DNA from: an uncultured Bacilli bacterium | GTDB taxonomy: Bacteria; Bacillota_I; Bacilli_A; RF39; UBA660 | Direction of reading: 5' to 3' | DNA length: 64,000 bases | Assembly: GCA_947632115.1 (NCBI GenBank) | Contig: CANROB010000001.1 | Location: 26,161 to 90,160, forward strand | Shown here: positions 1-64,000 of the stretch, piece after piece | How positions within the stretch are numbered: the stretch's first letter is position 1 | Layout of the letters: each line of letters opens with the position of its first letter | Notes under the pieces: model-generated | What the model was told of the DNA's origin: nothing | What the model saw: the letters and a program-made list of their open reading frames with translations, nothing else | Database searches by the model: none | Translations under genes and position numbers: made by a program

Positions 1-783
1 GCAGAATTCTTCCCTGCAGGAGGAAAGATTCCTATCAGTGTTGCTACAAATGCTCTTTTTTCTGTTGCGGATAATCCAAATATTCCTTATGCATTTGAAT
101 CAGAACTTCCACAACACTATTTTTTTGAAACGATTCCTGATGATAAGAAAGTTCTATTAATTGCAGATAAAGATAGACTTCAATATATTAGTAAATGTTT
201 AAATGGGTTTAGAGAAAACTTTAAGCCAAATGTTCAAGTATGGCCAATTGAGGATAAAGAAAAACGTTTTGATTTAATGTGTCAGTATTTAGCTGCTTAT
301 ATTAATCAAGATGCATATGATTTAATTATTGCTGATTGTGAACTTTATAATGAACAAATAGAACCAAAAACGATGGATCAATTAAGAAAAAATATGACAG
401 GTGTGGATAATGTTTTAAATGTTGCCTATACAAGAGGAATGGAGAAAGGTTATACCCTTTATGCTACTTCTTTCTATGGTATTAAGACGAAACTTTTATT
501 GACAACGACTTATGAGGAAGTTGACTTCTCTCAAAAGACACCATTCTTAGTAGCTGGAAAAGATGTTTCAAGGACCAATACTTCTCTACAAATCGATGGT
601 AATATTACACAAGTAGCGCAAGTTATGCTTAGAAACTTAGGTGTTAATGTATCTGCGCCTTTAGTAGGTGCAAAAGCTACAGAAAAAGTAAAAAAGAAGA
701 TGCTTCCTATCATTATTCTTATTCTAGCAATATTTGCTATCTTCGTTGTTTTTGCTCTACTTTATATTACTGGTGTCATTTAA
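1..783 (+). CDS. 5'-truncated hypothetical protein with a C-terminal transmembrane anchor (tail-anchored). Frame 1 is open from position 1, so the gene begins upstream of the window.
   Basis: Frame 1 is open from nt 1 to the stop at 781-783. The C-terminal hydrophobic stretch is LPIIILILAIFAIFVVFALLYI. No recognisable family motif. Confidence 0.4.
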   Translation, partial: AEFFPAGGKIPISVATNALFSVADNPNIPYAFESELPQHYFFETIPDDKKVLLIADKDRLQYISKCLNGFRENFKPNVQVWPIEDKEKRFDLMCQYLAAYINQDAYDLIIADCELYNEQIEPKTMDQLRKNMTGVDNVLNVAYTRGMEKGYTLYATSFYGIKTKLLLTTTYEEVDFSQKTPFLVAGKDVSRTNTSLQIDGNITQVAQVMLRNLGVNVSAPLVGAKATEKVKKKMLPIIILILAIFAIFVVFALLYITGVI

Positions 784-882
784 GGTATTCTAAAAGAATA
801 CCTTTTTTATCATCTATTGATGGATAAGATAGAAAATGGTATACTTTTAGTAAGAATAAGAGTCATCTATTAGGAGGTATTT

Positions 883-1515
883 GTGGTAAAGGGATTAGAA
901 AAGTTGATTGTGGTATTTGGCATTTTTCTTTTTTTATTACTTCTCATTTTAGGAAATGTGGTAAATAGTGAAACTTTATCACTCATTTTTGCTTCTCTTT
1001 TACCATTTTTTCTTTTACCTATGCGAAATCTTCTTTTTATGAGAAAAAGAAAAATGACTATTTTTTATGCTCTGATAGAACTTTTGGTACTTCTTTTTGC
1101 GTTAGGGTCAACGGTAGTCCTTTTTCTAGCAGACTGTTCTTTTATCCCTAGGACAACGATAATTGTTTTCGTGTGGATTATATCCTTTGCTTGTATGGCA
1201 GTTTTAAGTATACCTGGCTTTTTTATGAAAAAAGAAAAAGAATTGCTGCCTATAGAGAATCATTGGTTCTCCTATCTTTTATTATTAGCGCCTAGCTTGT
1301 GTACGTTGTTTTCAGATATGCTGTCTCTTTTTGATTTACTTTTTATTGCTTCTTTTTTAGTTGGTTGGCTAAAAAATAAAGATATCTATTTACGAGTGGA
1401 GTATCAAAAATGGTATGGTATCCTCTTTGTTTTAGCTATATTGGCGCATCATAATCTAGCGATTCTTCTTTTACCTATCCTATATTTTCAATTAGATAAG
1501 GAACCAAGTCATTAA
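883..1515 (+). CDS. Polytopic integral membrane protein, function unknown.
   Basis: GTG start at 883 with an AGGAGG RBS 5 nt upstream. There are multiple hydrophobic helices. A long hairpin terminator follows at 1558-1612. Confidence 0.45.
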   Translation: MVKGLEKLIVVFGIFLFLLLLILGNVVNSETLSLIFASLLPFFLLPMRNLLFMRKRKMTIFYALIELLVLLFALGSTVVLFLADCSFIPRTTIIVFVWIISFACMAVLSIPGFFMKKEKELLPIENHWFSYLLLLAPSLCTLFSDMLSLFDLLFIASFLVGWLKNKDIYLRVEYQKWYGILFVLAILAHHNLAILLLPILYFQLDKEPSH

Positions 1516-1557
1516 TAAAAAAGATATCCTTCTAAAAATAAATAAAGGAAGTATTGT

Positions 1558-1612
1558 AAAGAACGATTTTAAAGAAAGTACAATCTTTTTTAAAAGAATC
1601 GTTCTTTTTTCT
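1558..1612 (+). terminator. Rho-independent terminator: a long imperfect hairpin followed by a T-run.
   Basis: The arms aagaacgattttaaaga and tcttttttaaaagaatcgttctt are inverted repeats, followed by ttttttcta. Confidence 0.5.
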
Positions 1613-1685
1613 ACGGAGAAAAGGAAAAATGGATATTTTTCTTTTCTTTTTGTTCTTGCTATGATGGCTGTTAGGGGGAGATAAT

Positions 1686-2600
1686 ATGCTTATTCCATTA
1701 AAAGATAGTACGTTAGATCTTACTAAAGTAAGAGAAGTTTCCTATGCCAAGGGAAGTAAAATAGAAAGATTTCAAGAAGGATCTATTATTCCTATTGTGT
1801 ATGATGGGATGTTTAAAACTTTATTTTCAAGAGAAGAAAATATTAAGTTTCCTTGTAAATTACTTTCTTATCTTTTAGATATTCCTTATGAAGAGTTACT
1901 AAATTACGTGCATTTTACAAAAAATGAAACAGGTAGCAAGGGAAAAGGGATGAGTTATCGTCAAGATTTAGTCATAGAATTAAAAGGAGCATTTATTAAT
2001 GTAGAGATGAATAATAATCCGAGTGCGGTTATTCGCGAGAGAAACTTATCCTATTTATTTCATCTAAGAGAAGATAAAAAGAAAGAGGAAGAATATCGTG
2101 AAGTGATTCAAGTAAATCTCAATAACTACTGTTATAAAGAAGATGATACGGTAAGAAGAGATTATGGGATTGTAGGAGAAGATGGAAGTCTTCTTACAAA
2201 TAAGGTTATCATTATTGATATCTATCTACCGAATATCCGAAAAAAATGTTATAATAAAAAGGAAGAATTAACAGAGATGGAAAGATTCTTGTTAATAGGG
2301 ATAGAAGAGAACCAAAAGAAAGCATTGGAGTATGTAGGAGGAGATATCGTCATGAAGGAATTTAGTGAGAATATCAAAAGAAGTAGTGAGGAATGGGACT
2401 TAATAGAAGCATATGATAAAGAATGGGCCATGAAAGATTGGGGAAGACAAGAAGGAAGAAGAGAAGGTATCAAAGAAGGTAAATATAAGGAAAAGTTGAG
2501 TATTGCCAAAGGATTATTTAAAAAAGGAATTGATATTTCGATTATTGCGGATTGTACAGGTCTAACGGAAAAAGAAATTTTAGAATTAAAAGAAGGGTAA
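1686..2600 (+). mobile_element. Rpn/YhgA-like PD-(D/E)XK recombination-promoting nuclease, a putative transposase family member.
   Basis: 304 aa. The C-terminal repeated motif EGRREGIKEGKYKEKLSIAKGLFKKGIDISIIADCTGLTEKEILELK is typical of the Rpn/transposase_31 family C-terminus. No flanking inverted repeats were found. Confidence 0.5.
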
Positions 2601-2663
2601 CTTCTTTTTTTTCATATTTCTAAAACTTCTTCATATAGTTAAATGAAAGAAAGTAGGGAATAT

Positions 2664-4127
2664 ATGGAAAAAACGGATATTATAAAAAGTATAACAACAA
2701 GAACAGGTGGAGATTTATATTTAGGAGTAGTAGGTGCAGTGAGAACTGGTAAGAGTACCTTTATTAAGAAGTTTATTGAAAATTTGGTAGTACCTAATAT
2801 CAAAGATGAATATGAAAGAAAAAGATGCTTAGATGAAATCCCACAATCTGCACAAGGAAAAACCATTATGACAACAGAACCGAAATTTGTTCCAAGTAGT
2901 GCGGCCATGATTAAAATTGATGATTTCGAAACATCTGTTAGGTTAGTCGATTGCGTAGGTTATGTGATTGATGGGGCTAAGGGATATGAGGATGAAAATG
3001 GACCTAGAATGGTACGTACGCCTTGGTATGATGAAGAGATTCCTTTTGTTGAGGCTGCTGAGATTGGAACTGAAAAAGTGATACGGGATCACTCTAGTAT
3101 TGGAATTGTTGTGACGACAGATGCTTCTTTTGGAGAGATTCCAAGAAGTAGCTATGTAGAGGCAGAAGAAAGAGTGATAGGGGAACTTAAAAGCATTGGA
3201 AAACCCTTTATTGTTCTTTTAAATTCTGCTCATCCAATGTTACCGGAAACAGAAAATTTAGCGAATAAAATGAGGGAAGAATATCAAGTACCTGTTTTAC
3301 CTATTAGCGCTGAAAATTTAAATGAAAAAGATGTATATCAAATTTTAAAAGAAGCATTATACGAATTTCCTGTTTTAGAGGTAGAAGTCAATATGCCAGA
3401 TTGGATTGCTTGTTTAGAGCCTAACAATTGGCTTAAAAAAGTTTATATGGATAAGATTCGTGAAAGTGTTGTAGAAGTAGATAAACTAAGAGATATTGAT
3501 ACCATTACGAGACATTTTGAAGCTTGTGACTATATTACAAAATCTTATATTTCTAATGTAGATACTTCAACAGGGGTTGTGACGATTAATTTACAAGCAA
3601 GTGATGAACTATATAATCAAGTGTTAAAAGAGATTGTTGGTAGAGAAATATCTAGTAGGGCTGACATTATTTCTTTATTCCAAGAATATAATGAGGCAAA
3701 AACAGAGTATGACCATATTAAAGGAGCCCTAGCTATGGTTAAGAAAACGGGTTATGGGGTAGCTAGTCCAACATTACAAGATATGAAATTAGAGACCCCA
3801 GAAGTGATTAAACAGGGAAGCCGTTATGGTATTAAATTAAAAGCCGTTGCGCCTTCCATTCATATGATTCGTGTAGATGTGGAATCTACTTTTGAACCAA
3901 TCATTGGCTCTGAGGTACAGAGTAAAGAATTAATTGATTATCTCATGAAAGATCAAGATAATATATGGAAGAGTGAAATTTTTGGAAGAAGTTTAGATGT
4001 GATTGTAAAAGAAGGAATTCAGGCTAAGATTTCCTTAATGCCAGAAGGAGCACGATATAAACTTCAACAAACGTTATGTAAATTAGTCAATAAAGGATCT
4101 GGTAATTTATTTACTTTAGTCATTTAA
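2664..4127 (+). CDS. spoIVA: Stage IV sporulation protein A (SpoIVA), the spore-coat morphogenetic ATPase.
   Basis: The N-terminus MEKTDIIKSITTRTGGDLYLGVVGAVRTGKSTFIKKFIENLVVPNI matches the SpoIVA signature including the Walker A motif GAVRTGKST. Length is about 490 aa. A start at 2664 (MEK) is preferred over 2643. Confidence 0.85.
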   Translation: MEKTDIIKSITTRTGGDLYLGVVGAVRTGKSTFIKKFIENLVVPNIKDEYERKRCLDEIPQSAQGKTIMTTEPKFVPSSAAMIKIDDFETSVRLVDCVGYVIDGAKGYEDENGPRMVRTPWYDEEIPFVEAAEIGTEKVIRDHSSIGIVVTTDASFGEIPRSSYVEAEERVIGELKSIGKPFIVLLNSAHPMLPETENLANKMREEYQVPVLPISAENLNEKDVYQILKEALYEFPVLEVEVNMPDWIACLEPNNWLKKVYMDKIRESVVEVDKLRDIDTITRHFEACDYITKSYISNVDTSTGVVTINLQASDELYNQVLKEIVGREISSRADIISLFQEYNEAKTEYDHIKGALAMVKKTGYGVASPTLQDMKLETPEVIKQGSRYGIKLKAVAPSIHMIRVDVESTFEPIIGSEVQSKELIDYLMKDQDNIWKSEIFGRSLDVIVKEGIQAKISLMPEGARYKLQQTLCKLVNKGSGNLFTLVI

Positions 4128-4165
4128 AAAGACTTCACATCAATTTGATGTGAAGTCTTTTTTTA
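4128..4165. terminator. Bidirectional rho-independent terminator between the convergent genes spoIVA and ponA.
   Basis: aaaaagacttcacatcaatttgatgtgaagtcttttttt has a perfect 11-bp stem flanked by an A-run and a T-run. Confidence 0.7.
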
Positions 4166-6994
4166 AACCGTTGGTGTTTCTTGGTCTTCAGGATCTGGAT
4201 CTGTTGGAATGATAGGACTTCCATTACCGGTTGCTTGAATGGTTGCTCCATCACTCATATTGGTTTTAAATTTTGAATAACAAGTCTTAACGACTAGAGT
4301 AACATTTCCATATTGTCCTGACACAACATAATTTGTATTCGATGTCCAATCTAGCAAGGTTAATCCAGAATCGGTTTGAACGTAAATATTATATCCAAGA
4401 GTACCCAAGGTACTTACATTTTCGTTATAAATTTTATTGACATAAGAGTTGAGGGCACTACTTGTATTGAAAGCACTTTGATTAAGTTTTTTAATGACAT
4501 CTTTATTTAATGCATCTGGTGTATTAATAGGACTCCAAGATAGAGTAATGGTACCATCTAAATTAGAGGTAGCTTGTAGATTACTTACTTTATCCAGTTT
4601 AGCAAATCTAGTAGAAGTGGTAGCAGGTTCTGTTCCCGCTACAAAGTATTCTTCTTTAATATATTTCTTTGGTGTATATTCGCTTGGAAGCTGTAAAGTA
4701 GCAGAACCGGTTTCAATTTTTACTTTGGTTACCGTATCTGGCATCTTCCAATCGGTTTTATCCTTGAAGATTCCTTTAGCGACAGCTTGGAATAATCTAG
4801 TATGTTGCATACTAGCAAGTAAGTTGTATCCATCTGCAATCGAAGGATATCCATACCACATACCAATGGCATATTTGGTATTATAACCACAAACCCAATA
4901 ATGACCAACCGCTTTTGCAGGAAGGTTCCATTTTTTCTTGGTTGCGGCATCAAAGTTTGCTGTACCTGTTTTACCAGCGTAAGGAACCCCGTTAATATTT
5001 TTATATTTTCCTGAGTCAATACCATAAGCAGCGGCATCTTGTAACATATTGGTAACAAGATAAGCAGTAGAATCATTCATGACTTGTTTGGTTTCTTTGG
5101 AATTGGTAATCACCTCAGAGGTACCACCCATCACAATCTTTGTAACAGAATAAGGTTCTGTATAATATCCACCGTTTGCGAATGCTGCATAAGCAGCGGC
5201 CATAGAAAGAGGAGTTTCTCCTTCATAACCACCAATCGCATGGGCTTCGTGGAAATTACTTTCTGGGTGAAGACCTAACTTTTGAACGAACGTTTTAATG
5301 TCTGCCTTATTTAGTTTTTGGAATGTCTTTAAGGCTGGAATATTTCGTGATAATTTTAATTGTTGTCGAATGGTATCATATCCTCTAAAGGTACCATCAG
5401 CATTATTGATAGGAGTGCCATCACTATAGGTTATTTTCTCATCGGCAATAGGAGTTGCTGGAGACCAGTTCTCAAATTCAATCGCAGGGCCGTAATCATA
5501 AAGTGGTTTTGCTGTTGATCCAATTTGTCTTAAGTAATGTTCATCCGTTGCCCAGTTAATATTTCCGTCTACAGAGGTATCTCTATTTCCGCCAACAGCA
5601 ACGAGTGCTCCTGTATTGACATCGACAACGGCAATTCCGGCTTGGACTTTTTTGTTTTCCCATTTATAACTTTTTCCGGTCATGATTTTTCCAACATGAT
5701 ATTGTAGTGTTTTATCAAAGGTGGTATAAATTTTCATGGAAGTAAGTCTAGGATTTTCTCCTGTTAATTCTTTTACTTCTTCTACTACCGTATCAACAGC
5801 AGAACGAATCTCTCCGTCCATCGGATCGGCATTGGAAGTAACTCCTGTCCCCGTTACAATTTTATCAACCGTTAATTTCTTAGCGATATCATATTCTTTT
5901 TCGGTAATGTAACCATGTCTTTTTAATAAACCAAGAACGGTTATTCTTCTAGACTCAGCAGCTTCTGGATGGAAAAATGGATCATATCTAGAAGGAGCTT
6001 GATACATACCGGCTAAAAGAGCGGCTTCTGAGATATTGATATCCTTAGCGCTTTTTCCAAAATACATTTGGGCGGCAGCTTCTAGACCATAAGTAGAACC
6101 CATCTGGTTACTATTAATATAAAATTCAATAATTTCTTCTTTGGTATAAGTTGGCTCAATTTTAAACATTGCTACATAAATATCTTGAAATTTACGGATA
6201 ATTCCTTCCATACCTTCATCTTCTTTAGAAGTATAGGTATTTTTGGAAAGTTGCATGGTAAGGGTAGAAGCACCTCCACCTTCTCTTCCTCGGCTTAATA
6301 CTTGTTTAATAGAAGCTACTAAGAATCTTTGAAGGTCAAATCCATTATGTTGGAAAAATTTAGCATCCTCAGTAGCCACTAAGGCATTTAGATAAACCTC
6401 GGGTATTTCATCATACGTAATGATATCTCTTTTTTGTAGTCCAATCGTTGCCATAAGAGAGCCGTCTTTCCAATAAACGGTAGTTGGTTCGGTAGAATAT
6501 AATTTTTCAGGATTAAATTCTGGTGCGTGTTCTACAATATAAGAACAAAAAGCGGCGACACCAATCACACCTGCCATAAAACATAGGCAGCAGAAAATTA
6601 AGAAACATTGGAAAATTCGAAGAGCGATATGTCTTTTCTTTTTTTCTTTTTTTGGCTTTTCTTTTGTTTTTCCCTTTTTCTTCATTTCTTCTTCATCTCC
6701 TACTACTACAATTTCATCATCTTTCTTATATTCATGGACGATTTTATTTTCTTCCTTTTTAGGAAGTACTATTTTTTCTTCCTGTTTTTTCTTTTTTTCT
6801 TTTTGAATGTTATGGAATACCCTAGTTGCGATATCTTTAATTTCTACCCGAAAGAAAATCACATCTAAGATAAGTACCAAAAGAAAAGTTGGCAGAAATC
6901 CAATCGCTAGAGTACCAACGATTAGAACTAAAATGCTCATGATGATGACAACTAAGGATGTGGGATTTTTTAATTTTCTAGTTTTTGGTTTCAT
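4163..6994 (-). CDS. ponA: Class A penicillin-binding protein 1A/1B (glycosyltransferase GT51 plus transpeptidase), with an N-terminal extension containing an extra TM segment and a lysine-rich stretch, and a C-terminal FN3-like tail.
   Basis: GT51 motifs EDAKFFQHNGFD and GASTLTMQLSKN are present. Transpeptidase motifs are STAKP (SxxK), SYN-like and KTGTA. It sits in the recU-ponA operon arrangement as in B. subtilis. Confidence 0.85.
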   Translation of the reverse strand: MKPKTRKLKNPTSLVVIIMSILVLIVGTLAIGFLPTFLLVLILDVIFFRVEIKDIATRVFHNIQKEKKKKQEEKIVLPKKEENKIVHEYKKDDEIVVVGDEEEMKKKGKTKEKPKKEKKKRHIALRIFQCFLIFCCLCFMAGVIGVAAFCSYIVEHAPEFNPEKLYSTEPTTVYWKDGSLMATIGLQKRDIITYDEIPEVYLNALVATEDAKFFQHNGFDLQRFLVASIKQVLSRGREGGGASTLTMQLSKNTYTSKEDEGMEGIIRKFQDIYVAMFKIEPTYTKEEIIEFYINSNQMGSTYGLEAAAQMYFGKSAKDINISEAALLAGMYQAPSRYDPFFHPEAAESRRITVLGLLKRHGYITEKEYDIAKKLTVDKIVTGTGVTSNADPMDGEIRSAVDTVVEEVKELTGENPRLTSMKIYTTFDKTLQYHVGKIMTGKSYKWENKKVQAGIAVVDVNTGALVAVGGNRDTSVDGNINWATDEHYLRQIGSTAKPLYDYGPAIEFENWSPATPIADEKITYSDGTPINNADGTFRGYDTIRQQLKLSRNIPALKTFQKLNKADIKTFVQKLGLHPESNFHEAHAIGGYEGETPLSMAAAYAAFANGGYYTEPYSVTKIVMGGTSEVITNSKETKQVMNDSTAYLVTNMLQDAAAYGIDSGKYKNINGVPYAGKTGTANFDAATKKKWNLPAKAVGHYWVCGYNTKYAIGMWYGYPSIADGYNLLASMQHTRLFQAVAKGIFKDKTDWKMPDTVTKVKIETGSATLQLPSEYTPKKYIKEEYFVAGTEPATTSTRFAKLDKVSNLQATSNLDGTITLSWSPINTPDALNKDVIKKLNQSAFNTSSALNSYVNKIYNENVSTLGTLGYNIYVQTDSGLTLLDWTSNTNYVVSGQYGNVTLVVKTCYSKFKTNMSDGATIQATGNGSPIIPTDPDPEDQETPTV

Positions 6995-7556
6995 TTTTCA
7001 CCTCTATGAATTTTAAATAATCTAGTCTAGGACGTAATCCAAGGGGAATTGCAATTCCGTATTTTTGAAAGTATGTTCTGGGAATGGATTTTCTCTTTTC
7101 TTGATCGATAAAACGAAAAAAATCCTCTCCTTTTAATAAATAAGTTTCATCGTAAGATGTAAAACGTACAATCAAAAATCCAATTCCTCCGTGTTTTATG
7201 ATTCTACGTAAATGAACAATTTGATGTTCATGGATATTGGATAGGGGAAAACTGGTTTTATGAGCTGTTTCTTTGGCCTCAAAATCAATATATTTTCCCT
7301 GATAAATTCCATTATAATCCGTGGTGGATGGAATCGTGAATCTAGCATCTTTAATAATAGCATCTTTTCTTGAAACATAATCCACTTTATGAATCGTAAT
7401 AGGGGTTGGCTTTTTATAAATAATAGCGATATCACTTTCCCGATAATATTCATTTGTTACATTCAAATCTTCTTCAAGCGTCATTCCACGATTGGCATGA
7501 GAAGTAAGAATTTTATATTCTTTTTGAATGCCATTTGGATACTTCACATTCCTCAC
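6978..7556 (-). CDS. recU: Holliday junction resolvase RecU.
   Basis: 192 aa, with FEAKETAHKTSFPLSNIHEHQ matching the RecU catalytic region. It lies immediately upstream of ponA and overlaps it by 17 nt, the same gene order as B. subtilis recU-ponA. Confidence 0.8.
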   Translation of the reverse strand: MRNVKYPNGIQKEYKILTSHANRGMTLEEDLNVTNEYYRESDIAIIYKKPTPITIHKVDYVSRKDAIIKDARFTIPSTTDYNGIYQGKYIDFEAKETAHKTSFPLSNIHEHQIVHLRRIIKHGGIGFLIVRFTSYDETYLLKGEDFFRFIDQEKRKSIPRTYFQKYGIAIPLGLRPRLDYLKFIEVKNETKN

Positions 7557-7652
7557 CTAGAAGTATTATACTATAAATTAAAAATTATTTCCACTTTCCA
7601 CTAGTATTCGACAAATGTTGTTCACACTCTTTTCTATAGTGATATTGAGGTG

Positions 7653-7772
7653 ATGAGTTTGGAAAGAAAAAAACATGTGGAAGAGATGTTTAATACCATG
7701 ATTAATGATGTGAATTATATCAAACTAAGTACTTATCAAATCGGGCAAAAAGATAAACGTAGGAATGTTTGA
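7653..7772 (+). CDS. Possible small ORF (39 aa, MSLERKKHVEEMFNTMINDVNYIKLSTYQIGQKDKRRNV) ending in a terminator hairpin. Very tentative.
   Basis: The ATG at 7653 has GAGGTG immediately upstream, with almost no spacer. The stop is at 7770-7772, inside a 19-bp perfect palindrome followed by a T8 run. It is not in the ORF track because it is under 60 aa. Confidence 0.2.
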   Translation: MSLERKKHVEEMFNTMINDVNYIKLSTYQIGQKDKRRNV

Positions 7773-7790
7773 CAAACATTCTTTTTTTTG
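7762..7790 (+). terminator. A 19-bp perfect palindrome GAATGTTTGACAAACATTC followed by a T8 run. It is an intrinsic terminator and/or an operator overlapping the -35 TTGACA of the gpsB promoter.
   Basis: A perfect inverted repeat ggaatgtttgacaaacattc is followed by ttttttttgagataat, which is a -10-like GATAAT. Confidence 0.45.
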
Positions 7791-7825
7791 AGATAATATG
7801 GAGGAAATAAAGAGAGGTGGATAGT

Positions 7826-8155
7826 ATGTATCAAGATCGAGTTATGCTTACTAGCAAAGATATTCTAGAAAAAGATTTTAAGATTGATACAAGAGGGTAT
7901 CGACCACAAGAAGTAGATCGTTTCCTTGACATGATTATTAAAGATTATGATGAAATGTCAACGATTATCCGCGAGTTAGAAGAAGATAAAAAAGAATTGT
8001 TAGAGGATAATATTCGCTTAAAAAAGGAGGTTCGTAATCTCCGTACGAAGTTAGATGTTATCTCAGAGAATGATTCTGCAGGCGCAAGTGGAGCGAATGC
8101 CGATTTGCTTCGTAGATTATCGAATCTAGAAAAAATAATATATGGAAAAGAATAA
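7826..8155 (+). CDS. gpsB: Cell-cycle protein GpsB (DivIVA-domain).
   Basis: SKDILEKDFKIDTRGYRPQEVDRFLD matches the GpsB/DivIVA N-terminal domain. It is adjacent to rnpB and recU as in B. subtilis. The ATG at 7826 has a GAGGTGG RBS. Confidence 0.8.
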   Translation: MYQDRVMLTSKDILEKDFKIDTRGYRPQEVDRFLDMIIKDYDEMSTIIRELEEDKKELLEDNIRLKKEVRNLRTKLDVISENDSAGASGANADLLRRLSNLEKIIYGKE

Positions 8156-8511
8156 TATTTCAGGCAAACGCTGTATAGGATACTATATAGAGGAAAGTCC
8201 ATGCTCGCACAGTCTGTAATGATTGTAGTGTTCGTGTAGGGGGAAAAAATAACCCCTAGTAGCAATTGCTAACGGCTCTGGAAAGACCTAAGTTTTTAAA
8301 TATGGTTAAGTACAGTATAAAAGTGCTATAGCGACGATGCCCTAGAGAAATTTAGGGAGTGGAACGTAGTAAACCCCGCGAGCGAGAAACCCAAATTTTG
8401 GTAGGGGAGCTCTAATGAAGGAAAAAAACGGAGTTAGGGACCAAGCAATTGGTAGATAAATGTTTGCCACCCTAGTGGTACAGAACATGGCTTAGGAAGT
8501 GTTATTATTTT
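8148..8511 (+). ncRNA. rnpB: RNase P RNA, bacterial type B.
   Basis: Conserved P4 strand GAGGAAAGUCCAUGCUCGCAC at 8189-8210. Also present are AGUAAACCCCGCGAGCGAGAAACCCAAAUUUUGGUAGGGGA and the 3' ACAGAACAUGGCUUA. It is located directly after gpsB as in B. subtilis. Confidence 0.85.
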
Positions 8512-8529
8512 AGAATTGAGGTTTTTCAA

Positions 8530-9030
8530 ATGAAGGAGATAGGAGAGAAGTTACAAGAGGCAAGAGTCAGTATGGGAATTTCCATTGAAGAGGCAGCAGA
8601 AGATTTAAAACTGAAACCATCTCAACTAGAAAATATCGAAGCAGGAAATCGAGATGCCTTCAAAGATATTTTTTATTTGAAATATTTTATTCGTGATTAT
8701 GCGAAATATTTAGGACTAGATTATGAAGAAATGGTAGAAGATTTTAACGAGTTTGTTTTTGATTATACTTCTAAGATATCGCTAGAGGATATCAAAAAAG
8801 CGAATAAGAAAAGTGAAAAAAAACAAGCTAAGAAAAAAATTTCTTCTCCTTATACAGTAGAGGAAAAACAAAAAAGACCAATGCTCTTTTTTGGGATTGT
8901 AAGTGCTCTTATTTTACTTATTTGTATAGGAATTTTTATTGCAATTGTTGCCTTTAAAGATAAAAATGGCGATAATGAGGTCAACGATATTAATTCTAAG
9001 ACAGAAGTCTCTTATGAATTGGTGGGATAA
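8530..9030 (+). CDS. rodZ: RodZ-like cytoskeleton protein: an N-terminal XRE-type HTH plus a single TM segment, in a short form.
   Basis: The HTH is LQEARVSMGISIEEAAEDLKLKPSQLENIE and the TM is LFFGIVSALILLICIGIFIAIVAF. It is located upstream of pgsA as ymfM/rodZ is in B. subtilis. Confidence 0.55.
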   Translation: MKEIGEKLQEARVSMGISIEEAAEDLKLKPSQLENIEAGNRDAFKDIFYLKYFIRDYAKYLGLDYEEMVEDFNEFVFDYTSKISLEDIKKANKKSEKKQAKKKISSPYTVEEKQKRPMLFFGIVSALILLICIGIFIAIVAFKDKNGDNEVNDINSKTEVSYELVG

Positions 9031-9031
9031 T

Positions 9032-9658
9032 ATGAGAAAAAGAGAGATAAAAAAGGAAAATAGTATTTGGAATTTGCCAAATAAAATTACGATTGCTAGA
9101 ATTATCTTATCTTTTGTTATTGTCGTAATTTTAGTTCTTCCCCTTGATATGATGGGGATAGAGGTTCCAAAACTTTTTATATCAGAAAAAATTGTAGTAG
9201 ATATTAAATATATGGTAGCAGGGGTACTTTTTATCATTGCTTCCTTAACTGATTTTCTAGATGGACATATTGCAAGAAGTAGAAATCTAGTTACGGATTT
9301 TGGAAAAATGATAGATGCTATTGCCGATAAAATGTTAGTAAATTCGGTATTAATTATTTTAGCCTCAGCAGGATTTATTCATCCTATTATTCCTGTTATT
9401 ATTGTCATGAGAGATAGTGTTGTGAATACGATTAAGATGATTGCTGGTAGCAAGGGAAAAGTCGTTGCTGCGATTAAATCTGGAAAGTTAAAAACAGCCT
9501 GTCTTATGGTAGGAATTACGCTTACTTTATTTTATAACTTACCATTTGAACTTTACAATTTACGAGTTTCTGATTTTCTACTCTTTTTAGCAGCTATTTT
9601 ATCTTTAGTTTCTTGTCTACAATATTACAATATGAATAAGGATTTATTATTTGAATAA
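9032..9658 (+). CDS. pgsA: CDP-diacylglycerol--glycerol-3-phosphate 3-phosphatidyltransferase.
   Basis: The CDP-alcohol phosphatidyltransferase motif is DFLDGHIARSRNLVTDFGKMIDAIADK, and the N-terminus NLPNKITIARI is typical. The ATG at 9032 has a GGTGGG RBS. Start 8939 in the ORF track is a spurious extension. Confidence 0.85.
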   Translation: MRKREIKKENSIWNLPNKITIARIILSFVIVVILVLPLDMMGIEVPKLFISEKIVVDIKYMVAGVLFIIASLTDFLDGHIARSRNLVTDFGKMIDAIADKMLVNSVLIILASAGFIHPIIPVIIVMRDSVVNTIKMIAGSKGKVVAAIKSGKLKTACLMVGITLTLFYNLPFELYNLRVSDFLLFLAAILSLVSCLQYYNMNKDLLFE

Positions 9659-9713
9659 ATCCTTTTTTTGTTCTAAAGAGAAACATCTTACATACTTATT
9701 AATAGGTGGTTAG

Positions 9714-10244
9714 ATGAAAATTACATCTTTTTTCTTTCGAACGCTTATAACCATTGTTTTAAGTCTTTTGGTTCTAATTGGAATGAAAGGAAACTCTCAT
9801 TTTAAAGAACTTGTTTATCAAAATGTCTATGAGAAGAGTTTTCCTTTTTTAAAGGTTGGTGTTTGGTATCAAAATCTTTTTGGTTCTCCTTTTCCTTTTG
9901 AAAAATATATGAAGACAAAAGCTACTTTTCAAGAGACTCTTACTTATCAAAAGAAAGAGAATTATCTAGAGGGAGTAAAACTAACGATAGAAGATACGTA
10001 TCCTATTCCCGTTTTACAGGATGGATTAGTTGTCTTTGTAGGGGAGAAAGAAGATTACGGGAAGGTTGTTATTGTAGAACAGCTAGATGGCGTTGATTGT
10101 TGGTATGGAAATTTATCTAGTAGTACGGTAAAACTTTATGATTATGTAGAAGCAGGAAGTCTTCTTGGGGTAGCGGAAAAAAATCTTTATTTGGTCTATA
10201 AAAAAGATGGGGTTGCACTTCCGTATGAAGAATATTCCCTTTAA
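9714..10244 (+). CDS. spoIVFA: SpoIVFA-like protein, a membrane-anchored degenerate M23/LytM-domain protein.
   Basis: There is an N-terminal TM segment, and the C-terminus DGLVVFVGEKEDYGKVVIVEQLDGVDCWYGNL resembles a degenerate LytM fold. It is immediately upstream of and overlapping the S2P protease gene, like the B. subtilis spoIVFA-spoIVFB pair. Confidence 0.5.
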   Translation: MKITSFFFRTLITIVLSLLVLIGMKGNSHFKELVYQNVYEKSFPFLKVGVWYQNLFGSPFPFEKYMKTKATFQETLTYQKKENYLEGVKLTIEDTYPIPVLQDGLVVFVGEKEDYGKVVIVEQLDGVDCWYGNLSSSTVKLYDYVEAGSLLGVAEKNLYLVYKKDGVALPYEEYSL

Positions 10245-10950
10245 AATAAAATTTCATCCTCTTTTTTATCTTCTTTTATTACTTGCTATCGTAACAGCTC
10301 AATTTCAAAAAGTAATAGAGTTCATGATGATTATTTTGATTCATGAGTTAGGACATATTAGTGTCGCATCCCTTTTCCATTGGAAGGTAAAAAGGGTTCT
10401 CATTCTTCCATTTGGCGGAATGGTAGAATTAGAAGAAAAATTAAATCGTCCCATTTATCAGGAATTTTTAATTGCGATAGCAGGACCGATGACCCAAACA
10501 CTTTTTTCTTTCTTTTATCTAAGTAAGTTTCACTATCCCTTACTTTTTTTTAATTTACTTCCTATCTATCCTCTAGATGGAGCAAAAATCCTTTTTTTAC
10601 TTTTCAATCTTTTTACTAGTTATTATCATAGTTATCTTATTTTATTTTTTTGTTCTTCTTTTACTATTTTTTTGCTTCTTTTGAAAGATCCTAATTTATT
10701 TAATTTTATTTTCTTTTCCTATTTACTCTACCAAAATATTCGGCTGTTGGGGTCTACCCCAGAACTTTTTTTAAAGTTTTTATTTGAGCGGTATCAAGAG
10801 GACTTTTTTTTCTATCAAAAAAAGAAAATTATAGGGGCTAAGTTTAAGAAAATGAAAAGAGATGTGAGACACTTTTTTATGATAGAGGGAAAATTATATG
10901 AAGAACAGGAGGCTTTAGGTACTTTTTTCTTTCAAAAATTGAAAAAATAA
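10225..10950 (+). CDS. spoIVFB: Site-2 metalloprotease, M50 family, SpoIVFB-like pro-sigma-K processing enzyme.
   Basis: HExxH motif IHELGHIS is present, as is NxxPxxxLDG (NLLPIYPLDGAKI), and the protein is polytopic. It sits upstream of rplU as in B. subtilis. Confidence 0.7.
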   Translation: MKNIPFKIKFHPLFYLLLLLAIVTAQFQKVIEFMMIILIHELGHISVASLFHWKVKRVLILPFGGMVELEEKLNRPIYQEFLIAIAGPMTQTLFSFFYLSKFHYPLLFFNLLPIYPLDGAKILFLLFNLFTSYYHSYLILFFCSSFTIFLLLLKDPNLFNFIFFSYLLYQNIRLLGSTPELFLKFLFERYQEDFFFYQKKKIIGAKFKKMKRDVRHFFMIEGKLYEEQEALGTFFFQKLKK

Positions 10951-11022
10951 AAGGGATATGATATAATCAAACTTAAGTTGACGGGCAAATACTAGAGGAA
11001 AAAATATTGTGGCGGTGAGGAA

Positions 11023-14000
11023 ATGAAAGAAAAAGAAAAAAAGAGTATAAATAGGAGAAAATGGGCTGTAAGAATTGCTGTAATAATAGGCATTCTTTTA
11101 TTGTTTCTCCTTTTATGTTTTTGTGGAAGAAAAGATTACGGTGTTTCTTTTCAGATTGGCGATAACATATATACCATGGTCAATATTCGCCAAGGTGGGA
11201 AAGTGGAGGAACCAGAAGCTCCAACCAAAGAGGGATATACTTTCCAAGGATGGTATTGGAATGATAAAAAATTCGATTTTAATTCCGAGATTACAAAAGA
11301 TGTTATTTTAGAGGCTCGGTTTGAAGAAAACATTTATACGGTTACCGTGGATGATGGAAATGGAAATCAAATAGAATTACAAGCAAAGCATAAAGAGGCT
11401 ATTCCAGAACCAAAAGTGGGTGAAAAAAGTGGATACTATTTTGCTGGATGGTATGTTGATGGAGAAGAATTCCATTTTGAAGATGGTGTCACAGAAGATA
11501 CTCAGGTAGAGGGAAAATGGGCTCTTAATGAACATGCACTTTATCGGGTAGAACACTATTTACAAGAAAAAGATGGAACGTACTCTAAAACTTATAAAGA
11601 TATTGAAATTTTAGATGGGAAAACCAATAGTACGGTTACTCCTGCTACGCACACGTATCGTGGGTATCAAACACCAAGTAAGAAAAGTGTGAAAGTAGAA
11701 GCTGACGGTACAACAATCGTAAAATACTATTATTCTCTTAAAACTTATACGTTGGTAGTAGTAGGTGGAGCAGGAATTGATTCTGTAAGCGGAAGTGGAA
11801 AATACTACTACGGGGATAAAGTCAAGATCGGTTATACTTTAAAGGATGGATATCATTTTAGTGGCTATAGTAAGTCTTTAAATGATGATATTTTTACGAT
11901 GCCAGATGAAAATGTTGGAATAGAAGTAAAAGCAGAGGCTAACACAGATACCCCTTACCGAGTAGAACATTATTTACAAAATACGGACGGTAGTTATCCT
12001 GAAACCCCACAAGATGTAGATCATTTAACTGGTACAACAGATACGAAAGTAACTCCTAATACAAAAACATATACGGGGTTTACGGCTCCCGAAGAACAAG
12101 AAGTAGTAATTGATGGCAAGGGAACAACCATTATTAAGTATTGCTATACTAGAAATCAATATCAATTAACACTACAGACCTCTAAAGGGGTAGAAAAAGT
12201 TACTGGAACAGGTACTTACTACTATGGGGAAGAAGTAACCGTTTCTTATGACTTAAAACTAGGATATTCATTCGTTTCTTGGAAACAAGAAGGAACGGAA
12301 GAAACAATTTCTCAAAATACAATCACAATGCCTGCAACAGATATCACATTAACAGCTATGGCTAAGGCAGAAAAAGTCAATTATCATGTAATTCATTATA
12401 CAAAAGATTTAAAGAGCGAAACCTATACACAATATAAAGATGAGATATTAGAAGGAATAACAGATACGAAAGTAACTCCAAGTACTCTTACAATTCCAGG
12501 ATTTACTGCTCCTAAAACAGAAACGAAAACTGTTTCAGGGGATGGAACAACAGTGATTGAATATCGTTATGATAGAAATAAATATCATGTTACTGTAAAT
12601 GCCGGCGTTGGTATTTTAAATACAACTGGAACAGGCGATTATGAATTTGAGGAAGAGGTAGAGATAACTGCTACTTTAAAACCAGGATATCATGATATTT
12701 CATGGCCAAAAGAAGTAACAGTAGGTGAAAAAACGACTGTAAAGGTCCCAGTAGATGGTATGGATATAACAGCAACTGCCACCCCAAATTCAGCTACTCC
12801 ATACACGGTAAAACATTACTATATGGATGTTGATGGTAAGTATCCAGAAGAACCATTAACTTTATTGTATTCTGGAACAACAGATACTATCGTAGAAGCA
12901 CCATTACAATCTAAAGATGGATTTACTTCTCCAGCACAACAACAAATAACTATTACTGGTGATGGATTAGCGTCTATAGAATATAGATATCCAAGAAATC
13001 AATATACAGTAACGATTGAAAAAACTACTCCAGGAGTAGAATCTCTTAATAAAACAGAAATAAAAGATATTTACTTTGGAAGCACTGTAGAACTATCTAT
13101 TGAGGATATTGCTAATTGGTCTACAGGATATGAGTTTGATAAATGGTCTTATGAAAAAACAGAATCTACAGAAGAAACGCTTACTTTTGAGATGCCATCT
13201 CATGATGTAACTGTAACAGTAGTACCTAAAAAAATTCCATATAAGGTTAGTTTTGAATCAGAAAATCCATATCGTGAAAAAGTAAAACCGCAAACTTATT
13301 ATTATGGAGATAAGATTACTAAAATTAGTGAAGGACAATGGCCACATCATGATTTCCAAGGCTGGTATTTAAAAGAATCTGATGGTAACTTATCAGATAC
13401 TGCTTGGGATTTTGATAAAGATACTATGCCTAATTCGGACATTACCTTAGTGGCAAAATGGAAAATCCATAATGGTACTTTGAACTTTGTATTTGGATTT
13501 GAAAAAGAATATAAAGAATTTGCAGGTGTAGCTTATGGAACAACTGTCAAAGATTTATTAAGTTCTAAATTAGAAGATACTACTAGATATGAAGCACCAA
13601 CTCATAAAGGATATATTTTCTTAGGATGGTATAAATCAACGAAATTCCAAGAAAGTGAAAAAGTAGATAACATTTTAGAATATGCAATGCCAGATAATGA
13701 AGGTGTTACATTATATGCTAAATGGAGACCTATTGAATATACAATAGAATTTATGCCAAATGGTGGGGAAGAAGTAGAACATGTAAAACAAGAAAGAATT
13801 TATGAGGATACTACTTTCTTATATCATCATGATTATCATGAAGAAGATATTGTTAAAGTCCCACTAGAAAAGAATACATATACCAGAAAAGGTTATACAT
13901 TTAAAGGTTGGTCAACTAATAAAGATGCAACGAAAGAAGAATATACGGATCAACAACCTGTCGGAAATATGGCTGATCAAGATAATGAAAATATTCAACT

Positions 14001-16899
14001 CTATGCAGTATGGGCACCTAATACTTATACAGTAGAGTATGATGTAAATAAAGGAAATGGAAGTTCTACTCCAACTCCTGATACCATTGCACCAACAACT
14101 CATACTTATGATGAAATAAGTGATTTAACAAAGACTACTGTCACAAGAGAAGGATATGACCTCTTAGGATGGAGTAAAACAAAGCATGAAACTTCACAAG
14201 ATAGTTGTGAGGATTGCGTTAAAAATGCCAATAATTTAGCAACCGGAGAAAAAGGTGATGAAAAGGTTACTTTATATGCAGTATGGAAAGCACATACTTA
14301 TACAGTAACTTATGATGCTAATAAAGGAAACGGAACTTCTGAACCTTCTGGAAAAGTAGATGATACAACTCATACTTATGATGGTCATGAAAAATTATCA
14401 TCTAATCAATATTCAAGAGATGGATACACTTTTAAAGGTTGGGCTACTAAAGCAGAAGCTACTGAAGCAGAATATCAACCAGGAAATGAAATTCCTAACT
14501 TAACAAGTGATGAAGCAACAGTAACTTTATATGCAGTATGGGCACCTAATACTTATACAGTAATTTACGATGCTAATGTTCCTGAAACTTCTGTAAGTAA
14601 AGCTACAGGAACCGTAAATAACACAACCCATATCTATGATGTAGAATCAGTATTATCGAGTGATGAATATACGAGAACAGGATATAAATTCTTAGGTTGG
14701 TCTACTAATAAAAATGCGACTAATGCAGATTATCAACCAGGAGTAACAGTTTCTACTTTAACACCAAGTGAAAATATTACATTATATGCTGTATGGGAAA
14801 AAATAACTTATGCCGTTACATTTGATGACAAATTTGGAACTAAATCTTCAAAAAATTATACTGTTGAAGATAGCGTTACTTTCCTTGATCCAGTAAGTCA
14901 TGATGGTTATACATTTAAAGGTTGGTATGAAAAAGGAACTGAAACAAAAGTAGACAATATTCCAAAAGGAACTACTAGAAGTTATGACTTAGAAGCAAAA
15001 TGGGAAACTGTTCCTTATAACATCAAATATGAAGGGTTAACTTATGAGGGTAGTGTATCTCAAGGAACTGTACCAGAGGATGCTAAAAGGACCTATACCG
15101 TAGTAGATGAAACTTATACTTTACCAACACCAACAAGGAATGGTTATACATTTGATGGTTGGTATACAACCAATAATTATCAAGATGGAACGAAAGTAAC
15201 TTCTATTACGACAGGATCAACAGGAGAAAAAACATTCTATGCAAAATGGATAATAGAGACATATAAAATTACCCTTGTTGATAAGACCCTTGGAACTTCA
15301 TCAAATGCTTCCTATAACATTGAGGAAGGAGCCACTTTAACACCACAAGGTATTCAAGGTGGATATACCTTTGATGGATGGTATGAAAGTGAAACTTTTA
15401 CTGGTAGTCCAGTAGACAATATTTCAAAAGGAACAACAGGAGAGAAAACTTACTATGCTAAGAGAACTGGAATTTCCTATACTGTTATCTATAGTAAAGA
15501 CGGAAATTCAAAAGATAAAACGGAAATATTTGTCTTTGGTGATAAACATACAGCAGCCGTTGCAGATACGATTAAAAATCCATATACAGTAACATTTGAT
15601 GTTGCTGGTGGAAAAACTGTAGATGCCAAAACTGTAAATGCTACTGTAAAGACATGGAAGGTAAAAGATTCTAGTGATGATAAAACATATGCATCAGGTA
15701 CTGAAATGGCAGATTTAATTACTCCAACACAAACAGGACAAACCGTTACTTTGGTACCGAAAGATTGGAATTATCCAACAGTGGAATTGCCATCTACTAC
15801 AAAAGATGCCGATAATGAGCATTATGTAGAGTACCAATTTGACGGATGGTATAAAGAAAGTCAAAAACAAGATACTTCTATTACTGTAACAAGTGACTTA
15901 CAATTAACTGCTCATTGGAAGAATATCGTAGATACTGATAAGTATATTAATGACAATATTCAAGATCCTACTTATTTTACTTCTACATTAAGCAGTACTA
16001 ATGTTACAGCAGATATTATTCAAGTTAATGAAAAAATAACTACTGTATTAACAGAAAGTGGAGACTACGTCACTTATATGAAAAAATTATTAACTACTCC
16101 AGGAGTAAAAACTGTTACATTAAAATATAACTCCACTACTTATACAGTAACTAAAGATAATATTTATTCAGAACTAAAGAAATTAGCAAAGGCAATGACA
16201 GATACATCTAAAGAGACATCTGAAGAGAATAGAAAATTAAGTTCTCTTTATAGTTCTACTACACCAAAGAAATTTACCATTCAAATTGACGTAGATAACA
16301 ATTCTCTTTTAAAAGGTAGAACAGGAAGTAGTGTTACTTATACGACTACATTTACTAGTAAGAAAGTAGAATCTAATAGCCACTTCTTATCTCTTAGTAA
16401 TAAAGTTACCAACAACACCAATGGACATATTAATTCCCATAGAACAACCCATTATGAATTACTCGTTGATGGAAGCAATTTAACCTTGAAATATGTTGAT
16501 CCAAATGCTACTTTAGCGACTGCAAGTTCTGGAGGTTTATCTGGAGCAGGAATTAAAACTGCTTTCTGGGATATTTTAGGAGAACCAACCAATTTAACCG
16601 CTTATCCATATACATTTGTAGAGTCTCTACACCTAGTTTTCGTTGGAAAAAAGACAATGGATATTACAACTAAACCAGAGAATGTGGCAGATAATGCATG
16701 GACTAGTTATGCACTAGGTTTAGCTGGAGATTTAGGAACAGCTTTAGGAAAAGGTATGTTTGGGTTTTTATCATTAAAAAATTCTGATTTGGCAGGATTA
16801 TCTGTAACTGTTACGCTTAATGTAAGAAGTGACTGGGCATTAGAAGATGACTTTAAATACCCACTAGAATATACAATTACATTTGGTCCTAGATCATAA
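11023..16899 (+). CDS. Giant (1958 aa) type-II membrane-anchored surface protein with tandem Listeria-Bacteroides (Flg_new) repeats and a conserved C-terminal domain of unknown function. This is paralog 1.
   Basis: The N-terminus has a basic cytoplasmic tail plus a TM segment (VRIAVIIGILLLFLLLCF). More than 20 repeats of G(Y/W)xFxGW(Y/S)...LYA(K/V)W are present, along with six modules of about 135 aa beginning YRVEHYLQ..DG.Y. The last roughly 300 aa (…IKTAFWDILG…RSDWALEDDFKYPLEYTITF) are shared with the two downstream paralogs. Confidence 0.8.
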   Translation: MKEKEKKSINRRKWAVRIAVIIGILLLFLLLCFCGRKDYGVSFQIGDNIYTMVNIRQGGKVEEPEAPTKEGYTFQGWYWNDKKFDFNSEITKDVILEARFEENIYTVTVDDGNGNQIELQAKHKEAIPEPKVGEKSGYYFAGWYVDGEEFHFEDGVTEDTQVEGKWALNEHALYRVEHYLQEKDGTYSKTYKDIEILDGKTNSTVTPATHTYRGYQTPSKKSVKVEADGTTIVKYYYSLKTYTLVVVGGAGIDSVSGSGKYYYGDKVKIGYTLKDGYHFSGYSKSLNDDIFTMPDENVGIEVKAEANTDTPYRVEHYLQNTDGSYPETPQDVDHLTGTTDTKVTPNTKTYTGFTAPEEQEVVIDGKGTTIIKYCYTRNQYQLTLQTSKGVEKVTGTGTYYYGEEVTVSYDLKLGYSFVSWKQEGTEETISQNTITMPATDITLTAMAKAEKVNYHVIHYTKDLKSETYTQYKDEILEGITDTKVTPSTLTIPGFTAPKTETKTVSGDGTTVIEYRYDRNKYHVTVNAGVGILNTTGTGDYEFEEEVEITATLKPGYHDISWPKEVTVGEKTTVKVPVDGMDITATATPNSATPYTVKHYYMDVDGKYPEEPLTLLYSGTTDTIVEAPLQSKDGFTSPAQQQITITGDGLASIEYRYPRNQYTVTIEKTTPGVESLNKTEIKDIYFGSTVELSIEDIANWSTGYEFDKWSYEKTESTEETLTFEMPSHDVTVTVVPKKIPYKVSFESENPYREKVKPQTYYYGDKITKISEGQWPHHDFQGWYLKESDGNLSDTAWDFDKDTMPNSDITLVAKWKIHNGTLNFVFGFEKEYKEFAGVAYGTTVKDLLSSKLEDTTRYEAPTHKGYIFLGWYKSTKFQESEKVDNILEYAMPDNEGVTLYAKWRPIEYTIEFMPNGGEEVEHVKQERIYEDTTFLYHHDYHEEDIVKVPLEKNTYTRKGYTFKGWSTNKDATKEEYTDQQPVGNMADQDNENIQLYAVWAPNTYTVEYDVNKGNGSSTPTPDTIAPTTHTYDEISDLTKTTVTREGYDLLGWSKTKHETSQDSCEDCVKNANNLATGEKGDEKVTLYAVWKAHTYTVTYDANKGNGTSEPSGKVDDTTHTYDGHEKLSSNQYSRDGYTFKGWATKAEATEAEYQPGNEIPNLTSDEATVTLYAVWAPNTYTVIYDANVPETSVSKATGTVNNTTHIYDVESVLSSDEYTRTGYKFLGWSTNKNATNADYQPGVTVSTLTPSENITLYAVWEKITYAVTFDDKFGTKSSKNYTVEDSVTFLDPVSHDGYTFKGWYEKGTETKVDNIPKGTTRSYDLEAKWETVPYNIKYEGLTYEGSVSQGTVPEDAKRTYTVVDETYTLPTPTRNGYTFDGWYTTNNYQDGTKVTSITTGSTGEKTFYAKWIIETYKITLVDKTLGTSSNASYNIEEGATLTPQGIQGGYTFDGWYESETFTGSPVDNISKGTTGEKTYYAKRTGISYTVIYSKDGNSKDKTEIFVFGDKHTAAVADTIKNPYTVTFDVAGGKTVDAKTVNATVKTWKVKDSSDDKTYASGTEMADLITPTQTGQTVTLVPKDWNYPTVELPSTTKDADNEHYVEYQFDGWYKESQKQDTSITVTSDLQLTAHWKNIVDTDKYINDNIQDPTYFTSTLSSTNVTADIIQVNEKITTVLTESGDYVTYMKKLLTTPGVKTVTLKYNSTTYTVTKDNIYSELKKLAKAMTDTSKETSEENRKLSSLYSSTTPKKFTIQIDVDNNSLLKGRTGSSVTYTTTFTSKKVESNSHFLSLSNKVTNNTNGHINSHRTTHYELLVDGSNLTLKYVDPNATLATASSGGLSGAGIKTAFWDILGEPTNLTAYPYTFVESLHLVFVGKKTMDITTKPENVADNAWTSYALGLAGDLGTALGKGMFGFLSLKNSDLAGLSVTVTLNVRSDWALEDDFKYPLEYTITFGPRS
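13999..14790 (+). repeat. Three tandem units of about 261 bp with high nucleotide identity inside paralog 1 (the Flg_new repeats were recently amplified).
   Basis: The motif ttatatgcagtatgggcacctaatacttatacagta recurs at about 13999, 14272, 14527 and 14783. Confidence 0.7.
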
Positions 16900-16907
16900 T
16901 AAACGAA

Positions 16908-16946
16908 AAAATCTAATTCAAATTGAATTAGATTTTTCTTTTTTAA
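16908..16946. terminator. Bidirectional intrinsic terminator between paralog 1 and the inverted orphan cassette.
   Basis: aaaaaatctaattcaaattgaattagatttttctttttt has a 10-bp stem with an A-run and a T-run. Confidence 0.65.
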
Positions 16947-17026
16947 TATTTCAACCGCACCACTTTATTTAGAAAATTAAATTTCTTTCTTAATAATGAA
17001 TATTTAATGATTCAAAAGATGCTTTA

Positions 17027-18285
17027 TTATGATTGTAACTTACTATCAGCTTTTTTCCTAAATATTAGCGTATAATCCATTGGATAAGTAAAATCGTCTG
17101 CGAGTTCCCAGTCAGGACGAATCTCTAGATGAATTTCCACAGTAGAACCTGCTGTTTGCGCATTAGAACTACTAGTTAAATTACCAAATTTTTTCAAAAG
17201 TTGACTCATCTTTCCAGAAAGAACTAATGCCCATTTGTCTGTAGCGTATAAATCAGTAGGAATAAATTCCACATCACTACTGCTACTTTTATCAGGTGGC
17301 ATATAAGTCATTTGTATTTTTCCAATAGGCGTATTTGGGAAAGGACCGCCTTCATCTGTTGCTGTTAAAGCAGTATTTCCTAACAAATTCCAAAATGCTG
17401 TTTTAAAACCTCTTTCCATAGCAACATCTGCAAGAGAAGAGTTTTCAATTCCAACATGATACTCTAAATATATATTTGGATCTTTCTCTGTTGGCAAGGT
17501 TAAATAATAACCATACTTCCAACCAGATGTTTCTTTCTTTTGATAATTTGAAATGATATTGTTAGCAATTTTAGAACTAAAATTTTGCCAATATGCATTG
17601 GTTACCACATGATTTGTTGCTGCAAAAGAAACAGTATAAATAATCTTTGAAGATTTATTTTTTGATATGATAGAATCTTCACTTGCAACAACTTTTAAGG
17701 TAAACTTTTTTCCATTTAGAGAGCTTAACTTTCTATCGGATGTATTCTCAGCTTTAGATGTGTTTGTCATAGCTGTAAATAATTCCTTAATTTTCTCATA
17801 TACATTATCATTTGTTACATTTCCTTTATTTAAAGTAATCGTTGTTTTAGAGCCAGTTGTATCACTATATTCTAACACAATGGACTGTACTCCCGATGCC
17901 TCTAGTAATTTCTTGGTAGAATTTATAAGACTACTAGTATTAGTAATGACATCGTCCACTTTTTTATAAGCTGCTTGAATATCAATTTTTAAATTTTGAT
18001 TTGTCATTGTAGGTAAATTATAAATAGTTCCTTGTGTCTCACTATAGCTACAACTATATGTTTTTGTAAAAAATCCAGATGATGTACATTTTTCTTCTAG
18101 TATGTTACCTGTGTTGTTTTTCCAACTATCATTAATATACGTATCGGTATCAATAACATTTTTCCATTTTGCTACTAATTTTATATTATTAGTAACTGGC
18201 ATTTGTTCTGTCCACTTTGTATTTTCTTGATACCATCCATCAAGCTGGTACTCTACATAATGCTCATTATCGGAATTTCTTTAAA
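17027..18285 (-). pseudogene. Orphan 3' cassette: a promoterless, inverted, 5'-truncated paralog of the C-terminal roughly 400 aa of the giant surface protein (Flg_new repeat end plus the conserved C-terminal domain).
   Basis: The minus-strand frame is open from an in-frame TAA at 18288-18286 down to the stop at 17027. Homology to paralog 1 starts abruptly: ..SDNEHYVEYQLDGWYQENTKW.. in the cassette versus ..DADNEHYVEYQFDGWYKESQKQ.. in paralog 1 (nt 15810 onward). It begins with a 26-nt identical core gataatgagcattatgtagagtacca. There is no signal/TM segment, and the ATG at 18202 lies inside a repeat with no good RBS. The C-terminus GFKTAFWNLLG…RPDWELADDFTYPMDYTLIF matches the other two paralogs. 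Confidence 0.55.
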
Positions 18286-18310
18286 AAAGTCGGTTTTTGT
18301 TGACAAAATA

Positions 18311-18339
18311 TAGACAAAATTTAAGAATCGTGTATAATA
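18311..18339 (+). promoter_or_regulatory. Sigma-A-type promoter for paralog 3 (TAGACA, 17-nt spacer, TATAAT).
   Basis: -35 tagaca at 18311-18316 and -10 tataat at 18334-18339. An alternative TTGACA at 18300 has too long a spacer. Confidence 0.4.
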
Positions 18340-18388
18340 ATGAGGTAGGAGTGGTAGGCTCCAAAATTTAGGGGAAAAAGGAAGGAGA

Positions 18389-21300
18389 ATGTTTGTGAGC
18401 AATGAAGATAATAAGAAAAAGCAAACAGGAAATAGACGTGTAAATAGTAAGTCTAATACTACGAAAAATACTGCTAATGCTAAAAACACTGCAAATAATG
18501 TAAGTAGTAAACCTCCTGTTGCTAGAGAGATTAGTGCTAATCAAACACCGAAAAGAGAACCTAGTTCTATTCGTCAAGAAGTTGCTGTTCCAAAGAAGAA
18601 AAAATCAAATGGAAAAGCGATAGAGTTAGGAGTTATCTTTATTCTATTGGTTGTGTTAATTCTTCTCTTATTGTCATTCTGCCATAAGGATAGCTATGAA
18701 GTATCTTTTATGTCTGACGGAAAAGAATATACTTCAGATACAGTTCGTAAAGGTAGCGACTTAGAAGAACCAGAAGCTCCTACAAAAGAGGGATATAAAT
18801 TCTTAGGTTGGTATCTTGATGGTGAAAAGTATGATTTCAGTAAAGAAGTAACAAAAGATATGAAGCTCGAAGCAAAATGGCAAATCAATACCTATACTGT
18901 AACAATTGATGACGGTATGGGAAATGTTACAAAACAAGAAATAGAGTATAATCAAAAAGTAAAAGAACCATCCGTTTCTGAGAGAAAAGGATATCATTTA
19001 GATGGATGGTATGTAAAAAATAATAAATTCGATTTTAGCAAAGGAATTAAAGAGGATATCACTATCGAAGCAAGATGGCTTGAAAACGAGAAAGTAAGTT
19101 ATCGTGTAGAGCATTATCTTATGGGATTAGATGGAGAATATGACTCTTATGATAAAGTAGATTTACTATCAGAGTATAAAGGAAGTACGGTTACCCCTAG
19201 TACGCATAATTATACTGGATTTAAGACTCCTAGTAGAACTACCGTTGAATTAGCAGATGATGGAAGCACGGTTGTTAAATATTATTATTCTAGAAATAAA
19301 TATACCTTAACCTTAAAAGGCGATGAGGGTGTTTCTTCTCTTAAAGGAAAAGGAACTTATTACTATGGTGAAAAAGTCACTGTTGATGCGAGTGTTAAAG
19401 AAGGATTTAAATTTGCTGGTTGGTCTTCTAAAGTAGTAAAAGGAAACTATACTATGCCAGCATCTAATGTTACTTTAACAGCGAAAACTAATCCAATTGA
19501 GTATACGATTGTTTATACCGATGGTGTGAATGTTAAAGAAGAAAAACATAAATATACGGATGTCTTCCAATTAGCTGGTGGAGATTTATTCCAAAAAGAA
19601 TATCGTATTAGTTATGATTATGGATACGGTAGTACAGTTGATGTAGAATCACCAAAAGCTACTTATGATAGTTGGATTCAAGATGAAAACATGACTTATG
19701 ATTTAGAGGAGAAAGTATCTAAATTAACGACAGTAGATGGAGATAAAATTACTCTTACTTTAAAATGGAGTTATCCAACTCTTAAGACTATCGAAAGAGA
19801 TTATTATGATTTCTTGGGATGGGTAGATAAAGAGGGAAATCCTGTTACTGAGATTAATGAAAAAACGCCACAAAATTTAGAACTTACGGCTACTTGGAAA
19901 GTATCTAATAATACGATTGTCTTTGAATCAAATGGTGGATCTTTTGTTACACCTTTAACCGGAGAAACTGGTGATCCTGTAGAGAAACCTAAAGATCCAA
20001 CAAGAGTAGGATACACATTTGCGGGATGGTATAGTGATTCAGAACTTAGTCAAGAATATGAATTTACAACCATTCCAGAAGAAGGAATTACGGTTTATGC
20101 TAAATGGGATATTATTCATTATAATTTAACATTTGATGAAACTTCTTATGAAAAGTGTGAAGACTGTGATTCTGTACCTAACACTTACACCGTAGAAGAT
20201 GAACCAATTCAGTTACCAACACCAGTAAAAGAAGGATATACTTTTGCAGGATGGGCTTACGAAGTAGAAAATGATGAAACAGGAGAAAAGGAAGAAGTAA
20301 ATGTAGGTACAAAGTTTACTGTTCGTCCAGAGAATACTGAGTTAAAGGCTATTTGGACATACGAATTAGTTCTTGATCCTAAGGGTGGTACTTTAGTAGA
20401 AGGAAAAGAAGTACCAACGATTACTTTCTACTATGGAAAAGATAATAGCATTCCAACCGGTGATTTTTATGAAAAAGAAATCAAAGTTACTTGGAAGTTT
20501 GATGAAAGTAACCAAACAGTAGATACTTATCACCCAACAGTAAAATGTTGGAAAGTAGGAGAGTCTTGTTACACGCCAGGACAAACAGTAAATAATACTT
20601 TTACTCCTGTTAATGGCAAAGTAACACTAGAAGCTACTTATGAAGTTACCATTGAAAAGTTAAAGACAGGAACCAAAGAAGGAAAAGTTCTTGGTGATTG
20701 GTTAAAAGAAGAGGAAAAAGTAACAGAACCTCTTAAGGTATCAGAAGATACAGTTTTAACTGCTAAATGGTATGATGAAATGACTTTAAAAACTTTTGAT
20801 GAGAAAATAAAAGCTACTTTAAGTGATTTTACGACTAGTGTAAATACGAAGACCAATACCGTTTTTGTAGAGGCAGAAGAAAATAAAAAGGCCACCGAAG
20901 GTTTAGAAAATCTTGTAAAAAATATTGCTTCATTAATTAAAGATGCGACGGTTGATGAAATCGATCTTATCTATGGCGGAGAAACTTTTGCCTTAGATAC
21001 GAACAATGATGAGTCTATTACTACTGCCATAAAGAATGCGCTTAATAAAATATTAAATACTCAGAATAATAATCTTGACAGTAAGACAATGAAAGATTTA
21101 GATGGAAAAGAAATTTCTGTCAAAGTTACTTTAGGGGATGAATACAGAACTTCTTCTGGAGCAAAAGAATTTACTTATCATCTTCACTTTGGTAAGAAGG
21201 CTATTGCTAGTGAAACATTTAATGCAGCTGCTAAAAACATTATGGAAAGTAATATCAATAGTCAAGGAAAGAAATTAGAGAAATACATATTATCTGTTCA

Positions 21301-21766
21301 GGATAATCAATTAACATTCTCTTTCTATCATGGCACAAATACAGTATATGAGACTTGTATGAGTGCTGGATTAAAGACTGCTTTCCAAAATCTATTTAAG
21401 ATAGAGGGAATTGAATATGTTACTTTAACATTTACAAATCCATCTGGAAAAGTCATGACGGTAGATGCAAATGCTGATAATGTTTCAGAAGCTCATTGGT
21501 TAGACTTTGCTATTGGCTTCTTAGATCCGTTTGAAGAAGCTATTGGAAAAGATGCTTTTAAACTAACGAATGATGATTTAAAGTTATTTACAGAGACAAA
21601 AGGAGCTCTTATGGTAGAGGTACATACTTCTCCTGATTACAAGTTTGGAGAAGGATTTACGAAAGTAGAAACGGATAAAGAGGATGGTACCCAATACCTT
21701 TCTTATGAAATTAAGTTTGCGCCAGTACAAACAGAATCAGCTCCTAATGCAGGAGAAGGAAACTAG
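18389..21766 (+). CDS. Giant (1125 aa) type-II membrane-anchored Flg_new-repeat surface protein, paralog 3, with the same conserved C-terminal domain.
   Basis: There is a 90-aa basic cytoplasmic tail and a TM segment LGVIFILLVVLILLLLSF. EEPEAPTKEGYKFLGWY is identical to paralog 1 over 11 aa. Flg_new repeats and YRVEHYL modules are present. The C-terminus is GLKTAFQNLF…SPDYKFGEGFTKVE…YEIKF. Confidence 0.8.
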   Translation: MFVSNEDNKKKQTGNRRVNSKSNTTKNTANAKNTANNVSSKPPVAREISANQTPKREPSSIRQEVAVPKKKKSNGKAIELGVIFILLVVLILLLLSFCHKDSYEVSFMSDGKEYTSDTVRKGSDLEEPEAPTKEGYKFLGWYLDGEKYDFSKEVTKDMKLEAKWQINTYTVTIDDGMGNVTKQEIEYNQKVKEPSVSERKGYHLDGWYVKNNKFDFSKGIKEDITIEARWLENEKVSYRVEHYLMGLDGEYDSYDKVDLLSEYKGSTVTPSTHNYTGFKTPSRTTVELADDGSTVVKYYYSRNKYTLTLKGDEGVSSLKGKGTYYYGEKVTVDASVKEGFKFAGWSSKVVKGNYTMPASNVTLTAKTNPIEYTIVYTDGVNVKEEKHKYTDVFQLAGGDLFQKEYRISYDYGYGSTVDVESPKATYDSWIQDENMTYDLEEKVSKLTTVDGDKITLTLKWSYPTLKTIERDYYDFLGWVDKEGNPVTEINEKTPQNLELTATWKVSNNTIVFESNGGSFVTPLTGETGDPVEKPKDPTRVGYTFAGWYSDSELSQEYEFTTIPEEGITVYAKWDIIHYNLTFDETSYEKCEDCDSVPNTYTVEDEPIQLPTPVKEGYTFAGWAYEVENDETGEKEEVNVGTKFTVRPENTELKAIWTYELVLDPKGGTLVEGKEVPTITFYYGKDNSIPTGDFYEKEIKVTWKFDESNQTVDTYHPTVKCWKVGESCYTPGQTVNNTFTPVNGKVTLEATYEVTIEKLKTGTKEGKVLGDWLKEEEKVTEPLKVSEDTVLTAKWYDEMTLKTFDEKIKATLSDFTTSVNTKTNTVFVEAEENKKATEGLENLVKNIASLIKDATVDEIDLIYGGETFALDTNNDESITTAIKNALNKILNTQNNNLDSKTMKDLDGKEISVKVTLGDEYRTSSGAKEFTYHLHFGKKAIASETFNAAAKNIMESNINSQGKKLEKYILSVQDNQLTFSFYHGTNTVYETCMSAGLKTAFQNLFKIEGIEYVTLTFTNPSGKVMTVDANADNVSEAHWLDFAIGFLDPFEEAIGKDAFKLTNDDLKLFTETKGALMVEVHTSPDYKFGEGFTKVETDKEDGTQYLSYEIKFAPVQTESAPNAGEGN

Positions 21767-21801
21767 GAAACTAGTTTCTTTTTTCTTTTCCTTTATTTTT
21801 G

Positions 21802-21925
21802 TTGACAAATAAAGGGTAATGTGTTAAAATTTATAACTGTGTAGAGCCTCATTCTACAACCGCGCAGAGAGGAGTATATGAGAAGGACCTTGATGGCGAG
21901 TCTGAGATTTTAAAAGGAGGATAAT
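21802..21925 (+). promoter_or_regulatory. rplU promoter (TTGACA, 17-nt spacer, TG-n-TAAAAT) plus a roughly 90-nt structured leader, likely the ribosomal protein L21 leader autoregulatory element.
   Basis: -35 ttgaca at 21802-21807 and an extended -10 tgttaaaat at 21822-21830. The leader contains short stems such as gtaga/tctac. Its position matches the B. subtilis L21 leader upstream of rplU-ysxB-rpmA. Confidence 0.45.
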
Positions 21926-22228
21926 ATGAAAGCAGTTATTGAGACTGGGGGAAAACAATACTTAGTTGAAGAAGGAACTGTACTTTACGTTGAAAAATTA
22001 GACGAAGAAGCAGGAAAAACTGTTACTTTTGACAAAGTTTTAATGGTAAATGATAAAGTAGGTCAACCTTATTTAGCTGGAGCTGTTGTTACAGGTGAAG
22101 TTGTAAAACACGGTAAGACGAAAAAAGTAATTGTTTATAAGTATAATCAAAAGAAGAATTACCGTAGAAAACAAGGACATCGTCAACCATATACAAAAGT
22201 AGAAATTAAGAGTATTAAAGTAAAATAG
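21926..22228 (+). CDS. rplU: 50S ribosomal protein L21.
   Basis: [17 protein letters not shown]…[23 protein letters not shown] is the typical bL21 sequence. Confidence 0.9.
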
Positions 22229-22229
22229 T

Positions 22230-22535
22230 ATGACTACCATAACTATAAAGAAAAAAGATGATAAATATCATTATATAAGAGTAGAGGGACATACAGAATA
22301 TGCTGATGAGGGGTATGATATTGTATGTGCTTCCATATCTTGTATTTGTATTACAACCATAAATGCTTTAATAAGTATTGATGAGGAATGCGTTGTATAT
22401 ACAGAAAAAGATGGATTTTTAGAAATTGGTATCATGAAACACAGTGATGTGATTGATAAACTAATTGAAAATATGTTAAGTTTACTAAGACAACTTGCTC
22501 ATGATTACCCAAACTTTATAAAGATATTAAGATAG
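22230..22535 (+). CDS. prp: Ribosomal-processing cysteine protease Prp (YsxB-like).
   Basis: It lies between rplU and rpmA. The motif [18 protein letters not shown] contains the catalytic Cys context. Length is about 100 aa. Confidence 0.8.
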
Positions 22536-22548
22536 GAGGTGCTCATCG

Positions 22549-22836
22549 ATGAAATTGATGACATTAAATATCCAATTATTTGCCCATAAAAAAGGTCAAG
22601 GTTCCACAAAAAACGGACGTGACTCTATCTCTAAGAGATTGGGTGCGAAAGCTGCTGATGGAGAATATGTATCAGGTGGATCTATTCTTTATCGTCAAAG
22701 AGGAACTAAAATTTATCCAGGTACAAATGTAGGTATTGGTAAAGATGATACTGTTTATGCTAAAATTAGTGGATATGTAAAATTTGAACGCGTTGGAAAA
22801 GATAGAAAACAAGTAAGCGTTTATCCAGAAATGTAA
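22549..22836 (+). CDS. rpmA: 50S ribosomal protein L27 with an N-terminal propeptide cleaved by Prp.
   Basis: The N-terminal extension [12 protein letters not shown]|[14 protein letters not shown] has the cleavage site before the AHKKG core of bL27. Confidence 0.9.
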
Positions 22837-22922
22837 AAATAGGCGATGCCTATTTTTCTTATGGGTTGACTTTCTTAGTTGTTTTATTATATAATGATGT
22901 AATTTCGGTTAGGGGTGTTAAC

Positions 22923-23570
22923 ATGAAAAAAAATATTGTATTAGAAACAACCGATTTTTGTTATCACACACCAGATTTAGATGTTTATCATATAGGGAAT
23001 CATCGTATTCGCATTTTTCAAAAAGTGAAAGAATTTATTTCTGAAAACACTTGTTTACAAGTTTCTAAAATAGAAACAAAATCCATTTTACTTCCTAGAT
23101 ATCCTATTTATCGCGATGGGGTTTATTGTGGAATAGCTACAAAATGGAAAACAGGAGATTGGATTTCTTCTTTTGGGTATAATGAACGTTTTTTAAAACA
23201 ATCCCTCATGAAAATGAAAGAAGAAATTCTTTATTTATCTCATCTTGGCTATGATTTAGTCGATATGCCATTTTATTGCTCTTTTTCTAATGGTCGAGAT
23301 TTAACTTTTGATGGAGCGTATCACCTAAGAGAAAGCTCTCTTACGGAGGAAGCACTTGAAAAGAAAAATAATGATTTATTTGATGGATATCTTTGTGATT
23401 TAATCTATAATGCTATGAGTGAATTTGGAATGGAATCTGATGTGGTTATTACTTATTTATGTGAGATGGAAGGCACTTCTTACGAAAATTTATTAAGTAT
23501 TTTAAAAGAAGGAAAACCAGCTGGATATCGAATTAAAGAAGATATTGAAGAAAAGGTGTTGGGATTATAA
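22923..23570 (+). CDS. Hypothetical cytoplasmic protein. It occupies the position held by spo0B/obg in B. subtilis.
   Basis: The ATG at 22923 (MKKNIVLETTDF…) is preceded by an AGGGGTG RBS. No recognisable motifs were found. Confidence 0.4.
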   Translation: MKKNIVLETTDFCYHTPDLDVYHIGNHRIRIFQKVKEFISENTCLQVSKIETKSILLPRYPIYRDGVYCGIATKWKTGDWISSFGYNERFLKQSLMKMKEEILYLSHLGYDLVDMPFYCSFSNGRDLTFDGAYHLRESSLTEEALEKKNNDLFDGYLCDLIYNAMSEFGMESDVVITYLCEMEGTSYENLLSILKEGKPAGYRIKEDIEEKVLGL

Positions 23571-24406
23571 TGCCAGAATTACCAGAAGTAGAAACGGTAA
23601 GAAGAACTTTAGAACGTTATTTGATAGGACGAAGGATAAAAAGCATTTTTATTTATTACTCAAAGATACTTGCTAATCAAACAAAAGAGAATTTTATAAA
23701 ATCTCTTCAAGATGAGAAAATAGAGGCAATTACAAGAAGAGGGAAGTGGCTTATTTTTCACTTAGAACATTATGAATTATTGAGCCATTTAAGGATGGAA
23801 GGAAAGTATTTTTTAAAAGATCCTGAAGAAGAGTTAAATAAACATGAACATGTTGTATTTTTATTAGATAATGGAAAAGAGTTACGCTATCAGGATACTC
23901 GTAAATTTGGACGCCTTTATTTATTCCCTAAAGGGACTTGTTTTGATGAAAAACCATTAAAAGATGTTGGATATGAACCTTGGGATAAATGCCTAAAAGA
24001 GGCCTATTTAAAGGAAAAATGGAAGGGTAAGAAAATTCCTATTAAAACGGCTTTACTAGATCAAAGTGTGATAGCAGGTATTGGAAATATTTATGCAGAT
24101 GAAATTCTATTTGTCAGTCATATCCATCCTTTAAAACTCTCATCACAACTTACTAAAGATCAATGTCGAAGTATTATTGAAAGTACGAGAATGATTTTAG
24201 GAGAAGCTATTTCTATGGGAGGAACAACGATTCGAAGTTACGAGCCAGAAAAGGGTGTTCATGGTAGATTTCAACAACAACTATTGGTCCATAATCAATC
24301 TAAGTGTAAAGTGTGTGGAACTACTATTGAAAGAATAGTTGTGGGAGGAAGAAGCACCTATTTCTGTCCAAATTGTCAAAGAAAAGGGAAGAAGGAAAGC
24401 AAGTAA
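23570..24406 (+). CDS. mutM: Formamidopyrimidine-DNA glycosylase (Fpg/MutM).
   Basis: The N-terminus MPELPEVETVRR is invariant in Fpg. The C-terminal zinc finger is CKVCGTTIERIVVGGRSTYFCPNCQ. Confidence 0.9.
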   Translation: MPELPEVETVRRTLERYLIGRRIKSIFIYYSKILANQTKENFIKSLQDEKIEAITRRGKWLIFHLEHYELLSHLRMEGKYFLKDPEEELNKHEHVVFLLDNGKELRYQDTRKFGRLYLFPKGTCFDEKPLKDVGYEPWDKCLKEAYLKEKWKGKKIPIKTALLDQSVIAGIGNIYADEILFVSHIHPLKLSSQLTKDQCRSIIESTRMILGEAISMGGTTIRSYEPEKGVHGRFQQQLLVHNQSKCKVCGTTIERIVVGGRSTYFCPNCQRKGKKESK

Positions 24407-24456
24407 TTGCTTCTTTTTTTTAGATGCGATATAATGAAGAAAACTAGGAGGATGCT

Positions 24457-25200
24457 ATGAAAAGTGAAAATATCAAAGAGATTCTTCTTTTTATTTCAGG
24501 ATTTTGTTTTCTTGTTTTTCTTGTGATTGTACTTTCTCTTTTGGTACTACCATCATATCCTAAAAAGAAAAATCAACAGGATGTTAGTCAAGAAAGAATT
24601 ATTTTCTATCAAGAAGGAATGAATAAATACGAGGTTCATCAAGAAGAAAGTAATATTGAGGTCTTTGTAGAAGAGCAAGTAGAGTGTATAAAGTCACCAT
24701 GTAATCCTATCCATTATCAGTTTTCTATTTCTTTTTCAGAGGAAGGAAAAAAGGAGGCACTTCGCCTTATTGATTCTCTTTTCCAAGGAGAAGAAAAGGA
24801 AATAACTATTACGAAGGATCAATTATCAGAAACGGATCAAAAAGTATGGAATAGTATCCTTACAAATGAAGAGTGGTCTTCTTCCGCCAAAAAACTTTAT
24901 TTTAGTATTCAATCTGCTAGAATCGATTGTGATACCGTTATTTTAAAGTTATACGAAGATCAAACATATGAATATATCTATGGTAGTAAGAATGGAACTT
25001 TAGTAAGTAAAACAGGTACTTATTCTCTACCAATTTCTTTTTTAGAAGATAGTAGAAATGAAATACCAGATAGTATTGGTCCTTACCGAATTACCTTTCC
25101 TTCTGGAGAAGAAAAATTCCTTTATGATAATACTTCTTCTATTCATCCATTTTTTACAAATTTAGGAATCAATCCAGATACTTGTTTAGAACTTTTTTAA
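24457..25200 (+). CDS. Hypothetical protein with an N-terminal signal-anchor TM segment.
   Basis: The N-terminal hydrophobic helix is ILLFISGFCFLVFLVIVLSLLVL. No family motif was found. Confidence 0.4.
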   Translation: MKSENIKEILLFISGFCFLVFLVIVLSLLVLPSYPKKKNQQDVSQERIIFYQEGMNKYEVHQEESNIEVFVEEQVECIKSPCNPIHYQFSISFSEEGKKEALRLIDSLFQGEEKEITITKDQLSETDQKVWNSILTNEEWSSSAKKLYFSIQSARIDCDTVILKLYEDQTYEYIYGSKNGTLVSKTGTYSLPISFLEDSRNEIPDSIGPYRITFPSGEEKFLYDNTSSIHPFFTNLGINPDTCLELF

Positions 25201-25569
25201 AAAAATAGGAAGTGCCAAAATCAGGCACTTTTTTAATTCTTTAAAAAAAGAATTTTAAAACGTTTGTTTGCCCTTATTTTTCAAAGAATCAAAATTTCAA
25301 AAAAGCAAAAAATGAAAAAAATGAAGAAAACAAAAATTGAAAAAACCAATTTTTTGAAAAAATAAAAAAATAACAAAAATAAAAGATTTTTAAAAAAACT
25401 ATTGAAAATAAAGGAAAATAAAGACTTGACGCGTCAAAAATACGCGGATGACAAAAAAAGAAAAAAATGAAAAATTAAAAAATGTAAATTTTTTGAAAAT
25501 GAATTTTTTATAAATAAACACAAAAAGGTAACATCATGCAAAAACCACTCAAAAAGTGATCAAAAACTA

Positions 25570-25598
25570 TTGATTTCTGTGAATTAAGAAGAGTATAA
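25570..25598 (+). promoter_or_regulatory. nrdD promoter (TTGATT, 17-nt spacer, TATAAT), preceded by a roughly 330-bp extremely A-rich tract.
   Basis: -35 ttgatt at 25570-25575 and -10 tataat at 25593-25598. The upstream region 25241-25560 is poly-A tract-rich and contains a TGTGAA half-site. Confidence 0.4.
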
Positions 25599-25625
25599 TT
25601 CTAGCTAGAAGGTAGGAGGATTAAG

Positions 25626-27938
25626 ATGTCAGATTCATATACAAAAATCACTCTTGACGTCATCAAGAGAAATGGCAAAAAAGTAGACTTTGATGCAAGT
25701 AAAATTGCTCTTGCTATTAAAAAAGGTTTTGATAGCGTAGTTACAACAAATGAAAATGCAGAGGAAGAAAGAAAGGTATATACCGGAAAAGACGTTAATA
25801 AAGTCTATTTAGGTGTCATTAAGGCAATTGAGAAAAAATATAAAGAGGAAGCCAAAATTAAAATTGAAGAAATTCAAGATTTAATTGAAGAAGAACTAGG
25901 TCGCCAAGGATATGACGATGTTCGTGCTTCTTTCTCAGAATATCGGGAAAGAAGAAATCAATCTCGGGAATTATTTTCAGATGACAAAAGACTTCATAAA
26001 TTTTTGAAAACTTTGGAAGGTCTTGGACTAAAATCTGCTAATGAAGATGATACCAAAAGAGAAAATGCGAATATCGATGGTGATAGCGCTATGGGAACGA
26101 TGCTTCAATATGGTAGTACCGTTTCTAAGGAATTCGCTAAAGCTTACTTAATGAAGAAAAGATTCAGTCAAGCTCATGATGAGGGAGATATCCACATTCA
26201 TGATATGGACTTCCTTGCTATGGGAACAACTACTTGTATGCAAATTGAACTTGACCGCTTATTTAAAAATGGCTTTTCAACAGGACATGGACATCTAAGA
26301 ACTCCTAATAGTATTGGTTCTTATAGTGCCCTTGCCGCTATTGCTATTCAATCTAATCAAAATGATCAACACGGAGGTCAATCTATTCCAGCTTTTGATT
26401 ATTATATGGCACCTGGTGTTTTGAAGACATTCAAAAAAGAGTTCAAACAACAAATTTATGATTTATTAGATTATGAAGATTTATTCCCATTTATCAATAT
26501 GGACCGCATTGCGAAAGAAATAGATAAATTACCTACTTTAGAATTTGATATTGATAGGTTTGAACCAATTTATCAAGATTCTGAACAAATTAAAAGATTG
26601 TTTGTAAAGTCTTATGAAAGAGCTTTTGCAAAAACGGATAGACAAACTTATCAAGCCATGGAAGCTTTTGTTCATAATTTAAATACAATGCATTCTAGAG
26701 CGGGAGCTCAAGTACCATTTTCATCTATTAACTTTGGTACGGATACTTCTGCTGAAGGAAGAATGGTTATCCGTAATTTCCTAGAGGCAACTTATGCTGG
26801 GTTAGGAAAAGGGGAAACACCAATTTTCCCAGTATCTATTTTTAAAGTAAAAGAAGGAGTCAATTACAATCCTACAGATCCAAACTATGATTTATTTAAA
26901 TTAGCTTGTAAGGTTTCTGCAAAAAGATTGTTCCCTAACTTCTCTTTCCTAGATGCTCCATTTAATTTAGAGTATTATAAACCAGGAGATTTCAGAACAG
27001 AAGTTGGATATATGGGATGCCGTACTCGTGTTATGGCAGATGTAACAGATTTAAATAATCAGACTACGGGTGGTCGTGGAAACCTATCTTTTACTTCTAT
27101 CAATTTGCCAAGACTTGGTATCAAACATGGTATTTGCTTACATGAAAGAGATAAGGCAGATATGAAAGGTTTCTATGAAGATCTAGGAGAAATGATGGAT
27201 TTAGTAAGAGATCAACTTCTTGAGAGATTTGAAATTCAATGTAACAAAAGAGTGTATAACTTCCCATTCTTGCTAGGTTCAGGAGTATGGACAGATGGAG
27301 ATAAATTAAAACCAACTGACCGTTTAAGAAAAATCTTAAAACATGGTACATTAACAATTGGATTTATTGGCCTTGCTGAAACTTTAAAGGCACTTATTGG
27401 AAAACATCATGGAGAAAGTGAAGAAGCTCAAAAGTTAGGCCTTGAAATCATTAAATTCATGAGAAATAGATGTACGGAATATTGTAAGAAATGGAATTTA
27501 AACTTCACATTGATTGCAACTCCTGCAGAGGGATTATCTGGAAGATTTGTAAATATTGATAAAGCCATTTATGGAAATATCAAAGGAGTAACGGATAGAA
27601 GTTATTATACGAATTCTTTCCATGTTCCAGTATATTACAATATTAGTATTAAGAAAAAAATTGAGTTAGAAGCACCATATCATGCTTTAACAAATGGTGG
27701 ACATATCTCTTATATCGAGTTAGATGGAGATACCGTTCAAAATGTAGAAGCATTTGAAAGTGTTATTCGCTTGATGAAAGAATCTGGAATTGGTTATGGA
27801 GCAATTAACCATCCAGTTGATCGAGATCCTGTATGTGGATATGTTGGGGTAATTGGTGATGTGTGCCCAGGATGTGGACGCAAAGAGTTTGAAACAGTAC
27901 CACTTGAAGAAATAAAATCATTAAATTGTGGATGTTAA
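25626..27938 (+). CDS. nrdD: Anaerobic ribonucleoside-triphosphate reductase (class III RNR) large polypeptide. It ends after the Zn-ribbon and lacks the glycyl-radical tail.
   Basis: The N-terminal ATP-cone is KITLDVIKRNGKKVDFDASKIALAIKKGF. Length is 770 aa. The C-terminal Zn-ribbon is NHPVDRDPVCGY…DVCPGCG…LNCGC, followed by a stop. Confidence 0.8.
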   Translation: MSDSYTKITLDVIKRNGKKVDFDASKIALAIKKGFDSVVTTNENAEEERKVYTGKDVNKVYLGVIKAIEKKYKEEAKIKIEEIQDLIEEELGRQGYDDVRASFSEYRERRNQSRELFSDDKRLHKFLKTLEGLGLKSANEDDTKRENANIDGDSAMGTMLQYGSTVSKEFAKAYLMKKRFSQAHDEGDIHIHDMDFLAMGTTTCMQIELDRLFKNGFSTGHGHLRTPNSIGSYSALAAIAIQSNQNDQHGGQSIPAFDYYMAPGVLKTFKKEFKQQIYDLLDYEDLFPFINMDRIAKEIDKLPTLEFDIDRFEPIYQDSEQIKRLFVKSYERAFAKTDRQTYQAMEAFVHNLNTMHSRAGAQVPFSSINFGTDTSAEGRMVIRNFLEATYAGLGKGETPIFPVSIFKVKEGVNYNPTDPNYDLFKLACKVSAKRLFPNFSFLDAPFNLEYYKPGDFRTEVGYMGCRTRVMADVTDLNNQTTGGRGNLSFTSINLPRLGIKHGICLHERDKADMKGFYEDLGEMMDLVRDQLLERFEIQCNKRVYNFPFLLGSGVWTDGDKLKPTDRLRKILKHGTLTIGFIGLAETLKALIGKHHGESEEAQKLGLEIIKFMRNRCTEYCKKWNLNFTLIATPAEGLSGRFVNIDKAIYGNIKGVTDRSYYTNSFHVPVYYNISIKKKIELEAPYHALTNGGHISYIELDGDTVQNVEAFESVIRLMKESGIGYGAINHPVDRDPVCGYVGVIGDVCPGCGRKEFETVPLEEIKSLNCGC

Positions 27939-27960
27939 AGAAAGAAGGAGGAATGATTTA

Positions 27961-28137
27961 TGGAAAAATTAGTTGGTGAAGGTGTAGGTTTTGAAAGAAT
28001 TAGAAGAGTAACAGGATATCTTTCAGGAGATGTAAAACGTTTTAACGATGGAAAGAGAGCAGAAGAAAAAGATAGAGTAAAACATTCTGGAATCAATGAA
28101 GTAAAAAGCTCTATGAAAGTCTGCTCAGAAGCAAAAT
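27961..28137 (+). CDS. Stand-alone NrdD glycyl-radical domain, a 58-aa GrcA-like small subunit of class III RNR.
   Basis: The motif FERIRRVTGYLSGDVKRFNDGKRAEEKDRVKH matches the NrdD C-terminal glycyl radical loop (RVxGYL…NxGKxxE…RVKH). It has its own RBS GAAGGAGGA 7 nt upstream. Stops in all three frames separate it from nrdD. Its stop overlaps the nrdG start (taATGa). Confidence 0.65.
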
Positions 28138-28138
28138 A

Positions 28139-28699
28139 ATGACAATTCGTTTAGCAAGTGACTTACAACCAGATAGTGTCGTAGATGGAACTGGCATTAG
28201 GACAGTTATATGGACACAAGGATGTGGACATGACTGTCCTGGATGTCATAATCCAGAAACCCATGATTTTGAAGGTGGATGGGTAATTGAGGTTCAGGAT
28301 ATCTTAGAAGAAATAGATGAACTAGAAGCTCAAACTGGTGTTACCTTTAGTGGGGGAGATCCTTTCTATCAACCGGATTCTTGTGCAGTTATTGCCAAAT
28401 ATGTGCATAAAAAGAAAATGGATGTCTGGTGTTATACTGGCTTTATATACGAAGATCTTCTTGCTATGAGTAAAAAAAATCCAGCTATTATGGATTTCTT
28501 AAAGGAAATTGATATCTTAGTGGATGGCCCTTTTATCATGGCAAAACATAGTTATAACCTAAAATTTAGAGGTTCTAGTAATCAACGAATTATTGATGTG
28601 AAAAAGAGCCTAAAAGAAAAAAAAGTAGTCATAGCTATGGTTGACGATGTAGAAATTGATTTCAATCGCGGAAGAAAAAAAGAAGGACTTTATATATGA
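28139..28699 (+). CDS. nrdG: Anaerobic ribonucleotide reductase activating protein (radical SAM).
   Basis: GCGHDCPGCHNPETHDF corresponds to the CxxxCxxC radical-SAM cluster site of the NrdG type. Length is 186 aa. Confidence 0.85.
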   Translation: MTIRLASDLQPDSVVDGTGIRTVIWTQGCGHDCPGCHNPETHDFEGGWVIEVQDILEEIDELEAQTGVTFSGGDPFYQPDSCAVIAKYVHKKKMDVWCYTGFIYEDLLAMSKKNPAIMDFLKEIDILVDGPFIMAKHSYNLKFRGSSNQRIIDVKKSLKEKKVVIAMVDDVEIDFNRGRKKEGLYI

Positions 28700-28795
28700 T
28701 AAGGAATGAGGAATCATTCCTTTTTTGGTGAAATAGAAAGTCGTTTCTATTATTTTAAAAGCATGAAAAAAGAAGGGGATTTGCTCCTCTTCCTT

Positions 28796-30220
28796 TTAGT
28801 CATTGTCTTTTTCTTTTTCAGATTTGATAATCTTTCCGGTAACAGCGTTAATTTCATAGTCATATTCATACCCGTTATATTTAAAATCAACACTATATTC
28901 TTGATCTTCGCGGTCTAATTCTACCTCTAGATTGGAAGGATTTTTAACTCCAGCATGATTAAGAGCAATTTCTTTTGCTTTCTCTGAAGAAATAAAGTTG
29001 GCATTATTATTAGAAGATTGATTATCATTATCTTTTTCTTTTTCAGATTTGATAATCTTTCCAGTAATAGCGTTAATTTCATAGTCATATTCATACCCGT
29101 TATATTTAAAATCAACACTATATTCTTGATCTTCGCGGTCTAATTCTACTTCTAGATTAGAAGGATTTTTAACTCCGGCATGATTAAGAGCAATTTCTTT
29201 TGCTTTCTCTGAAGAAATAAAGTTAGCGTTATTACTATTAGAAGATTGATGATCATTATCTTTTTCTTTATAAGAGGTAATAATGTCTCCTGTTAAAGCA
29301 TTAATTTCATAATCGTATTCATAATCTTTATCGTTAAACTCTACTTCATAAAGGATAAGCCCATCTTCAGTATCAAATTCTACTTCTAAATTAGAAGGAT
29401 TTTTTACTCCCGCATGAGTAAGGGCAATACTTTTTGCTTTTTCTTCTCCGATATAAGCTTTGGTACTAGCAGTTCCTTTTTTTTCAACGGTGGTTAAACT
29501 ATTTTCTTTTCCTTGCGTTAAAACATTAATTTCATTAATAGATAAATTTACTAAATCTTCTATTTTAAGAAGAGAGTTATTTTTGACAACATCTAAAATT
29601 AATTCTGCTTTTCCTAAAGAAATATGATATTTTTGTGCTAATGATTCCGCTTCTTTTGAAGTAGAAAGTGTTTGACTTAAAACAGATCCTTCAATCTTAT
29701 CATTATTTAAAAGAGTATCAATCTTTGCAACTAACTTTTGGCGAAGTTCTTCTGCTTTTTTAGTGTCATTGTTATCAACAGAAATAAGGATAGAGTTTGA
29801 TAAATCATCTAGATATCCTTTGGTTACCATGGAACCGATAATAGCATTTAGAGCAATATCGATATCAACTCCTTTAAAATCCATATCCTTTAGAATCTCT
29901 TTCGCATCATCATTTAAAGCTTGCCATTTTACAATTTTCTCTTTTTTATTTACTTGTAATTCAATGCTTGGATTAACATCAATATCAATAGTAGAATCTA
30001 CTAAATAATTTCTTTGGTAGGTATAAAAACCTCCTCCTAACATGAATAGGAATAAAAATGCTATCGCAAATTTCCACAACCACCCCTGTTTTTTGGTTCT
30101 TTTTTCCATATATTTTTTCCTTTCTTCTTCTTTGCTTTTTGAGAGGATTTTTTGAAATTCATCAGGAACTTGTTCATCAAATACACGATATATTTGGTTT
30201 TTTATTTCTAAATCTTTCAT
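28796..30220 (-). CDS. Putative anti-sigma factor: an N-terminal cytoplasmic domain, one TM segment, and an extracellular part with three PepSY-like repeats.
   Basis: It overlaps the upstream ECF sigma gene by 4 nt. The TM segment is WKFAIAFLFLFMLGGGFY. There are three repeats of …EKAK(E/S)IAL(N/T)HAGVKNPSNLEVE(L/F)D…YEYDYEINA(I/V/L)TG.IIKSEKEKDND. Confidence 0.6.
   Translation of the reverse strand: MKDLEIKNQIYRVFDEQVPDEFQKILSKSKEEERKKYMEKRTKKQGWLWKFAIAFLFLFMLGGGFYTYQRNYLVDSTIDIDVNPSIELQVNKKEKIVKWQALNDDAKEILKDMDFKGVDIDIALNAIIGSMVTKGYLDDLSNSILISVDNNDTKKAEELRQKLVAKIDTLLNNDKIEGSVLSQTLSTSKEAESLAQKYHISLGKAELILDVVKNNSLLKIEDLVNLSINEINVLTQGKENSLTTVEKKGTASTKAYIGEEKAKSIALTHAGVKNPSNLEVEFDTEDGLILYEVEFNDKDYEYDYEINALTGDIITSYKEKDNDHQSSNSNNANFISSEKAKEIALNHAGVKNPSNLEVELDREDQEYSVDFKYNGYEYDYEINAITGKIIKSEKEKDNDNQSSNNNANFISSEKAKEIALNHAGVKNPSNLEVELDREDQEYSVDFKYNGYEYDYEINAVTGKIIKSEKEKDND
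28805..29265. repeat. Near-identical (about 97%) tandem direct duplication of about 230 bp, encoding PepSY repeats 2 and 3 of the anti-sigma protein.
   Basis: Two copies of tttttcagatttgataatctttcc(g/a)gtaa(c/t)agcgttaatttcatagtcatattcatacccgttatatttaaaatcaacactatattcttgatcttcgcggtctaattctac… are adjacent. Confidence 0.8.
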
Positions 30221-30771
30221 TTAGATGCCCCCATTTCTTTTAATTTTTTGATTGCTCGATTATATTTGGATAGAATCGTGGATACTTTACTATCTAGGAT
30301 TTCGGCAATTTCACGATGTTTAAATCCCCATAAAAGATGAAGTAAAATAATTGTCCGCTCTTCTTCTTTAAGCTGTTCCATTAAAACTTTAAAAAATAAT
30401 TGATCTTCTTCATTGGAAAAGGAGAATGTATTATCTTCTAATTCGATAGTATTCTTTCTTTTCCGTATTTTAGAAAGTGCTTTGTTTTTCGTAATGGTAA
30501 AAATCCAGTTCATGGGTTTTGTTCCTTCTTGATAAGAATCAATTTGGTTATAAAGAGTGATAAAAACATCTTGAACGTTATCTAAAGCATCCTCTTGATT
30601 TTTTAAAATCGTTAAACTATAACCATAGATAGGCGCCTTTAAAAGAATATATAGTTCATGAAAAGAATTTTCATCTTTGATGTTTAAAAGCAAACTTTCT
30701 AAAGAAGCATGGTCTCTATCTGTAGTTTTTGACTGTTCCATCTTTTTGCTCCTCTCATTATAACAACGCAT
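30217..30771 (-). CDS. ECF-type RNA polymerase sigma-70 family factor.
   Basis: 184 aa. Region 2 is DVFITLYNQIDSYQEGTKPMNWIFTITKNKALSKIRKRK, and region 4 HTH is REIAEILDSKVSTILSKYNRAIKKLKE. It is co-oriented with and overlapping the anti-sigma gene. Confidence 0.7.
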   Translation of the reverse strand: MRCYNERSKKMEQSKTTDRDHASLESLLLNIKDENSFHELYILLKAPIYGYSLTILKNQEDALDNVQDVFITLYNQIDSYQEGTKPMNWIFTITKNKALSKIRKRKNTIELEDNTFSFSNEEDQLFFKVLMEQLKEEERTIILLHLLWGFKHREIAEILDSKVSTILSKYNRAIKKLKEMGASK

Positions 30772-30989
30772 TAGCAGGACGTTTTATTGCATCTTTATTG
30801 TAAAATATTTTAAAAAAAATAACAACAAATAGTGAGAAAAAGAAAGTAGGGTATAAAAAAGGAAAAACACATTATAATAAGTAATGCAAGAAAGTAAATG
30901 AAAAAATTGTTACTTAGCGTAAGTTATCTTTTTCATTTACCAATTTTACCAAGAATTTTTTGGAAATAATAGAATTTAATAGAAAAAGA

Positions 30990-31018
30990 TTGACAATATT
31001 TCAAAATTCGCTTATTAT
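30990..31018 (+). promoter_or_regulatory. Sigma-A-type promoter for the 31086 surface protein gene (TTGACA, 17-nt spacer, TATTAT).
   Basis: ttgaca at 30990-30995 and tattat at 31013-31018, followed by a GGGGAGGAAG RBS. Confidence 0.45.
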
Positions 31019-31085
31019 ATATCACCAGATAAGTGGGGACTTATCGATTAAATTTTGATTAAATATATGGGGAGGAAGAAAGAAA

Positions 31086-33194
31086 ATGAAAAAAGTTTCA
31101 AATTTAATTGGAACGATTGCTTTAGCATTTGTAGCATTATTCACAGTTAATGTACATGCTGAGGCACAAACTGTTAGCGACTTTAGTGGTTTAAACAGTG
31201 CGCTTAATTCTGATGGAACAATCGAGTTATCAACAGATATTACGCTTGATTCAACCATAACTGTTCAATCAGGAAAAACTATAACTATTGATTTAAAAGG
31301 TCATAAGATTACAGGGCCAGCTTCAGGATATGGTATTGAAAATCATGGTACTTTAACTATTCAAGATACTGGTTCTGAAAAAGGATCTATTGATTGTCCA
31401 AATACAAATAGTTCTTGTATCGCTAACAAGAGTGATGCTACTTCAATGACTCTAAATGGTGTTACGGTAAAAGGAAATCTTATTACAGTAAAAAATGAAC
31501 AATCTAAATTAGTAATCAAAGATTCCGTTATTGAAGTTGATAGTAAAGCAAGAGGTTCCGTAGGAGTAGAAAGTTATGGTACTACTACTATTGAAAATAC
31601 CACAATAAAAACACCAAACTTTTTAAGTGGATGGGGTAGTGTTTGGGTATTATCATCAGGAGATCAAGAATCAAAAACAACGGTTAATGGTCTAAATGTA
31701 ACCGGAAATGGTGGACTTATTTTAGTTGGTGATGACAAAAGTCAGTCTAATAAAACAGAATTAGTAATTGAAGGAGAAGGGATAGATTTGCCTAAAGGAA
31801 TAACCATCTATTCTTATGAAGGTTCAAAAATCTCTCCAGATGCTGAAAATGTAGAGGATACTTTTTCTAATCTATCTAAAAGTCGTACCAATACTAGTAT
31901 TGTAGTTCCAGAAGATTATGAAGGAGAAGTACCAAATATTACAGGAGTAAAATACATAAATAATGCTGGAACAGAAGTAGTGTACGTTACATTCAATGGA
32001 GTACGTTATGAATTACAAAAAAATGATACTTGGGGCAAGAGTAAAAATACAAATTTAAAAAAAGCGTTAGCAGCTGAAAGAGATTCCGAAGATAATAAAA
32101 ACAAAACATTTGTTGGATTTTATTATGTAGATGCTGATGGCAAAGAACAAGAAGCCACTAAAAATACTTCATGGACTTCTAATAATGAAGTATATATTAA
32201 ATGGAAAATTACAGTATCTTTAAATGATGTAGAATATACGTTAGAGCTTGGTAAAAACGGAGCTCCTACAAGAATTGGAAATGCAGTTGATGCAAATGGT
32301 AATAGATTAGATACCGCAATGCAAGATTTTGATACCGATAAATATGCAGCAGCACATTACTATGATGCTAGTGGTAAAGAATATACTTCATCAACAAGAG
32401 TAGGTGAAAATGTTGCTATTACAAAAACTTCTTATGTCATTCATGTTAAATTGAATAATTCAGGAAGTACAATCTCATTAATAGCAGGAGATAAAGTAAG
32501 TGCATCCAACCTATTAAAAGAATGGGCTGGTAAAGATCATTTCTATTATTTTGTAGATAAAGATGGAAACAAATATAACCTAAATTCTATATTAAATGAA
32601 AATGTAGAATTAACAGCTATCTATAGTGTAACTGTTAAAGTAGCTCCACAAGATGGAGTAAGCGAAGGTGTAGGTTACAAAGTTGAAGAAGGCACTACAT
32701 TAGGAGATATCTTGAAAGAAACTTGGGGTACAGGATTACAAGCTTACCTAGATGCAGAAGGATTCATTAAATTCGTTGATGAAGAAGGTAATGTAGTAGA
32801 ATTAGATACTCCTATTACTTCAGATATGAATTTAACAGCAATCTATAGTGTAGTTGTTAGAGTAGCTCCACAAGACGGAGTAAGCATTGGTGTAGGTTAT
32901 AGAGTAGAACCTGGTACTACATTAAGAGATATCTTGAAAGAAACTTGGGGTAGCGGATTACAAGCTTACCTAGATGCAAAAGGATTTGTTAAATTCGTTG
33001 ATGCAAATGGTAATGAAGTAGGATTAGATACTCCTATTACATCAGATTTAGATTTAGTAGCAGTTTATAAAGTAGTTGAAGTTCCAGAAAATCCAAATAC
33101 ATTTGATGGAATCGCAACTTATGTAGTTATGATGTTTGTATCATTAATTACATTAGTAGCAGGATCTTTTGCTTCTAAAAAATCACTTAATTAA
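31086..33194 (+). CDS. Secreted surface protein (702 aa) with a signal peptide, a Thr/Asn/Gly-rich beta-helix-like region, a 2x73-aa tandem repeat and a C-terminal hydrophobic membrane anchor.
   Basis: The signal peptide is MKKVSNLIGTIALAFVALFTVNVHA. The C-terminus is GIATYVVMMFVSLITLVAGSFASKKSLN. Two repeats of TAIYSV.V.VAPQDGVS.GVGY.VE.GTTL.DILKETWG.GLQAYLDA.GF.KFVD are present. Confidence 0.6.
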   Translation: MKKVSNLIGTIALAFVALFTVNVHAEAQTVSDFSGLNSALNSDGTIELSTDITLDSTITVQSGKTITIDLKGHKITGPASGYGIENHGTLTIQDTGSEKGSIDCPNTNSSCIANKSDATSMTLNGVTVKGNLITVKNEQSKLVIKDSVIEVDSKARGSVGVESYGTTTIENTTIKTPNFLSGWGSVWVLSSGDQESKTTVNGLNVTGNGGLILVGDDKSQSNKTELVIEGEGIDLPKGITIYSYEGSKISPDAENVEDTFSNLSKSRTNTSIVVPEDYEGEVPNITGVKYINNAGTEVVYVTFNGVRYELQKNDTWGKSKNTNLKKALAAERDSEDNKNKTFVGFYYVDADGKEQEATKNTSWTSNNEVYIKWKITVSLNDVEYTLELGKNGAPTRIGNAVDANGNRLDTAMQDFDTDKYAAAHYYDASGKEYTSSTRVGENVAITKTSYVIHVKLNNSGSTISLIAGDKVSASNLLKEWAGKDHFYYFVDKDGNKYNLNSILNENVELTAIYSVTVKVAPQDGVSEGVGYKVEEGTTLGDILKETWGTGLQAYLDAEGFIKFVDEEGNVVELDTPITSDMNLTAIYSVVVRVAPQDGVSIGVGYRVEPGTTLRDILKETWGSGLQAYLDAKGFVKFVDANGNEVGLDTPITSDLDLVAVYKVVEVPENPNTFDGIATYVVMMFVSLITLVAGSFASKKSLN
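32611..33050 (+). repeat. 2 x 219-bp tandem direct repeat (about 85-90% identity) inside the surface protein gene.
   Basis: acagctatctatagtgtaactgttaaagtagctccacaagatggagtaagc… at 32611 and acagcaatctatagtgtagttgttagagtagctccacaagacggagtaagc… at 32830. Confidence 0.75.
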
Positions 33195-33291
33195 CAAAGG
33201 GATAGCGTAAGCTATCTTTTTTTGTTTGTTTAAAGAGTAATAATTCACTACATTATTATTCTTTTTTGATATAATGTTAGTAGGTGATAAG

Positions 33292-34233
33292 ATGAACAAA
33301 GAAAAAAGAATCGTATTTATGGGAACTCCTGATTTTAGTGTTCCTGTATTAAAAATGTTATTAGAGCATTATCAAGTAGTAGGCGTGGTAACACAGCCAG
33401 ATAAGCAAGTAGGAAGAGAAGGCAAATTAAGTATTTCTCCTGTTAAAAAAGTGGCATTAGAAGAGAATATTCCTATTTATCAACCTGTGAAGATTAGAAA
33501 AGGATATGAAGAAATTTTATCTTTAAATCCCGATATCATTGTTACTTGTGCATATGGACAAATTATTCCTAAAGAAATATTAGATTATCCCGAGTATGGA
33601 TGTATCAATGTTCATGCTTCCCTACTTCCTAAACATCGTGGTGGGGCACCCATTCACCGGGCAATTATGGAAGGAGATTCCAAGACTGGGATTACTATTA
33701 TGTATATGGATGTAGGAATGGATGATGGAGATATTATTCGTCAAAAAGAAATTCCTATTCTGGATACCGATACGGCAGAAACTTTATTTGATAAATTAAG
33801 TGTCCTAGGTGCTTCTTTATTAGAAGAAACTTTACCAGATATTTTTTCTAAATCGGTATCTCGCATAAAACAAAAAGAAGAAGAAGCAACTTTTTCTTAT
33901 AATATTAGTAAGGAAGATGAAAAAATTTGTTTTGCGAAGAAAAGAAGAGAAGTCTATAATCAAATTCGGGGATTAAATAGTTTTCCTGTTGCATACACTA
34001 TTTTAGATGGAAAACGAATGAAAGTTTGGGCATCTAAAATAGGGGATGAAAAAAAAGTTCCACCTTGTGGAACAATTACTAGTATTGGTAAAGAAGGAAT
34101 TGGGGTTGCAACGTTAGATGGAGAGATTTTTTTAACAGAAATTCAGCCAGAAGGTAAAAAGAAAATGCTTGCAGCTGATTATATAAATGGATATCCTCAT
34201 AAAGAAAATTTAATTGGAAAAGTATTGGAGTAA
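33292..34233 (+). CDS. fmt: Methionyl-tRNA formyltransferase.
   Basis: RIVFMGTPDFSVPVLKMLLE…HASLLPKHRGGAPIHRAI is the Fmt signature. The ATG at 33292 has a TAGGTGA RBS. Confidence 0.85.
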   Translation: MNKEKRIVFMGTPDFSVPVLKMLLEHYQVVGVVTQPDKQVGREGKLSISPVKKVALEENIPIYQPVKIRKGYEEILSLNPDIIVTCAYGQIIPKEILDYPEYGCINVHASLLPKHRGGAPIHRAIMEGDSKTGITIMYMDVGMDDGDIIRQKEIPILDTDTAETLFDKLSVLGASLLEETLPDIFSKSVSRIKQKEEEATFSYNISKEDEKICFAKKRREVYNQIRGLNSFPVAYTILDGKRMKVWASKIGDEKKVPPCGTITSIGKEGIGVATLDGEIFLTEIQPEGKKKMLAADYINGYPHKENLIGKVLE

Positions 34234-34235
34234 GT

Positions 34236-34982
34236 ATGAAGAAAAAATCGGGAAGAATTGAAAAGATAAAAGAGGCCTATCGAAAGTATAAAGAATTAAA
34301 AAAAGATCCTCGTAAAAAGGCATTAATGCAGTTAGGTGCTTGGTTAGTAGGTTTTCTTTTGTTCTATATTATTGCTGTTTTAATTATGCCTCATCCTAAT
34401 CCTTATCGTTCCTTTAGTAGTTCTTCTAATAGTAATCAGGATGCTCTTTCTAATTACAGAATGGCGGATAATTTTGAATATACCATGAGTTTTCAGTATT
34501 CTTTAAAAGAAGATAGGGTTGAGGGAACTTATTTTGATAAAAAATATTACTTTACGTATTTAGGAAAAGAATATACTTCTTTTGATGGAAAAGTGTATGA
34601 GGTAGATACTTTGAATCAGACATTAAAAAATACTACTGACTTCATTCCTCTTTTAGCTTCTGTTGAACTTTCAAAAGATTCTTTATTAGGTTGGATAGAT
34701 CTTTCTGAAAAACTAGAAGAAAAGACTTATAAGGATAGTAAGAAAGTAAGTCAATATCAATTCCAGATGATTCCACTAAAAGTAACAGAAGAGAACCATC
34801 AAATAACTAAAATAGAAATAGATTTAAAAGCTTATTTAGCAAGCAGAAATTTATTATATGATTCTTTTTTAGTTACCATTGAATATCAAGAGATAAACCT
34901 TTTAGAGGATTATCAATCTCATTATGAAGATTATCAAATAGTCGAGGGGGAACAAAATGTTACCAATCAAAACGGATTCTAG
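34236..34982 (+). CDS. Hypothetical membrane-anchored protein (N-terminal TM segment) between fmt and murE.
   Basis: The TM segment is LGAWLVGFLLFYIIAVLIM. No motif was found. Confidence 0.4.
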   Translation: MKKKSGRIEKIKEAYRKYKELKKDPRKKALMQLGAWLVGFLLFYIIAVLIMPHPNPYRSFSSSSNSNQDALSNYRMADNFEYTMSFQYSLKEDRVEGTYFDKKYYFTYLGKEYTSFDGKVYEVDTLNQTLKNTTDFIPLLASVELSKDSLLGWIDLSEKLEEKTYKDSKKVSQYQFQMIPLKVTEENHQITKIEIDLKAYLASRNLLYDSFLVTIEYQEINLLEDYQSHYEDYQIVEGEQNVTNQNGF

Positions 34983-36324
34983 AAAAATAGTTCCAGGAGA
35001 TACTTTCGTTGCTTTACGAGGTATTTCTAGTGATGGACATAGTTACATTGAAAAGGCAATAGAAAAAGGAGCGACTAAGATTATTGCGGAAGAGGGGTCT
35101 TATGATGTTTCAACGACGATTGTTCCAGATACACGAAAATATTTAGAAGAATGGTTAAATAAACATTACCAAGAACAATTAGGTAAAATGACTCTTATTG
35201 GTATTACAGGAACAAACGGTAAAACAACAAGTGCTTATTTACTTTATCAAGCTTTCAATAAACTAGGAAAAAAAGCTTCTTATATTGGTACATTAGGCTT
35301 TTATAAAGAGAAAAAAATTTATGACTTACCAAATACCTCTCCTGAAATTTCTGATATTTATGAAATGCTTATCGATTCTTATGAATCGGGATGTCAATAT
35401 GTGGTGATGGAGGTAAGTAGTCAGGGTCTTTCCTATGGAAGATTAAATGGAATTCTTTTTGATTATGCTATTTTTACCAATTTAACACAAGATCATTTAG
35501 ATTTTCATAAAACCATGGAAAATTACGCGAAAGCCAAACAACAACTTTTTTATCAGGTAAAGAAAAGTGGTAAGAGTTTTGTCAATATTGATGATGAGTA
35601 TCATTCTTATTTTGAAATTGGAAATGTTGTTACCTATGGATTTCAAAAAAGTGATTATCAAATAAAAGGTAGTAAGATGAATGAATTTGGCAATACCTTT
35701 ACAGTAAACGGTTTACATATTCGAACAAGTCTAATTGGAAAATATAATATTTATAATGCCTTATGCGCGGTTATGATTTTAGATTCTATAGGAATTTCGA
35801 AAGAGAAAATAGAAGAGATTATGCCACTTTTAACTCCTCCACCAGGAAGAATGGAAATTTTAAAATGGAAAGAAAACACTATCATTATTGATTATGCTCA
35901 TACCCCTGATGCGATGGAGAATGTCTTCCGTACCATTCAAGAGATTCCTCATCGAAAGACCTATGTTGTCTTTGGTTGTACAGGAAGTAGGGATTCTAAA
36001 AAGCGTCCTATTATGATGCAGTTAGCTTTAACAAATGCCGATTTTGTCATTGTCACAAGTGATGATTTGCACGATGAGGACTTTCACCATATTGTTTTAG
36101 ATATGTTAGAAGGAAATCAAAAGAGTCATTATCACGTCGAACAAAACCGATATGAGGCAACCAAGATGGCACTAGAAATGCTAAAAGAAAAAGATATTTT
36201 GTTAGTGCTTGGAAAAGGGCATGAAGAGTATATTTTAGTGGGAAAAGAAAAAATCCCTTATAATGATAGAAAAGCTATTGAAGGGTTATTAAATGGGATG
36301 AAAAAAGAAACGATAGAGAGTTGA
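34957..36324 (+). CDS. MurE-like Mur ligase paralog lacking the DNPR motif (UDP-MurNAc-L-Ala-D-Glu : amino acid ligase, specificity unclear).
   Basis: The MurE-type N-terminus is DSRKIVPGDTFVALRGISSDGHSYIEKAIEKGATKIIAE and the P-loop is GITGTNGKTTSAY. The C-terminal region TSDDLHDEDF sits where DAP-adding MurE has DNPR. Overall identity to the downstream murE is about 45%. Confidence 0.65.
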   Translation: MLPIKTDSRKIVPGDTFVALRGISSDGHSYIEKAIEKGATKIIAEEGSYDVSTTIVPDTRKYLEEWLNKHYQEQLGKMTLIGITGTNGKTTSAYLLYQAFNKLGKKASYIGTLGFYKEKKIYDLPNTSPEISDIYEMLIDSYESGCQYVVMEVSSQGLSYGRLNGILFDYAIFTNLTQDHLDFHKTMENYAKAKQQLFYQVKKSGKSFVNIDDEYHSYFEIGNVVTYGFQKSDYQIKGSKMNEFGNTFTVNGLHIRTSLIGKYNIYNALCAVMILDSIGISKEKIEEIMPLLTPPPGRMEILKWKENTIIIDYAHTPDAMENVFRTIQEIPHRKTYVVFGCTGSRDSKKRPIMMQLALTNADFVIVTSDDLHDEDFHHIVLDMLEGNQKSHYHVEQNRYEATKMALEMLKEKDILLVLGKGHEEYILVGKEKIPYNDRKAIEGLLNGMKKETIES

Positions 36325-36383
36325 TCATCAACTCTTTTTTCACGTCTTTGGGACTTTAACATAAGATATATTGAGGTGTTCTT

Positions 36384-37688
36384 ATGTTAAAATGTGATTC
36401 AAGAGAAATAAAAGAGGGAGATACCTTTTTAGCTCTTAAAGGACAAATTTATGATGGACATGATTTTATTGAAGAGGCGATTCGCCTAGGGGCAAGCAAG
36501 ATTATTGCGGAAAGAGGGGAATATTCTGTTCCTACAGAAATTGTTCCTTCTACCAAAGAATATTTAAATAAGTATTTAAAAGACCATATGGTACCTATTA
36601 AGATAATTGGAGTAACAGGAACCAATGGGAAAACAACTACTTGCTTTTTAATTTGGCAAATATTCTGGATGTTAGATATTCCTTGCAGTTATATTGGTAC
36701 ATTAGGATTTTACACGAAAGAAAAGAAGAGTGACTTAAAAAATACAACGCCAGGAAGTTTAGAACTATTACGTCTTTTTGAAGAAAGCTATGAAGAGGGA
36801 TGCCAGTATGTAGTGATGGAAGCAAGTAGCCAAGCACTAGATCAAGGAAGACTAGATTTTATCACCTTTGACTATGCTATTTTTACAAATTTAACGCAAG
36901 ATCATTTGGATTATCACCATACGATGGAGAATTATTTAAAAGCTAAACAAAAACTTTTTGATAAAGTAAAAAAGGAAGGTGTTTCCATTATTAATGGGGA
37001 TGATCCTTGTAGTTCTTATTTTGAAAAAGGAAACTTTGTCACTTATGGATATTCTTCCTGTGATTATGAGATAGAAGGGGAAAATTCTTCTTTTACCATC
37101 AATGAAGAGGAGTATCAAACCTCTCTTTTAGGAAAATATAATATATATAATATGACATCAGCCATTTGTCTTTTTTACCAGTTAGGATATACTCCTTTGG
37201 ATTTAAAAGAAAGTATCTTAAAGTGTCATTCTCCAGAAGGAAGAATGGATGTCATTTCTTATGGAACAAATAAAATTATTGTAGATTACGCCCACACTCC
37301 CGATGCGATGGAAAATATTTTAGATTGTGTAAGAGAGATGCCATATCACAAAATTATTACGATTATTGGTTGTGGAGGGGATCGCGATAAAAGTAAAAGA
37401 CCTATTATGGGAGAAATTGCTACTAGAAAATCTGATTATGTCATTTTTACAAGTGATAATCCGAGAAGCGAAAATCCTATGCGTATCTTAAAGGATATGA
37501 TAAAAGGGCTTGACAGTGTGAATTATGAAATAGAGTCAAATCGTGAGATTGCCATTAAAAAAGGTATACAATTTCTTACAAATGATGATATACTATTAGT
37601 GCTTGGAAAAGGTCATGAAAAGTATCAAATTATTGGAACAGAAAAAAGATTCTTTGATGATAAACAGGTGATACGAGATAATATTTAG
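36384..37688 (+). CDS. murE: UDP-N-acetylmuramoyl-L-alanyl-D-glutamate--2,6-diaminopimelate ligase (DNPR-type).
   Basis: N-terminus DSREIKEGDTFLALKGQIYDGHDFIEEAIRLGASKIIAE and P-loop GVTGTNGKTTTCF. The DNPR motif TSDNPRSENP is present. It is followed by mraY. Confidence 0.8.
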   Translation: MLKCDSREIKEGDTFLALKGQIYDGHDFIEEAIRLGASKIIAERGEYSVPTEIVPSTKEYLNKYLKDHMVPIKIIGVTGTNGKTTTCFLIWQIFWMLDIPCSYIGTLGFYTKEKKSDLKNTTPGSLELLRLFEESYEEGCQYVVMEASSQALDQGRLDFITFDYAIFTNLTQDHLDYHHTMENYLKAKQKLFDKVKKEGVSIINGDDPCSSYFEKGNFVTYGYSSCDYEIEGENSSFTINEEEYQTSLLGKYNIYNMTSAICLFYQLGYTPLDLKESILKCHSPEGRMDVISYGTNKIIVDYAHTPDAMENILDCVREMPYHKIITIIGCGGDRDKSKRPIMGEIATRKSDYVIFTSDNPRSENPMRILKDMIKGLDSVNYEIESNREIAIKKGIQFLTNDDILLVLGKGHEKYQIIGTEKRFFDDKQVIRDNI

Positions 37689-37699
37689 GAGATGATTCA

Positions 37700-38689
37700 A
37701 TGTACGTCATAACAAAGGCAATGCTAGCTTTAATGGTTGGATTTGTGATTTCTGTTATTTTTGGATTAATAGCCATTCCTGTTTTAAAAAAAATTGCTAG
37801 ACAAAAGGTAAGTACTTATCTAGAAAAAGCGCATCAAGAAAAAGAGGGAACTCCTACCATGGGAGGTATTATCTTTATTCTTCCAACGATTGCCGCTACC
37901 TTGATTCTTTTGTTAATGAATAAAATTGAATTTTCTTATAATTTACTCGTTGTTCTTTTTGTTTTTCTTGCGTATGCTGTTCTTGGCTTTATCGATGATT
38001 TTTTGATTATTAAGCGAAGAAACAATGTAGGATTAACGGAATTTCAGAAGTTAGCAGGGCAACTTTTTATTGCCCTTATCTTCTTTGCTATTTATATGAA
38101 GGGCGGAGCAGAACCGGTTTTAGATATTTATGTTTTAAATATTCGAATTGATATGGGTTGGTTCTATGGGGTATTCCTTCTATTTACTTTGATTGCTAGT
38201 AGCAATGCTGTAAATATTACGGATGGCTTAGATGGATTAGCTGGTGGCTTATCGGTTATTGCCTTTTTAACATTTGGGATGATTACTTGGGCAAGTAATG
38301 GTATTCCAGGAAATGTAGATATTGCTGTTTTCTGTTTTGTTTTAGTGGGAGCTCTTTTAGGATTCCTTGTTTATAATACGCATCCTGCTAAGGTCTTTAT
38401 GGGTGATACCGGATCATTATCACTAGGCGCAACTTTAGCATCCGTTGCCATTATTTCTAAACATGAAATTACTTTATTAGTAGTGGCAGGTGTCTTTGTT
38501 TTTGAGACACTCGTATGTATCATCCAAATTATTGGTATGGTATACTTTCGAAGAAAGATATTCTTGATGACTCCTTTTCATCACCACTTAGAAAAATTAG
38601 GATGGAGTGAGCAGGATATTGTCAAACTCTTTTGGGTAATCGGTCTTGTCTTAAGTATGTCTGCTATTATCTTTGGAGTATGGATTTAA
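37700..38689 (+). CDS. mraY: Phospho-N-acetylmuramoyl-pentapeptide transferase.
   Basis: 329 aa polytopic protein. MraY signatures GGIIFIL, NAVNITDGLDGLA and HHHLEKLGW are present. Confidence 0.85.
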   Translation: MYVITKAMLALMVGFVISVIFGLIAIPVLKKIARQKVSTYLEKAHQEKEGTPTMGGIIFILPTIAATLILLLMNKIEFSYNLLVVLFVFLAYAVLGFIDDFLIIKRRNNVGLTEFQKLAGQLFIALIFFAIYMKGGAEPVLDIYVLNIRIDMGWFYGVFLLFTLIASSNAVNITDGLDGLAGGLSVIAFLTFGMITWASNGIPGNVDIAVFCFVLVGALLGFLVYNTHPAKVFMGDTGSLSLGATLASVAIISKHEITLLVVAGVFVFETLVCIIQIIGMVYFRRKIFLMTPFHHHLEKLGWSEQDIVKLFWVIGLVLSMSAIIFGVWI

Positions 38690-38730
38690 AGAAGAAACTT
38701 TTCTTCTTTTTTTATTGTTGAAGGAGAAAA

Positions 38731-38739
38731 AAACTGCTA
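38731..38739 (+). promoter_or_regulatory. Extended -10 (TGcTATAAT) promoter element for the 608-aa hypothetical gene.
   Basis: ctgctataat at 38730-38739. Confidence 0.35.
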
Positions 38740-38768
38740 TAATGGAAAAGGTAGGATAGGTGGTACAC

Positions 38769-40586
38769 ATGCTAATATCTATGAGTGATTCTTATACTAC
38801 ACATGATTTAAAGACAAACACTTCCATTACGAAAAGTAATCTTTCCAAACAAACACCTGAAGCATTTAATAATGTTGTAGAAACGTATGAGGAAAGAACA
38901 AGTGATGAAAGTTTAGGTGATACGTATGAAAAAGATCTACAATTGGCAAAAGACCTCGTAGGGGTTTATAACGATACTTTAGAACATACAAAGAAAAGTA
39001 AGGAAGAGTTAGAAAAAACTTTTAATGATGCCTTAAAACGAAAAAATAATAGTGCGATAAAAGACTTTGCAGGAGATCCTCTTCGCTGTTATACGCCAGA
39101 TGAGTATGAGACACTTATGGAAAAAACTGTTTTAAAAAGTTATGACGAGTTAGATAGTGACGAATTCAATTTTGACGAAGAGGATATCGCTCAAATGCGA
39201 AAAAGTACGGAAAAATCCATTGGAGAATATCGAAAAAAATTCAATGAATATTTAAAATCAACTATTGGCATGACCTATGAAGAATATCAAGAAAAGATGT
39301 CTGGATATGAAAGCGATATTTCGATTTTAAAGGCATCGAAGTACAAGGCAGAACAAGAAGCTAAAGAGTTACCATATTTAATAATGGCAGAGTCCGATGA
39401 GTTTTTAGCTTATGTTGAAGAACAAAAGAAAAATCCAACAAAAATAGATTTTAGTTCGTTAGACCAAACTTATGGTGCAGATGGCGGTGCTAATCAATAT
39501 CGCGGAGTTGTAAATGAGGTAGCGGTTGCAGAAGCTGTAAAAAGAGGCGAAGCAGAAGCTTATATGTGCGCCGATTTTTTGAGCAACATTCGATATGACG
39601 TATTAACGGACCAAGATAAAATGATGTATAGCTACCTTTATGATACGAAAGGGGTAGGAGCTGCTAAAAAGTATTTAGCGGATATCGAAGATCGCTTGAA
39701 TGCTATCGAGGGAAAAAGGGAAGCCGATTCTTTTATTGCTAGTATATCTGATGCTAATGGAAACATTTCTACAACCGCACTAAATAGTGCTTTAACTGCT
39801 GGAAAAGGTTTTGAAGATGGTATAGAAAGTTTTGCAGAAGGAATTGGGAATATCTTTGCTACGGAAGGTATAAAGAGTACGAATCAATATGCTCAAATAT
39901 ATATTTTAGCAGCTTTGGAAGATCATAAAGTTTTAAAAACAAGTTATGATGTCGGTCTTACTACTGGTCAATTAGCGCCTACTTTAACAGCTTCCGCTTT
40001 GGTATCTGTTTTAGGAACACCAGCTGCTGGAAAAGCAGCGGCCACAGGATTATTATTCGCTAGTAATTTAGGATCTGAAAAAAATAAAGCATTAATTGAG
40101 GGAAACGGTATGTTAGAGTCTTGCGTTTATGGTACTTGTTCTGCTTTAACCACGTCAGGTTTAACCTATTTAGTTGGTAAAATACCTGGACTTAGTGCAG
40201 AGTCTGGATTATCTTTTAAAAATATCATGTTAGATGGATTTAATAAAGCAAATTTAACATATGCTAAGCAAGGGCTTCGTTACGCAATTTTAGATGAAGA
40301 AGTTAATCTTGATAAATTGAATGAAGACGCCAAACAGGCCTTTTTTACAGGTGCTTTATCCTCTTTCATCTTAAATGGAACAGGAGAGGTTTTAAATTTT
40401 ACAGCCAATAATGAACATGTCTCAGTAGATTTACAAAATGTTGCAAATTACTTAAATGACCATAAGGGTGCTAAAGTAATGGATGCAGTAAAAGCGAGCG
40501 TACCAACTTTGCTAGAAGATTCTGGTGCTCCAGAACTAGTGGAAGGGGCCTTGGATGCTGCACTCGATAACTTGGATTTGGGATAA
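38769..40586 (+). CDS. Hypothetical 606-aa protein with an acidic, helical N-terminal region and a Gly/Ala/Ser-rich hydrophobic glycine-zipper-like C-terminal region. It has no signal peptide.
   Basis: The N-terminus is rich in E/K/D coiled segments. The C-terminus is …GLTTGQLAPTLTASALVSVLGTPAAGKAAATGLLFASNLG…CVYGTCSALTTSGLTYLVGKIPGLSAESGL…. Three starts are possible (GTG 38760, ATG 38769, ATG 38781); 38769 has a GGTGG RBS. Confidence 0.45.
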   Translation: MLISMSDSYTTHDLKTNTSITKSNLSKQTPEAFNNVVETYEERTSDESLGDTYEKDLQLAKDLVGVYNDTLEHTKKSKEELEKTFNDALKRKNNSAIKDFAGDPLRCYTPDEYETLMEKTVLKSYDELDSDEFNFDEEDIAQMRKSTEKSIGEYRKKFNEYLKSTIGMTYEEYQEKMSGYESDISILKASKYKAEQEAKELPYLIMAESDEFLAYVEEQKKNPTKIDFSSLDQTYGADGGANQYRGVVNEVAVAEAVKRGEAEAYMCADFLSNIRYDVLTDQDKMMYSYLYDTKGVGAAKKYLADIEDRLNAIEGKREADSFIASISDANGNISTTALNSALTAGKGFEDGIESFAEGIGNIFATEGIKSTNQYAQIYILAALEDHKVLKTSYDVGLTTGQLAPTLTASALVSVLGTPAAGKAAATGLLFASNLGSEKNKALIEGNGMLESCVYGTCSALTTSGLTYLVGKIPGLSAESGLSFKNIMLDGFNKANLTYAKQGLRYAILDEEVNLDKLNEDAKQAFFTGALSSFILNGTGEVLNFTANNEHVSVDLQNVANYLNDHKGAKVMDAVKASVPTLLEDSGAPELVEGALDAALDNLDLG

Positions 40587-40689
40587 TCACTAAGTTAAAC
40601 CTAAAAATTCATTGGAAAAGTGGTTTAAAGACCGCTTTTTTTATTGTAAATTTCCATTATTATGATATAATTGATAATAGGTGAATAGT

Positions 40690-42105
40690 ATGTTAAATAA
40701 GACTAAGGTAGTGGTTACTATTGGGCCAGCAACAATGGAAAAAGAGCAAATAAAACGGCTTATGCAAAATGGGATGGATGTTGTTCGTCTCAATATGAGT
40801 CATGCTGATTATCATTTTTGTACGGATATTATTGAGAAAGTAAAAGAATTAAATCAAGAACTTCATTTAAGTATTGCAACGATGTTAGATTTAATGGGAC
40901 CAGAAGTTCGAACAGGAGAGTTTATAAATGGACAAGCTTATTTTAGAAAAGGGGATAAGGTCCGCATTTATATGGATCCTGTGATGGGGGATAGTACAAA
41001 GTTTTCGGTTAGTTATAGTGACCTCATTAAAGAGGTGGGATATAATACCATTATTAAAGTTAAAGATGGCTTGATGCTTTTTGAAGTAATTGATATTCAA
41101 AGTGATTTCTTAGTCTGTGAAGCCTTAAATGATGGAACTATTGGGAATTGTCAATCTGTTAAAGTAGAAGGAGTAAAACTCCATCTTCCAAGAATGACGA
41201 AGAAAGATGAAACAGATATCATTTTTGCTCATAAAATGGGAGTAGACTTCCTTGCTCTTTCTCATGTAAGTGGACCAGAGGATGTTCTTGCAGCTAGTGA
41301 TATTTTAATTAATTTAAAAAATGACCATATTGGGTTGATTTCTAAAATTGAAAATGAAGAAGCTGTTGATAATTTAGATCAAATCATTCGGGTAAGTGAT
41401 GGTGTGATGGTTGCCCGTGGAGATTTAGGAGTGGATATTCCTTTAGAAAGAGTTCCTGGTGTTCAAAAGAAGATTATTGAGAAATGTCATAAAGCTGGAA
41501 TTGTGAGTATTGTAGCAACAGAACTTTTATCTTCTATGGAAAGTTCTATTCGACCAACAAGGGCAGAGGTAAGTGATGTTGCGAATGCTGTTTTAGATGG
41601 CGCGGATGCCGTTATGTTAAGTAATGAAACGACAATCGGTAAATTTCCTATTGAAACGCTAAATATGATGGAAAAAATCATTAATTCTGCTGAACGAGAT
41701 ATTGATTACTTAGATTTCTTAAGTAGAAAAGATGAAAAAGATACCGATATTACGGGAATGATTTCCCATAGTGTTGCCGAATGCGCAAGTAGGCTAAAGT
41801 GTTGTGCAATTATTGCTCCGACGATGAGTGGTTATACTGCTCGGAAGATGAGTAATTGTAGACCAAGATGTCCAATTATCGCCGTAAGTCCTAATGAAGA
41901 GACGGTAAAATCTTTACAACTTCATTTTGCTGTTAATCCTGTGTTAATTGATGAAATGAAAGATTTTGATAAAATCATAGAAGTATCTAAAAAGGTTACT
42001 TTTGAATTAATTTCGACATCTCCTGGTGATAAGATTATTATTACCGGAGGATATCCATTTAAGGATGTTAAAACAACGAATTTTATGAAAATAGAAGAAT
42101 TATAG
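40690..42105 (+). CDS. pyk: Pyruvate kinase, without a C-terminal PEP-utiliser domain.
   Basis: KTKVVVTIGPATMEKEQIKRLMQNGMDVVRLNMSHAD and MVARGDLGVDIP are Pyk signatures. Confidence 0.9.
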   Translation: MLNKTKVVVTIGPATMEKEQIKRLMQNGMDVVRLNMSHADYHFCTDIIEKVKELNQELHLSIATMLDLMGPEVRTGEFINGQAYFRKGDKVRIYMDPVMGDSTKFSVSYSDLIKEVGYNTIIKVKDGLMLFEVIDIQSDFLVCEALNDGTIGNCQSVKVEGVKLHLPRMTKKDETDIIFAHKMGVDFLALSHVSGPEDVLAASDILINLKNDHIGLISKIENEEAVDNLDQIIRVSDGVMVARGDLGVDIPLERVPGVQKKIIEKCHKAGIVSIVATELLSSMESSIRPTRAEVSDVANAVLDGADAVMLSNETTIGKFPIETLNMMEKIINSAERDIDYLDFLSRKDEKDTDITGMISHSVAECASRLKCCAIIAPTMSGYTARKMSNCRPRCPIIAVSPNEETVKSLQLHFAVNPVLIDEMKDFDKIIEVSKKVTFELISTSPGDKIIITGGYPFKDVKTTNFMKIEEL

Positions 42106-42122
42106 AAAAAGGGTGAAACTAT

Positions 42123-44549
42123 ATGTATGATTTAGGAGATCAGTTTGCACTTGATTTAAACAAGGCAAAAGCCAATCCTTATAGTGTGTTGACTGGTGAG
42201 AAATATCGAATTACGGTTTTAACAGAACGACTAGTTCGCTTAGAATATAGTCCTAATGGCGTTTTTGAAGATAGACCAACCGAACTTGTATTTTGCAGAA
42301 ATTTTCCTCAGGTAGAAGTATCGGTAGCAAACCAAGGCTCTAACATTATAGTAGAGACTAGTTATTTTAAATTGACATATGTAAAAAATGCACCATTTAA
42401 AGGAACAACTGTTAATAAAACTGCCAATTTAAAAGTAGAATTAAAAAATACGGATCGTGTATGGTATTATGGACATCCTGAGGTTAGAAATTATTTAGCG
42501 CCAATTCTTCAATCGACGGGTAGTAAAGACGATGATCCTCGTTATAATATGAGAGGATTATACTCTATCGATGGATTTGCTTCTATTGATGACTCTAATT
42601 CCAAAGTCTTTAATGCTAGAGGAAACTGTTTGCTTAGAGAAAACCCTGAGACAGATATCTATTTATTTATGTATTTCCGTGATTTCACGGCTTGTCTTAA
42701 AGATTATTATTCTTTGACTGGTTATCCTGCTTTAATACCAAGATATGCTTTAGGAAACTGGTGGAGTAGAAATGATAACTATACCGAAGATCAATTAGAG
42801 GAATTGATTAAAACATTTGAAATAAATGAGATTCCCATGTCTATTATCATGCTAGATAAGGACTGGCATATTCGAATTCGGGAAGGAGACAAACATTTAA
42901 AAACTGGTTTTACTTTTAATGCTCAAAATATTCAAGACCCAGGAAGATTAGTAGAACTAATGCACTCCAAAGGCATACGTATTGGTTTAAATATCAATCC
43001 AACGGAAGGACTTTATCCTATTGATTCTTATTATTCTGAGTTAACAAAGTATTTGCAGCCTTTTCCTAATGGAGTCATTCCTTTTAATGTATATGACCCT
43101 AAGACAGTAGATGTTTATCTAAAAATATTAATCCACCCATTAGATAATTTTGGAATTGATTTCTTCTGGATTGATTGGTATGACAAAGATAGAACTGAGG
43201 AGTTAGCGCTTTTAAAACATTATCATTTCTATGATATGATGAGAAACTATAAACGTAGACCAATGGTATATGGTTATAATGCTTCGATTGCGCCTCACCG
43301 GTACCCTGTTTTATATGCAGGAAAATCAACCGTTAGTTGGGATACTCTTCGGGAGATTCCTTTCTTCAATGGAAAGGCTACCAATATTGGTGTTTCATGG
43401 TGGAGTCATGATATTGGCGGTTTCTTCTATGGCATAGAGGATAATGAGTTATATGAAAGATATATTCAGTTAGGAACTTTCTCACCAATCTTAAAATTAA
43501 GTGCGGATGTGGGGCGTTTCTATAAAAGAGAGCCTTGGCGTTGGGATATGCAAACGTATGCGATTGCTAAAGATTATTTGCAGTTGCGTCATCGTCTAAT
43601 TCCTTACTTATATTCCGAAGCTTATAAGTACTATAAGTATGGAATTCCTCTTATTCAACCTATTTATTATCGCTATCCAGAACTTTATGATGATACTTTA
43701 TATCGAAATGAATATTATTTTGGTAGTCAGTTCTTCATTTGTCCAATTACAACAAAGAAAGAACTAGTCATGAATCGTGTTATTCAAAAGTTCTTCTTAC
43801 CAGAAGGAACTTGGTATGATTATGTAACCGGAAAGAAATTCCCAGGTGGTAGAAAGTATGTTTCTTTCTTTAGGGATCAAGATTATCCAGTATTTGCAAA
43901 AGCGGGAGCTATTATTCCTCTTGCGAAGAAAACAGAAAATTTAAATGATACAACGCCACCAAAAGATATGGAGATTCATATTTTCCCAGGAGAAAGTAAT
44001 AACTATCGCTTATATGAAGATGATGGGGTTAGTGACTTATATCTAAAAGGATATTATTTATTAACCTTAATTGATTATAACTACTTACCAAATAATTACA
44101 CAGTTATTATTCGACCTTTAGAGGGTAAGAGTGGAATTATTCCAGATACGAGAAACTATAAAATTCGTTTCCGTAATACGAAGAAATCAGAAGATGTAAC
44201 GGCTTTTGTTCGGGATGCAAAAATTGAATGTAAGACCTCTGTTGAGGGACCAGACTTTATTGTAGAAGTAAATGATGTACCAACAACACAACAGTTAACC
44301 ATTAACTGTAAAGGAAAAGATATCGAGATTGATGCCATTCGTATCATTATGGAAGATATTGAATCTATCATTAGTGATCTTCCTATTCCAACGAAGACGA
44401 AAGAAGCAATTTATGACTTATTTGTTAGTGATGAACAAATTCAGAAGAAGAGAATTGCGATTCGTAAGATGGGTCAAGGAAAAGATTCTCTTGATACAAA
44501 ATATATACAATTATTTATAAAACTACTTGAATATATCAGTCAAGTGTAA
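42123..44549 (+). CDS. Glycoside hydrolase family 31 protein (alpha-glucosidase/alpha-xylosidase-like).
   Basis: 808 aa. FFWIDWYDKD resembles the nucleophile region. VSWWSHDIGGFF matches the YicI-type WSHDIGGF acid/base motif. Confidence 0.6.
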   Translation: MYDLGDQFALDLNKAKANPYSVLTGEKYRITVLTERLVRLEYSPNGVFEDRPTELVFCRNFPQVEVSVANQGSNIIVETSYFKLTYVKNAPFKGTTVNKTANLKVELKNTDRVWYYGHPEVRNYLAPILQSTGSKDDDPRYNMRGLYSIDGFASIDDSNSKVFNARGNCLLRENPETDIYLFMYFRDFTACLKDYYSLTGYPALIPRYALGNWWSRNDNYTEDQLEELIKTFEINEIPMSIIMLDKDWHIRIREGDKHLKTGFTFNAQNIQDPGRLVELMHSKGIRIGLNINPTEGLYPIDSYYSELTKYLQPFPNGVIPFNVYDPKTVDVYLKILIHPLDNFGIDFFWIDWYDKDRTEELALLKHYHFYDMMRNYKRRPMVYGYNASIAPHRYPVLYAGKSTVSWDTLREIPFFNGKATNIGVSWWSHDIGGFFYGIEDNELYERYIQLGTFSPILKLSADVGRFYKREPWRWDMQTYAIAKDYLQLRHRLIPYLYSEAYKYYKYGIPLIQPIYYRYPELYDDTLYRNEYYFGSQFFICPITTKKELVMNRVIQKFFLPEGTWYDYVTGKKFPGGRKYVSFFRDQDYPVFAKAGAIIPLAKKTENLNDTTPPKDMEIHIFPGESNNYRLYEDDGVSDLYLKGYYLLTLIDYNYLPNNYTVIIRPLEGKSGIIPDTRNYKIRFRNTKKSEDVTAFVRDAKIECKTSVEGPDFIVEVNDVPTTQQLTINCKGKDIEIDAIRIIMEDIESIISDLPIPTKTKEAIYDLFVSDEQIQKKRIAIRKMGQGKDSLDTKYIQLFIKLLEYISQV

Positions 44550-44555
44550 TATAAT
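44527..44555 (+). promoter_or_regulatory. Promoter of the T-box leader (TTGAAT, 17-nt spacer, TATAAT), overlapping the 3' end of the GH31 gene.
   Basis: ttgaat at 44527-44532 and tataat at 44550-44555. Confidence 0.45.
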
Positions 44556-44561
44556 AAAGTG

Positions 44562-44770
44562 CATAAAGCGCTGAAAAAGAGTAGTAGTAGTGGACTATTC
44601 GTAGAGAGAAAGTGGTTGGTGAAAACTTTTAATAGAAAACTATGAACTCGCTTTGGAGCTGCTCGTAAGAGACGTTAATCTGCGTTAAAGAATGAGGGCA
44701 TAATAAAAGTATTATGAAGAAGGGTGGTACCGCGATTCGTCGTCCCTTCATTCATGATACTTTTTTTAGT
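44562..44770 (+). promoter_or_regulatory. T-box riboswitch leader, probably with a leucine specifier (CUC), controlling a small membrane protein gene and leuS.
   Basis: AGAGAG (GA motif) in stem I. A CUC codon sits in gaaCUCg. The T-box sequence is gaaGGGTGGTACCGCGattcgtcgtccc at about 44719-44746, followed by a terminator stem gaaggg…cccttc and a T-run at 44760-44766. Confidence 0.75.
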
Positions 44771-44779
44771 AGGAGGATT

Positions 44780-45154
44780 ATGAAAGAAGTCATTATATGG
44801 TTTGTGCTGATGGTGATTATTTACTTATTTTATGAATTATTTGTCATTCATAAAGAAAAAGCACTAGAAAATATGAAAGAGGGAAAAGAGTTGACACTAT
44901 TATCCCGTAAGTATCACTTAGATTATCAAAAGTTAAATCTAAAATCTGTTGTGCGTACGGTGGCGTTAACTAATTCTTTCATTATTTCAACGGTAGTTAC
45001 CATAGGTTATCTATTACAATTTTGGATTTCTAATTTTTTCCTTTGGACACTAGCTGTATTAGGAATCGGGATGATCCTTTTAGTCCCTTGCATTCTTATC
45101 TTTTATAGTTTCATTGGAAAACATTATCAAAAAATACAAGAAGGAGGAAAATAA
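44780..45154 (+). CDS. Small (124 aa) integral membrane protein between the T-box and leuS.
   Basis: The ATG at 44780 has an AGGAGG RBS. Three predicted TM helices are present. Its stop overlaps the leuS RBS. The 44714 start in the ORF track would overlap the T-box and is unlikely. Confidence 0.5.
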   Translation: MKEVIIWFVLMVIIYLFYELFVIHKEKALENMKEGKELTLLSRKYHLDYQKLNLKSVVRTVALTNSFIISTVVTIGYLLQFWISNFFLWTLAVLGIGMILLVPCILIFYSFIGKHYQKIQEGGK

Positions 45155-45155
45155 A

Positions 45156-47969
45156 ATGTATTATGATTTTAAAAAAATAGAAGCAAAATGGCAAAACTAT
45201 TGGGATGAACATCATACGTTTGAAGCCGTTACGGGTAGTGAGAAAAAACCTTACTATGTTTTGGTAGAATTCCCTTATCCATCTGGATCTGGTTTACATG
45301 TAGGTCATGTTCGTAGCTATACTGCGCAAGATGCGATTGCTCGTATGAAAAGAATGCAAGGATATAACGTTCTTTATCCAATGGGATGGGATGCTTTTGG
45401 AGCGCCAGCTGAGCAATACGCTATTCAAAATCACATTCATCCAAAGGATGCCGTTCGTGAAAATATTCAAACATTCAAAGGACAAATGAAATCTCTTGGA
45501 TTCTCTTTTGATTGGAGTCGGGAGTTTTCAACGACTGATCCTGAGTATTATAAATGGACGCAGTGGCAATTCTTACAATTTTATAAACATGGAATGGCCT
45601 ATAAAGATACGGTACCAGTCAATTGGTGCCCCAACTGTAAAACGGTTCTTTCAAATGAAGATGCGGCTGGTGGCGTTTGTGAAAGATGTGGAACGAATGT
45701 TGTTCAAAAAGAAAAATCCCAATGGATGCTTCGGATGTCTGACTATTCTGAGGACTTATTAAAGGGATTAGACGATACGAATTTTGCCGAAAAGGTAAAA
45801 TTAGGTCAAATTAACTGGATTGGTAAATCGATTGGTGCCCATGTTGATTTTAAGATTGAAGGATACGATAAAACATTTACCGTCTTTACGACACGTTGCG
45901 ATACGCTTTTTGGAGCAACTTACTGTGTTTTAGCGCCAGAGCATTCTTATGTGGATGAAATTACAACAGAAGAGCATAAAGAAGAAGTTCGTGCTTATAA
46001 AGAAGCTTGTACCCTTAAAAATGAGATGGAAAGAACAGAACTCAATAAAGAAAAAACAGGAGTATTCACGGGTGCTTATGCTATTAATCCTGTAAATGAC
46101 GAGAGAATTCCTATTTATATTAGTGACTATGTTCTAGCAAGTTATGGAACAGGAGCGATTATGGCTGTTCCTGCTCATGATGATAGAGACTATGAGTTTG
46201 CTAAAAAGTTTGAAATTCCAATTATTCAAGTACTAGAGGAAGTAACAGGTAAGGCTCATGAAAATGAAACCGAAAAGAAAAGTATTGTAGCTATCATCCA
46301 TGATAAAAAAGAGGATAAATATTTAACGATTAATTGGAAAGAAAAGGGTGGACGCTTATTTATTGGCGGAACCATCCAAGAAGGAGAGACTCCTTTAGAA
46401 TGCGCTCTTCGCGAGATTAAGGAAGAAACGGGTTATACTGACTTAGAGTTTATCTATGAAGGATTTAAGATTAACCATCATTACTATGCTTATAATAAGG
46501 ATAAATATTTTAATATTGAAGCAACTCCATTCTTATTTGAGTTAAAAAGTGATACCAAAGTAGAACAGATGTTAAATGACGATGAGGTCTTTGATGTAGA
46601 ATGGGTTAGTAAAGAGGTTATCATGAAAGAAATACAAGATGAATTACATGCAAAAAGTTATGAGTATGTAACGAATCCTGGTGCGATGACAGGAGATGGA
46701 ACCCATACAAATTCTAGTTTCTTGAATGGATTAGATAAAGAAGAAGCTATCAATAAAATGATTGCTTGGTTAGAAGAGCATCATTGTGGAACGAAAAAGA
46801 TTAACTATAAGATGAGAGACTGGATTTTCTCTCGTCAAAGATTCTGGGGAGAACCTATTCCAATGATTCATTGTGAAAAATGTGGTTGGGTTCCTATGAA
46901 AGAAGAGGATTTACCACTTCTTCTTCCTGATGTTGCGGAATATGAACCTACCGATAATGGAGAAAGTCCACTTGCGAAAATTACCGATTGGGTGAATACG
47001 ACTTGTCCAAATTGTGGGGGGACAGCAACAAGAGAGACCGATACCATGCCAAACTGGGCTGGATCTAGTTGGTATTTCCTACGCTTTATGGATGCTCATA
47101 ATGATAAAGAATTTGCTTCTTTAGACGCGATGAAGTATTGGAACCGAGTAGATTGGTATAATGGTGGTATGGAACATACCGCTCGTCACTTACTCTATGC
47201 TCGTTTCTGGGTACAGTTCTTATATAATATTGGTCTTGTTCCTAATAAAGAAATGATTTGGACGCGTGTTAGTCATGGTATGATTTTAGGATCTAATGGC
47301 GAGAAGATGAGTAAGTCAAAGGGAAATGTTATTAATCCAGATGATATTGTAAAAGAAATGGGAGCAGATGCTCTTCGTACGTATGAAATGTTTATTGGTG
47401 ACTATGAAAAGGATGCATCTTGGTCCACGAATGGTTTAAAAGGATGTAAGAAATTCCTTGACCGTATTTGGAGATTACAAGAAAAGTTAAACGATAAAGA
47501 AGGTTATACGGAAGAGACCCTTATTCATCAAACGATTCGAAAAGTTACGAATGACCTTACTAGTATGAAATATAATACAGCTGTCTCTGCTTTGATGATT
47601 CTTTTAAATGAATTAGAGAAAAAAGATTCTATTACCAAACAGGATTTGCGTACTTTCATTCATCTTTTAAATCCGATTGCGCCTCATATTACAGAGGAGA
47701 TAAACGAAGTAAGTGGTTTAGGAGAGATGCTTGCTAGTTCTCCATGGCCAACTTATGATGAAGCGAAAACGGTAGAAGAGTCTTACGAATTAGTAGTTCA
47801 AGTAAACGGAAAAGTAAGAGGAAAAATGACAGTATCTACAGATGCGACGGAGGAAGAGATGAAAGAACTTGCGCAATCTATTGATAATGTAAAAAATTAC
47901 TTAGATGGTCATGAAATTGTTAAAATGGTTGTTATTCCTAAAAAATTAGTAAATATTGTCATTCGCTAA
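45156..47969 (+). CDS. leuS: Leucyl-tRNA synthetase carrying an inserted complete Nudix hydrolase domain.
   Basis: N-terminus MYYDFKKIEAKWQNYWDEH, with HVGH and KMSKS motifs. An insertion of about 135 aa (nt about 46231-46690) contains a perfect Nudix box GGTIQEGETPLECALREIKEETGY (Gx5Ex7REUxEExGU). The start at 45156 has an AAGGAGG RBS. Confidence 0.85.
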   Translation: MYYDFKKIEAKWQNYWDEHHTFEAVTGSEKKPYYVLVEFPYPSGSGLHVGHVRSYTAQDAIARMKRMQGYNVLYPMGWDAFGAPAEQYAIQNHIHPKDAVRENIQTFKGQMKSLGFSFDWSREFSTTDPEYYKWTQWQFLQFYKHGMAYKDTVPVNWCPNCKTVLSNEDAAGGVCERCGTNVVQKEKSQWMLRMSDYSEDLLKGLDDTNFAEKVKLGQINWIGKSIGAHVDFKIEGYDKTFTVFTTRCDTLFGATYCVLAPEHSYVDEITTEEHKEEVRAYKEACTLKNEMERTELNKEKTGVFTGAYAINPVNDERIPIYISDYVLASYGTGAIMAVPAHDDRDYEFAKKFEIPIIQVLEEVTGKAHENETEKKSIVAIIHDKKEDKYLTINWKEKGGRLFIGGTIQEGETPLECALREIKEETGYTDLEFIYEGFKINHHYYAYNKDKYFNIEATPFLFELKSDTKVEQMLNDDEVFDVEWVSKEVIMKEIQDELHAKSYEYVTNPGAMTGDGTHTNSSFLNGLDKEEAINKMIAWLEEHHCGTKKINYKMRDWIFSRQRFWGEPIPMIHCEKCGWVPMKEEDLPLLLPDVAEYEPTDNGESPLAKITDWVNTTCPNCGGTATRETDTMPNWAGSSWYFLRFMDAHNDKEFASLDAMKYWNRVDWYNGGMEHTARHLLYARFWVQFLYNIGLVPNKEMIWTRVSHGMILGSNGEKMSKSKGNVINPDDIVKEMGADALRTYEMFIGDYEKDASWSTNGLKGCKKFLDRIWRLQEKLNDKEGYTEETLIHQTIRKVTNDLTSMKYNTAVSALMILLNELEKKDSITKQDLRTFIHLLNPIAPHITEEINEVSGLGEMLASSPWPTYDEAKTVEESYELVVQVNGKVRGKMTVSTDATEEEMKELAQSIDNVKNYLDGHEIVKMVVIPKKLVNIVIR

Positions 47970-48043
47970 AAAAAGAAGAGAATTCTTCTTTTTTTAATTA
48001 CTTTTTCCCCATTTTATGGTATGATTATGGTAGGTGATGATAG

Positions 48044-48637
48044 ATGAAGAAGCATGAAAAAGAAAAAGTAATCGAGAAAAAAGAAAAGAAAATGGAAAAA
48101 AGAAAACCGGAAGCAGTAGCGGTAGAGGATAGTCCTATTCGGGAGAAGATGCTATTATTTCGAAAAAATTCCAAGATATTATGGGATTATCTTTTAAAGA
48201 AAGTAAAGGATTATCGTTATGTCATTGGAGTAGATGTTGTTGTCTTCGCCCTTCTTTTCTTCTTAATTCCAACTGTTATTTTAAAAGTAAAACCAGTTAT
48301 CTGGATGATAGCTTTTATTATTTTTGCTATGTTACCAACCATTGCTGTATATTGGTTTCATAAATTTAGAGAAAAACAAATTTTATTTAGTTTCTTCTTT
48401 ATCTATTTTTTGATTTTTCTTGTTTTAGATAGATGTACGGCTATTGATTTATATGGAATTACCTCTCTTGGAGAATTAGATTATACAAAACCATGGTTAG
48501 ATGCTATTTTTGTTACCTGTATCATTGTTTTCTTTCAATATGTTGGTATCTTGCTAGTAAATTTTCTTCAAGGAAGTAAAAAGAAAAAGAAGAAAAAGTT
48601 AAAAAAAGTGATAAAATCAAAAGAAGTAGAAGCGTAA
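48044..48637 (+). CDS. Hypothetical membrane protein with a basic N-terminus and a lysine-rich C-terminus.
   Basis: 4-5 TM helices. No family motif. Confidence 0.4.
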   Translation: MKKHEKEKVIEKKEKKMEKRKPEAVAVEDSPIREKMLLFRKNSKILWDYLLKKVKDYRYVIGVDVVVFALLFFLIPTVILKVKPVIWMIAFIIFAMLPTIAVYWFHKFREKQILFSFFFIYFLIFLVLDRCTAIDLYGITSLGELDYTKPWLDAIFVTCIIVFFQYVGILLVNFLQGSKKKKKKKLKKVIKSKEVEA

Positions 48638-48691
48638 AAAAAGGAAATAGATAAAAAAACAATAATGATTTAATAGAGGAGGAAAAAATCT

Positions 48692-50047
48692 ATGAAAAAA
48701 TTATTGTTATTATGTTATCTATTTCTTTTTTTTGTGGAGCCAGTACTGGCGAATGATAGTTTACAATTTTATTTCACGAGTGAATCCGTAAGTGATATGT
48801 GGATTACTAGAATAGAAGGGGATACGACAATGTCGGATCATCCCTATATTTTAAGACGAAAAAGTGATAAAAGTTATGTGTACTGTCTAGAACCGATTGT
48901 CATGTTAAATCAAACAGAGGATTATAAAGCTTATTTTCAAAATGAAAAAGTTTTAAACTTAACCGATGAACAATGGCAAAGAATTTCGGAACTTGCCTAT
49001 TTTGGCTATCAGTATCCTGGCCATGAAGATAAAAAATGGTATGGGATTACCCAATTTATGATTTGGAAGACAGTTGCCCCTAATATGAATATGTATTTTT
49101 CAAGTAAGAAAAATGGTAAGAAAGTAAATCGTTATGATGCAGAAATCTCTGAGATAGAATCTTACTTAAAGGATTATCATGAATTAAAGAGTCTAGATAA
49201 GGAAAAGCTAGTTTTTAAAAATCAGGAGGCTTGGGAAAACTATTTTAAAGAGAATTCTTTTCTTAAAGTGTTAAAGAAAACAAGAACGAATTCTTATCAT
49301 TATGAACTACCTAAAAATGCAATTGCTTTTGGGGCGGATATTGTGTATTACCATAAGAATGGACAAAATGTCTATCATCCAGGAGAATTAAATCCGGTAG
49401 GAATTAGTTTTGAGGTAGAGTTTTTAAAAGGTAGAATTCATCTGCAGAAGAAAGTAGAAGATAGTTCTTTTATATCTAATCAAAATAGTTTAGAGAATGC
49501 AGAATATGGCATTTATCAAAATGGTGTTTTAATAGAAACTCTAGTTACGGATAGTGAGGGAAAAGCAACCAGTAGTCCTTTGGAATATGGCTCTTATACT
49601 ATCAAGGAATTAAAATCTCCTAAAGGGTTTCTTTTAGATAGTGAGGAACATACTATTTTTCTAGATCAAGAAGATTATCCTTTAGAAGTAACAGAAAAGC
49701 AAATAGAAAAGGAGATTCAAATTCAAAAGTGGTATGGTAGTGGGACATATCGAGCAGAAGCAAATGCTACTTTTGAAATTTATCAAGGGGAAACCTTAGT
49801 ACTTACTGTAAAAACGGATGATATGGGAATTGCTAATTTTAAGTTACCTTATGGGGACTATCGTATTCATCAAGTAACAGGGAAAAAGGGATATGAAAAA
49901 ATTAAGGACTATTTTTTTACGGTAGATGATTCTTTTGAAAAGACGATAGAACTTTTTAATAAAGAAATCATTGAAGAAGTACCAGATACAGGGCTTTATT
50001 CTTGGTATCATCCTTTTTTCTTAGGAGGGATTCGTAATGATTCCTAA
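48692..50047 (+). CDS. Sortase-anchored surface adhesin with an N-terminal thioester domain (TED) and CnaB/SpaA-type stalk domains.
   Basis: Signal peptide MKKLLLLCYLFLFFVEPVLA. The TED motifs are YVYCLEP (Cys) and GITQFMIWK (TQxxIW). CnaB-like segments such as YGSYTIKELKSPKGF are present. The C-terminal sorting signal is VPDTG plus the hydrophobic LYSWYHPFFLGG plus IRNDS. Confidence 0.65.
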   Translation: MKKLLLLCYLFLFFVEPVLANDSLQFYFTSESVSDMWITRIEGDTTMSDHPYILRRKSDKSYVYCLEPIVMLNQTEDYKAYFQNEKVLNLTDEQWQRISELAYFGYQYPGHEDKKWYGITQFMIWKTVAPNMNMYFSSKKNGKKVNRYDAEISEIESYLKDYHELKSLDKEKLVFKNQEAWENYFKENSFLKVLKKTRTNSYHYELPKNAIAFGADIVYYHKNGQNVYHPGELNPVGISFEVEFLKGRIHLQKKVEDSSFISNQNSLENAEYGIYQNGVLIETLVTDSEGKATSSPLEYGSYTIKELKSPKGFLLDSEEHTIFLDQEDYPLEVTEKQIEKEIQIQKWYGSGTYRAEANATFEIYQGETLVLTVKTDDMGIANFKLPYGDYRIHQVTGKKGYEKIKDYFFTVDDSFEKTIELFNKEIIEEVPDTGLYSWYHPFFLGGIRNDS

Positions 50048-50546
50048 GATAACTTTTATTTTTTCTACCCTAACGTCTCTTTTAATTCCCATCATTCATC
50101 AACAAGTACTTCCTTTTCCTATCCCTGATTTTCAATATGCTGAAAAAGAAATAAAACCTTCCTATGCCGTTTTATCTATTCCTGCTATTCAATTAGAAAA
50201 AGAACTTTATGATGTAAAAGATGAACGAAATGATTTGGATAAAAATATCATTTTCTTACCTTCTACTAAAACGCCAGAAGAAGAGGGTGGAAATGTTATT
50301 TTAGCGGGACATAGTGGATTCGGAAAAACGGCTTATTTTAAAAATTTATATCAATTAAAAATAGGAGACCAAATCCTTCTTACGTTCTTAGGAAAGCAAT
50401 ATGTTTATTTCGTTTCTCGTACTTATTCTGTGGATAAAACAGGGAAGGTAGAAGTAATAAGAGACCCTAATAAGAAGACTATTACGTTAATTACTTGCGC
50501 TGGAACAAAGAAACAATTTGTGGTTATAGGGGAACAAAAAAAGTAG
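50037..50546 (+). CDS. Sortase (small, class B/C-like) dedicated to the upstream adhesin.
   Basis: The His motif is LAGHSG and the catalytic motif is TLITCAGT (TLxTC). It overlaps the adhesin gene by 11 nt. Confidence 0.7.
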   Translation: MIPKITFIFSTLTSLLIPIIHQQVLPFPIPDFQYAEKEIKPSYAVLSIPAIQLEKELYDVKDERNDLDKNIIFLPSTKTPEEEGGNVILAGHSGFGKTAYFKNLYQLKIGDQILLTFLGKQYVYFVSRTYSVDKTGKVEVIRDPNKKTITLITCAGTKKQFVVIGEQKK

Positions 50547-50553
50547 CTTGAAG

Positions 50554-52224
50554 CTACTTTTTTATGTCCATAATGACTGGTAAAATAATAGGATTTCTTC
50601 CTGTTTTTTCATAGATGTAAGTTGATAATTGGGCACTAATTTCGGTTTTGACCTCAGTATAGTTGATATGACTACCAAGTTTAGATTGAATCGCTTTTGT
50701 ACTAATCGTTTCTAATTCTTTGATTAAATCTAAATTTTCTTGAATGAGTACAAAACCTCTTGTGGTAATATTAGGACTACCTAACAATTGATTTTTATTG
50801 GTATCGATATTTGCGATAACAACAACAATACCATCACTAGACATAATTTTTCTATCTTTCATGACAGCAGAACCGATTTCACCAATTCGATTACCATCGA
50901 TATAAACATCACCTGCTGGAACAGTGCCTTCTTTTTTGACAGTCCCTTTATACATGGAAAGAACATCCCCGTTACTTAGAACAAACGTATTTTCTTTAGG
51001 AATATCACATTCAATCGCTAAATCAGCATGTGTTTTTAACATTCGATATTCGCCGTGGAATGGCATGAAATACTTAGGTTTAAAAAGACGAATCATTAGT
51101 TTTAATTCCTCTTGATTTCCATGCCCAGAAGTATGCACTTCACTAAGGGAAGTATTGGTACAAACTTTGACTCCTTGCAAGTAAAGTTTATTAATAATTT
51201 TAGAAATACTTAGGGCGTTTCCGGGAATGGCAGAGGAACTAAGAATGACAAGATCATCTGGTTGTAATTTGATTTGTCTATGGCTTCCGTTTGCAATTCT
51301 AGATAGTGCAGCAAGTGGTTCTCCTTGCGTTCCTGTACAAAGAAGACACACCTTACTTGGTTCTAACTCATTTGCCTCTTCCGGTGTGACAAAAATTTCT
51401 CGGTGAAGGATATATCCCTCGTTTAGGGAAATTTCAATGTTATTTTCCATACTACGGCCGAAGATAGCAATCTTTCTTCCGTTTCTTTTACAAGTATCGA
51501 CAATATGTTTTAACCGATAAATATTTGATGCAAAGGTAGCAATAATAATTCTTCCGTGATGCTCTAAGAAAATTTCTGATAAGGCTTCATCTACTTTCGA
51601 TTCAGAAGCACTAAATCCCTCATTTAAGGCGTTGGTACTATCACTTAGTAATAAAGTCACTCCTTTAGAGCCAATCATTGCCATTTTTTGTAAATTAGCC
51701 ATTGGTCCAATAGGAGTTAAGTCGAACTTAAAATCTCCAGTTGTGACAATTGTACCGTTTGGAGTAGTAATAAAAATTCCGTGAGAATCTGGGATAGAGT
51801 GAGTGGTCCTAAAAAATTCCACTGTCATCGTTTTTAATCTAACTTTTGTTTTTTCCGTATATACAAATAAATGATCATAATGGATATCTCTATCTTCTAG
51901 TTTTTTACGAATTAAACCAGCCGCTTGTTTTGGTGCGTAAATAGCTGGAATTTCTACTGTTTGAAGTAAATAAGGAATACCGCCAATGTGATCTTCGTGC
52001 CCGTGTGTAATAAAAAGTGCTTTAATCTTTTTTTCATTTTTCTTTAAAAATGTAAAATCTGGAATAATATAATCTATTCCAGGTAACTCGTTAGAAGGGA
52101 AAGTAATACCGACATCGGTAATGATAATCTCACTACCTGTCATAACGCAGTACATATTTTTTCCTACTTCGCCGAGTCCACCTAATGCGAAGATTTTGGT
52201 ATCTCCGCCATTTAAAAGTTTCAA
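50554..52224 (-). CDS. rnj: Ribonuclease J (metallo-beta-lactamase/beta-CASP family).
   Basis: HGHEDHIGG is the MBL motif. Length is 556 aa. The N-terminus is KIFALGGLGEVGKNMY. Confidence 0.85.
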   Translation of the reverse strand: MKLLNGGDTKIFALGGLGEVGKNMYCVMTGSEIIITDVGITFPSNELPGIDYIIPDFTFLKKNEKKIKALFITHGHEDHIGGIPYLLQTVEIPAIYAPKQAAGLIRKKLEDRDIHYDHLFVYTEKTKVRLKTMTVEFFRTTHSIPDSHGIFITTPNGTIVTTGDFKFDLTPIGPMANLQKMAMIGSKGVTLLLSDSTNALNEGFSASESKVDEALSEIFLEHHGRIIIATFASNIYRLKHIVDTCKRNGRKIAIFGRSMENNIEISLNEGYILHREIFVTPEEANELEPSKVCLLCTGTQGEPLAALSRIANGSHRQIKLQPDDLVILSSSAIPGNALSISKIINKLYLQGVKVCTNTSLSEVHTSGHGNQEELKLMIRLFKPKYFMPFHGEYRMLKTHADLAIECDIPKENTFVLSNGDVLSMYKGTVKKEGTVPAGDVYIDGNRIGEIGSAVMKDRKIMSSDGIVVVIANIDTNKNQLLGSPNITTRGFVLIQENLDLIKELETISTKAIQSKLGSHINYTEVKTEISAQLSTYIYEKTGRNPIILPVIMDIKK

Positions 52225-52409
52225 AGTTTTCTCTCCTTTCTAAAAAATTTTCAAATTCGACTTTACCATTATACCTTTTTTTTAGGTGTTTGTCTACTAT
52301 TTTAAGTTTTCCTTAGACGACTTATTTGGGAAAGAAAAGTTGATTTTTCTTTTCTTTTTGAAGCCATTTGTGATAAAATGGTATTGGAGTATATCAAGGA
52401 GGTTTTTTC

Positions 52410-53384
52410 ATGGGGCTATTTGACAAGTTTAAGAGTATTTTTAGTACGAATAAACAGGAAAAAGAAGAAGTAGAAGTTTATGATAAAGGCTTAGAAAAAA
52501 CGAGAAAAGAGTTTGTTTCGAAAATTAGTCTTTTGAATTCGAAATATAAAAAAGTGAGCCCAGAATATTTTGAAGAATTAGAAGAAATTCTCATTATGGC
52601 AGATATTGGTGTGGATACTGTCATGGAATTTATTGACAGGTTAAAGAAAAGGGTTAAAAAGGAAAATATTGAAAATAGTGAGGATTTAAAAGAAATTATT
52701 GTTGATGAGATGTTTATCATCTATGTAGATAATAGTATCGTAGAGAGTAAAATAAAGTTTGCATCAGAAGGGCCTACCGTTGTTTTATTTGTTGGGGTAA
52801 ATGGTGTCGGAAAAACAACTACGATTGGAAAAATTGCTTATCGCTTACAAGAAGAAGGAAAAAAAGTTCTTTTAATTGCAGGAGATACTTTTAGAGCTGG
52901 TGCGGTAGAACAAATTAAAGAGTGGGGAGAAAGAACTTCTTCTCCTGTTGTTTATAAAGAAAATGCCGATCCTGCTAGTGTCATTTTTGATGGGGTTACA
53001 AGGGCTAAAGAGGAAAACTTTGATGTGGTTTTAATTGATACCGCGGGGCGCCTTCAAAATAAGGCAAATTTGATGAGTGAATTAGAGAAAATGAATAAAG
53101 TAATTGGTCGAATTATTCCTGATGCTCCTCATGAGACACTACTAGTTATGGATGCTACTACTGGTCAAAATGGAATCAGTCAAGCAAAAGAATTTCAAAA
53201 AATTACCAATATTACGGGTATTGTATTAACCAAACTAGATGGAACGGCAAAAGGTGGAATTGTATTAGCTATTAAAGAAGCTTTAGGCATTCCCGTTAAG
53301 TTTGTCGGCATGGGAGAACAAGCTAAAGATTTGCGGACCTTTGATATTGAAAAATATATCTATGGATTATTTAAAGATATGTGA
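52410..53384 (+). CDS. ftsY: Signal recognition particle receptor FtsY.
   Basis: GVNGVGKTTTIGKIA and DTAGRLQNK are SRP GTPase motifs. Length is 324 aa. Confidence 0.9.
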   Translation: MGLFDKFKSIFSTNKQEKEEVEVYDKGLEKTRKEFVSKISLLNSKYKKVSPEYFEELEEILIMADIGVDTVMEFIDRLKKRVKKENIENSEDLKEIIVDEMFIIYVDNSIVESKIKFASEGPTVVLFVGVNGVGKTTTIGKIAYRLQEEGKKVLLIAGDTFRAGAVEQIKEWGERTSSPVVYKENADPASVIFDGVTRAKEENFDVVLIDTAGRLQNKANLMSELEKMNKVIGRIIPDAPHETLLVMDATTGQNGISQAKEFQKITNITGIVLTKLDGTAKGGIVLAIKEALGIPVKFVGMGEQAKDLRTFDIEKYIYGLFKDM

Positions 53385-53392
53385 GGATGATT

Positions 53393-53659
53393 ATGAACGT
53401 AGAAGTAATTGAATTAAAAGGTAAAAAACCACCATTAGCTATTATTTTGCAGTTCGTTTTTGTTCTAGCCGTTTTGGTAACAGGAATCATGGCGTTATTT
53501 GCTAACAAATGGATGTTTCTTCTTTATGCATCACTTACGCTTGCTCTTGTTACGATGGCATGGAATAATTATAAATTAGGAAAGCAAAAATGGATTCCCA
53601 TTTTATATCTAGCTTTTTCTTTGATAACATTTGTTTCTTTCCTTATGGAGTTATTATGA
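53393..53659 (+). CDS. Small (88 aa) membrane protein between ftsY and ylxM.
   Basis: The ATG at 53393 has a GAGGATGA RBS. There are three hydrophobic helices. It shares an ATGA overlap with ylxM. Confidence 0.4.
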   Translation: MNVEVIELKGKKPPLAIILQFVFVLAVLVTGIMALFANKWMFLLYASLTLALVTMAWNNYKLGKQKWIPILYLAFSLITFVSFLMELL

Positions 53660-53943
53660 TAGGGGAAACTGTTTATCTTAGTATTCTTTATGACTATTAT
53701 GGGGAATTACTAACAGTAAAACAAAAAGAAGTGTTTGAAGCTTATTATTTTGATAATTTAACGCTTCAAGAAATTGCTGATGAGTCTCATATTAGTAAGA
53801 ATGCGGTTCATAAGACATTAGTGAATATTGAAGAAAAATTGAAATATTATGAAGAAAAATTAGGGTTTTACCAAAAAACAGAAAAAATAAAAGAATGTAT
53901 AAAAGATGAAAAAATTCTAAAACAGATTTTAGATATTTTATAA
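53656..53943 (+). CDS. ylxM: YlxM/UPF0122 family putative HTH protein, the SRP operon partner.
   Basis: YLSILYDYYGELLTVKQKEVFEAYYFDNLTLQEIADESHISKNAVHKTL matches the YlxM family. Confidence 0.7.
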   Translation: MIGETVYLSILYDYYGELLTVKQKEVFEAYYFDNLTLQEIADESHISKNAVHKTLVNIEEKLKYYEEKLGFYQKTEKIKECIKDEKILKQILDIL

Positions 53944-53956
53944 GAAGGGTGAGAAT

Positions 53957-55714
53957 ATGTTTGGAAAAATAGTGTATATTAGCGATAATGTGGCGCATGT
54001 ATCTATCCCACAGGATGGTCCTGTCATCATGAATTTGATGAATATGCATGTTGTTTTTGAAGATGAAGATAAAAAGATTTTAGGGGAAGTAGAAGATATT
54101 TCTGCCGATACTATTAAAATTCGCTTTTTAGGAGAATTAGCTGATGGCCAGTTTGTCGGTGGTGTTTTAAGAAAACCAAATTTAACGGCAAGAACCCGAA
54201 TTATTACGCCAGAGGAACTAAAAATCATCATGGGTGAGAAAAAAGATGGATCCCTTCTTCTCGGTATGAGTCCTCTTTATGAGAATATGCCTGTTATGGT
54301 AGAAATTAATGAACTTTGTAGTAACCATATGGCTATTTTTGGTAATACAGGTAGTGGTAAATCTTATGGAGTAGCTAGATTTATTCAGAGTTTGTTCTAT
54401 AACCCAGAATTTGTTCCTTATAAGTCTAACTTTATGATTTTTGATGCTTATGGAGAATATCATAATGCATTTCAAAATATTAATCAGATTAATCCTAATT
54501 ATAACTTTAAATTCTATACAACGAATCCAGCTCAGTTAAAAGAGGGAGGAGAACTTCTTCGCATCCCTTTATGGCTTTTATCACTAGATGATTTCGCACT
54601 TCTTTTAAATGCAGAGAAGCACTCGCAGTTACCAATTATTGAAAGAATGTTAAAGTTAGTACGAGTTTTTGCAACAGATGGAGATATTAGTACTCGTTAT
54701 AAGAACCACTTAATTGCTAAAGCTATTATGGATATTATGTATACGAACCAAACTTCTGCTAGTAAAAGAAATGATATTTTTTCCATTTTAGCTAGTTGTT
54801 CTACGGATCAGTTTAATTTGGAAGCTCCTGTTCAAGGACTTGGATATGTCCGAAAATTTCGGGAATGTTTCTTAATTGATACGGCTGGTCAATTTACAGA
54901 AAGTGTATTGATTACTCAGTATATTACTTCTTTTATCGATGATAATTTAGAGAAGTATGAACCATCTGCAGACCACTACTTTACGCTAGATGATATGGAA
55001 AAAGCACTTCAATTTACTTTGATTTCAGAAGGACTTCTTCGTAATGAAAGACTTTATGATGAGGCGATTACTTTAAAAGTACGGTTGCATTCTATTGCCA
55101 TAGGAGAAGCAAAAGAATTCTTTAACTATCCACAATATATTAATATGGAAAACTATGTAGCTTCCCTTGTTACCAAAAATGGTAAAAAGGCACAACTAGT
55201 CAACTTCAACCTAGAGGATGCGGATGATCGAATTGCGAAAACTATCGTTAAGATTTATTCGAAGTTGTTGTTCGATTTTACCAAACGTTTGAATGTAAGG
55301 GCATCTATTCCATTCCATATTGTCTTAGAGGAATCTCACCGTTATGTTCAAAACGATAGTGATAACTTCTTGCTTGGTTACAATATCTTTGAACGTATTG
55401 CTAAAGAGGGTCGTAAATTCGGTTTACTATTGCTTTTGATCTCACAGCGACCAGTTGAGTTATCTGAGACCGTTATTTCTCAGTGTACAAACTTCTTAAT
55501 TTTTAAGATGTCTCACCCAAGAGATTTGGACTATTTGAAAAAGATGTTACCAAATATGAGTTCTGAGATTATGGAAAAACAGAAGAGCTTACAGCCTGGT
55601 ACTTGCGTTGCCTTTGGACGTGCTTTTAAAATTCCGATGATTGTAAAAATGCCAATCCCAAATCCAGAACCATACAGTAGTAATGCTGATATTGTTGGTA
55701 GATGGACACAATAA
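53957..55714 (+). CDS. HerA/FtsK-like (DUF87) ATPase with an N-terminal HAS-barrel, in an orphan bacterial location.
   Basis: Walker A is IFGNTGSGKSYG and Walker B is FHIVLEESHRY. The sensor is LISQRP. The N-terminal barrel region is GKIVYISDNVAHVSIPQDG…VGGVLRK. Length is 585 aa. It has an AAGGGTGAG RBS. Confidence 0.65.
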   Translation: MFGKIVYISDNVAHVSIPQDGPVIMNLMNMHVVFEDEDKKILGEVEDISADTIKIRFLGELADGQFVGGVLRKPNLTARTRIITPEELKIIMGEKKDGSLLLGMSPLYENMPVMVEINELCSNHMAIFGNTGSGKSYGVARFIQSLFYNPEFVPYKSNFMIFDAYGEYHNAFQNINQINPNYNFKFYTTNPAQLKEGGELLRIPLWLLSLDDFALLLNAEKHSQLPIIERMLKLVRVFATDGDISTRYKNHLIAKAIMDIMYTNQTSASKRNDIFSILASCSTDQFNLEAPVQGLGYVRKFRECFLIDTAGQFTESVLITQYITSFIDDNLEKYEPSADHYFTLDDMEKALQFTLISEGLLRNERLYDEAITLKVRLHSIAIGEAKEFFNYPQYINMENYVASLVTKNGKKAQLVNFNLEDADDRIAKTIVKIYSKLLFDFTKRLNVRASIPFHIVLEESHRYVQNDSDNFLLGYNIFERIAKEGRKFGLLLLLISQRPVELSETVISQCTNFLIFKMSHPRDLDYLKKMLPNMSSEIMEKQKSLQPGTCVAFGRAFKIPMIVKMPIPNPEPYSSNADIVGRWTQ

Positions 55715-55810
55715 AAAGTGAAAGACGAAATAACATCGTCTTTTTTCTATTATCTTAGTATACTACTCTTGAAATCTTTTTCTTTTTCATAAAGTAATAT
55801 AGGTGATAAT

Positions 55811-56470
55811 ATGAAGTTTATTGCACATCGAGGAAATGATAATCATTCCTATTATGAAAATAGTAAAGAGGCCCTTCTTTGGTGTTTAGATCAAGATTAT
55901 ATTGATGGAGTAGAGTTAGATATTCGCCTGACGAAAGATAAAAAATTTCTTATCCATCACAATAATTCTTTCTTAGAACTGGGAAACAAAATTCATTTTG
56001 TTCAGGATGAAACCCTAGAAGAATTACAAAAAATCAATTTAGGAACTAAAAAGAATCCCCATCATTTAGATTCTTTAGAAGATTTTTTAAGTAGAGTAAA
56101 AAGTTCTAAAATGATTCTTTTAGATGTGAAAAAGGAAATAGGGGACTTTACTCCTCTTATTCGTCCTCTTCAAAAAATCTTAAAAAAGTATGATGATTTA
56201 AACTTGTACCTTTGTAGTTTTCAATATTCTATTATCAAGTTATCGACAAAGATGTGTAAAGTTAAAATTGGTTTACTCGTTAGTGATTTTATCAATAAAA
56301 ATAAGAATTATGATGCTTTTGATTTTTTATCGGTTTCTAAAGGTGCTTATCCTGATATTTCCTCTTCCAAGAAGAAAATGGTTTGGACAATTCAAAAAAA
56401 ATCAGAATTAAAAAGATTTTCCAAGGATATCTATGTCATTACTGATTGTGCCTATCATTTAGGAAAATAG
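55811..56470 (+). CDS. Cytoplasmic glycerophosphodiester phosphodiesterase family (GDPD/PLC-like) protein.
   Basis: HRG motif FIAHRGN, YENSKEAL, and E-x-D motif GVELDIRLTKDKKFLIHHNN. There is no signal peptide. Length is 219 aa, which is short for the family. Confidence 0.55.
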   Translation: MKFIAHRGNDNHSYYENSKEALLWCLDQDYIDGVELDIRLTKDKKFLIHHNNSFLELGNKIHFVQDETLEELQKINLGTKKNPHHLDSLEDFLSRVKSSKMILLDVKKEIGDFTPLIRPLQKILKKYDDLNLYLCSFQYSIIKLSTKMCKVKIGLLVSDFINKNKNYDAFDFLSVSKGAYPDISSSKKKMVWTIQKKSELKRFSKDIYVITDCAYHLGK

Positions 56471-56973
56471 GCATTATCAATCATAATGGTGGCATGGCGA
56501 TCTAGTCGTTTAATGAGATGGATTAGTCTTCTTTGCTTTTTTCTAGTAGTTGGAATTACAAGAACTTTTTTATTGCTATTGATGTCTATTCCGGATAGTT
56601 CTAAAACGGAATAATGTTGTTCCCGAATCTTAGCGGGAATGGTTTCTTTTTCTGGATTGATAATGGCAATAATCATATTACTTCCAAGAGCTAATTTCTC
56701 TTCTAGTAAGGATCCTAAATAAGAGCCTAGAAAAGTTCCAAGTGAGTAGATTAAGACTTTTAAAGGGTCTTTTTGAATATCTACAATGACTAAGGAAGTA
56801 GAAAAAATCCAAGAAAAAGACATAAGAAAGTTAAGGAATGCTCCTAATAGTTTTTTTCCGTTTGCGATAACAATGATTCTTAAAGTAGCAAGAGCATTCT
56901 CAATAATTTTTAAGAAAAAAATAAACAAATAAGTAATAGTATCACCCTTTATTATTGTGTAAAATGAAAACAA
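56455..56973 (-). CDS. UPF0316/DUF2179-like small membrane protein.
   Basis: 172 aa, with four N-terminal TM helices and a C-terminal soluble domain. It resembles the YebE/UPF0316 family architecture. Confidence 0.4.
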   Translation of the reverse strand: MFSFYTIIKGDTITYLFIFFLKIIENALATLRIIVIANGKKLLGAFLNFLMSFSWIFSTSLVIVDIQKDPLKVLIYSLGTFLGSYLGSLLEEKLALGSNMIIAIINPEKETIPAKIREQHYSVLELSGIDINSNKKVLVIPTTRKKQRRLIHLIKRLDRHATIMIDNAYFPK

Positions 56974-57023
56974 TTCTATACGAATAGTTCATTCCTATGA
57001 TATAATAGTAATTGGTGATAAGA

Positions 57024-58322
57024 ATGTTTGAAAGCTTAGGAGAGAGATTACAAAACGCCGTTAATAAGATTAAAGGATATGGTAAAATAACGGAAGAAAA
57101 CATCAGTGATGTAACAAGAGAGATTCGTCTTGCCTTGCTAGAAGCTGATGTAAACTATAAAGTCGTAAAAGAATTTATTGACCATGTAAAGGAAAAAGCA
57201 TTAGGGGAAGAAGTGGCTAAGTCTTTAAAGCCAGGAGAAATGTTTGTTAAAATCTTAAAAGATGAGTTAGTAGATCTTTTAGGAGGAGAGAAAGCAGACC
57301 TTTATACAACAGGAAATCCTTCTATTTTAATGCTTGTAGGATTACAGGGTAGTGGTAAAACAACAACCATTGGTAAATTAGCGCGCATGTTAAGAAAGAA
57401 ATATAAAAAGAATCCACTATTAGTTGCCTGTGATGTCTACCGTCCTGCTGCTATTGATCAGTTAAAACAAATTGGAAAAGAATTAAATATAACCGTTTAT
57501 GATGAGGGTAAAGGAAATCCCGTTATGATTGCTAAAAATGCAATTGCTTATGCTAAAGAGAATCACTATGATTATATTTTAATTGATACGGCTGGTCGTC
57601 TTCATATCGATGAAGAATTAATGGAAGAACTACAAAATATAGAAAATGAAATCCATCCTCATGAAGTTATGCTTGTTGTCGATAGTATGACAGGACAAGA
57701 TGCTATCAATGTTATTCAAGGATTTAATGAAAAACTTTCTTTAACAGGAGCCATTTTAACGAAATTAGATGGTGATACGCGTGGTGGAGCTGCTCTTTCT
57801 ATTCGGCATCTTACCAATGTACCTATTAAATTTATTGGTATTAGTGAGAAGATGGATGGGTTAGATGAGTTTTATCCAGAGAGAATGGCAACTCGTATTC
57901 TTGGTATGGGAGATCTCATGACCATGATTGAAAAAGCAGAAGAAGTGATTGATCAAGATGAGGCAATGCGGTCTGCGAAAAGAATGCAAGAAGGTAAATT
58001 TGACCTAGAAGATTTCTTAAGTACTTTAAAACAAATTAAAAAGTTAGGACCTCTAGAAAATTTAATTAAAATGATTCCTGGTGTTCCAAAAGAAGCTAAA
58101 AATATCAAAGTAGATCCAAAGGATATGGCACATATTGAAGCCATTATCTTATCGATGACTCCTTATGAAAGAAGACATCCGGAAGTCTTAAAGGCAACTC
58201 GTAAACAAAGAATTGCGGCTGGGTCTGGAAGAACAGTGGAAGAAGTCAATCGTCTTGTAAAACAATTTGATCAGATGAAACTGATGATGAAACAGATGAA
58301 GAATGGAAAAATGCCATTTTAA
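57024..58322 (+). CDS. ffh: Signal recognition particle protein Ffh.
   Basis: MFESLGERLQNAVNKIKG, GLQGSGKTTT and DTAGRLHIDEELM are present, along with the M-domain. The ATG at 57024 has a GGTGA RBS. Confidence 0.9.
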   Translation: MFESLGERLQNAVNKIKGYGKITEENISDVTREIRLALLEADVNYKVVKEFIDHVKEKALGEEVAKSLKPGEMFVKILKDELVDLLGGEKADLYTTGNPSILMLVGLQGSGKTTTIGKLARMLRKKYKKNPLLVACDVYRPAAIDQLKQIGKELNITVYDEGKGNPVMIAKNAIAYAKENHYDYILIDTAGRLHIDEELMEELQNIENEIHPHEVMLVVDSMTGQDAINVIQGFNEKLSLTGAILTKLDGDTRGGAALSIRHLTNVPIKFIGISEKMDGLDEFYPERMATRILGMGDLMTMIEKAEEVIDQDEAMRSAKRMQEGKFDLEDFLSTLKQIKKLGPLENLIKMIPGVPKEAKNIKVDPKDMAHIEAIILSMTPYERRHPEVLKATRKQRIAAGSGRTVEEVNRLVKQFDQMKLMMKQMKNGKMPF

Positions 58323-58333
58323 GGAGTGATAAC

Positions 58334-59068
58334 ATGTTAGATTATGATGTAAAGACAAGTTTTTCGAAAACTCGTGTCAATGTGAATGATAAGACCATAA
58401 AAGTGCCTCTTTTAGATTTAAGCAAGAATTATATTGAAGTGGAAGAATTCCCAGAGGAAGTTTCTACCCCAGATAGTCAAATGGACAATTTAGCGAAGGA
58501 TCATCACGAGGAGGTTGCGCAGACATCTCTTCACTTACCAGTATTTTCTCAACATGACGGGAAATGGGCAGAATGTGCATATGGTACTAAAACATTAAAT
58601 GAAAGTGGCTGTGGGCCAACTTCTTTAGCGATGGTACTAAGCTATATGGAAGGGAAGTGGATTACACCGCCTAATATCATAGAGAAATTAGACCAGGTGC
58701 CAGGGAAAAAAGCAGGATGGTATTATATTCAGGATGTCGGTACCGATCATAATATGTTTTTAGCGTTAGAAGATCTTTATGGATATAAAGCAGAGAAGTA
58801 TTATGGTATGATGAGTCCTGATAAAATTGAAAAGGCTTTATCAGAAGGAAAATATGTGATAGCAGGAATAGGTAAAGGACCCATTTATGATGGAGATGGG
58901 CATTTTATTGTGATTCGTGGTACTGATGAAGAGGGAAATTTTTACATTAGTGACCCTAATCTTGGTAATACCGAAAAAGAGAATTACTTTTTAACGAATC
59001 AGGCTTATTCTTATGCAGATTTAGGAAAGATTAAATCCCTAATTATTATTACTCCTAATCATTCTTAA
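58334..59068 (+). CDS. C39-like papain-fold cysteine peptidase domain protein.
   Basis: GCGPTSLAMVL (catalytic Cys) and GHFIVIRG (His) are present. Length is 244 aa. Confidence 0.5.
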   Translation: MLDYDVKTSFSKTRVNVNDKTIKVPLLDLSKNYIEVEEFPEEVSTPDSQMDNLAKDHHEEVAQTSLHLPVFSQHDGKWAECAYGTKTLNESGCGPTSLAMVLSYMEGKWITPPNIIEKLDQVPGKKAGWYYIQDVGTDHNMFLALEDLYGYKAEKYYGMMSPDKIEKALSEGKYVIAGIGKGPIYDGDGHFIVIRGTDEEGNFYISDPNLGNTEKENYFLTNQAYSYADLGKIKSLIIITPNHS

Positions 59069-59162
59069 ATACCTTTTTAGGTATTTTTTTCTTTTGTAGG
59101 GAATTTGTTTATGCCATTTCTTTTTTCCATCATAAGATAAATTAGATAAGGGGGAAAAGAAT

Positions 59163-59432
59163 ATGTTTAATCAAAATTGCTGTAATAACAATATGTTTGG
59201 AATGCGTCAAAATGGATGTTGTCAAAGACAAATTCAAGAAGTGGTAGAACCAACTATCAACAAATGTGTTGAAAGAGTATTTGAACATGAAGTACCACAT
59301 GTTTGTCCTATTCATACGCATGTAATTAACAAACATGTGTATAATCATACTTATACACCAAGATTTAGTTGTTCTGAAGAAAATCAAATAATCAACAATG
59401 ATTGTGGAAAATGTTCAGGATTTATGAATTAA
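59163..59432 (+). CDS. CotD-like inner spore coat protein.
   Basis: 89 aa, rich in Cys/His/Asn. It shows the V.P….H.P.HTH..N.H.Y.H.Y.P periodicity of the Spore_coat_CotD family. Confidence 0.45.
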   Translation: MFNQNCCNNNMFGMRQNGCCQRQIQEVVEPTINKCVERVFEHEVPHVCPIHTHVINKHVYNHTYTPRFSCSEENQIINNDCGKCSGFMN

Positions 59433-59502
59433 GAAGCACTTATGGTGCTTTTTTTTAAACAATAAAGTCAAAAAGAAAAAGAAGATGTTTTAAAATCTTC
59501 TT

Positions 59503-60885
59503 TTATTTTAGGAAATATTCAAAGTATTCTTCATAAGTAATATTGTTTTCATAAATATATTTGGCGATGTCTTTTCCCACATAACGATAATGCCAAGGTT
59601 CATACATATATCCTGTTAAATATTGCTTATTTTTAGGATAGCGAAGAATGAATCCATATTTATAAGCATTTTTACTAACCCAATCAAATTCTTTTGATTT
59701 TTCAAAATCGCCAATACTATGATTTTTAGAGGTTCCAAGATCCATTGCTAAACCGGTTTGATGTTCAGAATATCCTGGACGAGCAGAGTAAGTATCAGCT
59801 TCTTTTACGCCATCTCTTTTCACATAGTTATTATAAAGAGTAGTTTGATAAGAATAAGAACGATAAGGAGATTGAATATAAGGATATAGGCCTAATTTCG
59901 AAGCGTCATTATACATTTCAATAAAAGCATCATAAGCTTCTTTTTTAATAGAACCTCTTCCATATTTGCTATCAACAGCAACTAAATTGCTAGGGACATA
60001 ATTCTTATCGAGATAATAATATTTGTTTACTATCAGTAAATCTTCTTTTGATAAATCAGTAGGGGTAATATCTTTATAAGCAGTTAGGTCAATATTACTA
60101 TTTACACGAGTAATAATTTCATCTGCACTTAAATTGCGATGAGTTAAATAATACTTCCGATAACGTTCCATATTTCTAGAAACCATATACTGTTTTCCTA
60201 GGAATAGGGCAGTAATTTCTTCCAATGGAATATCCTCCTCTGAAGGCTCTTTTTGATTATTATTACTTGATTTATTATTTGAATTCGTATTGGATGAAGT
60301 ATTGGAATTTGTATTTGAATTTTTTTCTTCTACTGGTTTTTCTTCTATCACTGGTTTTAAATTGGTATTAGGGTCTTCTTCTTCCTTACTGGTATTGATA
60401 TCAATGACAACCTGATCAATAGAAAGTTCTTGATGTTCTTGATAATATTTTAAATAGTCATCCAAATAAGATTCTCTAAATTTTTCATGATGAATAAGAT
60501 CATGGATATCAGGGTTATAAGTGATATCTTCCAATCCATGGTTGACGAAGAAGACAATATCATAGGAAGGTGCATTTGGATAACGTTTTAAAAATTGTAG
60601 ATAATAAGCAAAAAGATTTTCTTGAAAGTCCTTCTCTTCTAGAATATGCAATAAGTTACTTTGATAATCATAATCTAAAACCGTTTCTAAATTTTTTTTC
60701 TCTAAACTTTTCTTTAATTCTTTAATTTCTTCTTTGGAATAACCAATTTCTTTTAATTTGGTATCGATAGACTTATGTTGAAAGAAGTAAAGTCCAAGTC
60801 CTATCCAAAAAAGGAGAAAACAAAGAGAAAAAATGAGAATGCCTTTTTTTATTTTACGCTTCTTTTTCTTTTCCACACTATTCAC
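59503..60885 (-). CDS. VanY-type D-alanyl-D-alanine carboxypeptidase (M15B) with an N-terminal TM segment and an Asn/Ser-rich linker.
   Basis: SEHQTGLAMDLG and EPWHYRYVG are M15 zinc-ligand motifs. The low-complexity segment is NSNTNSNTSSNTNSNNKSSNNN. Confidence 0.75.
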   Translation of the reverse strand: MNSVEKKKKRKIKKGILIFSLCFLLFWIGLGLYFFQHKSIDTKLKEIGYSKEEIKELKKSLEKKNLETVLDYDYQSNLLHILEEKDFQENLFAYYLQFLKRYPNAPSYDIVFFVNHGLEDITYNPDIHDLIHHEKFRESYLDDYLKYYQEHQELSIDQVVIDINTSKEEEDPNTNLKPVIEEKPVEEKNSNTNSNTSSNTNSNNKSSNNNQKEPSEEDIPLEEITALFLGKQYMVSRNMERYRKYYLTHRNLSADEIITRVNSNIDLTAYKDITPTDLSKEDLLIVNKYYYLDKNYVPSNLVAVDSKYGRGSIKKEAYDAFIEMYNDASKLGLYPYIQSPYRSYSYQTTLYNNYVKRDGVKEADTYSARPGYSEHQTGLAMDLGTSKNHSIGDFEKSKEFDWVSKNAYKYGFILRYPKNKQYLTGYMYEPWHYRYVGKDIAKYIYENNITYEEYFEYFLK

Positions 60886-61834
60886 CTTCTATAAAGTAGG
60901 CATAATATTCATCAAACGTAATATCATGTTGATAAATATAAGTGGCAGCTTCTATCCCTACATAGCGATAATGCCAAGATTCATATTCATAACCTGTTAA
61001 GTATTCTTTTCCTTTTGGATAACGAAGAATAAATCCATATTCATGTGCATGATTTTTTAACCAGGTAAATTCTTCGGTAGCTTCAAAAGTACTTGCGTTA
61101 GCGCCATAGGTCATAATGTCCATAGAAAGACCCGTTTGGTGCTCCGAAAATCCTGGACGAGCTGCCATGGCATCGGTTTCTTGTTGACCATACCATTCTA
61201 AATACTTTCCATATAAGTCATCTTGATATTGATAACTTCGATATGCGGAATTAATGATAAGGTCTTGACCATCTTCTTTAGCGGCATTATACATAGAGAT
61301 AAATTGCGAATACGCTTCTTCTCGTAGTTGTGGGTCATCCCCGTAAGCATACCAGTTTTTTACTTTTGTTAGGTCTTCAGGAGTATAATTTTCTGGTAGC
61401 TGATGAAATTTATTACATAAAAGAAGATAATCTTTACTTAAATCCGTTTCTGTATATTCCGAATACCAATCTTTATCGGCTCCTACATTGATAATAGCAA
61501 CAATATTGGAAAGTTCATCTTCTGGATGTTCTTTTTGATAGGCTAGGTATTTTTCTAAGTTCTTTTTTAAATAATAAGTTTCTTTCATAAACTTAATAAT
61601 GTTTTGATCCATTTCTAGTTCTAGTAAGTGGTCTAGCTCTTTATCTTCTAGTTTTTCAATTAAAAAAGCCGTATCTTCCTTAGAATACCCGTGTTCTTCT
61701 AATTTAAACTCATATGTTTTTTGGTAATCTAGTTCTTGTTTCCAGCGAAAAATTCCAGCGACTAGAACAATTCCCACAACAACGATTCCAATAGCGATAG
61801 TAACATTTCTTTTTTTTACTCTGACCTTTGTCAT
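60878..61834 (-). CDS. VanY-type D-alanyl-D-alanine carboxypeptidase (M15B), a tandem paralog.
   Basis: SEHQTGLSMDIM and ESWHYRYVG are present, with an N-terminal TM segment. It overlaps the downstream paralog by 8 nt. Confidence 0.75.
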   Translation of the reverse strand: MTKVRVKKRNVTIAIGIVVVGIVLVAGIFRWKQELDYQKTYEFKLEEHGYSKEDTAFLIEKLEDKELDHLLELEMDQNIIKFMKETYYLKKNLEKYLAYQKEHPEDELSNIVAIINVGADKDWYSEYTETDLSKDYLLLCNKFHQLPENYTPEDLTKVKNWYAYGDDPQLREEAYSQFISMYNAAKEDGQDLIINSAYRSYQYQDDLYGKYLEWYGQQETDAMAARPGFSEHQTGLSMDIMTYGANASTFEATEEFTWLKNHAHEYGFILRYPKGKEYLTGYEYESWHYRYVGIEAATYIYQHDITFDEYYAYFIEGE

Positions 61835-61947
61835 ATACCCTCCTTATTTCTAAAGTTATTCTACCACAAAAGGAGGAAAAATAAAACTTCTATTGTGGGC
61901 GATTTTAAAATATGCTATAATAGTTTCAATGAAAGTGAGATGAGTTT

Positions 61948-62748
61948 ATGCCTATTTTGATTATGTTACTTGTTGTTGTTTTTCTAGTGTTTATTTGCTC
62001 TATTAAGCAGATTAACGAATATGAAAGAGGAGTTAAGTTTACTTTAGGAAAGTTTTCTTCTATTATGAATCCTGGATGGAACCTTGTATTTCCTATTTTT
62101 CAAAGTTACAGTAAAGTAGATATTCGTACGAAGGCTGTTGATGTTCCAGAACAAGAAGCCATTACGAAAGATAATGTTTCTGTTCGGATTAATGCCGTTA
62201 TTTACTACAAAGTTTTTGACGCTAGTAAGAGTGTGCTTGCTGTTCAAAATTACTTCTATGCCGTTAGTCAGTTAGCGCAGACAACGATGAGAAATGCGGT
62301 TGGTGCAGTTTCTTTGGATGAACTTCTTGGGGAAAGAGAAAAGATTTCTAGTGAAATTTGTAATATCATCGATCAAGCAACCGACCCATGGGGCATTAAA
62401 GTAGAAAATGTGGAATTAAAGGATATTGCTCTACCAGAAGAGATGAAAAGAGTAATTGCGAAAGCAGCAGAGGCAGAGCGTGAAAAAGCTGCCGTTATCA
62501 CAAAAGCAGCTGGAGAAGTAGAAGCCTCTCTTAATTTAGCCAAGGCAGCAGAGACAATGAATAGAACTCCTGGAGCACTTCACTTACGTACTCTTGCTAC
62601 GATTAATGATGTATCTTCTGATCAATCTAATACCATTATTTTTGCTCTTCCTGTTGAAATGCTTCGGGCATTTGAAAGAGCAGGAGAACCAAAAAGTCCA
62701 TCTTTAGAAGATATTGCTCGTTTGATAAATACGAAAAATAAAGAATAA
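61948..62748 (+). CDS. SPFH/Band-7 (stomatin/prohibitin-like) membrane protein.
   Basis: An N-terminal TM segment is followed by an SPFH domain (VPEQEAITKDNVSVRINAVIYYKV…) and an Ala/Glu-rich coiled C-terminus. Confidence 0.7.
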   Translation: MPILIMLLVVVFLVFICSIKQINEYERGVKFTLGKFSSIMNPGWNLVFPIFQSYSKVDIRTKAVDVPEQEAITKDNVSVRINAVIYYKVFDASKSVLAVQNYFYAVSQLAQTTMRNAVGAVSLDELLGEREKISSEICNIIDQATDPWGIKVENVELKDIALPEEMKRVIAKAAEAEREKAAVITKAAGEVEASLNLAKAAETMNRTPGALHLRTLATINDVSSDQSNTIIFALPVEMLRAFERAGEPKSPSLEDIARLINTKNKE

Positions 62749-62814
62749 AGTATCTACGGATACTTTTTTTGTTTTATTTTTTTCATTTCTACATAAGGTT
62801 TAGTAGAGGTGTTT

Positions 62815-63984
62815 ATGAAAAAATTATTGTTTTTAGTACTTTCTTTTTTCTTACTTCTTCCTACTACTTTAGCCGTTGAGGGAAATCTTCTTGCTCCTAG
62901 TGCGAGAAGCGCCATTTTAATAGAAGCATCAACGGGAGAAGTTTTATATGAATTTAATTCCCATGAGAAATTAGCGCCTGCTTCGATGACGAAGATGATG
63001 AGTCTATTACTTATTATGGAAGCTTTAGAAAATGGTTCTATTCAATATGATACCAAAGTTACCGCCAGTAAAAATGCATCCGATATGGGTGGGTCACAAA
63101 TTCTATTAGAAGAAGGAGAGACCATGACGGTTGATGACCTCTTAAAGGGAATTACGATTGCTTCTGGAAATGATGCAGTTGTCGCGATGGCAGAAGCAAT
63201 TGGGGGAAGTGAAGCTAACTTTGTTAAAATGATGAATGAAAAAGTAAAAGAATTAGGACTTAAGGATACTCATTTTCAAAATAGTCATGGACTAGATACA
63301 GAAAATCATTATTCTAGTGCTTATGATATGGCGATGATTGCCAAGGAACTTGTGCGTCATGAAAAAATCTTAGAATATTCCTCTATTTATGAGACGTATC
63401 TAAGAAGTGGAACTGACCGTCAAACCTGGCTTGTCAATACTAATAAACTAGTCCGTTTTAAAGAGGGAGTAGATGGATTAAAAACAGGATATACGGGAGA
63501 CTCGCTTTACTGTCTTACAGCTACTATGAAAAAAGAGGGAATGCGGGTTATTGCTGTTGTGATGGGAGAACCTAGTAGTACTACTAGAAATGCGGAAGTA
63601 AGTGGTATGTTAGATTATGCTTTTGCGCAGTATGGTCTTCAAAAATTACTTTCGAAAGATAGTGTTGTCGATACTATCTCACTAGAAAAATCAAAACAAG
63701 AGCGCGTTTCGATTGTTCCTAAAGAAGATGTCAGTATGCTTTATAAGAAAATGGAAAAGAAAATAACCCCTACCTATGAGATTCATTATCATAAGTTAAA
63801 ATCTAATATAGCTGTAGGAGATAGCGTTGGAACCTTAACGATTAAAGATGGTACAAAGACACTTCGAAAAGTAGAGTTAACAGTTTCTGTACCAGTTCAA
63901 AAGGCCAATATGTTTCATCTATTCCTCCGTTATATGAAAAATATTATTACTGGTAATATTCATTTTCAAAAGAAAACAAATTAG
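62815..63984 (+). CDS. Serine-type D-Ala-D-Ala carboxypeptidase (PBP5/DacA/DacF family, S11).
   Basis: Signal peptide present. Motifs SMTKMMS (SxxK), SGND (SxN) and KTGYT (KTG). A C-terminal beta-sandwich domain is present. Confidence 0.8.
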   Translation: MKKLLFLVLSFFLLLPTTLAVEGNLLAPSARSAILIEASTGEVLYEFNSHEKLAPASMTKMMSLLLIMEALENGSIQYDTKVTASKNASDMGGSQILLEEGETMTVDDLLKGITIASGNDAVVAMAEAIGGSEANFVKMMNEKVKELGLKDTHFQNSHGLDTENHYSSAYDMAMIAKELVRHEKILEYSSIYETYLRSGTDRQTWLVNTNKLVRFKEGVDGLKTGYTGDSLYCLTATMKKEGMRVIAVVMGEPSSTTRNAEVSGMLDYAFAQYGLQKLLSKDSVVDTISLEKSKQERVSIVPKEDVSMLYKKMEKKITPTYEIHYHKLKSNIAVGDSVGTLTIKDGTKTLRKVELTVSVPVQKANMFHLFLRYMKNIITGNIHFQKKTN

Positions 63985-64000
63985 AGATTATTCTCTTTTT

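Follow-up and report, generated by a model that had tools for sequence, protein, structure and literature searches.

A probable tip-swapping inverton in the gene of a giant Flg_new-repeat surface protein of uncultured rabbit-gut Bacilli

In a 64,000-nt stretch of DNA from an uncultured rabbit-gut bacterium of the Bacilli (hereafter the window), the gene of a giant surface protein stands tail to tail with an inverted open frame that resembles its own 3′ end. This raises the question of whether the frame is an alternative C-terminal end that can be switched into the gene, a remnant of a paralogue, a donor for gene conversion or a gene in its own right. We consider it probable that the locus is a gene-altering inverton, partial intergenic and shufflon-like, which swaps the tips of a giant surface protein with Flg_new repeats; devices of this kind for surface variation are known, and this one would add a new host and a new protein. 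The parts of the locus are as follows.

11023..16899, plus strand: P1, the expression-site gene, 1958 aa (ORF list and translation)
11023-15808, plus strand: P1 stalk, ~1600 aa, Flg_new / Flg_new_2 repeats
15809..15836, plus strand: left inverted-repeat core, 28 nt, in frame (..A DNEHYVEYQ), exact match to 18273-18246
15837..16899, plus strand: tip A, the C-terminal domain of P1 in the expression site, with an inverted match to the sister MAG
15837..18245, no strand assigned: putative invertible segment, 2409 bp, between the cores (tip A, bidirectional terminator, inverted tip B)
16907..16937, no strand assigned: shared bidirectional intrinsic terminator (A-run, 14-bp stem, 3-nt loop, T-run)
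17027..18280, minus strand: silent tip B cassette, a promoterless open frame of 417 codons with its stop at 17029-17027
18246..18273, minus strand: right inverted-repeat core, 28 nt, exact match to the left core
18281..18283, minus strand: in-frame TAA closing the cassette frame at its 5′ boundary; the sister species has an orthologous cassette edge
18300..18338, plus strand: P2 promoter-like hexamers, TTGACA/TAGACA...TATAAT (11/12 and 10/12 matches)
18389..21766, plus strand: P2, a paralogue with its own tip, 1125 aa, same family

The translation of P1 begins with a hydrophobic membrane anchor, and the Pfam scan finds PF09479 (Flg_new) in 12 stretches of the protein (8.7e-94, 308 bits) together with PF18998. 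In P2, the PF09479/PF18998 repeats reach 199 bits over six stretches. The repeats of both proteins exceed the gathering threshold, which makes P1 and P2 Flg_new (Listeria-Bacteroides repeat, PF09479) surface proteins. The tip matches zero Pfam families, as does the cassette frame. The AlphaFold2 model of tip A, built from a three-sequence alignment, is unusable (pLDDT 50.4), and a tip profile searched against the PDB gives only weak, chance-level matches to REV1 (best E 0.0016). Protein searches for relatives of tip B, taken without its Flg_new half-repeat, return solely the cassette's own cluster. The five-sequence tip alignment found only three loci, all in rabbit-gut MAGs; two of these three lack the inverted cassette, so the protein family as a whole does not share this architecture. 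A candidate for a second cassette, the tip-only protein P0026 (391 aa, from a different sample), was rejected, as its contig carries fragmented genes on the same strand and no inverted cassette.

The two tips meet their surroundings at a perfect 28-nt inverted repeat, CCGATAATGAGCATTATGTAGAGTACCA, which sits within the second half of the last Flg_new repeat of P1. At up to three mismatches, the 64 kb contain exactly two copies of this core, against 0.00 expected in 100 shuffles. The repeat search extends the arms to 66 nt at 85% identity; past the core, identity is ~73% across the following ~120 nt, and beyond that the synonymous sites are saturated (pS of 0.71 in the next 41 codons). The sharp junction described in the sequence-only reading is therefore real, as is the fall to about 70% identity behind it, but the repeat measures 28 rather than 26 nt and the minus-strand coordinates given for it (18285-18260) were ~12 nt off. 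Conservation of the peptide DNEHYVEYQ was rejected as the cause of the identity, since other family members differ (QETYLEYE, TDSYLTYE, NTYLISN), and it is also ruled out by the differences between orthologous cores that are given below.

The cassette frame opens directly after the TAA at 18283-18281, with 18280-18278 as its first codon, and aligns with residues 1597-1958 of P1 at 39% amino-acid identity; both the abrupt opening and the homology had been recognized before. Reciprocal recombination in the repeats would invert 15837-18245, continue the reading frame from stalk codon 1596 into tip B, for a protein of 2010 aa in all, and leave tip A behind the TAA beside the P2 promoter flank. Performed in silico, the inversion yields an in-frame fusion of 2010 aa with the junction ...TTKDADNEHYVEYQLDGWYQEN... 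and places tip A behind the TAA, which agrees with the earlier expectation that exchange at the core would fuse the stalk to an alternative tip. The 2010-aa ORF of the flipped segment stops ~90 nt short of the shared terminator. This terminator forms an identical hairpin whichever strand is folded (z about -2.7), and Rfam gives only a sub-threshold sRNA match for it; what had been taken for two convergent terminators is one bidirectional element. On the other side, the P2 promoter region abuts the 5′ edge of the cassette; it lies beyond the invertible segment as a fixed flank and is conserved in the sister MAG. P2 was considered as a third exchange partner and rejected: it holds no copy of the core, and its C-terminus is only 24% identical to the cassette frame in the alignment. 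P2 thus appears to lie outside the exchange system. The effect of a flip would be a changed membrane-distal domain, presumably the one that determines ligand or antigen, and we infer that tip exchange serves surface variation.

To place the junction in its history, we compared the locus with those of related rabbit-gut genomes. Within the window, the left and right cores show no difference over 28 nt, against 27 differences in the following 60 nt, and the two cores of the sister MAG (GCA_947628235.1) are likewise identical (0/28). Between the window and the sister MAG, however, the core differs at 4 of 28 positions, and the right core of the window differs from its third-lineage orthologue at 4/28, with 9/60 in the flank. 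The cores are identical within genomes but as divergent as their flanks between lineages, which indicates concerted evolution by recombination at the core; as read from these alignments, recombination has demonstrably acted there since the lineages split. In the sister MAG, the orthologue of tip A is inverted and lies in the silent site (L002rc 9961-11103 against window 16937-15800, 80% nucleotide identity), and in the third lineage the expressed-site tip of a 2693-aa orthologue starts with 86% identity to the silent tip B of the window. The assemblies thereby establish that tips hold different sites in related genomes, and they support tip exchange by recombination at this junction. The 5′ edge of the cassette and the P2-promoter flank keep the same boundary in the sister MAG. 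Finally, tip B differs between the window and a second strain by six synonymous and three non-synonymous changes (omega 0.12), and tip A in the expression site compared with its silent sister copy gives an omega of 0.23; the stalk and P2 are higher, at 0.36. The silent cassettes are intact, and substitution patterns of this kind demonstrate coding constraint, or purifying selection, on the silent cassettes.

The rival that survives best regards the locus as an evolutionary relic, in which the minus-strand frame would be the 5′-truncated, non-functional remnant of a paralogue and exchanges would be rare and past, with no switching in ecological time. We judge this unlikely, though it deserves real weight. 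Orientation is identical in all three independent assemblies of the species (window, L001 and L009), tip B is truncated or replaced at window position 17528 in strain L009, which hints at decay, the more distant relatives L007 and L008 are without the cassette, and no recombinase was found in the window or at the sister locus. The sequence-only reading had looked to strain comparison for alternative arrangements, and beyond the three concordant assemblies this yields one flipped contig in the sister species. This contig, ENA ERZ27249068 NODE_7647, matches the sister MAG at 99% identity and joins the P2 flank to a tip X, which is the inverted configuration; its coverage is 2.2x, and its switch point lies within a 57-nt identical stretch. 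The default largest k-mer of metaSPAdes, the likely setting for this assembly, is 55. The identical stretch is close to that length, so the flipped arrangement could be an assembly misjoin, as the relic explanation would have it. The chimeric stalk-core-tip B junction gave no match in genome contigs and JGI metagenome contigs, and a degenerate core pattern gave none in JGI metagenomes; the organism is almost absent from these collections, and both searches have little power. Protein searches list no stalk-tip B fusion protein on record.

Several observations stand against a relic. The cassette frame is free of stops for 417 codons in DNA of ~31% G+C, the silent-position cassettes have the low omega values given above (0.12-0.23), the core was homogenized independently in two lineages, the cassette boundary has been kept since before those lineages separated, and the bidirectional terminator properly ends either tip. 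Thus, of the C-terminal switching first proposed, the geometry and the history of recombination hold up, while an ongoing or programmed inversion is not borne out by assemblies that share one orientation. For the inverton reading, which we prefer, we infer that inversion may still be ongoing within populations of this organism.

The catalyst of such a flip is the next point to consider. The Pfam scans, which took in the ORFs of 150 aa or more across the 64 kb and the genes of the sister locus, detect no tyrosine or serine recombinase and no transposase-like invertase, in line with what had been said of the immediate neighbourhood; RecU (6978-7556) and a PDDEXK_2 protein (1686-2600) were all they returned, the latter being the Rpn-type nuclease gene already pointed out. 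Inversion could be catalysed by a recombinase that is encoded elsewhere and acts on the dyad-containing core, or by RecA-type homologous recombination. The RecA-type route is favoured by the sister species, where the repeat is 522 nt long and the crossover of NODE_7647 lies at its inner end, away from the short core; the perfect identity in the window spans 28 bp, a marginal length for exchange by RecA. The core contains the dyad ATAATG-AG-CATTAT, which in the sister species is a perfect 14-bp palindrome, ATAATGCGCATTAT, and which may arise by chance from the coding of DN(E/A)HY. Hin, Gin and Cin act at imperfectly palindromic sites of ~26 bp whose crossover core is 2 bp long, and their systems include an enhancer and an invertase gene next to the segment. 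In the sister species, the segment also carries an HTH-protein gene pair. A farther-reaching version of the inverton reading, in our view a speculative one that is probably not correct, is that the 28-bp dyad site is the target of a distant recombinase or of an efficient recombinase-independent pathway, and that it provides programmed, reversible tip switching in the giant Flg_new adhesins of spore-forming, uncultured Bacilli from the rabbit gut, with a segment that can co-switch cargo genes.

Alternatively, the cassette may be a silent donor that is copied into the expression site non-reciprocally and without inversion, as in pilS/pilE and vls. Mosaic tips do exist among the relatives; the expressed tip of the sister MAG is A-like for ~170 codons and then continues into an unrelated distal part, and the identity of the cores could arise by conversion too. 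Donor systems of this type are nevertheless poorly matched by a single cassette, and the window has no conversion tract past the 28 nt, the 27 differences in 60 nt beginning directly after the core. The presence of tip A in the expression site of one genome and in the silent site of another, with different partners, is a prediction of reciprocal exchange and not of copying, and the inverted orientation and shared bidirectional terminator fit inversion. We therefore hold gene conversion to be a distinctly improbable account of the locus.

It is highly improbable that the frame is a stand-alone gene, a 391-aa ORF transcribed and translated independently from the ATG at 18202 (the earliest ATG/GTG/TTG in the frame): gene callers annotate it, its low dN/dS is compatible with expression and the minus strand has weak promoter-like matches at 9-10 of 12 positions, but these matches are as frequent as in shuffled sequence (17 found, 16.9 expected), the paralogue homology runs 26 codons upstream of this ATG to the TAA, the ATG falls in the middle of the Flg_new half-repeat, and inspection by eye finds no signal peptide, TM segment or convincing Shine-Dalgarno at the minus-strand ORF, so that its description as promoterless and without signal or TM segment is upheld.

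The preferred inverton reading can be compared with systems already described. Validated gene-altering inversions are enriched for a truncation of one CDS as far as the inverted repeat (IR), a short distance between the CDSs and an IR-close orientation (Milman et al. 2023, PMC9881135), and recombinases are enriched beside them but not universal (PMC9881135; Chanin et al., bioRxiv 10.1101/2023.03.11.532203). The present locus qualitatively fits the attributes of Milman et al. (PMC9881135). As in those gene-altering inversions, or partial intergenic invertons, a full-length CDS faces a paralogous CDS that lacks its start up to the IR, the IRs lie inside coding sequence, with the CDSs 127 nt apart, tail to tail and the repeats close, and the outcome, here in silico, is an alternative C-terminal domain. 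It differs in having no recombinase gene nearby, and its putative target is another one, a giant surface protein with Flg_new repeats from an uncultured Bacilli lineage of the rabbit gut.

In the tfpQ/tfpI pilin genes of Moraxella bovis/lacunata (Piv) and in the G segment of phage Mu and the C segment of phage P1 (Gin/Cin), segments of ~2-3 kb with IRs of ~26-34 bp in coding sequence carry two convergent alternative 3′ parts that are joined to a constant N-terminal part. Piv is a DEDD-type enzyme and Gin and Cin are serine invertases; the invertase is encoded beside the segment, and the site/enhancer architecture is defined. Our locus shares the kilobase-scale segment, the short coding IRs and the convergent alternative 3′ ends, and it differs in that no adjacent invertase was found. 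The R64 shufflon, which exchanges the C-terminus of the PilV adhesin, consists of several segments with 19-bp sfx repeats, and the tyrosine recombinase gene rci lies next to them; the exchange of a surface-protein C-terminal end by inversion would be the common feature, whereas here there is a single segment with two copies of an unrelated 28-bp core and no rci. In the Campylobacter fetus sap S-layer system, recA-dependent inversions occur between paralogues with no dedicated adjacent invertase; the genes share a conserved 5′ region of ~600 bp, and the segment that flips between complete homologues carries the promoter. Should RecA be the catalyst, sap would be the best analogue, with paralogous surface-protein genes that have a common junction and no invertase beside them, although the shared core measures 28 bp here and 522 bp in the sister species, and exchange would be confined to the 3′ tip. 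Finally, Neisseria pilE/pilS and Borrelia vlsE use non-reciprocal conversion from many cassettes. They resemble our locus in the promoterless, 5′-truncated cassette near the expression site and in the mosaic tips among relatives, but our locus has one cassette, which is inverted, and the comparisons speak for a reciprocal exchange of positions.

The identity of the core within genomes, set against its divergence between genomes, is a recombination-site signature that needs no read data and is applicable to MAGs generally. Should the segment invert in vivo, this bacterium could exchange the membrane-distal domain of a surface fibre of 2000 aa and keep its stalk. This would provide bet-hedging for adhesion specificity or for evasion of antibodies or phages. 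A Gram-positive Flg_new-repeat adhesin would then join the catalogue of gene-altering invertons as a case without an adjacent recombinase, and it would bear on how such sites are recognized by a trans-acting invertase or by RecA.

In the window, the C-terminal domain of P1, the surface-protein gene in the expression site, faces a silent cassette on the opposite strand, and the two share a perfect inverted repeat (the core). The C-terminal domain of P1 is called tip A here, that of the cassette tip B, and that of P2, the next paralogue, the P2 tip; no Pfam model covers the tip. The features of the locus are as follows.

11023-16899 (+): P1, 1958 aa, N-terminal hydrophobic anchor, at least 12 Flg_new (PF09479) and Flg_new_2 repeats
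15809-15836 (+) and 18273-18246 (-): core CCGATAATGAGCATTATGTAGAGTACCA, 28 nt, perfect inverted repeat
16907-16937 (both strands): A-run/hairpin/T-run element, the only one between the convergent tips, with an identical fold on both strands
18280 to the stop at 17029-17027 (-): cassette frame, 417 codons, directly after a TAA (18283-18281)
18389-21766 (+): P2, 1125 aa, same family as P1
15780-15870 and 18210-18300: forward junctions, window orientation
Flipped junctions (predicted): ...AAAGATGCC-core-GCTTGATGG... and ...AAGAAATTCC-core-ATTTGACGG...

The cassette frame indeed opens right after a TAA, as the sequence-only reading had it, and the claimed homology to about residues 1597-1958 of P1 holds from the first codons (RNS-DNEHYVEYQLDGWY...) at 39% identity; identity to the P2 C-terminal domain is 24%. 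The earliest possible start codon, ATG 18202, gives a 391-aa ORF, and the DNA immediately 5' of the cassette is the P2 promoter region on the opposite strand. Of the earlier description of the repeat, the sharp identical inverted junction stands, with a length of 28 nt instead of 26 and minus-strand coordinates that were about 12 nt off. Termination between the tips is likewise retained, through the single element at 16907-16937 and not through separate convergent terminators. At the start of P2 (18389-18700, +), a Lys/Asn-rich segment of ~75 residues precedes the transmembrane helix and forms a long cytoplasmic tail that is absent from P1. The P1 stalk, the repeat region upstream of the tip, carries five tandem units of 255-288 nt with 61-82% DNA identity (13695-14832, +); these in-frame repeats could change the stalk length by slippage or recombination.

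The core occurs exactly twice in the 64 kb, allowing up to three mismatches, against 0.00 expected from shuffles. Past the core, the arms keep about 73% identity over the next ~120 nt, and repeat detection returns 66-nt arms at 85%. Synonymous sites between tips A and B are saturated, with a pS of 0.71 in the next 41 codons and a dS of about 1.1 over the whole tip. Inverting 15837-18245 in silico yields an in-frame stalk-tip B protein of 2010 aa, whose frame stops at TAATAA about 90 nt short of the 16907-16937 terminator, and places tip A behind the TAA. Inside the core lies a dyad, ATAATG-AG-CATTAT (ATAATGNGCATTAT), which in the sister species is a perfect 14-bp palindrome; it may be a recombinase site or a chance product of the coding sequence.

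We compared the core with its flank within and between genomes.

Differences in the 28-nt core and in the next 60 nt
Window left vs right: core 0/28; next 60 nt 27/60
Sister left vs right: core 0/28; next 60 nt 2/60
Window vs sister: core 4/28; next 60 nt not comparable, the ungapped count being raised by a 3-nt indel
Window right vs third-lineage orthologue: core 4/28; next 60 nt 9/60
Sister vs third lineage: core 8/28; next 60 nt 32-33/60

Between lineages the core diverges like its surroundings, and inside each genome its two copies are identical; in the window, identical cores join A-type and B-type tips that are otherwise saturated. This combination shows that the core copies have recombined since the lineages split, be it by crossover or by conversion. 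The reasoning is independent of assembly across the repeats. Protein constraint was considered as the cause of core identity and rejected, as other family members differ in residues there.

The sister species (GCA_947628235.1, L002/L006) is syntenic with the window at 73-81% nucleotide identity. In window orientation its gene order is CDP-OH transferase, M23, M50, a 2203-aa stalk gene, genes of 108 and 339 aa, the inverted cassette, the P2 orthologue and L21. The sister cassette is the orthologue of window tip A (80% nucleotide identity; L002rc 9961-11103 to window 16937-15800), inverted and with the terminator hairpin included. The expressed sister tip is A-like for ~170 codons and then continues into an unrelated distal part, tip X. 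The inverted repeat of the sister (L002rc 7296-7817 / 10582-11103) spans 522 nt at 94.8% identity and starts at the same position as the window core. This repeat ends at a conserved KKFT(I/L) motif, beyond which the two tips are unrelated; this suggests a modular tip of proximal and distal halves with a second recombination-prone boundary. Both genomes share an orthologous flank (AATTTTGTCTATATTT[T/C]GTCAACAAAAA...) beyond the cassette, so the truncated cassette is older than the split between window and sister species. The putative invertible segment of the sister (L002 8354-9701 = L002rc 8614-9961) holds two genes between the tips. The 108-aa product has no Pfam match, and the 339-aa product has an N-terminal XRE-type HTH and, by eye, a HEISH metallopeptidase-like motif; the pair may be a toxin-antitoxin-like cargo that would flip with the tip.

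In a 3.7-kb ENA contig (ERZ27249068 NODE_7647), 99.2-99.5% identical to the sister MAG, the P2 flank is followed, across the repeat, by tip X and both small genes, which is the inverted configuration. At each site of the 522-nt repeat that tells the two sides apart, the contig has the P2-side variant, and it switches only in the innermost 57-nt identical stretch, not at the short core. This pattern would be expected from homologous crossover at the inner end. A de Bruijn assembler working at 2.2x coverage could also produce it, 57 nt being close to the probable largest k-mer (55, the metaSPAdes default); the contig is thus only suggestive of a flip.

In a third lineage (ERZ27249462 NODE_124, L011), with flanks 84% identical to window 2606-12177, the orthologue is 2693 aa long. 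Its expressed tip opens with a stretch that matches the initial 148 nt of the silent window tip B at 86% identity, and the likeness is confined to this start because the remainder is only about 30% identical to tip B. The assembly stops before the region where a silent cassette would sit. Directly downstream of the orthologue, at the contig end, is an IS3-family element (L011 18194-19317; rve transposase, ORFs of 96 and 263 aa).

The exact 391-aa ORF recurs on ENA contig ERZ27249309 NODE_8355, which is 100% identical to window 15175-19788, and on a 117.5-kb NCBI contig. The organisms compared here occur in the samples assembled as ENA ERZ27249309, ERZ27249068, ERZ27249097, ERZ27249317 and ERZ27249462 and in the 'Lapin' rabbit-gut runs from which GCA_947628235.1 derives. 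Searching 1.84 billion representative proteins with a profile gave about twenty clusters that contain the whole tip, almost always at the C-terminus of a long Flg_new protein. A one-genome-per-species scan gave only three loci, all in rabbit-gut 'uncultured Bacilli bacterium' MAGs (Lapin-0xx); the core had no copy in JGI metagenomes, and no cassette was found in more distant relatives.

The window itself is chromosomal DNA of a spore-forming Firmicute, with a G+C content of about 31-35% and housekeeping genes for SpoIVA, a class A PBP, RecU, Fpg, NrdD, L21, Mur ligases and MraY. Upstream of mraY are two neighbouring Mur-ligase paralogues of 455 and 434 aa (34957-37688, +), each with the full set of Mur_ligase/M/C domains. 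In the 951-aa leucyl-tRNA synthetase (45114-47969, +), the editing domain is immediately followed by a NUDIX domain (PF00293, residues 392-515, E 7.5e-14); such an insertion is unusual in a LeuRS. A sortase gene comes next to and downstream of the gene for a SpaA/prealbumin-fold protein that has a thioester (TED) domain (48692-50546, +), and the two resemble a distinct adhesin or pilin locus that depends on sortase. Adjoining spoIVA is a PD-(D/E)XK nuclease family transposase-like protein (PDDEXK_2, Rpn-like; 1686-2600, +), which together with recU (6978-7556) makes up the recombination-related accessory genes of the window. We found no tyrosine or serine recombinase and no transposase-like invertase among the window and sister-locus ORFs of 150 aa or longer; only RecU and the PDDEXK_2 protein, 14 kb away, turned up. 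The sequence-only reading had likewise seen no recombinase in the immediate locus. With 28 bp, the repeat only just reaches the length that RecA-dependent exchange requires. The long sister repeat and the inner-end crossover point to homologous recombination over the recombinase-site reading of the dyad.

We consider the locus to be probably a gene-altering, putatively invertible module through which a giant surface protein would exchange its membrane-distal tip. Rather unlikely is that it is a relic of rare past exchanges. Against an active system count the negative recombinase search, the short core, the cassette-less distant relatives and the orientation, which is the same in all three assemblies of the window species; neither chimeric junctions nor stalk-tip B fusion proteins are on record, which carries little weight as the species is barely sampled. 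Both silent frames (2/2) are intact. Window tip B and its counterpart in a second strain (L009; 98.9% identical, same silent-site junction) differ by six synonymous and three non-synonymous changes (omega 0.12, from small counts). Window expressed tip A against the silent sister copy gives a dS of 0.60, a dN of 0.14 and an omega of 0.23; for the stalk and for P2 omega is 0.36. A never-expressed cassette should not show intact frames together with low omega. The L009 tip B leaves homology at window 17528 (L009 808-878) for unrelated DNA with a GAGG-N6-ATG start (MNNDIIRKIEDYNKNENV...), possibly a sign of decay. Either DNA was inserted or replaced within the cassette there, or the 2x contig is chimeric. 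Copying from a silent donor by non-reciprocal conversion is improbable, because tip A is in the expression site of the window and in the silent site of the sister species. Least credible is an independently expressed 391-aa protein, since the homology reaches 26 codons 5' of the ATG, up to the stop, and the ORF has no export signal.

The invertible-module architecture is that of 'partial intergenic invertons', that is, gene-altering programmed inversions. More than 11,000 of these are predicted across bacteria, and their strongest predictor is one CDS missing everything up to the repeat (PMC9881135; bioRxiv 10.1101/2023.03.11.532203). The locus shares this asymmetry, its cassette CDS being without the part up to the repeat. 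Classical analogues are Moraxella tfpQ/I (Piv), the Mu G and P1 C segments and the R64 shufflons, and a recombinase-less analogue is found in the Campylobacter fetus sap inversions. The locus has the structural hallmarks of gene-altering inversions and, among window ORFs of at least 150 aa, lacks the adjacent recombinase that is usual, not universal, for them. We therefore read the locus, whose inversion is putative, as a known mechanism found in an unusual host and protein, not as a new one. Inversion of the putative segment would place an alternative tip on the membrane-distal end of this giant surface protein.

Follow-up and report, generated by a model that had tools for sequence, protein, structure and literature searches.

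Introduction

The glycyl radical of class III ribonucleotide reductase (RNR) is formed by the activase NrdG with SAM, and the glycyl-radical loop of the reductase, NrdD, must sit in the barrel next to the thiyl cysteine. RNR genes may occur in pieces. In Aeromonas phage Aeh1, as Friedrich et al. are said to have reported in 2007, nrdA is split by the homing endonuclease mobE and the enzyme is functional from two polypeptides. In the split class II enzyme NrdJa/NrdJb, the C-terminal Zn-finger/redox region lies apart from the barrel, according to the passage of PMC9669993 that refers to Crona et al. 2015.

The glycyl-radical domain (GRD) of NrdD is composed of a Zn site, the loop and a tail. In fused NrdD it is highly mobile, and it is fully disordered in the dATP-inhibited states (PMC11226230). 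The radical glycine is where O2 cleaves a glycyl-radical chain (PMC3019208, PMC13450708). For pyruvate formate-lyase (PFL), the activated small proteins GrcA and Y06I restore the O2-cleaved enzyme (PMC8683613). All glycyl radical enzymes characterised to date have the radical glycine and the catalytic barrel on a single chain. In reviews up to June 2026, GrcA and Y06I for PFL are the sole detachable radical glycine and other spare parts are a matter of speculation (PMC13450708, PMC8683613); the 2026 review lists spare parts as known for formate lyases only (PMC13450708). Our own full-text literature search, with subscription-only papers outside its scope, brought up neither a split NrdD nor an NrdD spare part.

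This work describes a locus of an uncultured Bacilli bacterium in which the NrdD reading frame stops ahead of the glycyl-radical loop and the loop is encoded by a small gene of its own, situated between nrdD and nrdG. We compare the two products with single-chain NrdD, follow the arrangement through related genomes, cultured bacteria and phages, and weigh the reading that the locus encodes an obligate two-polypeptide class III RNR against other explanations.

Results

Layout of the locus and its expression signals

The layout of the genes and their matches to family models confirm what an initial annotation, made from the letters alone, had claimed, namely that the glycyl-radical loop is carried by a separate ORF between nrdD and nrdG (Table 1). 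Throughout, the window denotes the whole 64-kb stretch of DNA that was analysed. The product of the small ORF, MEKLVGEGVGFERIRRVTGYLSGDVKRFNDGKRAEEKDRVKHSGINEVKSSMKVCSEAK, counts 59 aa and not the 58 aa given initially. The downstream gene scores 148.5 bits against the NrdG model TIGR02491 (cut-off 126). The operon order and the overlap between the peptide stop and the nrdG start were also called correctly: the peptide-gene TAA and the nrdG ATG share 1 nt (TAATG), an overlap that we take as translational coupling of the peptide gene to nrdG.

Table 1. Features of the nrdD-peptide-nrdG locus, with positions in the window
Feature	Position	Strand	Description
Promoter-like site TTGATT-18-TATAAT (tentative)	25570..25599	+	~27 nt upstream of nrdD ATG; 10/12 match
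nrdD Shine-Dalgarno (SD) sequence GGTAGGAGG	25611-25619	+	read from sequence
nrdD core	25626..27938	+	770 aa; stop TAA 27936-38
Zn-ribbon segment D734-P-V-C737-G-Y...C747-P-G-C750-G (putative)	27825..27878	+	by alignment to P. copri and T4 NrdD
Core C-terminal tail RKEFETVPLEEIKSLNCGC	27879..27935	+	residues 752-770; absent from short-linker fused NrdDs
Spacer between nrdD and peptide gene	27939..27959	+	21 nt; SD GGAGG 27947-51, 8 nt 5' of the peptide-gene ATG; TGA 27954-56
Glycyl-radical peptide gene	27960..28139	+	59 aa; own SD and ATG
nrdG, radical-SAM activase	28139..28699	+	186 aa
Terminator-like hairpin and T-run directly 3' of nrdG	28701..28730	+	hairpin 28701-28722; 9 pairs, then TTTTGG

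The nrdD core and the small ORF share one reading frame and are separated by two in-frame stops, the TAA of nrdD and the TGA in the spacer. One of the other two frames runs open across the junction. The earlier statement that stops occur in all three frames is therefore incorrect, while its corollary, that no single indel can fuse the ORFs, holds. A promoter is assigned upstream of nrdD tentatively, as promoter-like sites show no excess in the region (17 versus 15.8 in shuffled sequences). Terminator-like sites number 9 in the region versus 1.8 expected in shuffles, and one of them directly follows nrdG. No terminator was predicted at the nrdD/peptide or the peptide/nrdG junction, which fits a single nrdD-peptide-nrdG transcript.

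The large ORF encodes an NrdD core that lacks the glycine loop

Aligned end to end, as had been proposed as a check, the two ORFs are complementary along one NrdD model. The large ORF covers positions 3-715 and the small ORF positions 712-744 of the 746 positions of NCBIfam NF005497 (1021 bits for the large ORF, cut-off 764). The same division is seen in Pfam NRDD (PF13597), where the large ORF covers positions 1-534 (E 4e-191) and the small ORF positions 533-562 of 562 (E 1.3e-7, over the gathering score). The core can be aligned with P. copri NrdD (8p23, chain residues 9-707) and also with T4 NrdD. It comprises an ATP-cone (PF03477, residues 12-111), the NxN flap (ENAN, residues 146-149) and an alpha/beta barrel with Cys204 and the thiyl loop YMGC465RTR. 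This loop lines up with MGCR in the enzymes of P. copri and T4, and C204 lines up with T4 C79, the second active-site cysteine. The Met463-x-Cys465 loop suggests, as we presume, formate-dependent chemistry of the NrdD1 type; the link between a Met-x-Cys loop and formate-dependent NrdD reportedly stems from Wei et al. 2014.

A complete glycine loop further upstream in the large ORF had been named as the observation that would speak against a split. An RVxGY-type glycyl-radical loop was sought throughout the 770-aa ORF and is absent. A match to PF01228 at core residues 674-734 was considered as a hidden glycine loop and rejected, since its E-value of 0.14 is below threshold and it precedes the Zn ribbon.

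Alignment pairs the putative Zn ribbon with CLDCGY...CPKCG in P. copri and CFTCGS...CSICG in T4. Three canonical cysteines are kept and the first is replaced by Asp734. As DRDPVCGY also occurs in fused relatives, the change of the first Cys to Asp is a trait of the subfamily. The core was initially described as ending right after the ribbon. Compared with fused relatives, however, CPGCG marks the end of the ribbon, beyond which the core continues for 19 residues (RKEFETVPLEEIKSLNCGC). At its start this tail repeats the ancestral linker motif (E-x-E-x-V-P-L); it ends in a CxC that is conserved in the clade, and has the consensus RkEFe.vPlE.....c.C in the 81 loci compared below. The detached part is thus smaller than the glycyl-radical domain that had been claimed: the glycine loop and the C-terminal tail have moved to the small protein, whereas the Zn-ribbon half of the domain remains on the core.

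No second, fused nrdD and no RNR of another class was found among the ten largest ORFs of the window. A structure prediction of core plus peptide reached a mean pLDDT of 53.6 and a pTM of 0.41, with the barrel uncovered by the alignment and left unmodelled.

The 59-aa peptide is a conserved NrdD glycyl-radical loop

The peptide is composed of a lead-in (MEKLVGEGVG), the loop (FERIRRVTG19YLSGDVKRFNDGKRAEEKDRVKH) and a variable tail. In the NrdD chain of P. copri (8p23) it corresponds by alignment to residues 707-740. Gly19 falls on the radical glycine Gly711 (defined in PMC11226230), a mapping that assumes four extra N-terminal residues in the 8p23 chain (743 residues versus 739 in the paper). 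The only family models matched are PF13597 NRDD and the NrdD models of NCBIfam, and PF01228 (Gly_radical) gave no match to the peptide at E ≤ 1. The peptide would work like GrcA, yet it lies outside the GrcA family.

A database search with the peptide returned 2046 homologues, of which the best 120 are all 54-83 aa long, and 24 positions are invariant among 58 database homologues. The median dN/dS of the peptide amounts to 0.11 (3195 locus pairs). For the first 45 codons of nrdG at the same loci pN/pS is 0.21, so the peptide is under the tighter constraint. Purifying selection acts on the peptide and on the core tail alike.

The split is conserved in the clade

Contigs from four independent metagenome assemblies carry the identical nrdD(770)-59 aa-nrdG(186) layout and the identical peptide. 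With one genome scanned per GTDB species, 340 stretches proved to encode a relative. The best 80 of these 340, nearly all from gut metagenome-assembled genomes labelled Bacilli or Tenericutes and including 'Ca. Scybalousia', were examined together with the window (81 loci). The suggestion to look for the same split elsewhere in the clade was borne out in 80/80 related species genomes. In every one of the 81 loci nrdD stops ahead of the loop, with TAA (56) or TAG (25), and the peptide gene has an ATG at the homologous position with a GGAGG-type SD 5-9 nt before it. The spacer between nrdD and the peptide gene varies from 10 to 56 nt and often holds several stops, and the frame offset between the two genes is 0, 1 or 2 in 18, 26 and 37 loci, respectively. 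Such variable spacers and three frame offsets, combined with a constant SD and ATG, exclude an artefact, readthrough and frameshifting. At the peptide/nrdG junction the genes overlap by 1 nt in 40 loci and by 4 or 11 nt in 12, and are separated by 0 to 8 nt in the rest.

Fused relatives and the origin of the split

The C-terminus was artificially re-fused and used as a query, which a natural fused protein should match better than either half does. Natural fused C-termini from the same subfamily account for 99 of the best 120 matches and read NHPVDRDPVCGYxGIIGDxCPxCGRxExDGVxFERIRRITGYLVGT..., with CGRxExDGVxFERIRRITGY as the linker. The Cys-to-Asp change and the GEGVxF lead-in were considered as features specific to the split and rejected, given that both are present in fused relatives. 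The lead-in GEGVxF of the peptide is the ancestral linker. Several fused proteins (P0403, P0406, P0410, P0414 and P0425) carry insertions of 25-100 aa, and in these long-linker proteins the insertion is flanked by the core-tail motif EGExV[SP]xxxLxxL and a second copy of GEGVxF. They look like intermediates, in which duplication and expansion of the linker would have been followed by the gain of a stop, an SD and an ATG.

Identity was compared over the last ~115 residues of the cores. There, the core in the window shares 88% identity with the fused protein P0404 (labelled Bacilli bacterium) and 74% with the split cores of Clostridia, while the split core of Agathobaculum shares 96% with the fused protein P0503. 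Each split lineage is thus closest to a fused protein, which indicates that the cut was made or rejoined more than once, a reading based on identity over a short region and not on a phylogeny. Repeated fission or re-fusion would in turn mean that the cis form and the trans form can stand in for each other functionally.

The peptide family in other bacteria

When 1.84 billion representative proteins were screened with a peptide profile, 2410 clusters matched at E ≤ 1e-3, of which 1444 at E ≤ 1e-10. The best 150 matches are all 45-193 aa long with a Met start, and 149 of them have no Zn ribbon. Two flavours can be distinguished, the window type (RRVTGYLsGDV) and a more diverse type ii (RRITGYLVGTxDRFNNAKRAEE). 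With a type-ii query, cultured Clostridia are named among the matches listed; the 61-68-aa product of Clostridia is labelled 'anaerobic ribonucleoside-triphosphate reductase' or 'hypothetical protein' at NCBI. The peptide is encoded between nrdD and nrdG, in an operon amid housekeeping genes, both in Agathobaculum sp. Marseille-P7918 (GCA_900625105.1) and in Intestinibacillus massiliensis (GCA_900155735.1), where the cores (773-784 aa) likewise stop after the ribbon plus a tail. The idea that the family is confined to the clade of the window was rejected, as the search of representative proteins and the look-ups of gene context show a wider spread.

Phage-borne and solitary copies

The gene neighbourhood was inspected for three type-ii peptides encoded on long contigs, and none has nrdD or nrdG nearby. 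Two are located in prophages, after tail-fibre or baseplate genes, and one at a bacterial locus beside ferredoxin-like and dynamin-like genes. A scan of IMG/VR revealed at least 544 viral contigs that encode the peptide. From these, 80 contigs were retrieved, and in 78 of them neither nrdD nor nrdG was detected within 6 kb (tblastn, E ≤ 1e-3). Neighbours of the phage peptides match PHROGs for tail fibre, large terminase, endolysin, internal virion protein and RtcB.

Other phages encode the core as well. On one phage contig (L161) the order is a GRD-less core, two 93-aa ORFs, the peptide and nrdG; on another (L100) the peptide lies 1.8 kb downstream of a GRD-less core. The cultured Eggerthella phage EL753P1 encodes a split-type core with a tail (CPQCHRKEFEAVPEE) like that of the window, and an unannotated, frameshift-broken peptide gene ~0.5 kb downstream. 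A search for an intron in the gap of the Eggerthella phage gave nothing at E ≤ 0.01. The Eggerthella phage nrdD also shows an apparent intein-like insertion. Large C. difficile phages have an ordinary fused nrdD.

Discussion

A proposed two-polypeptide class III reductase

We propose that the locus encodes an obligate two-polypeptide class III RNR of which the radical subunit is inexpensive and exchangeable, a reading to which we assign a probability of about 0.8. The gene structure, the peptide's own initiation signals, the complementarity of the two products along the models, the retained catalytic residues, the purifying selection, the occurrence in 80 species or more as well as in cultured isolates, and the interconversion of fused and split forms can be read from the sequences themselves. 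The peptide is obligatory here because the core has no glycine loop in 81/81 loci. We infer the remaining elements, namely the formation of a complex, the activation of the peptide by NrdG in its free or docked state, and the benefit of exchange or repair. The core would supply the ATP-cone, the barrel, the thiyl-radical Cys465 and the Zn ribbon, and the peptide would supply the loop, of which NrdG would convert Gly19 to a glycyl radical, possibly off the enzyme. The peptide would dock non-covalently, with its loop entering the barrel beside Cys465 as the attached loop of T4 and P. copri NrdD does. A hit by O2 would then sacrifice the 59-residue peptide alone, to be replaced on an intact 88-kDa core in the manner of a radical cartridge, and phages that supply extra peptide may sustain dNTP synthesis. 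The advantage of such an exchange or repair is drawn by analogy with GrcA. Phage contigs with a peptide gene and no nrdD or nrdG detected nearby fit an exchangeable part of the GrcA/Y06I kind, and such solitary phage peptides may serve a full-length parent enzyme that they rescue after O2 cleavage. Both readings offered at the outset, a two-polypeptide enzyme and a GrcA-like module for the repair of O2 damage, fit the present evidence.

Whether the picture extends further is an evenly balanced question: the trans form may be widespread, with a ~6-kDa cartridge as the sole radical subunit in at least two bacterial classes, repeated interconversion between cis and trans, and cartridge genes, carried alone by hundreds of gut phages, that possibly sustain the dNTP supply of their hosts, for instance once oxygen has done damage.

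Alternative explanations

The split could in principle reflect an assembly or sequencing artefact, or a recent pseudogene, with one fused nrdD as the true gene. The shared frame of the ORFs, only 21 nt apart, and the existence of fused relatives in the subfamily would agree with this, yet it is hardly credible: fusion requires the removal of two in-frame stops, the locus recurs identically in four independent assemblies, all 80 related species are split with differing spacers and frames and a constant SD and ATG, cultured isolates share the arrangement, and the peptide and core tail are under purifying selection. Given the conservation across independent assemblies and isolates, assembly error appears untenable as a cause. 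It is very improbable that the two ORFs yield a single polypeptide after all, through readthrough, frameshifting or hopping, RNA splicing or trans-splicing of a split intein. Frame offsets that are spread over all three values, spacers of 10-56 nt with many multi-stop examples and a strong SD 5-9 nt before a conserved ATG argue for separate initiation, even though the ORFs of the window happen to be in frame, and in phage L161 two whole ORFs separate core and peptide. T4 nrdD contains a group I intron, but no Rfam family reached its gathering score at the junction in the window. Split-intein halves measure about 100 and 35 aa, for which the flanks of 19 aa and 10 aa are far too short; the Pfam search of the ORFs reported no intein domain, the intein-like insertion that the Eggerthella phage nrdD seems to carry notwithstanding.

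The remaining explanations accept two polypeptides and assign the peptide another role. It may be a mere spare part, with a working full-length NrdD or another RNR encoded elsewhere and the core as a rescuable remnant, in the way that GrcA serves PFL (PMC8683613); peptide-only genes in phages and in at least one bacterial locus would suit such a role. We regard this as improbable, since the core has kept all catalytic residues, the ATP-cone and a conserved new tail in at least 80 species and across two bacterial classes, and operon coupling is tight, with the peptide always encoded between core and activase here. Quite unlikely as well is a mainly regulatory peptide, acting as a decoy or buffer for NrdG or as an off-enzyme radical store. 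Such a peptide would set the amount of active core instead of being the catalytic radical site, and its phage copies would titrate or hijack the host NrdG. Free glycine-loop peptides are indeed activase substrates, the PFL activase acting on peptides and on YfiD (PMC8683613), and phage peptide-only genes could equally be antagonists. A core that has no other glycine loop would nevertheless form no thiyl radical unless the peptide enters the barrel, and in the peptide no variation is seen at the loop positions that, in fused enzymes, contact the barrel.

Implications

If the wider picture of an exchangeable cartridge is true, it represents the first spare-part system for a glycyl radical enzyme beyond pyruvate formate-lyase, and NrdG would be able to activate a free peptide. 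A naturally split NrdD would imply that the covalent tether is dispensable. It would offer a clean system for the long-standing question of off-enzyme activation in glycyl radical enzymes, with a radical subunit that can be labelled or mutated apart from the barrel. It also suggests a cheap repair of O2 damage for what may be the sole RNR class of many strict anaerobes. The peptides form an unannotated or misannotated family of small proteins with thousands of sequences, which seems to serve phages as an auxiliary metabolic gene. With Agathobaculum sp. Marseille-P7918 and Intestinibacillus massiliensis as cultured hosts, the idea is directly testable.

Comparison with known systems

The locus has the ATP-cone, barrel, NxN flap, MGCR, a putative Zn ribbon and adjacent nrdG in common with single-chain NrdD (T4, E. 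coli, P. copri; PDB 1H78/1H79, 8P23), as well as the glycine loop motif RRxTGYL...RFN.gK..E..DRVKH. It differs in that the glycine loop and the C-terminal tail reside on a separate gene product and the canonical in-cis loop is lacking, and in the 19-aa extra tail of the core and the 10-aa lead-in of the peptide. The presumptive first Zn ligand is Asp, unlike in those enzymes, a feature that is common to fused members of the subfamily too.

Among the divided RNRs, class II NrdJa/NrdJb of Pseudomonas aeruginosa likewise has its catalytic chain in two adjacent genes, but that enzyme is B12-dependent without a glycyl radical, and the detached piece is large and provides a Cys pair for reduction. 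The class Ia nrdA of phage Aeh1 is also in pieces, and phage L161 has two ORFs between core and peptide; at the 21-nt junction in the window, by contrast, there is no endonuclease. As in class I NrdA/NrdB, the stable radical would reside on a smaller protein of its own, distinct from the catalytic subunit to which it docks. There, however, it is a tyrosyl or metal-centre radical on a ferritin-like protein with transfer over ~35 Å, whereas here the loop would enter the barrel directly. No other known split RNR appears to be a glycyl radical enzyme with its radical site detached.

The peptide resembles GrcA/YfiD (E. coli) and Y06I (phage T4) in being a small stand-alone protein with a glycyl-radical loop, in having phage copies, in its presumed activation by the activase of the parent enzyme and in its logic, by which the O2-cleaved part alone is replaced. 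The peptide differs from GrcA in its homology to NrdD instead of PFL and in its length of 59 aa versus 127 aa. The parent enzyme encoded in this operon has no loop of its own, which would make the peptide an obligatory subunit where GrcA is a backup.

Split operons in cultured Clostridia and the C-terminus of the core

The split nrdD-peptide-nrdG operon of the window is also present in the cultured Clostridia Agathobaculum sp. Marseille-P7918 and Intestinibacillus massiliensis. NCBI labels some of the clostridial peptides (61-68 aa) 'anaerobic ribonucleoside-triphosphate reductase' and others 'hypothetical protein'; the peptide family is therefore mis-annotated or un-annotated. The NrdD core terminates in a CxC motif that the majority of the 81 related loci share; one retrieved locus (L083) lacks it, as do the split cores of Clostridia and phages. 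The motif may act as a redox pair or provide an additional Zn ligand.

Table. Coordinates of the features described here (L numbers denote retrieved contigs or loci)
Feature	Sequence	Position	Strand
SpoIVA	window	2643-4127	
Class A PBP	window	4163-6994	-
Listeria-Bacteroides repeat (Flg_new) protein, 1958 aa	window	11023-16899	+
Listeria-Bacteroides repeat (Flg_new) protein, 1125 aa	window	18389-21766	+
CxC motif (…SLNCGC), final residues of NrdD core	window	27924-27935	
474-aa protein, three near-identical ~65-aa repeats (…SSEKAKEIALNHAGVKNPSNLEVELDREDQEYSVDFKYNGYEYDYEINA.TGKIIKSEKEKDND)	window	28796-30220	-
184-aa gene, sigma-factor-like by eye alone	window	30217-30771	-
T-box leader of leucyl-tRNA synthetase gene	window	44562-44750	
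Leucyl-tRNA synthetase, 951 aa	window	45114-47969	+
Split operon, Agathobaculum sp. Marseille-P7918	L171, GCA_900625105.1	3102-6170	
Split operon, Intestinibacillus massiliensis	L174, GCA_900155735.1	2902-5971	
P0247, bacterial stand-alone peptide gene, 78 aa	L088; L089	2598-2834; 1944-2180	
nrdD region, Eggerthella phage EL753P1	L170, OP172808.1	647-4084	
Peptide-bearing contigs (IMG/VR and metagenomes)	L085-L087, L090-L169		

Fused and possibly rearranged forms

Five database proteins with fused NrdD C-termini (P0403, P0406, P0410, P0414 and P0425) carry insertions of 25-100 aa that separate the Zn ribbon from the Gly loop. Because these proteins contain both the tail motif of the split cores and a second copy of the GEGVxF linker, they look like evolutionary intermediates between the fused and split forms. 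In another database protein (P0130, 175 aa), residues 1-43 are the peptide sequence, and NrdD from residue ~634 through its C-terminus follows directly. Chimeric assembly via the shared TEGL microhomology is the probable explanation, with a circularly permuted arrangement as a possible alternative. One MAG (JAZTXB01) has a split locus on each of two contigs (L030 and L041) with slightly different peptides, which could reflect a strain mixture or a duplicated operon.

Other genes of the window

The SpoIVA and class A PBP genes show that the window belongs to a walled, spore-forming Firmicute, and the two Flg_new repeat proteins are probably surface proteins. Since the 474-aa repeat-protein gene lies directly downstream of, and overlaps, the 184-aa gene, which resembles a sigma factor by eye, the two (28796-30771) may constitute an anti-sigma pair. 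The leucyl-tRNA synthetase appears to have a NUDIX domain inserted at residues 392-515, directly behind the editing domain (PF00293, E 7.5e-14), an insertion that is unusual for this enzyme.

Stand-alone peptide genes in bacteria and phages

On both contigs, the 5-kb surroundings of the bacterial stand-alone gene P0247 contain neither nrdD nor nrdG; its neighbors are three genes for dynamin-like GTPases and one for a multi-[4Fe-4S] ferredoxin-like protein.

In Eggerthella phage EL753P1, the annotated nrdD (952 aa) lacks the Gly loop and is interrupted precisely at the thiyl-Cys by an intein-like insertion of ~1 kb. Comparison with Rfam revealed no intron in this region. A peptide reading frame (…KEYGEGVGFERIRRI / TTGYLTGSADRWNDAKKAELRDRVKHGK), interrupted by a frameshift, lies ~0.5 kb downstream, and its loop-encoding part is without annotation.

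Stand-alone NrdD-type glycyl-radical peptides are encoded on at least 544 viral contigs (IMG/VR). They measure 45-90 aa and share the motif [VI]G.GV.FERIRRITGYLVGT.DRFNNAKRAEE.DRVKH. Their genes neighbor tail-fiber, terminase or lysis genes. For 80 contigs of this set the surrounding 6 kb were examined, and 78 of them showed neither nrdD nor nrdG there. By analogy, the viral peptide gene would be a phage auxiliary gene, its product being an analogue of T4 Y06I, but one that serves class III RNR.
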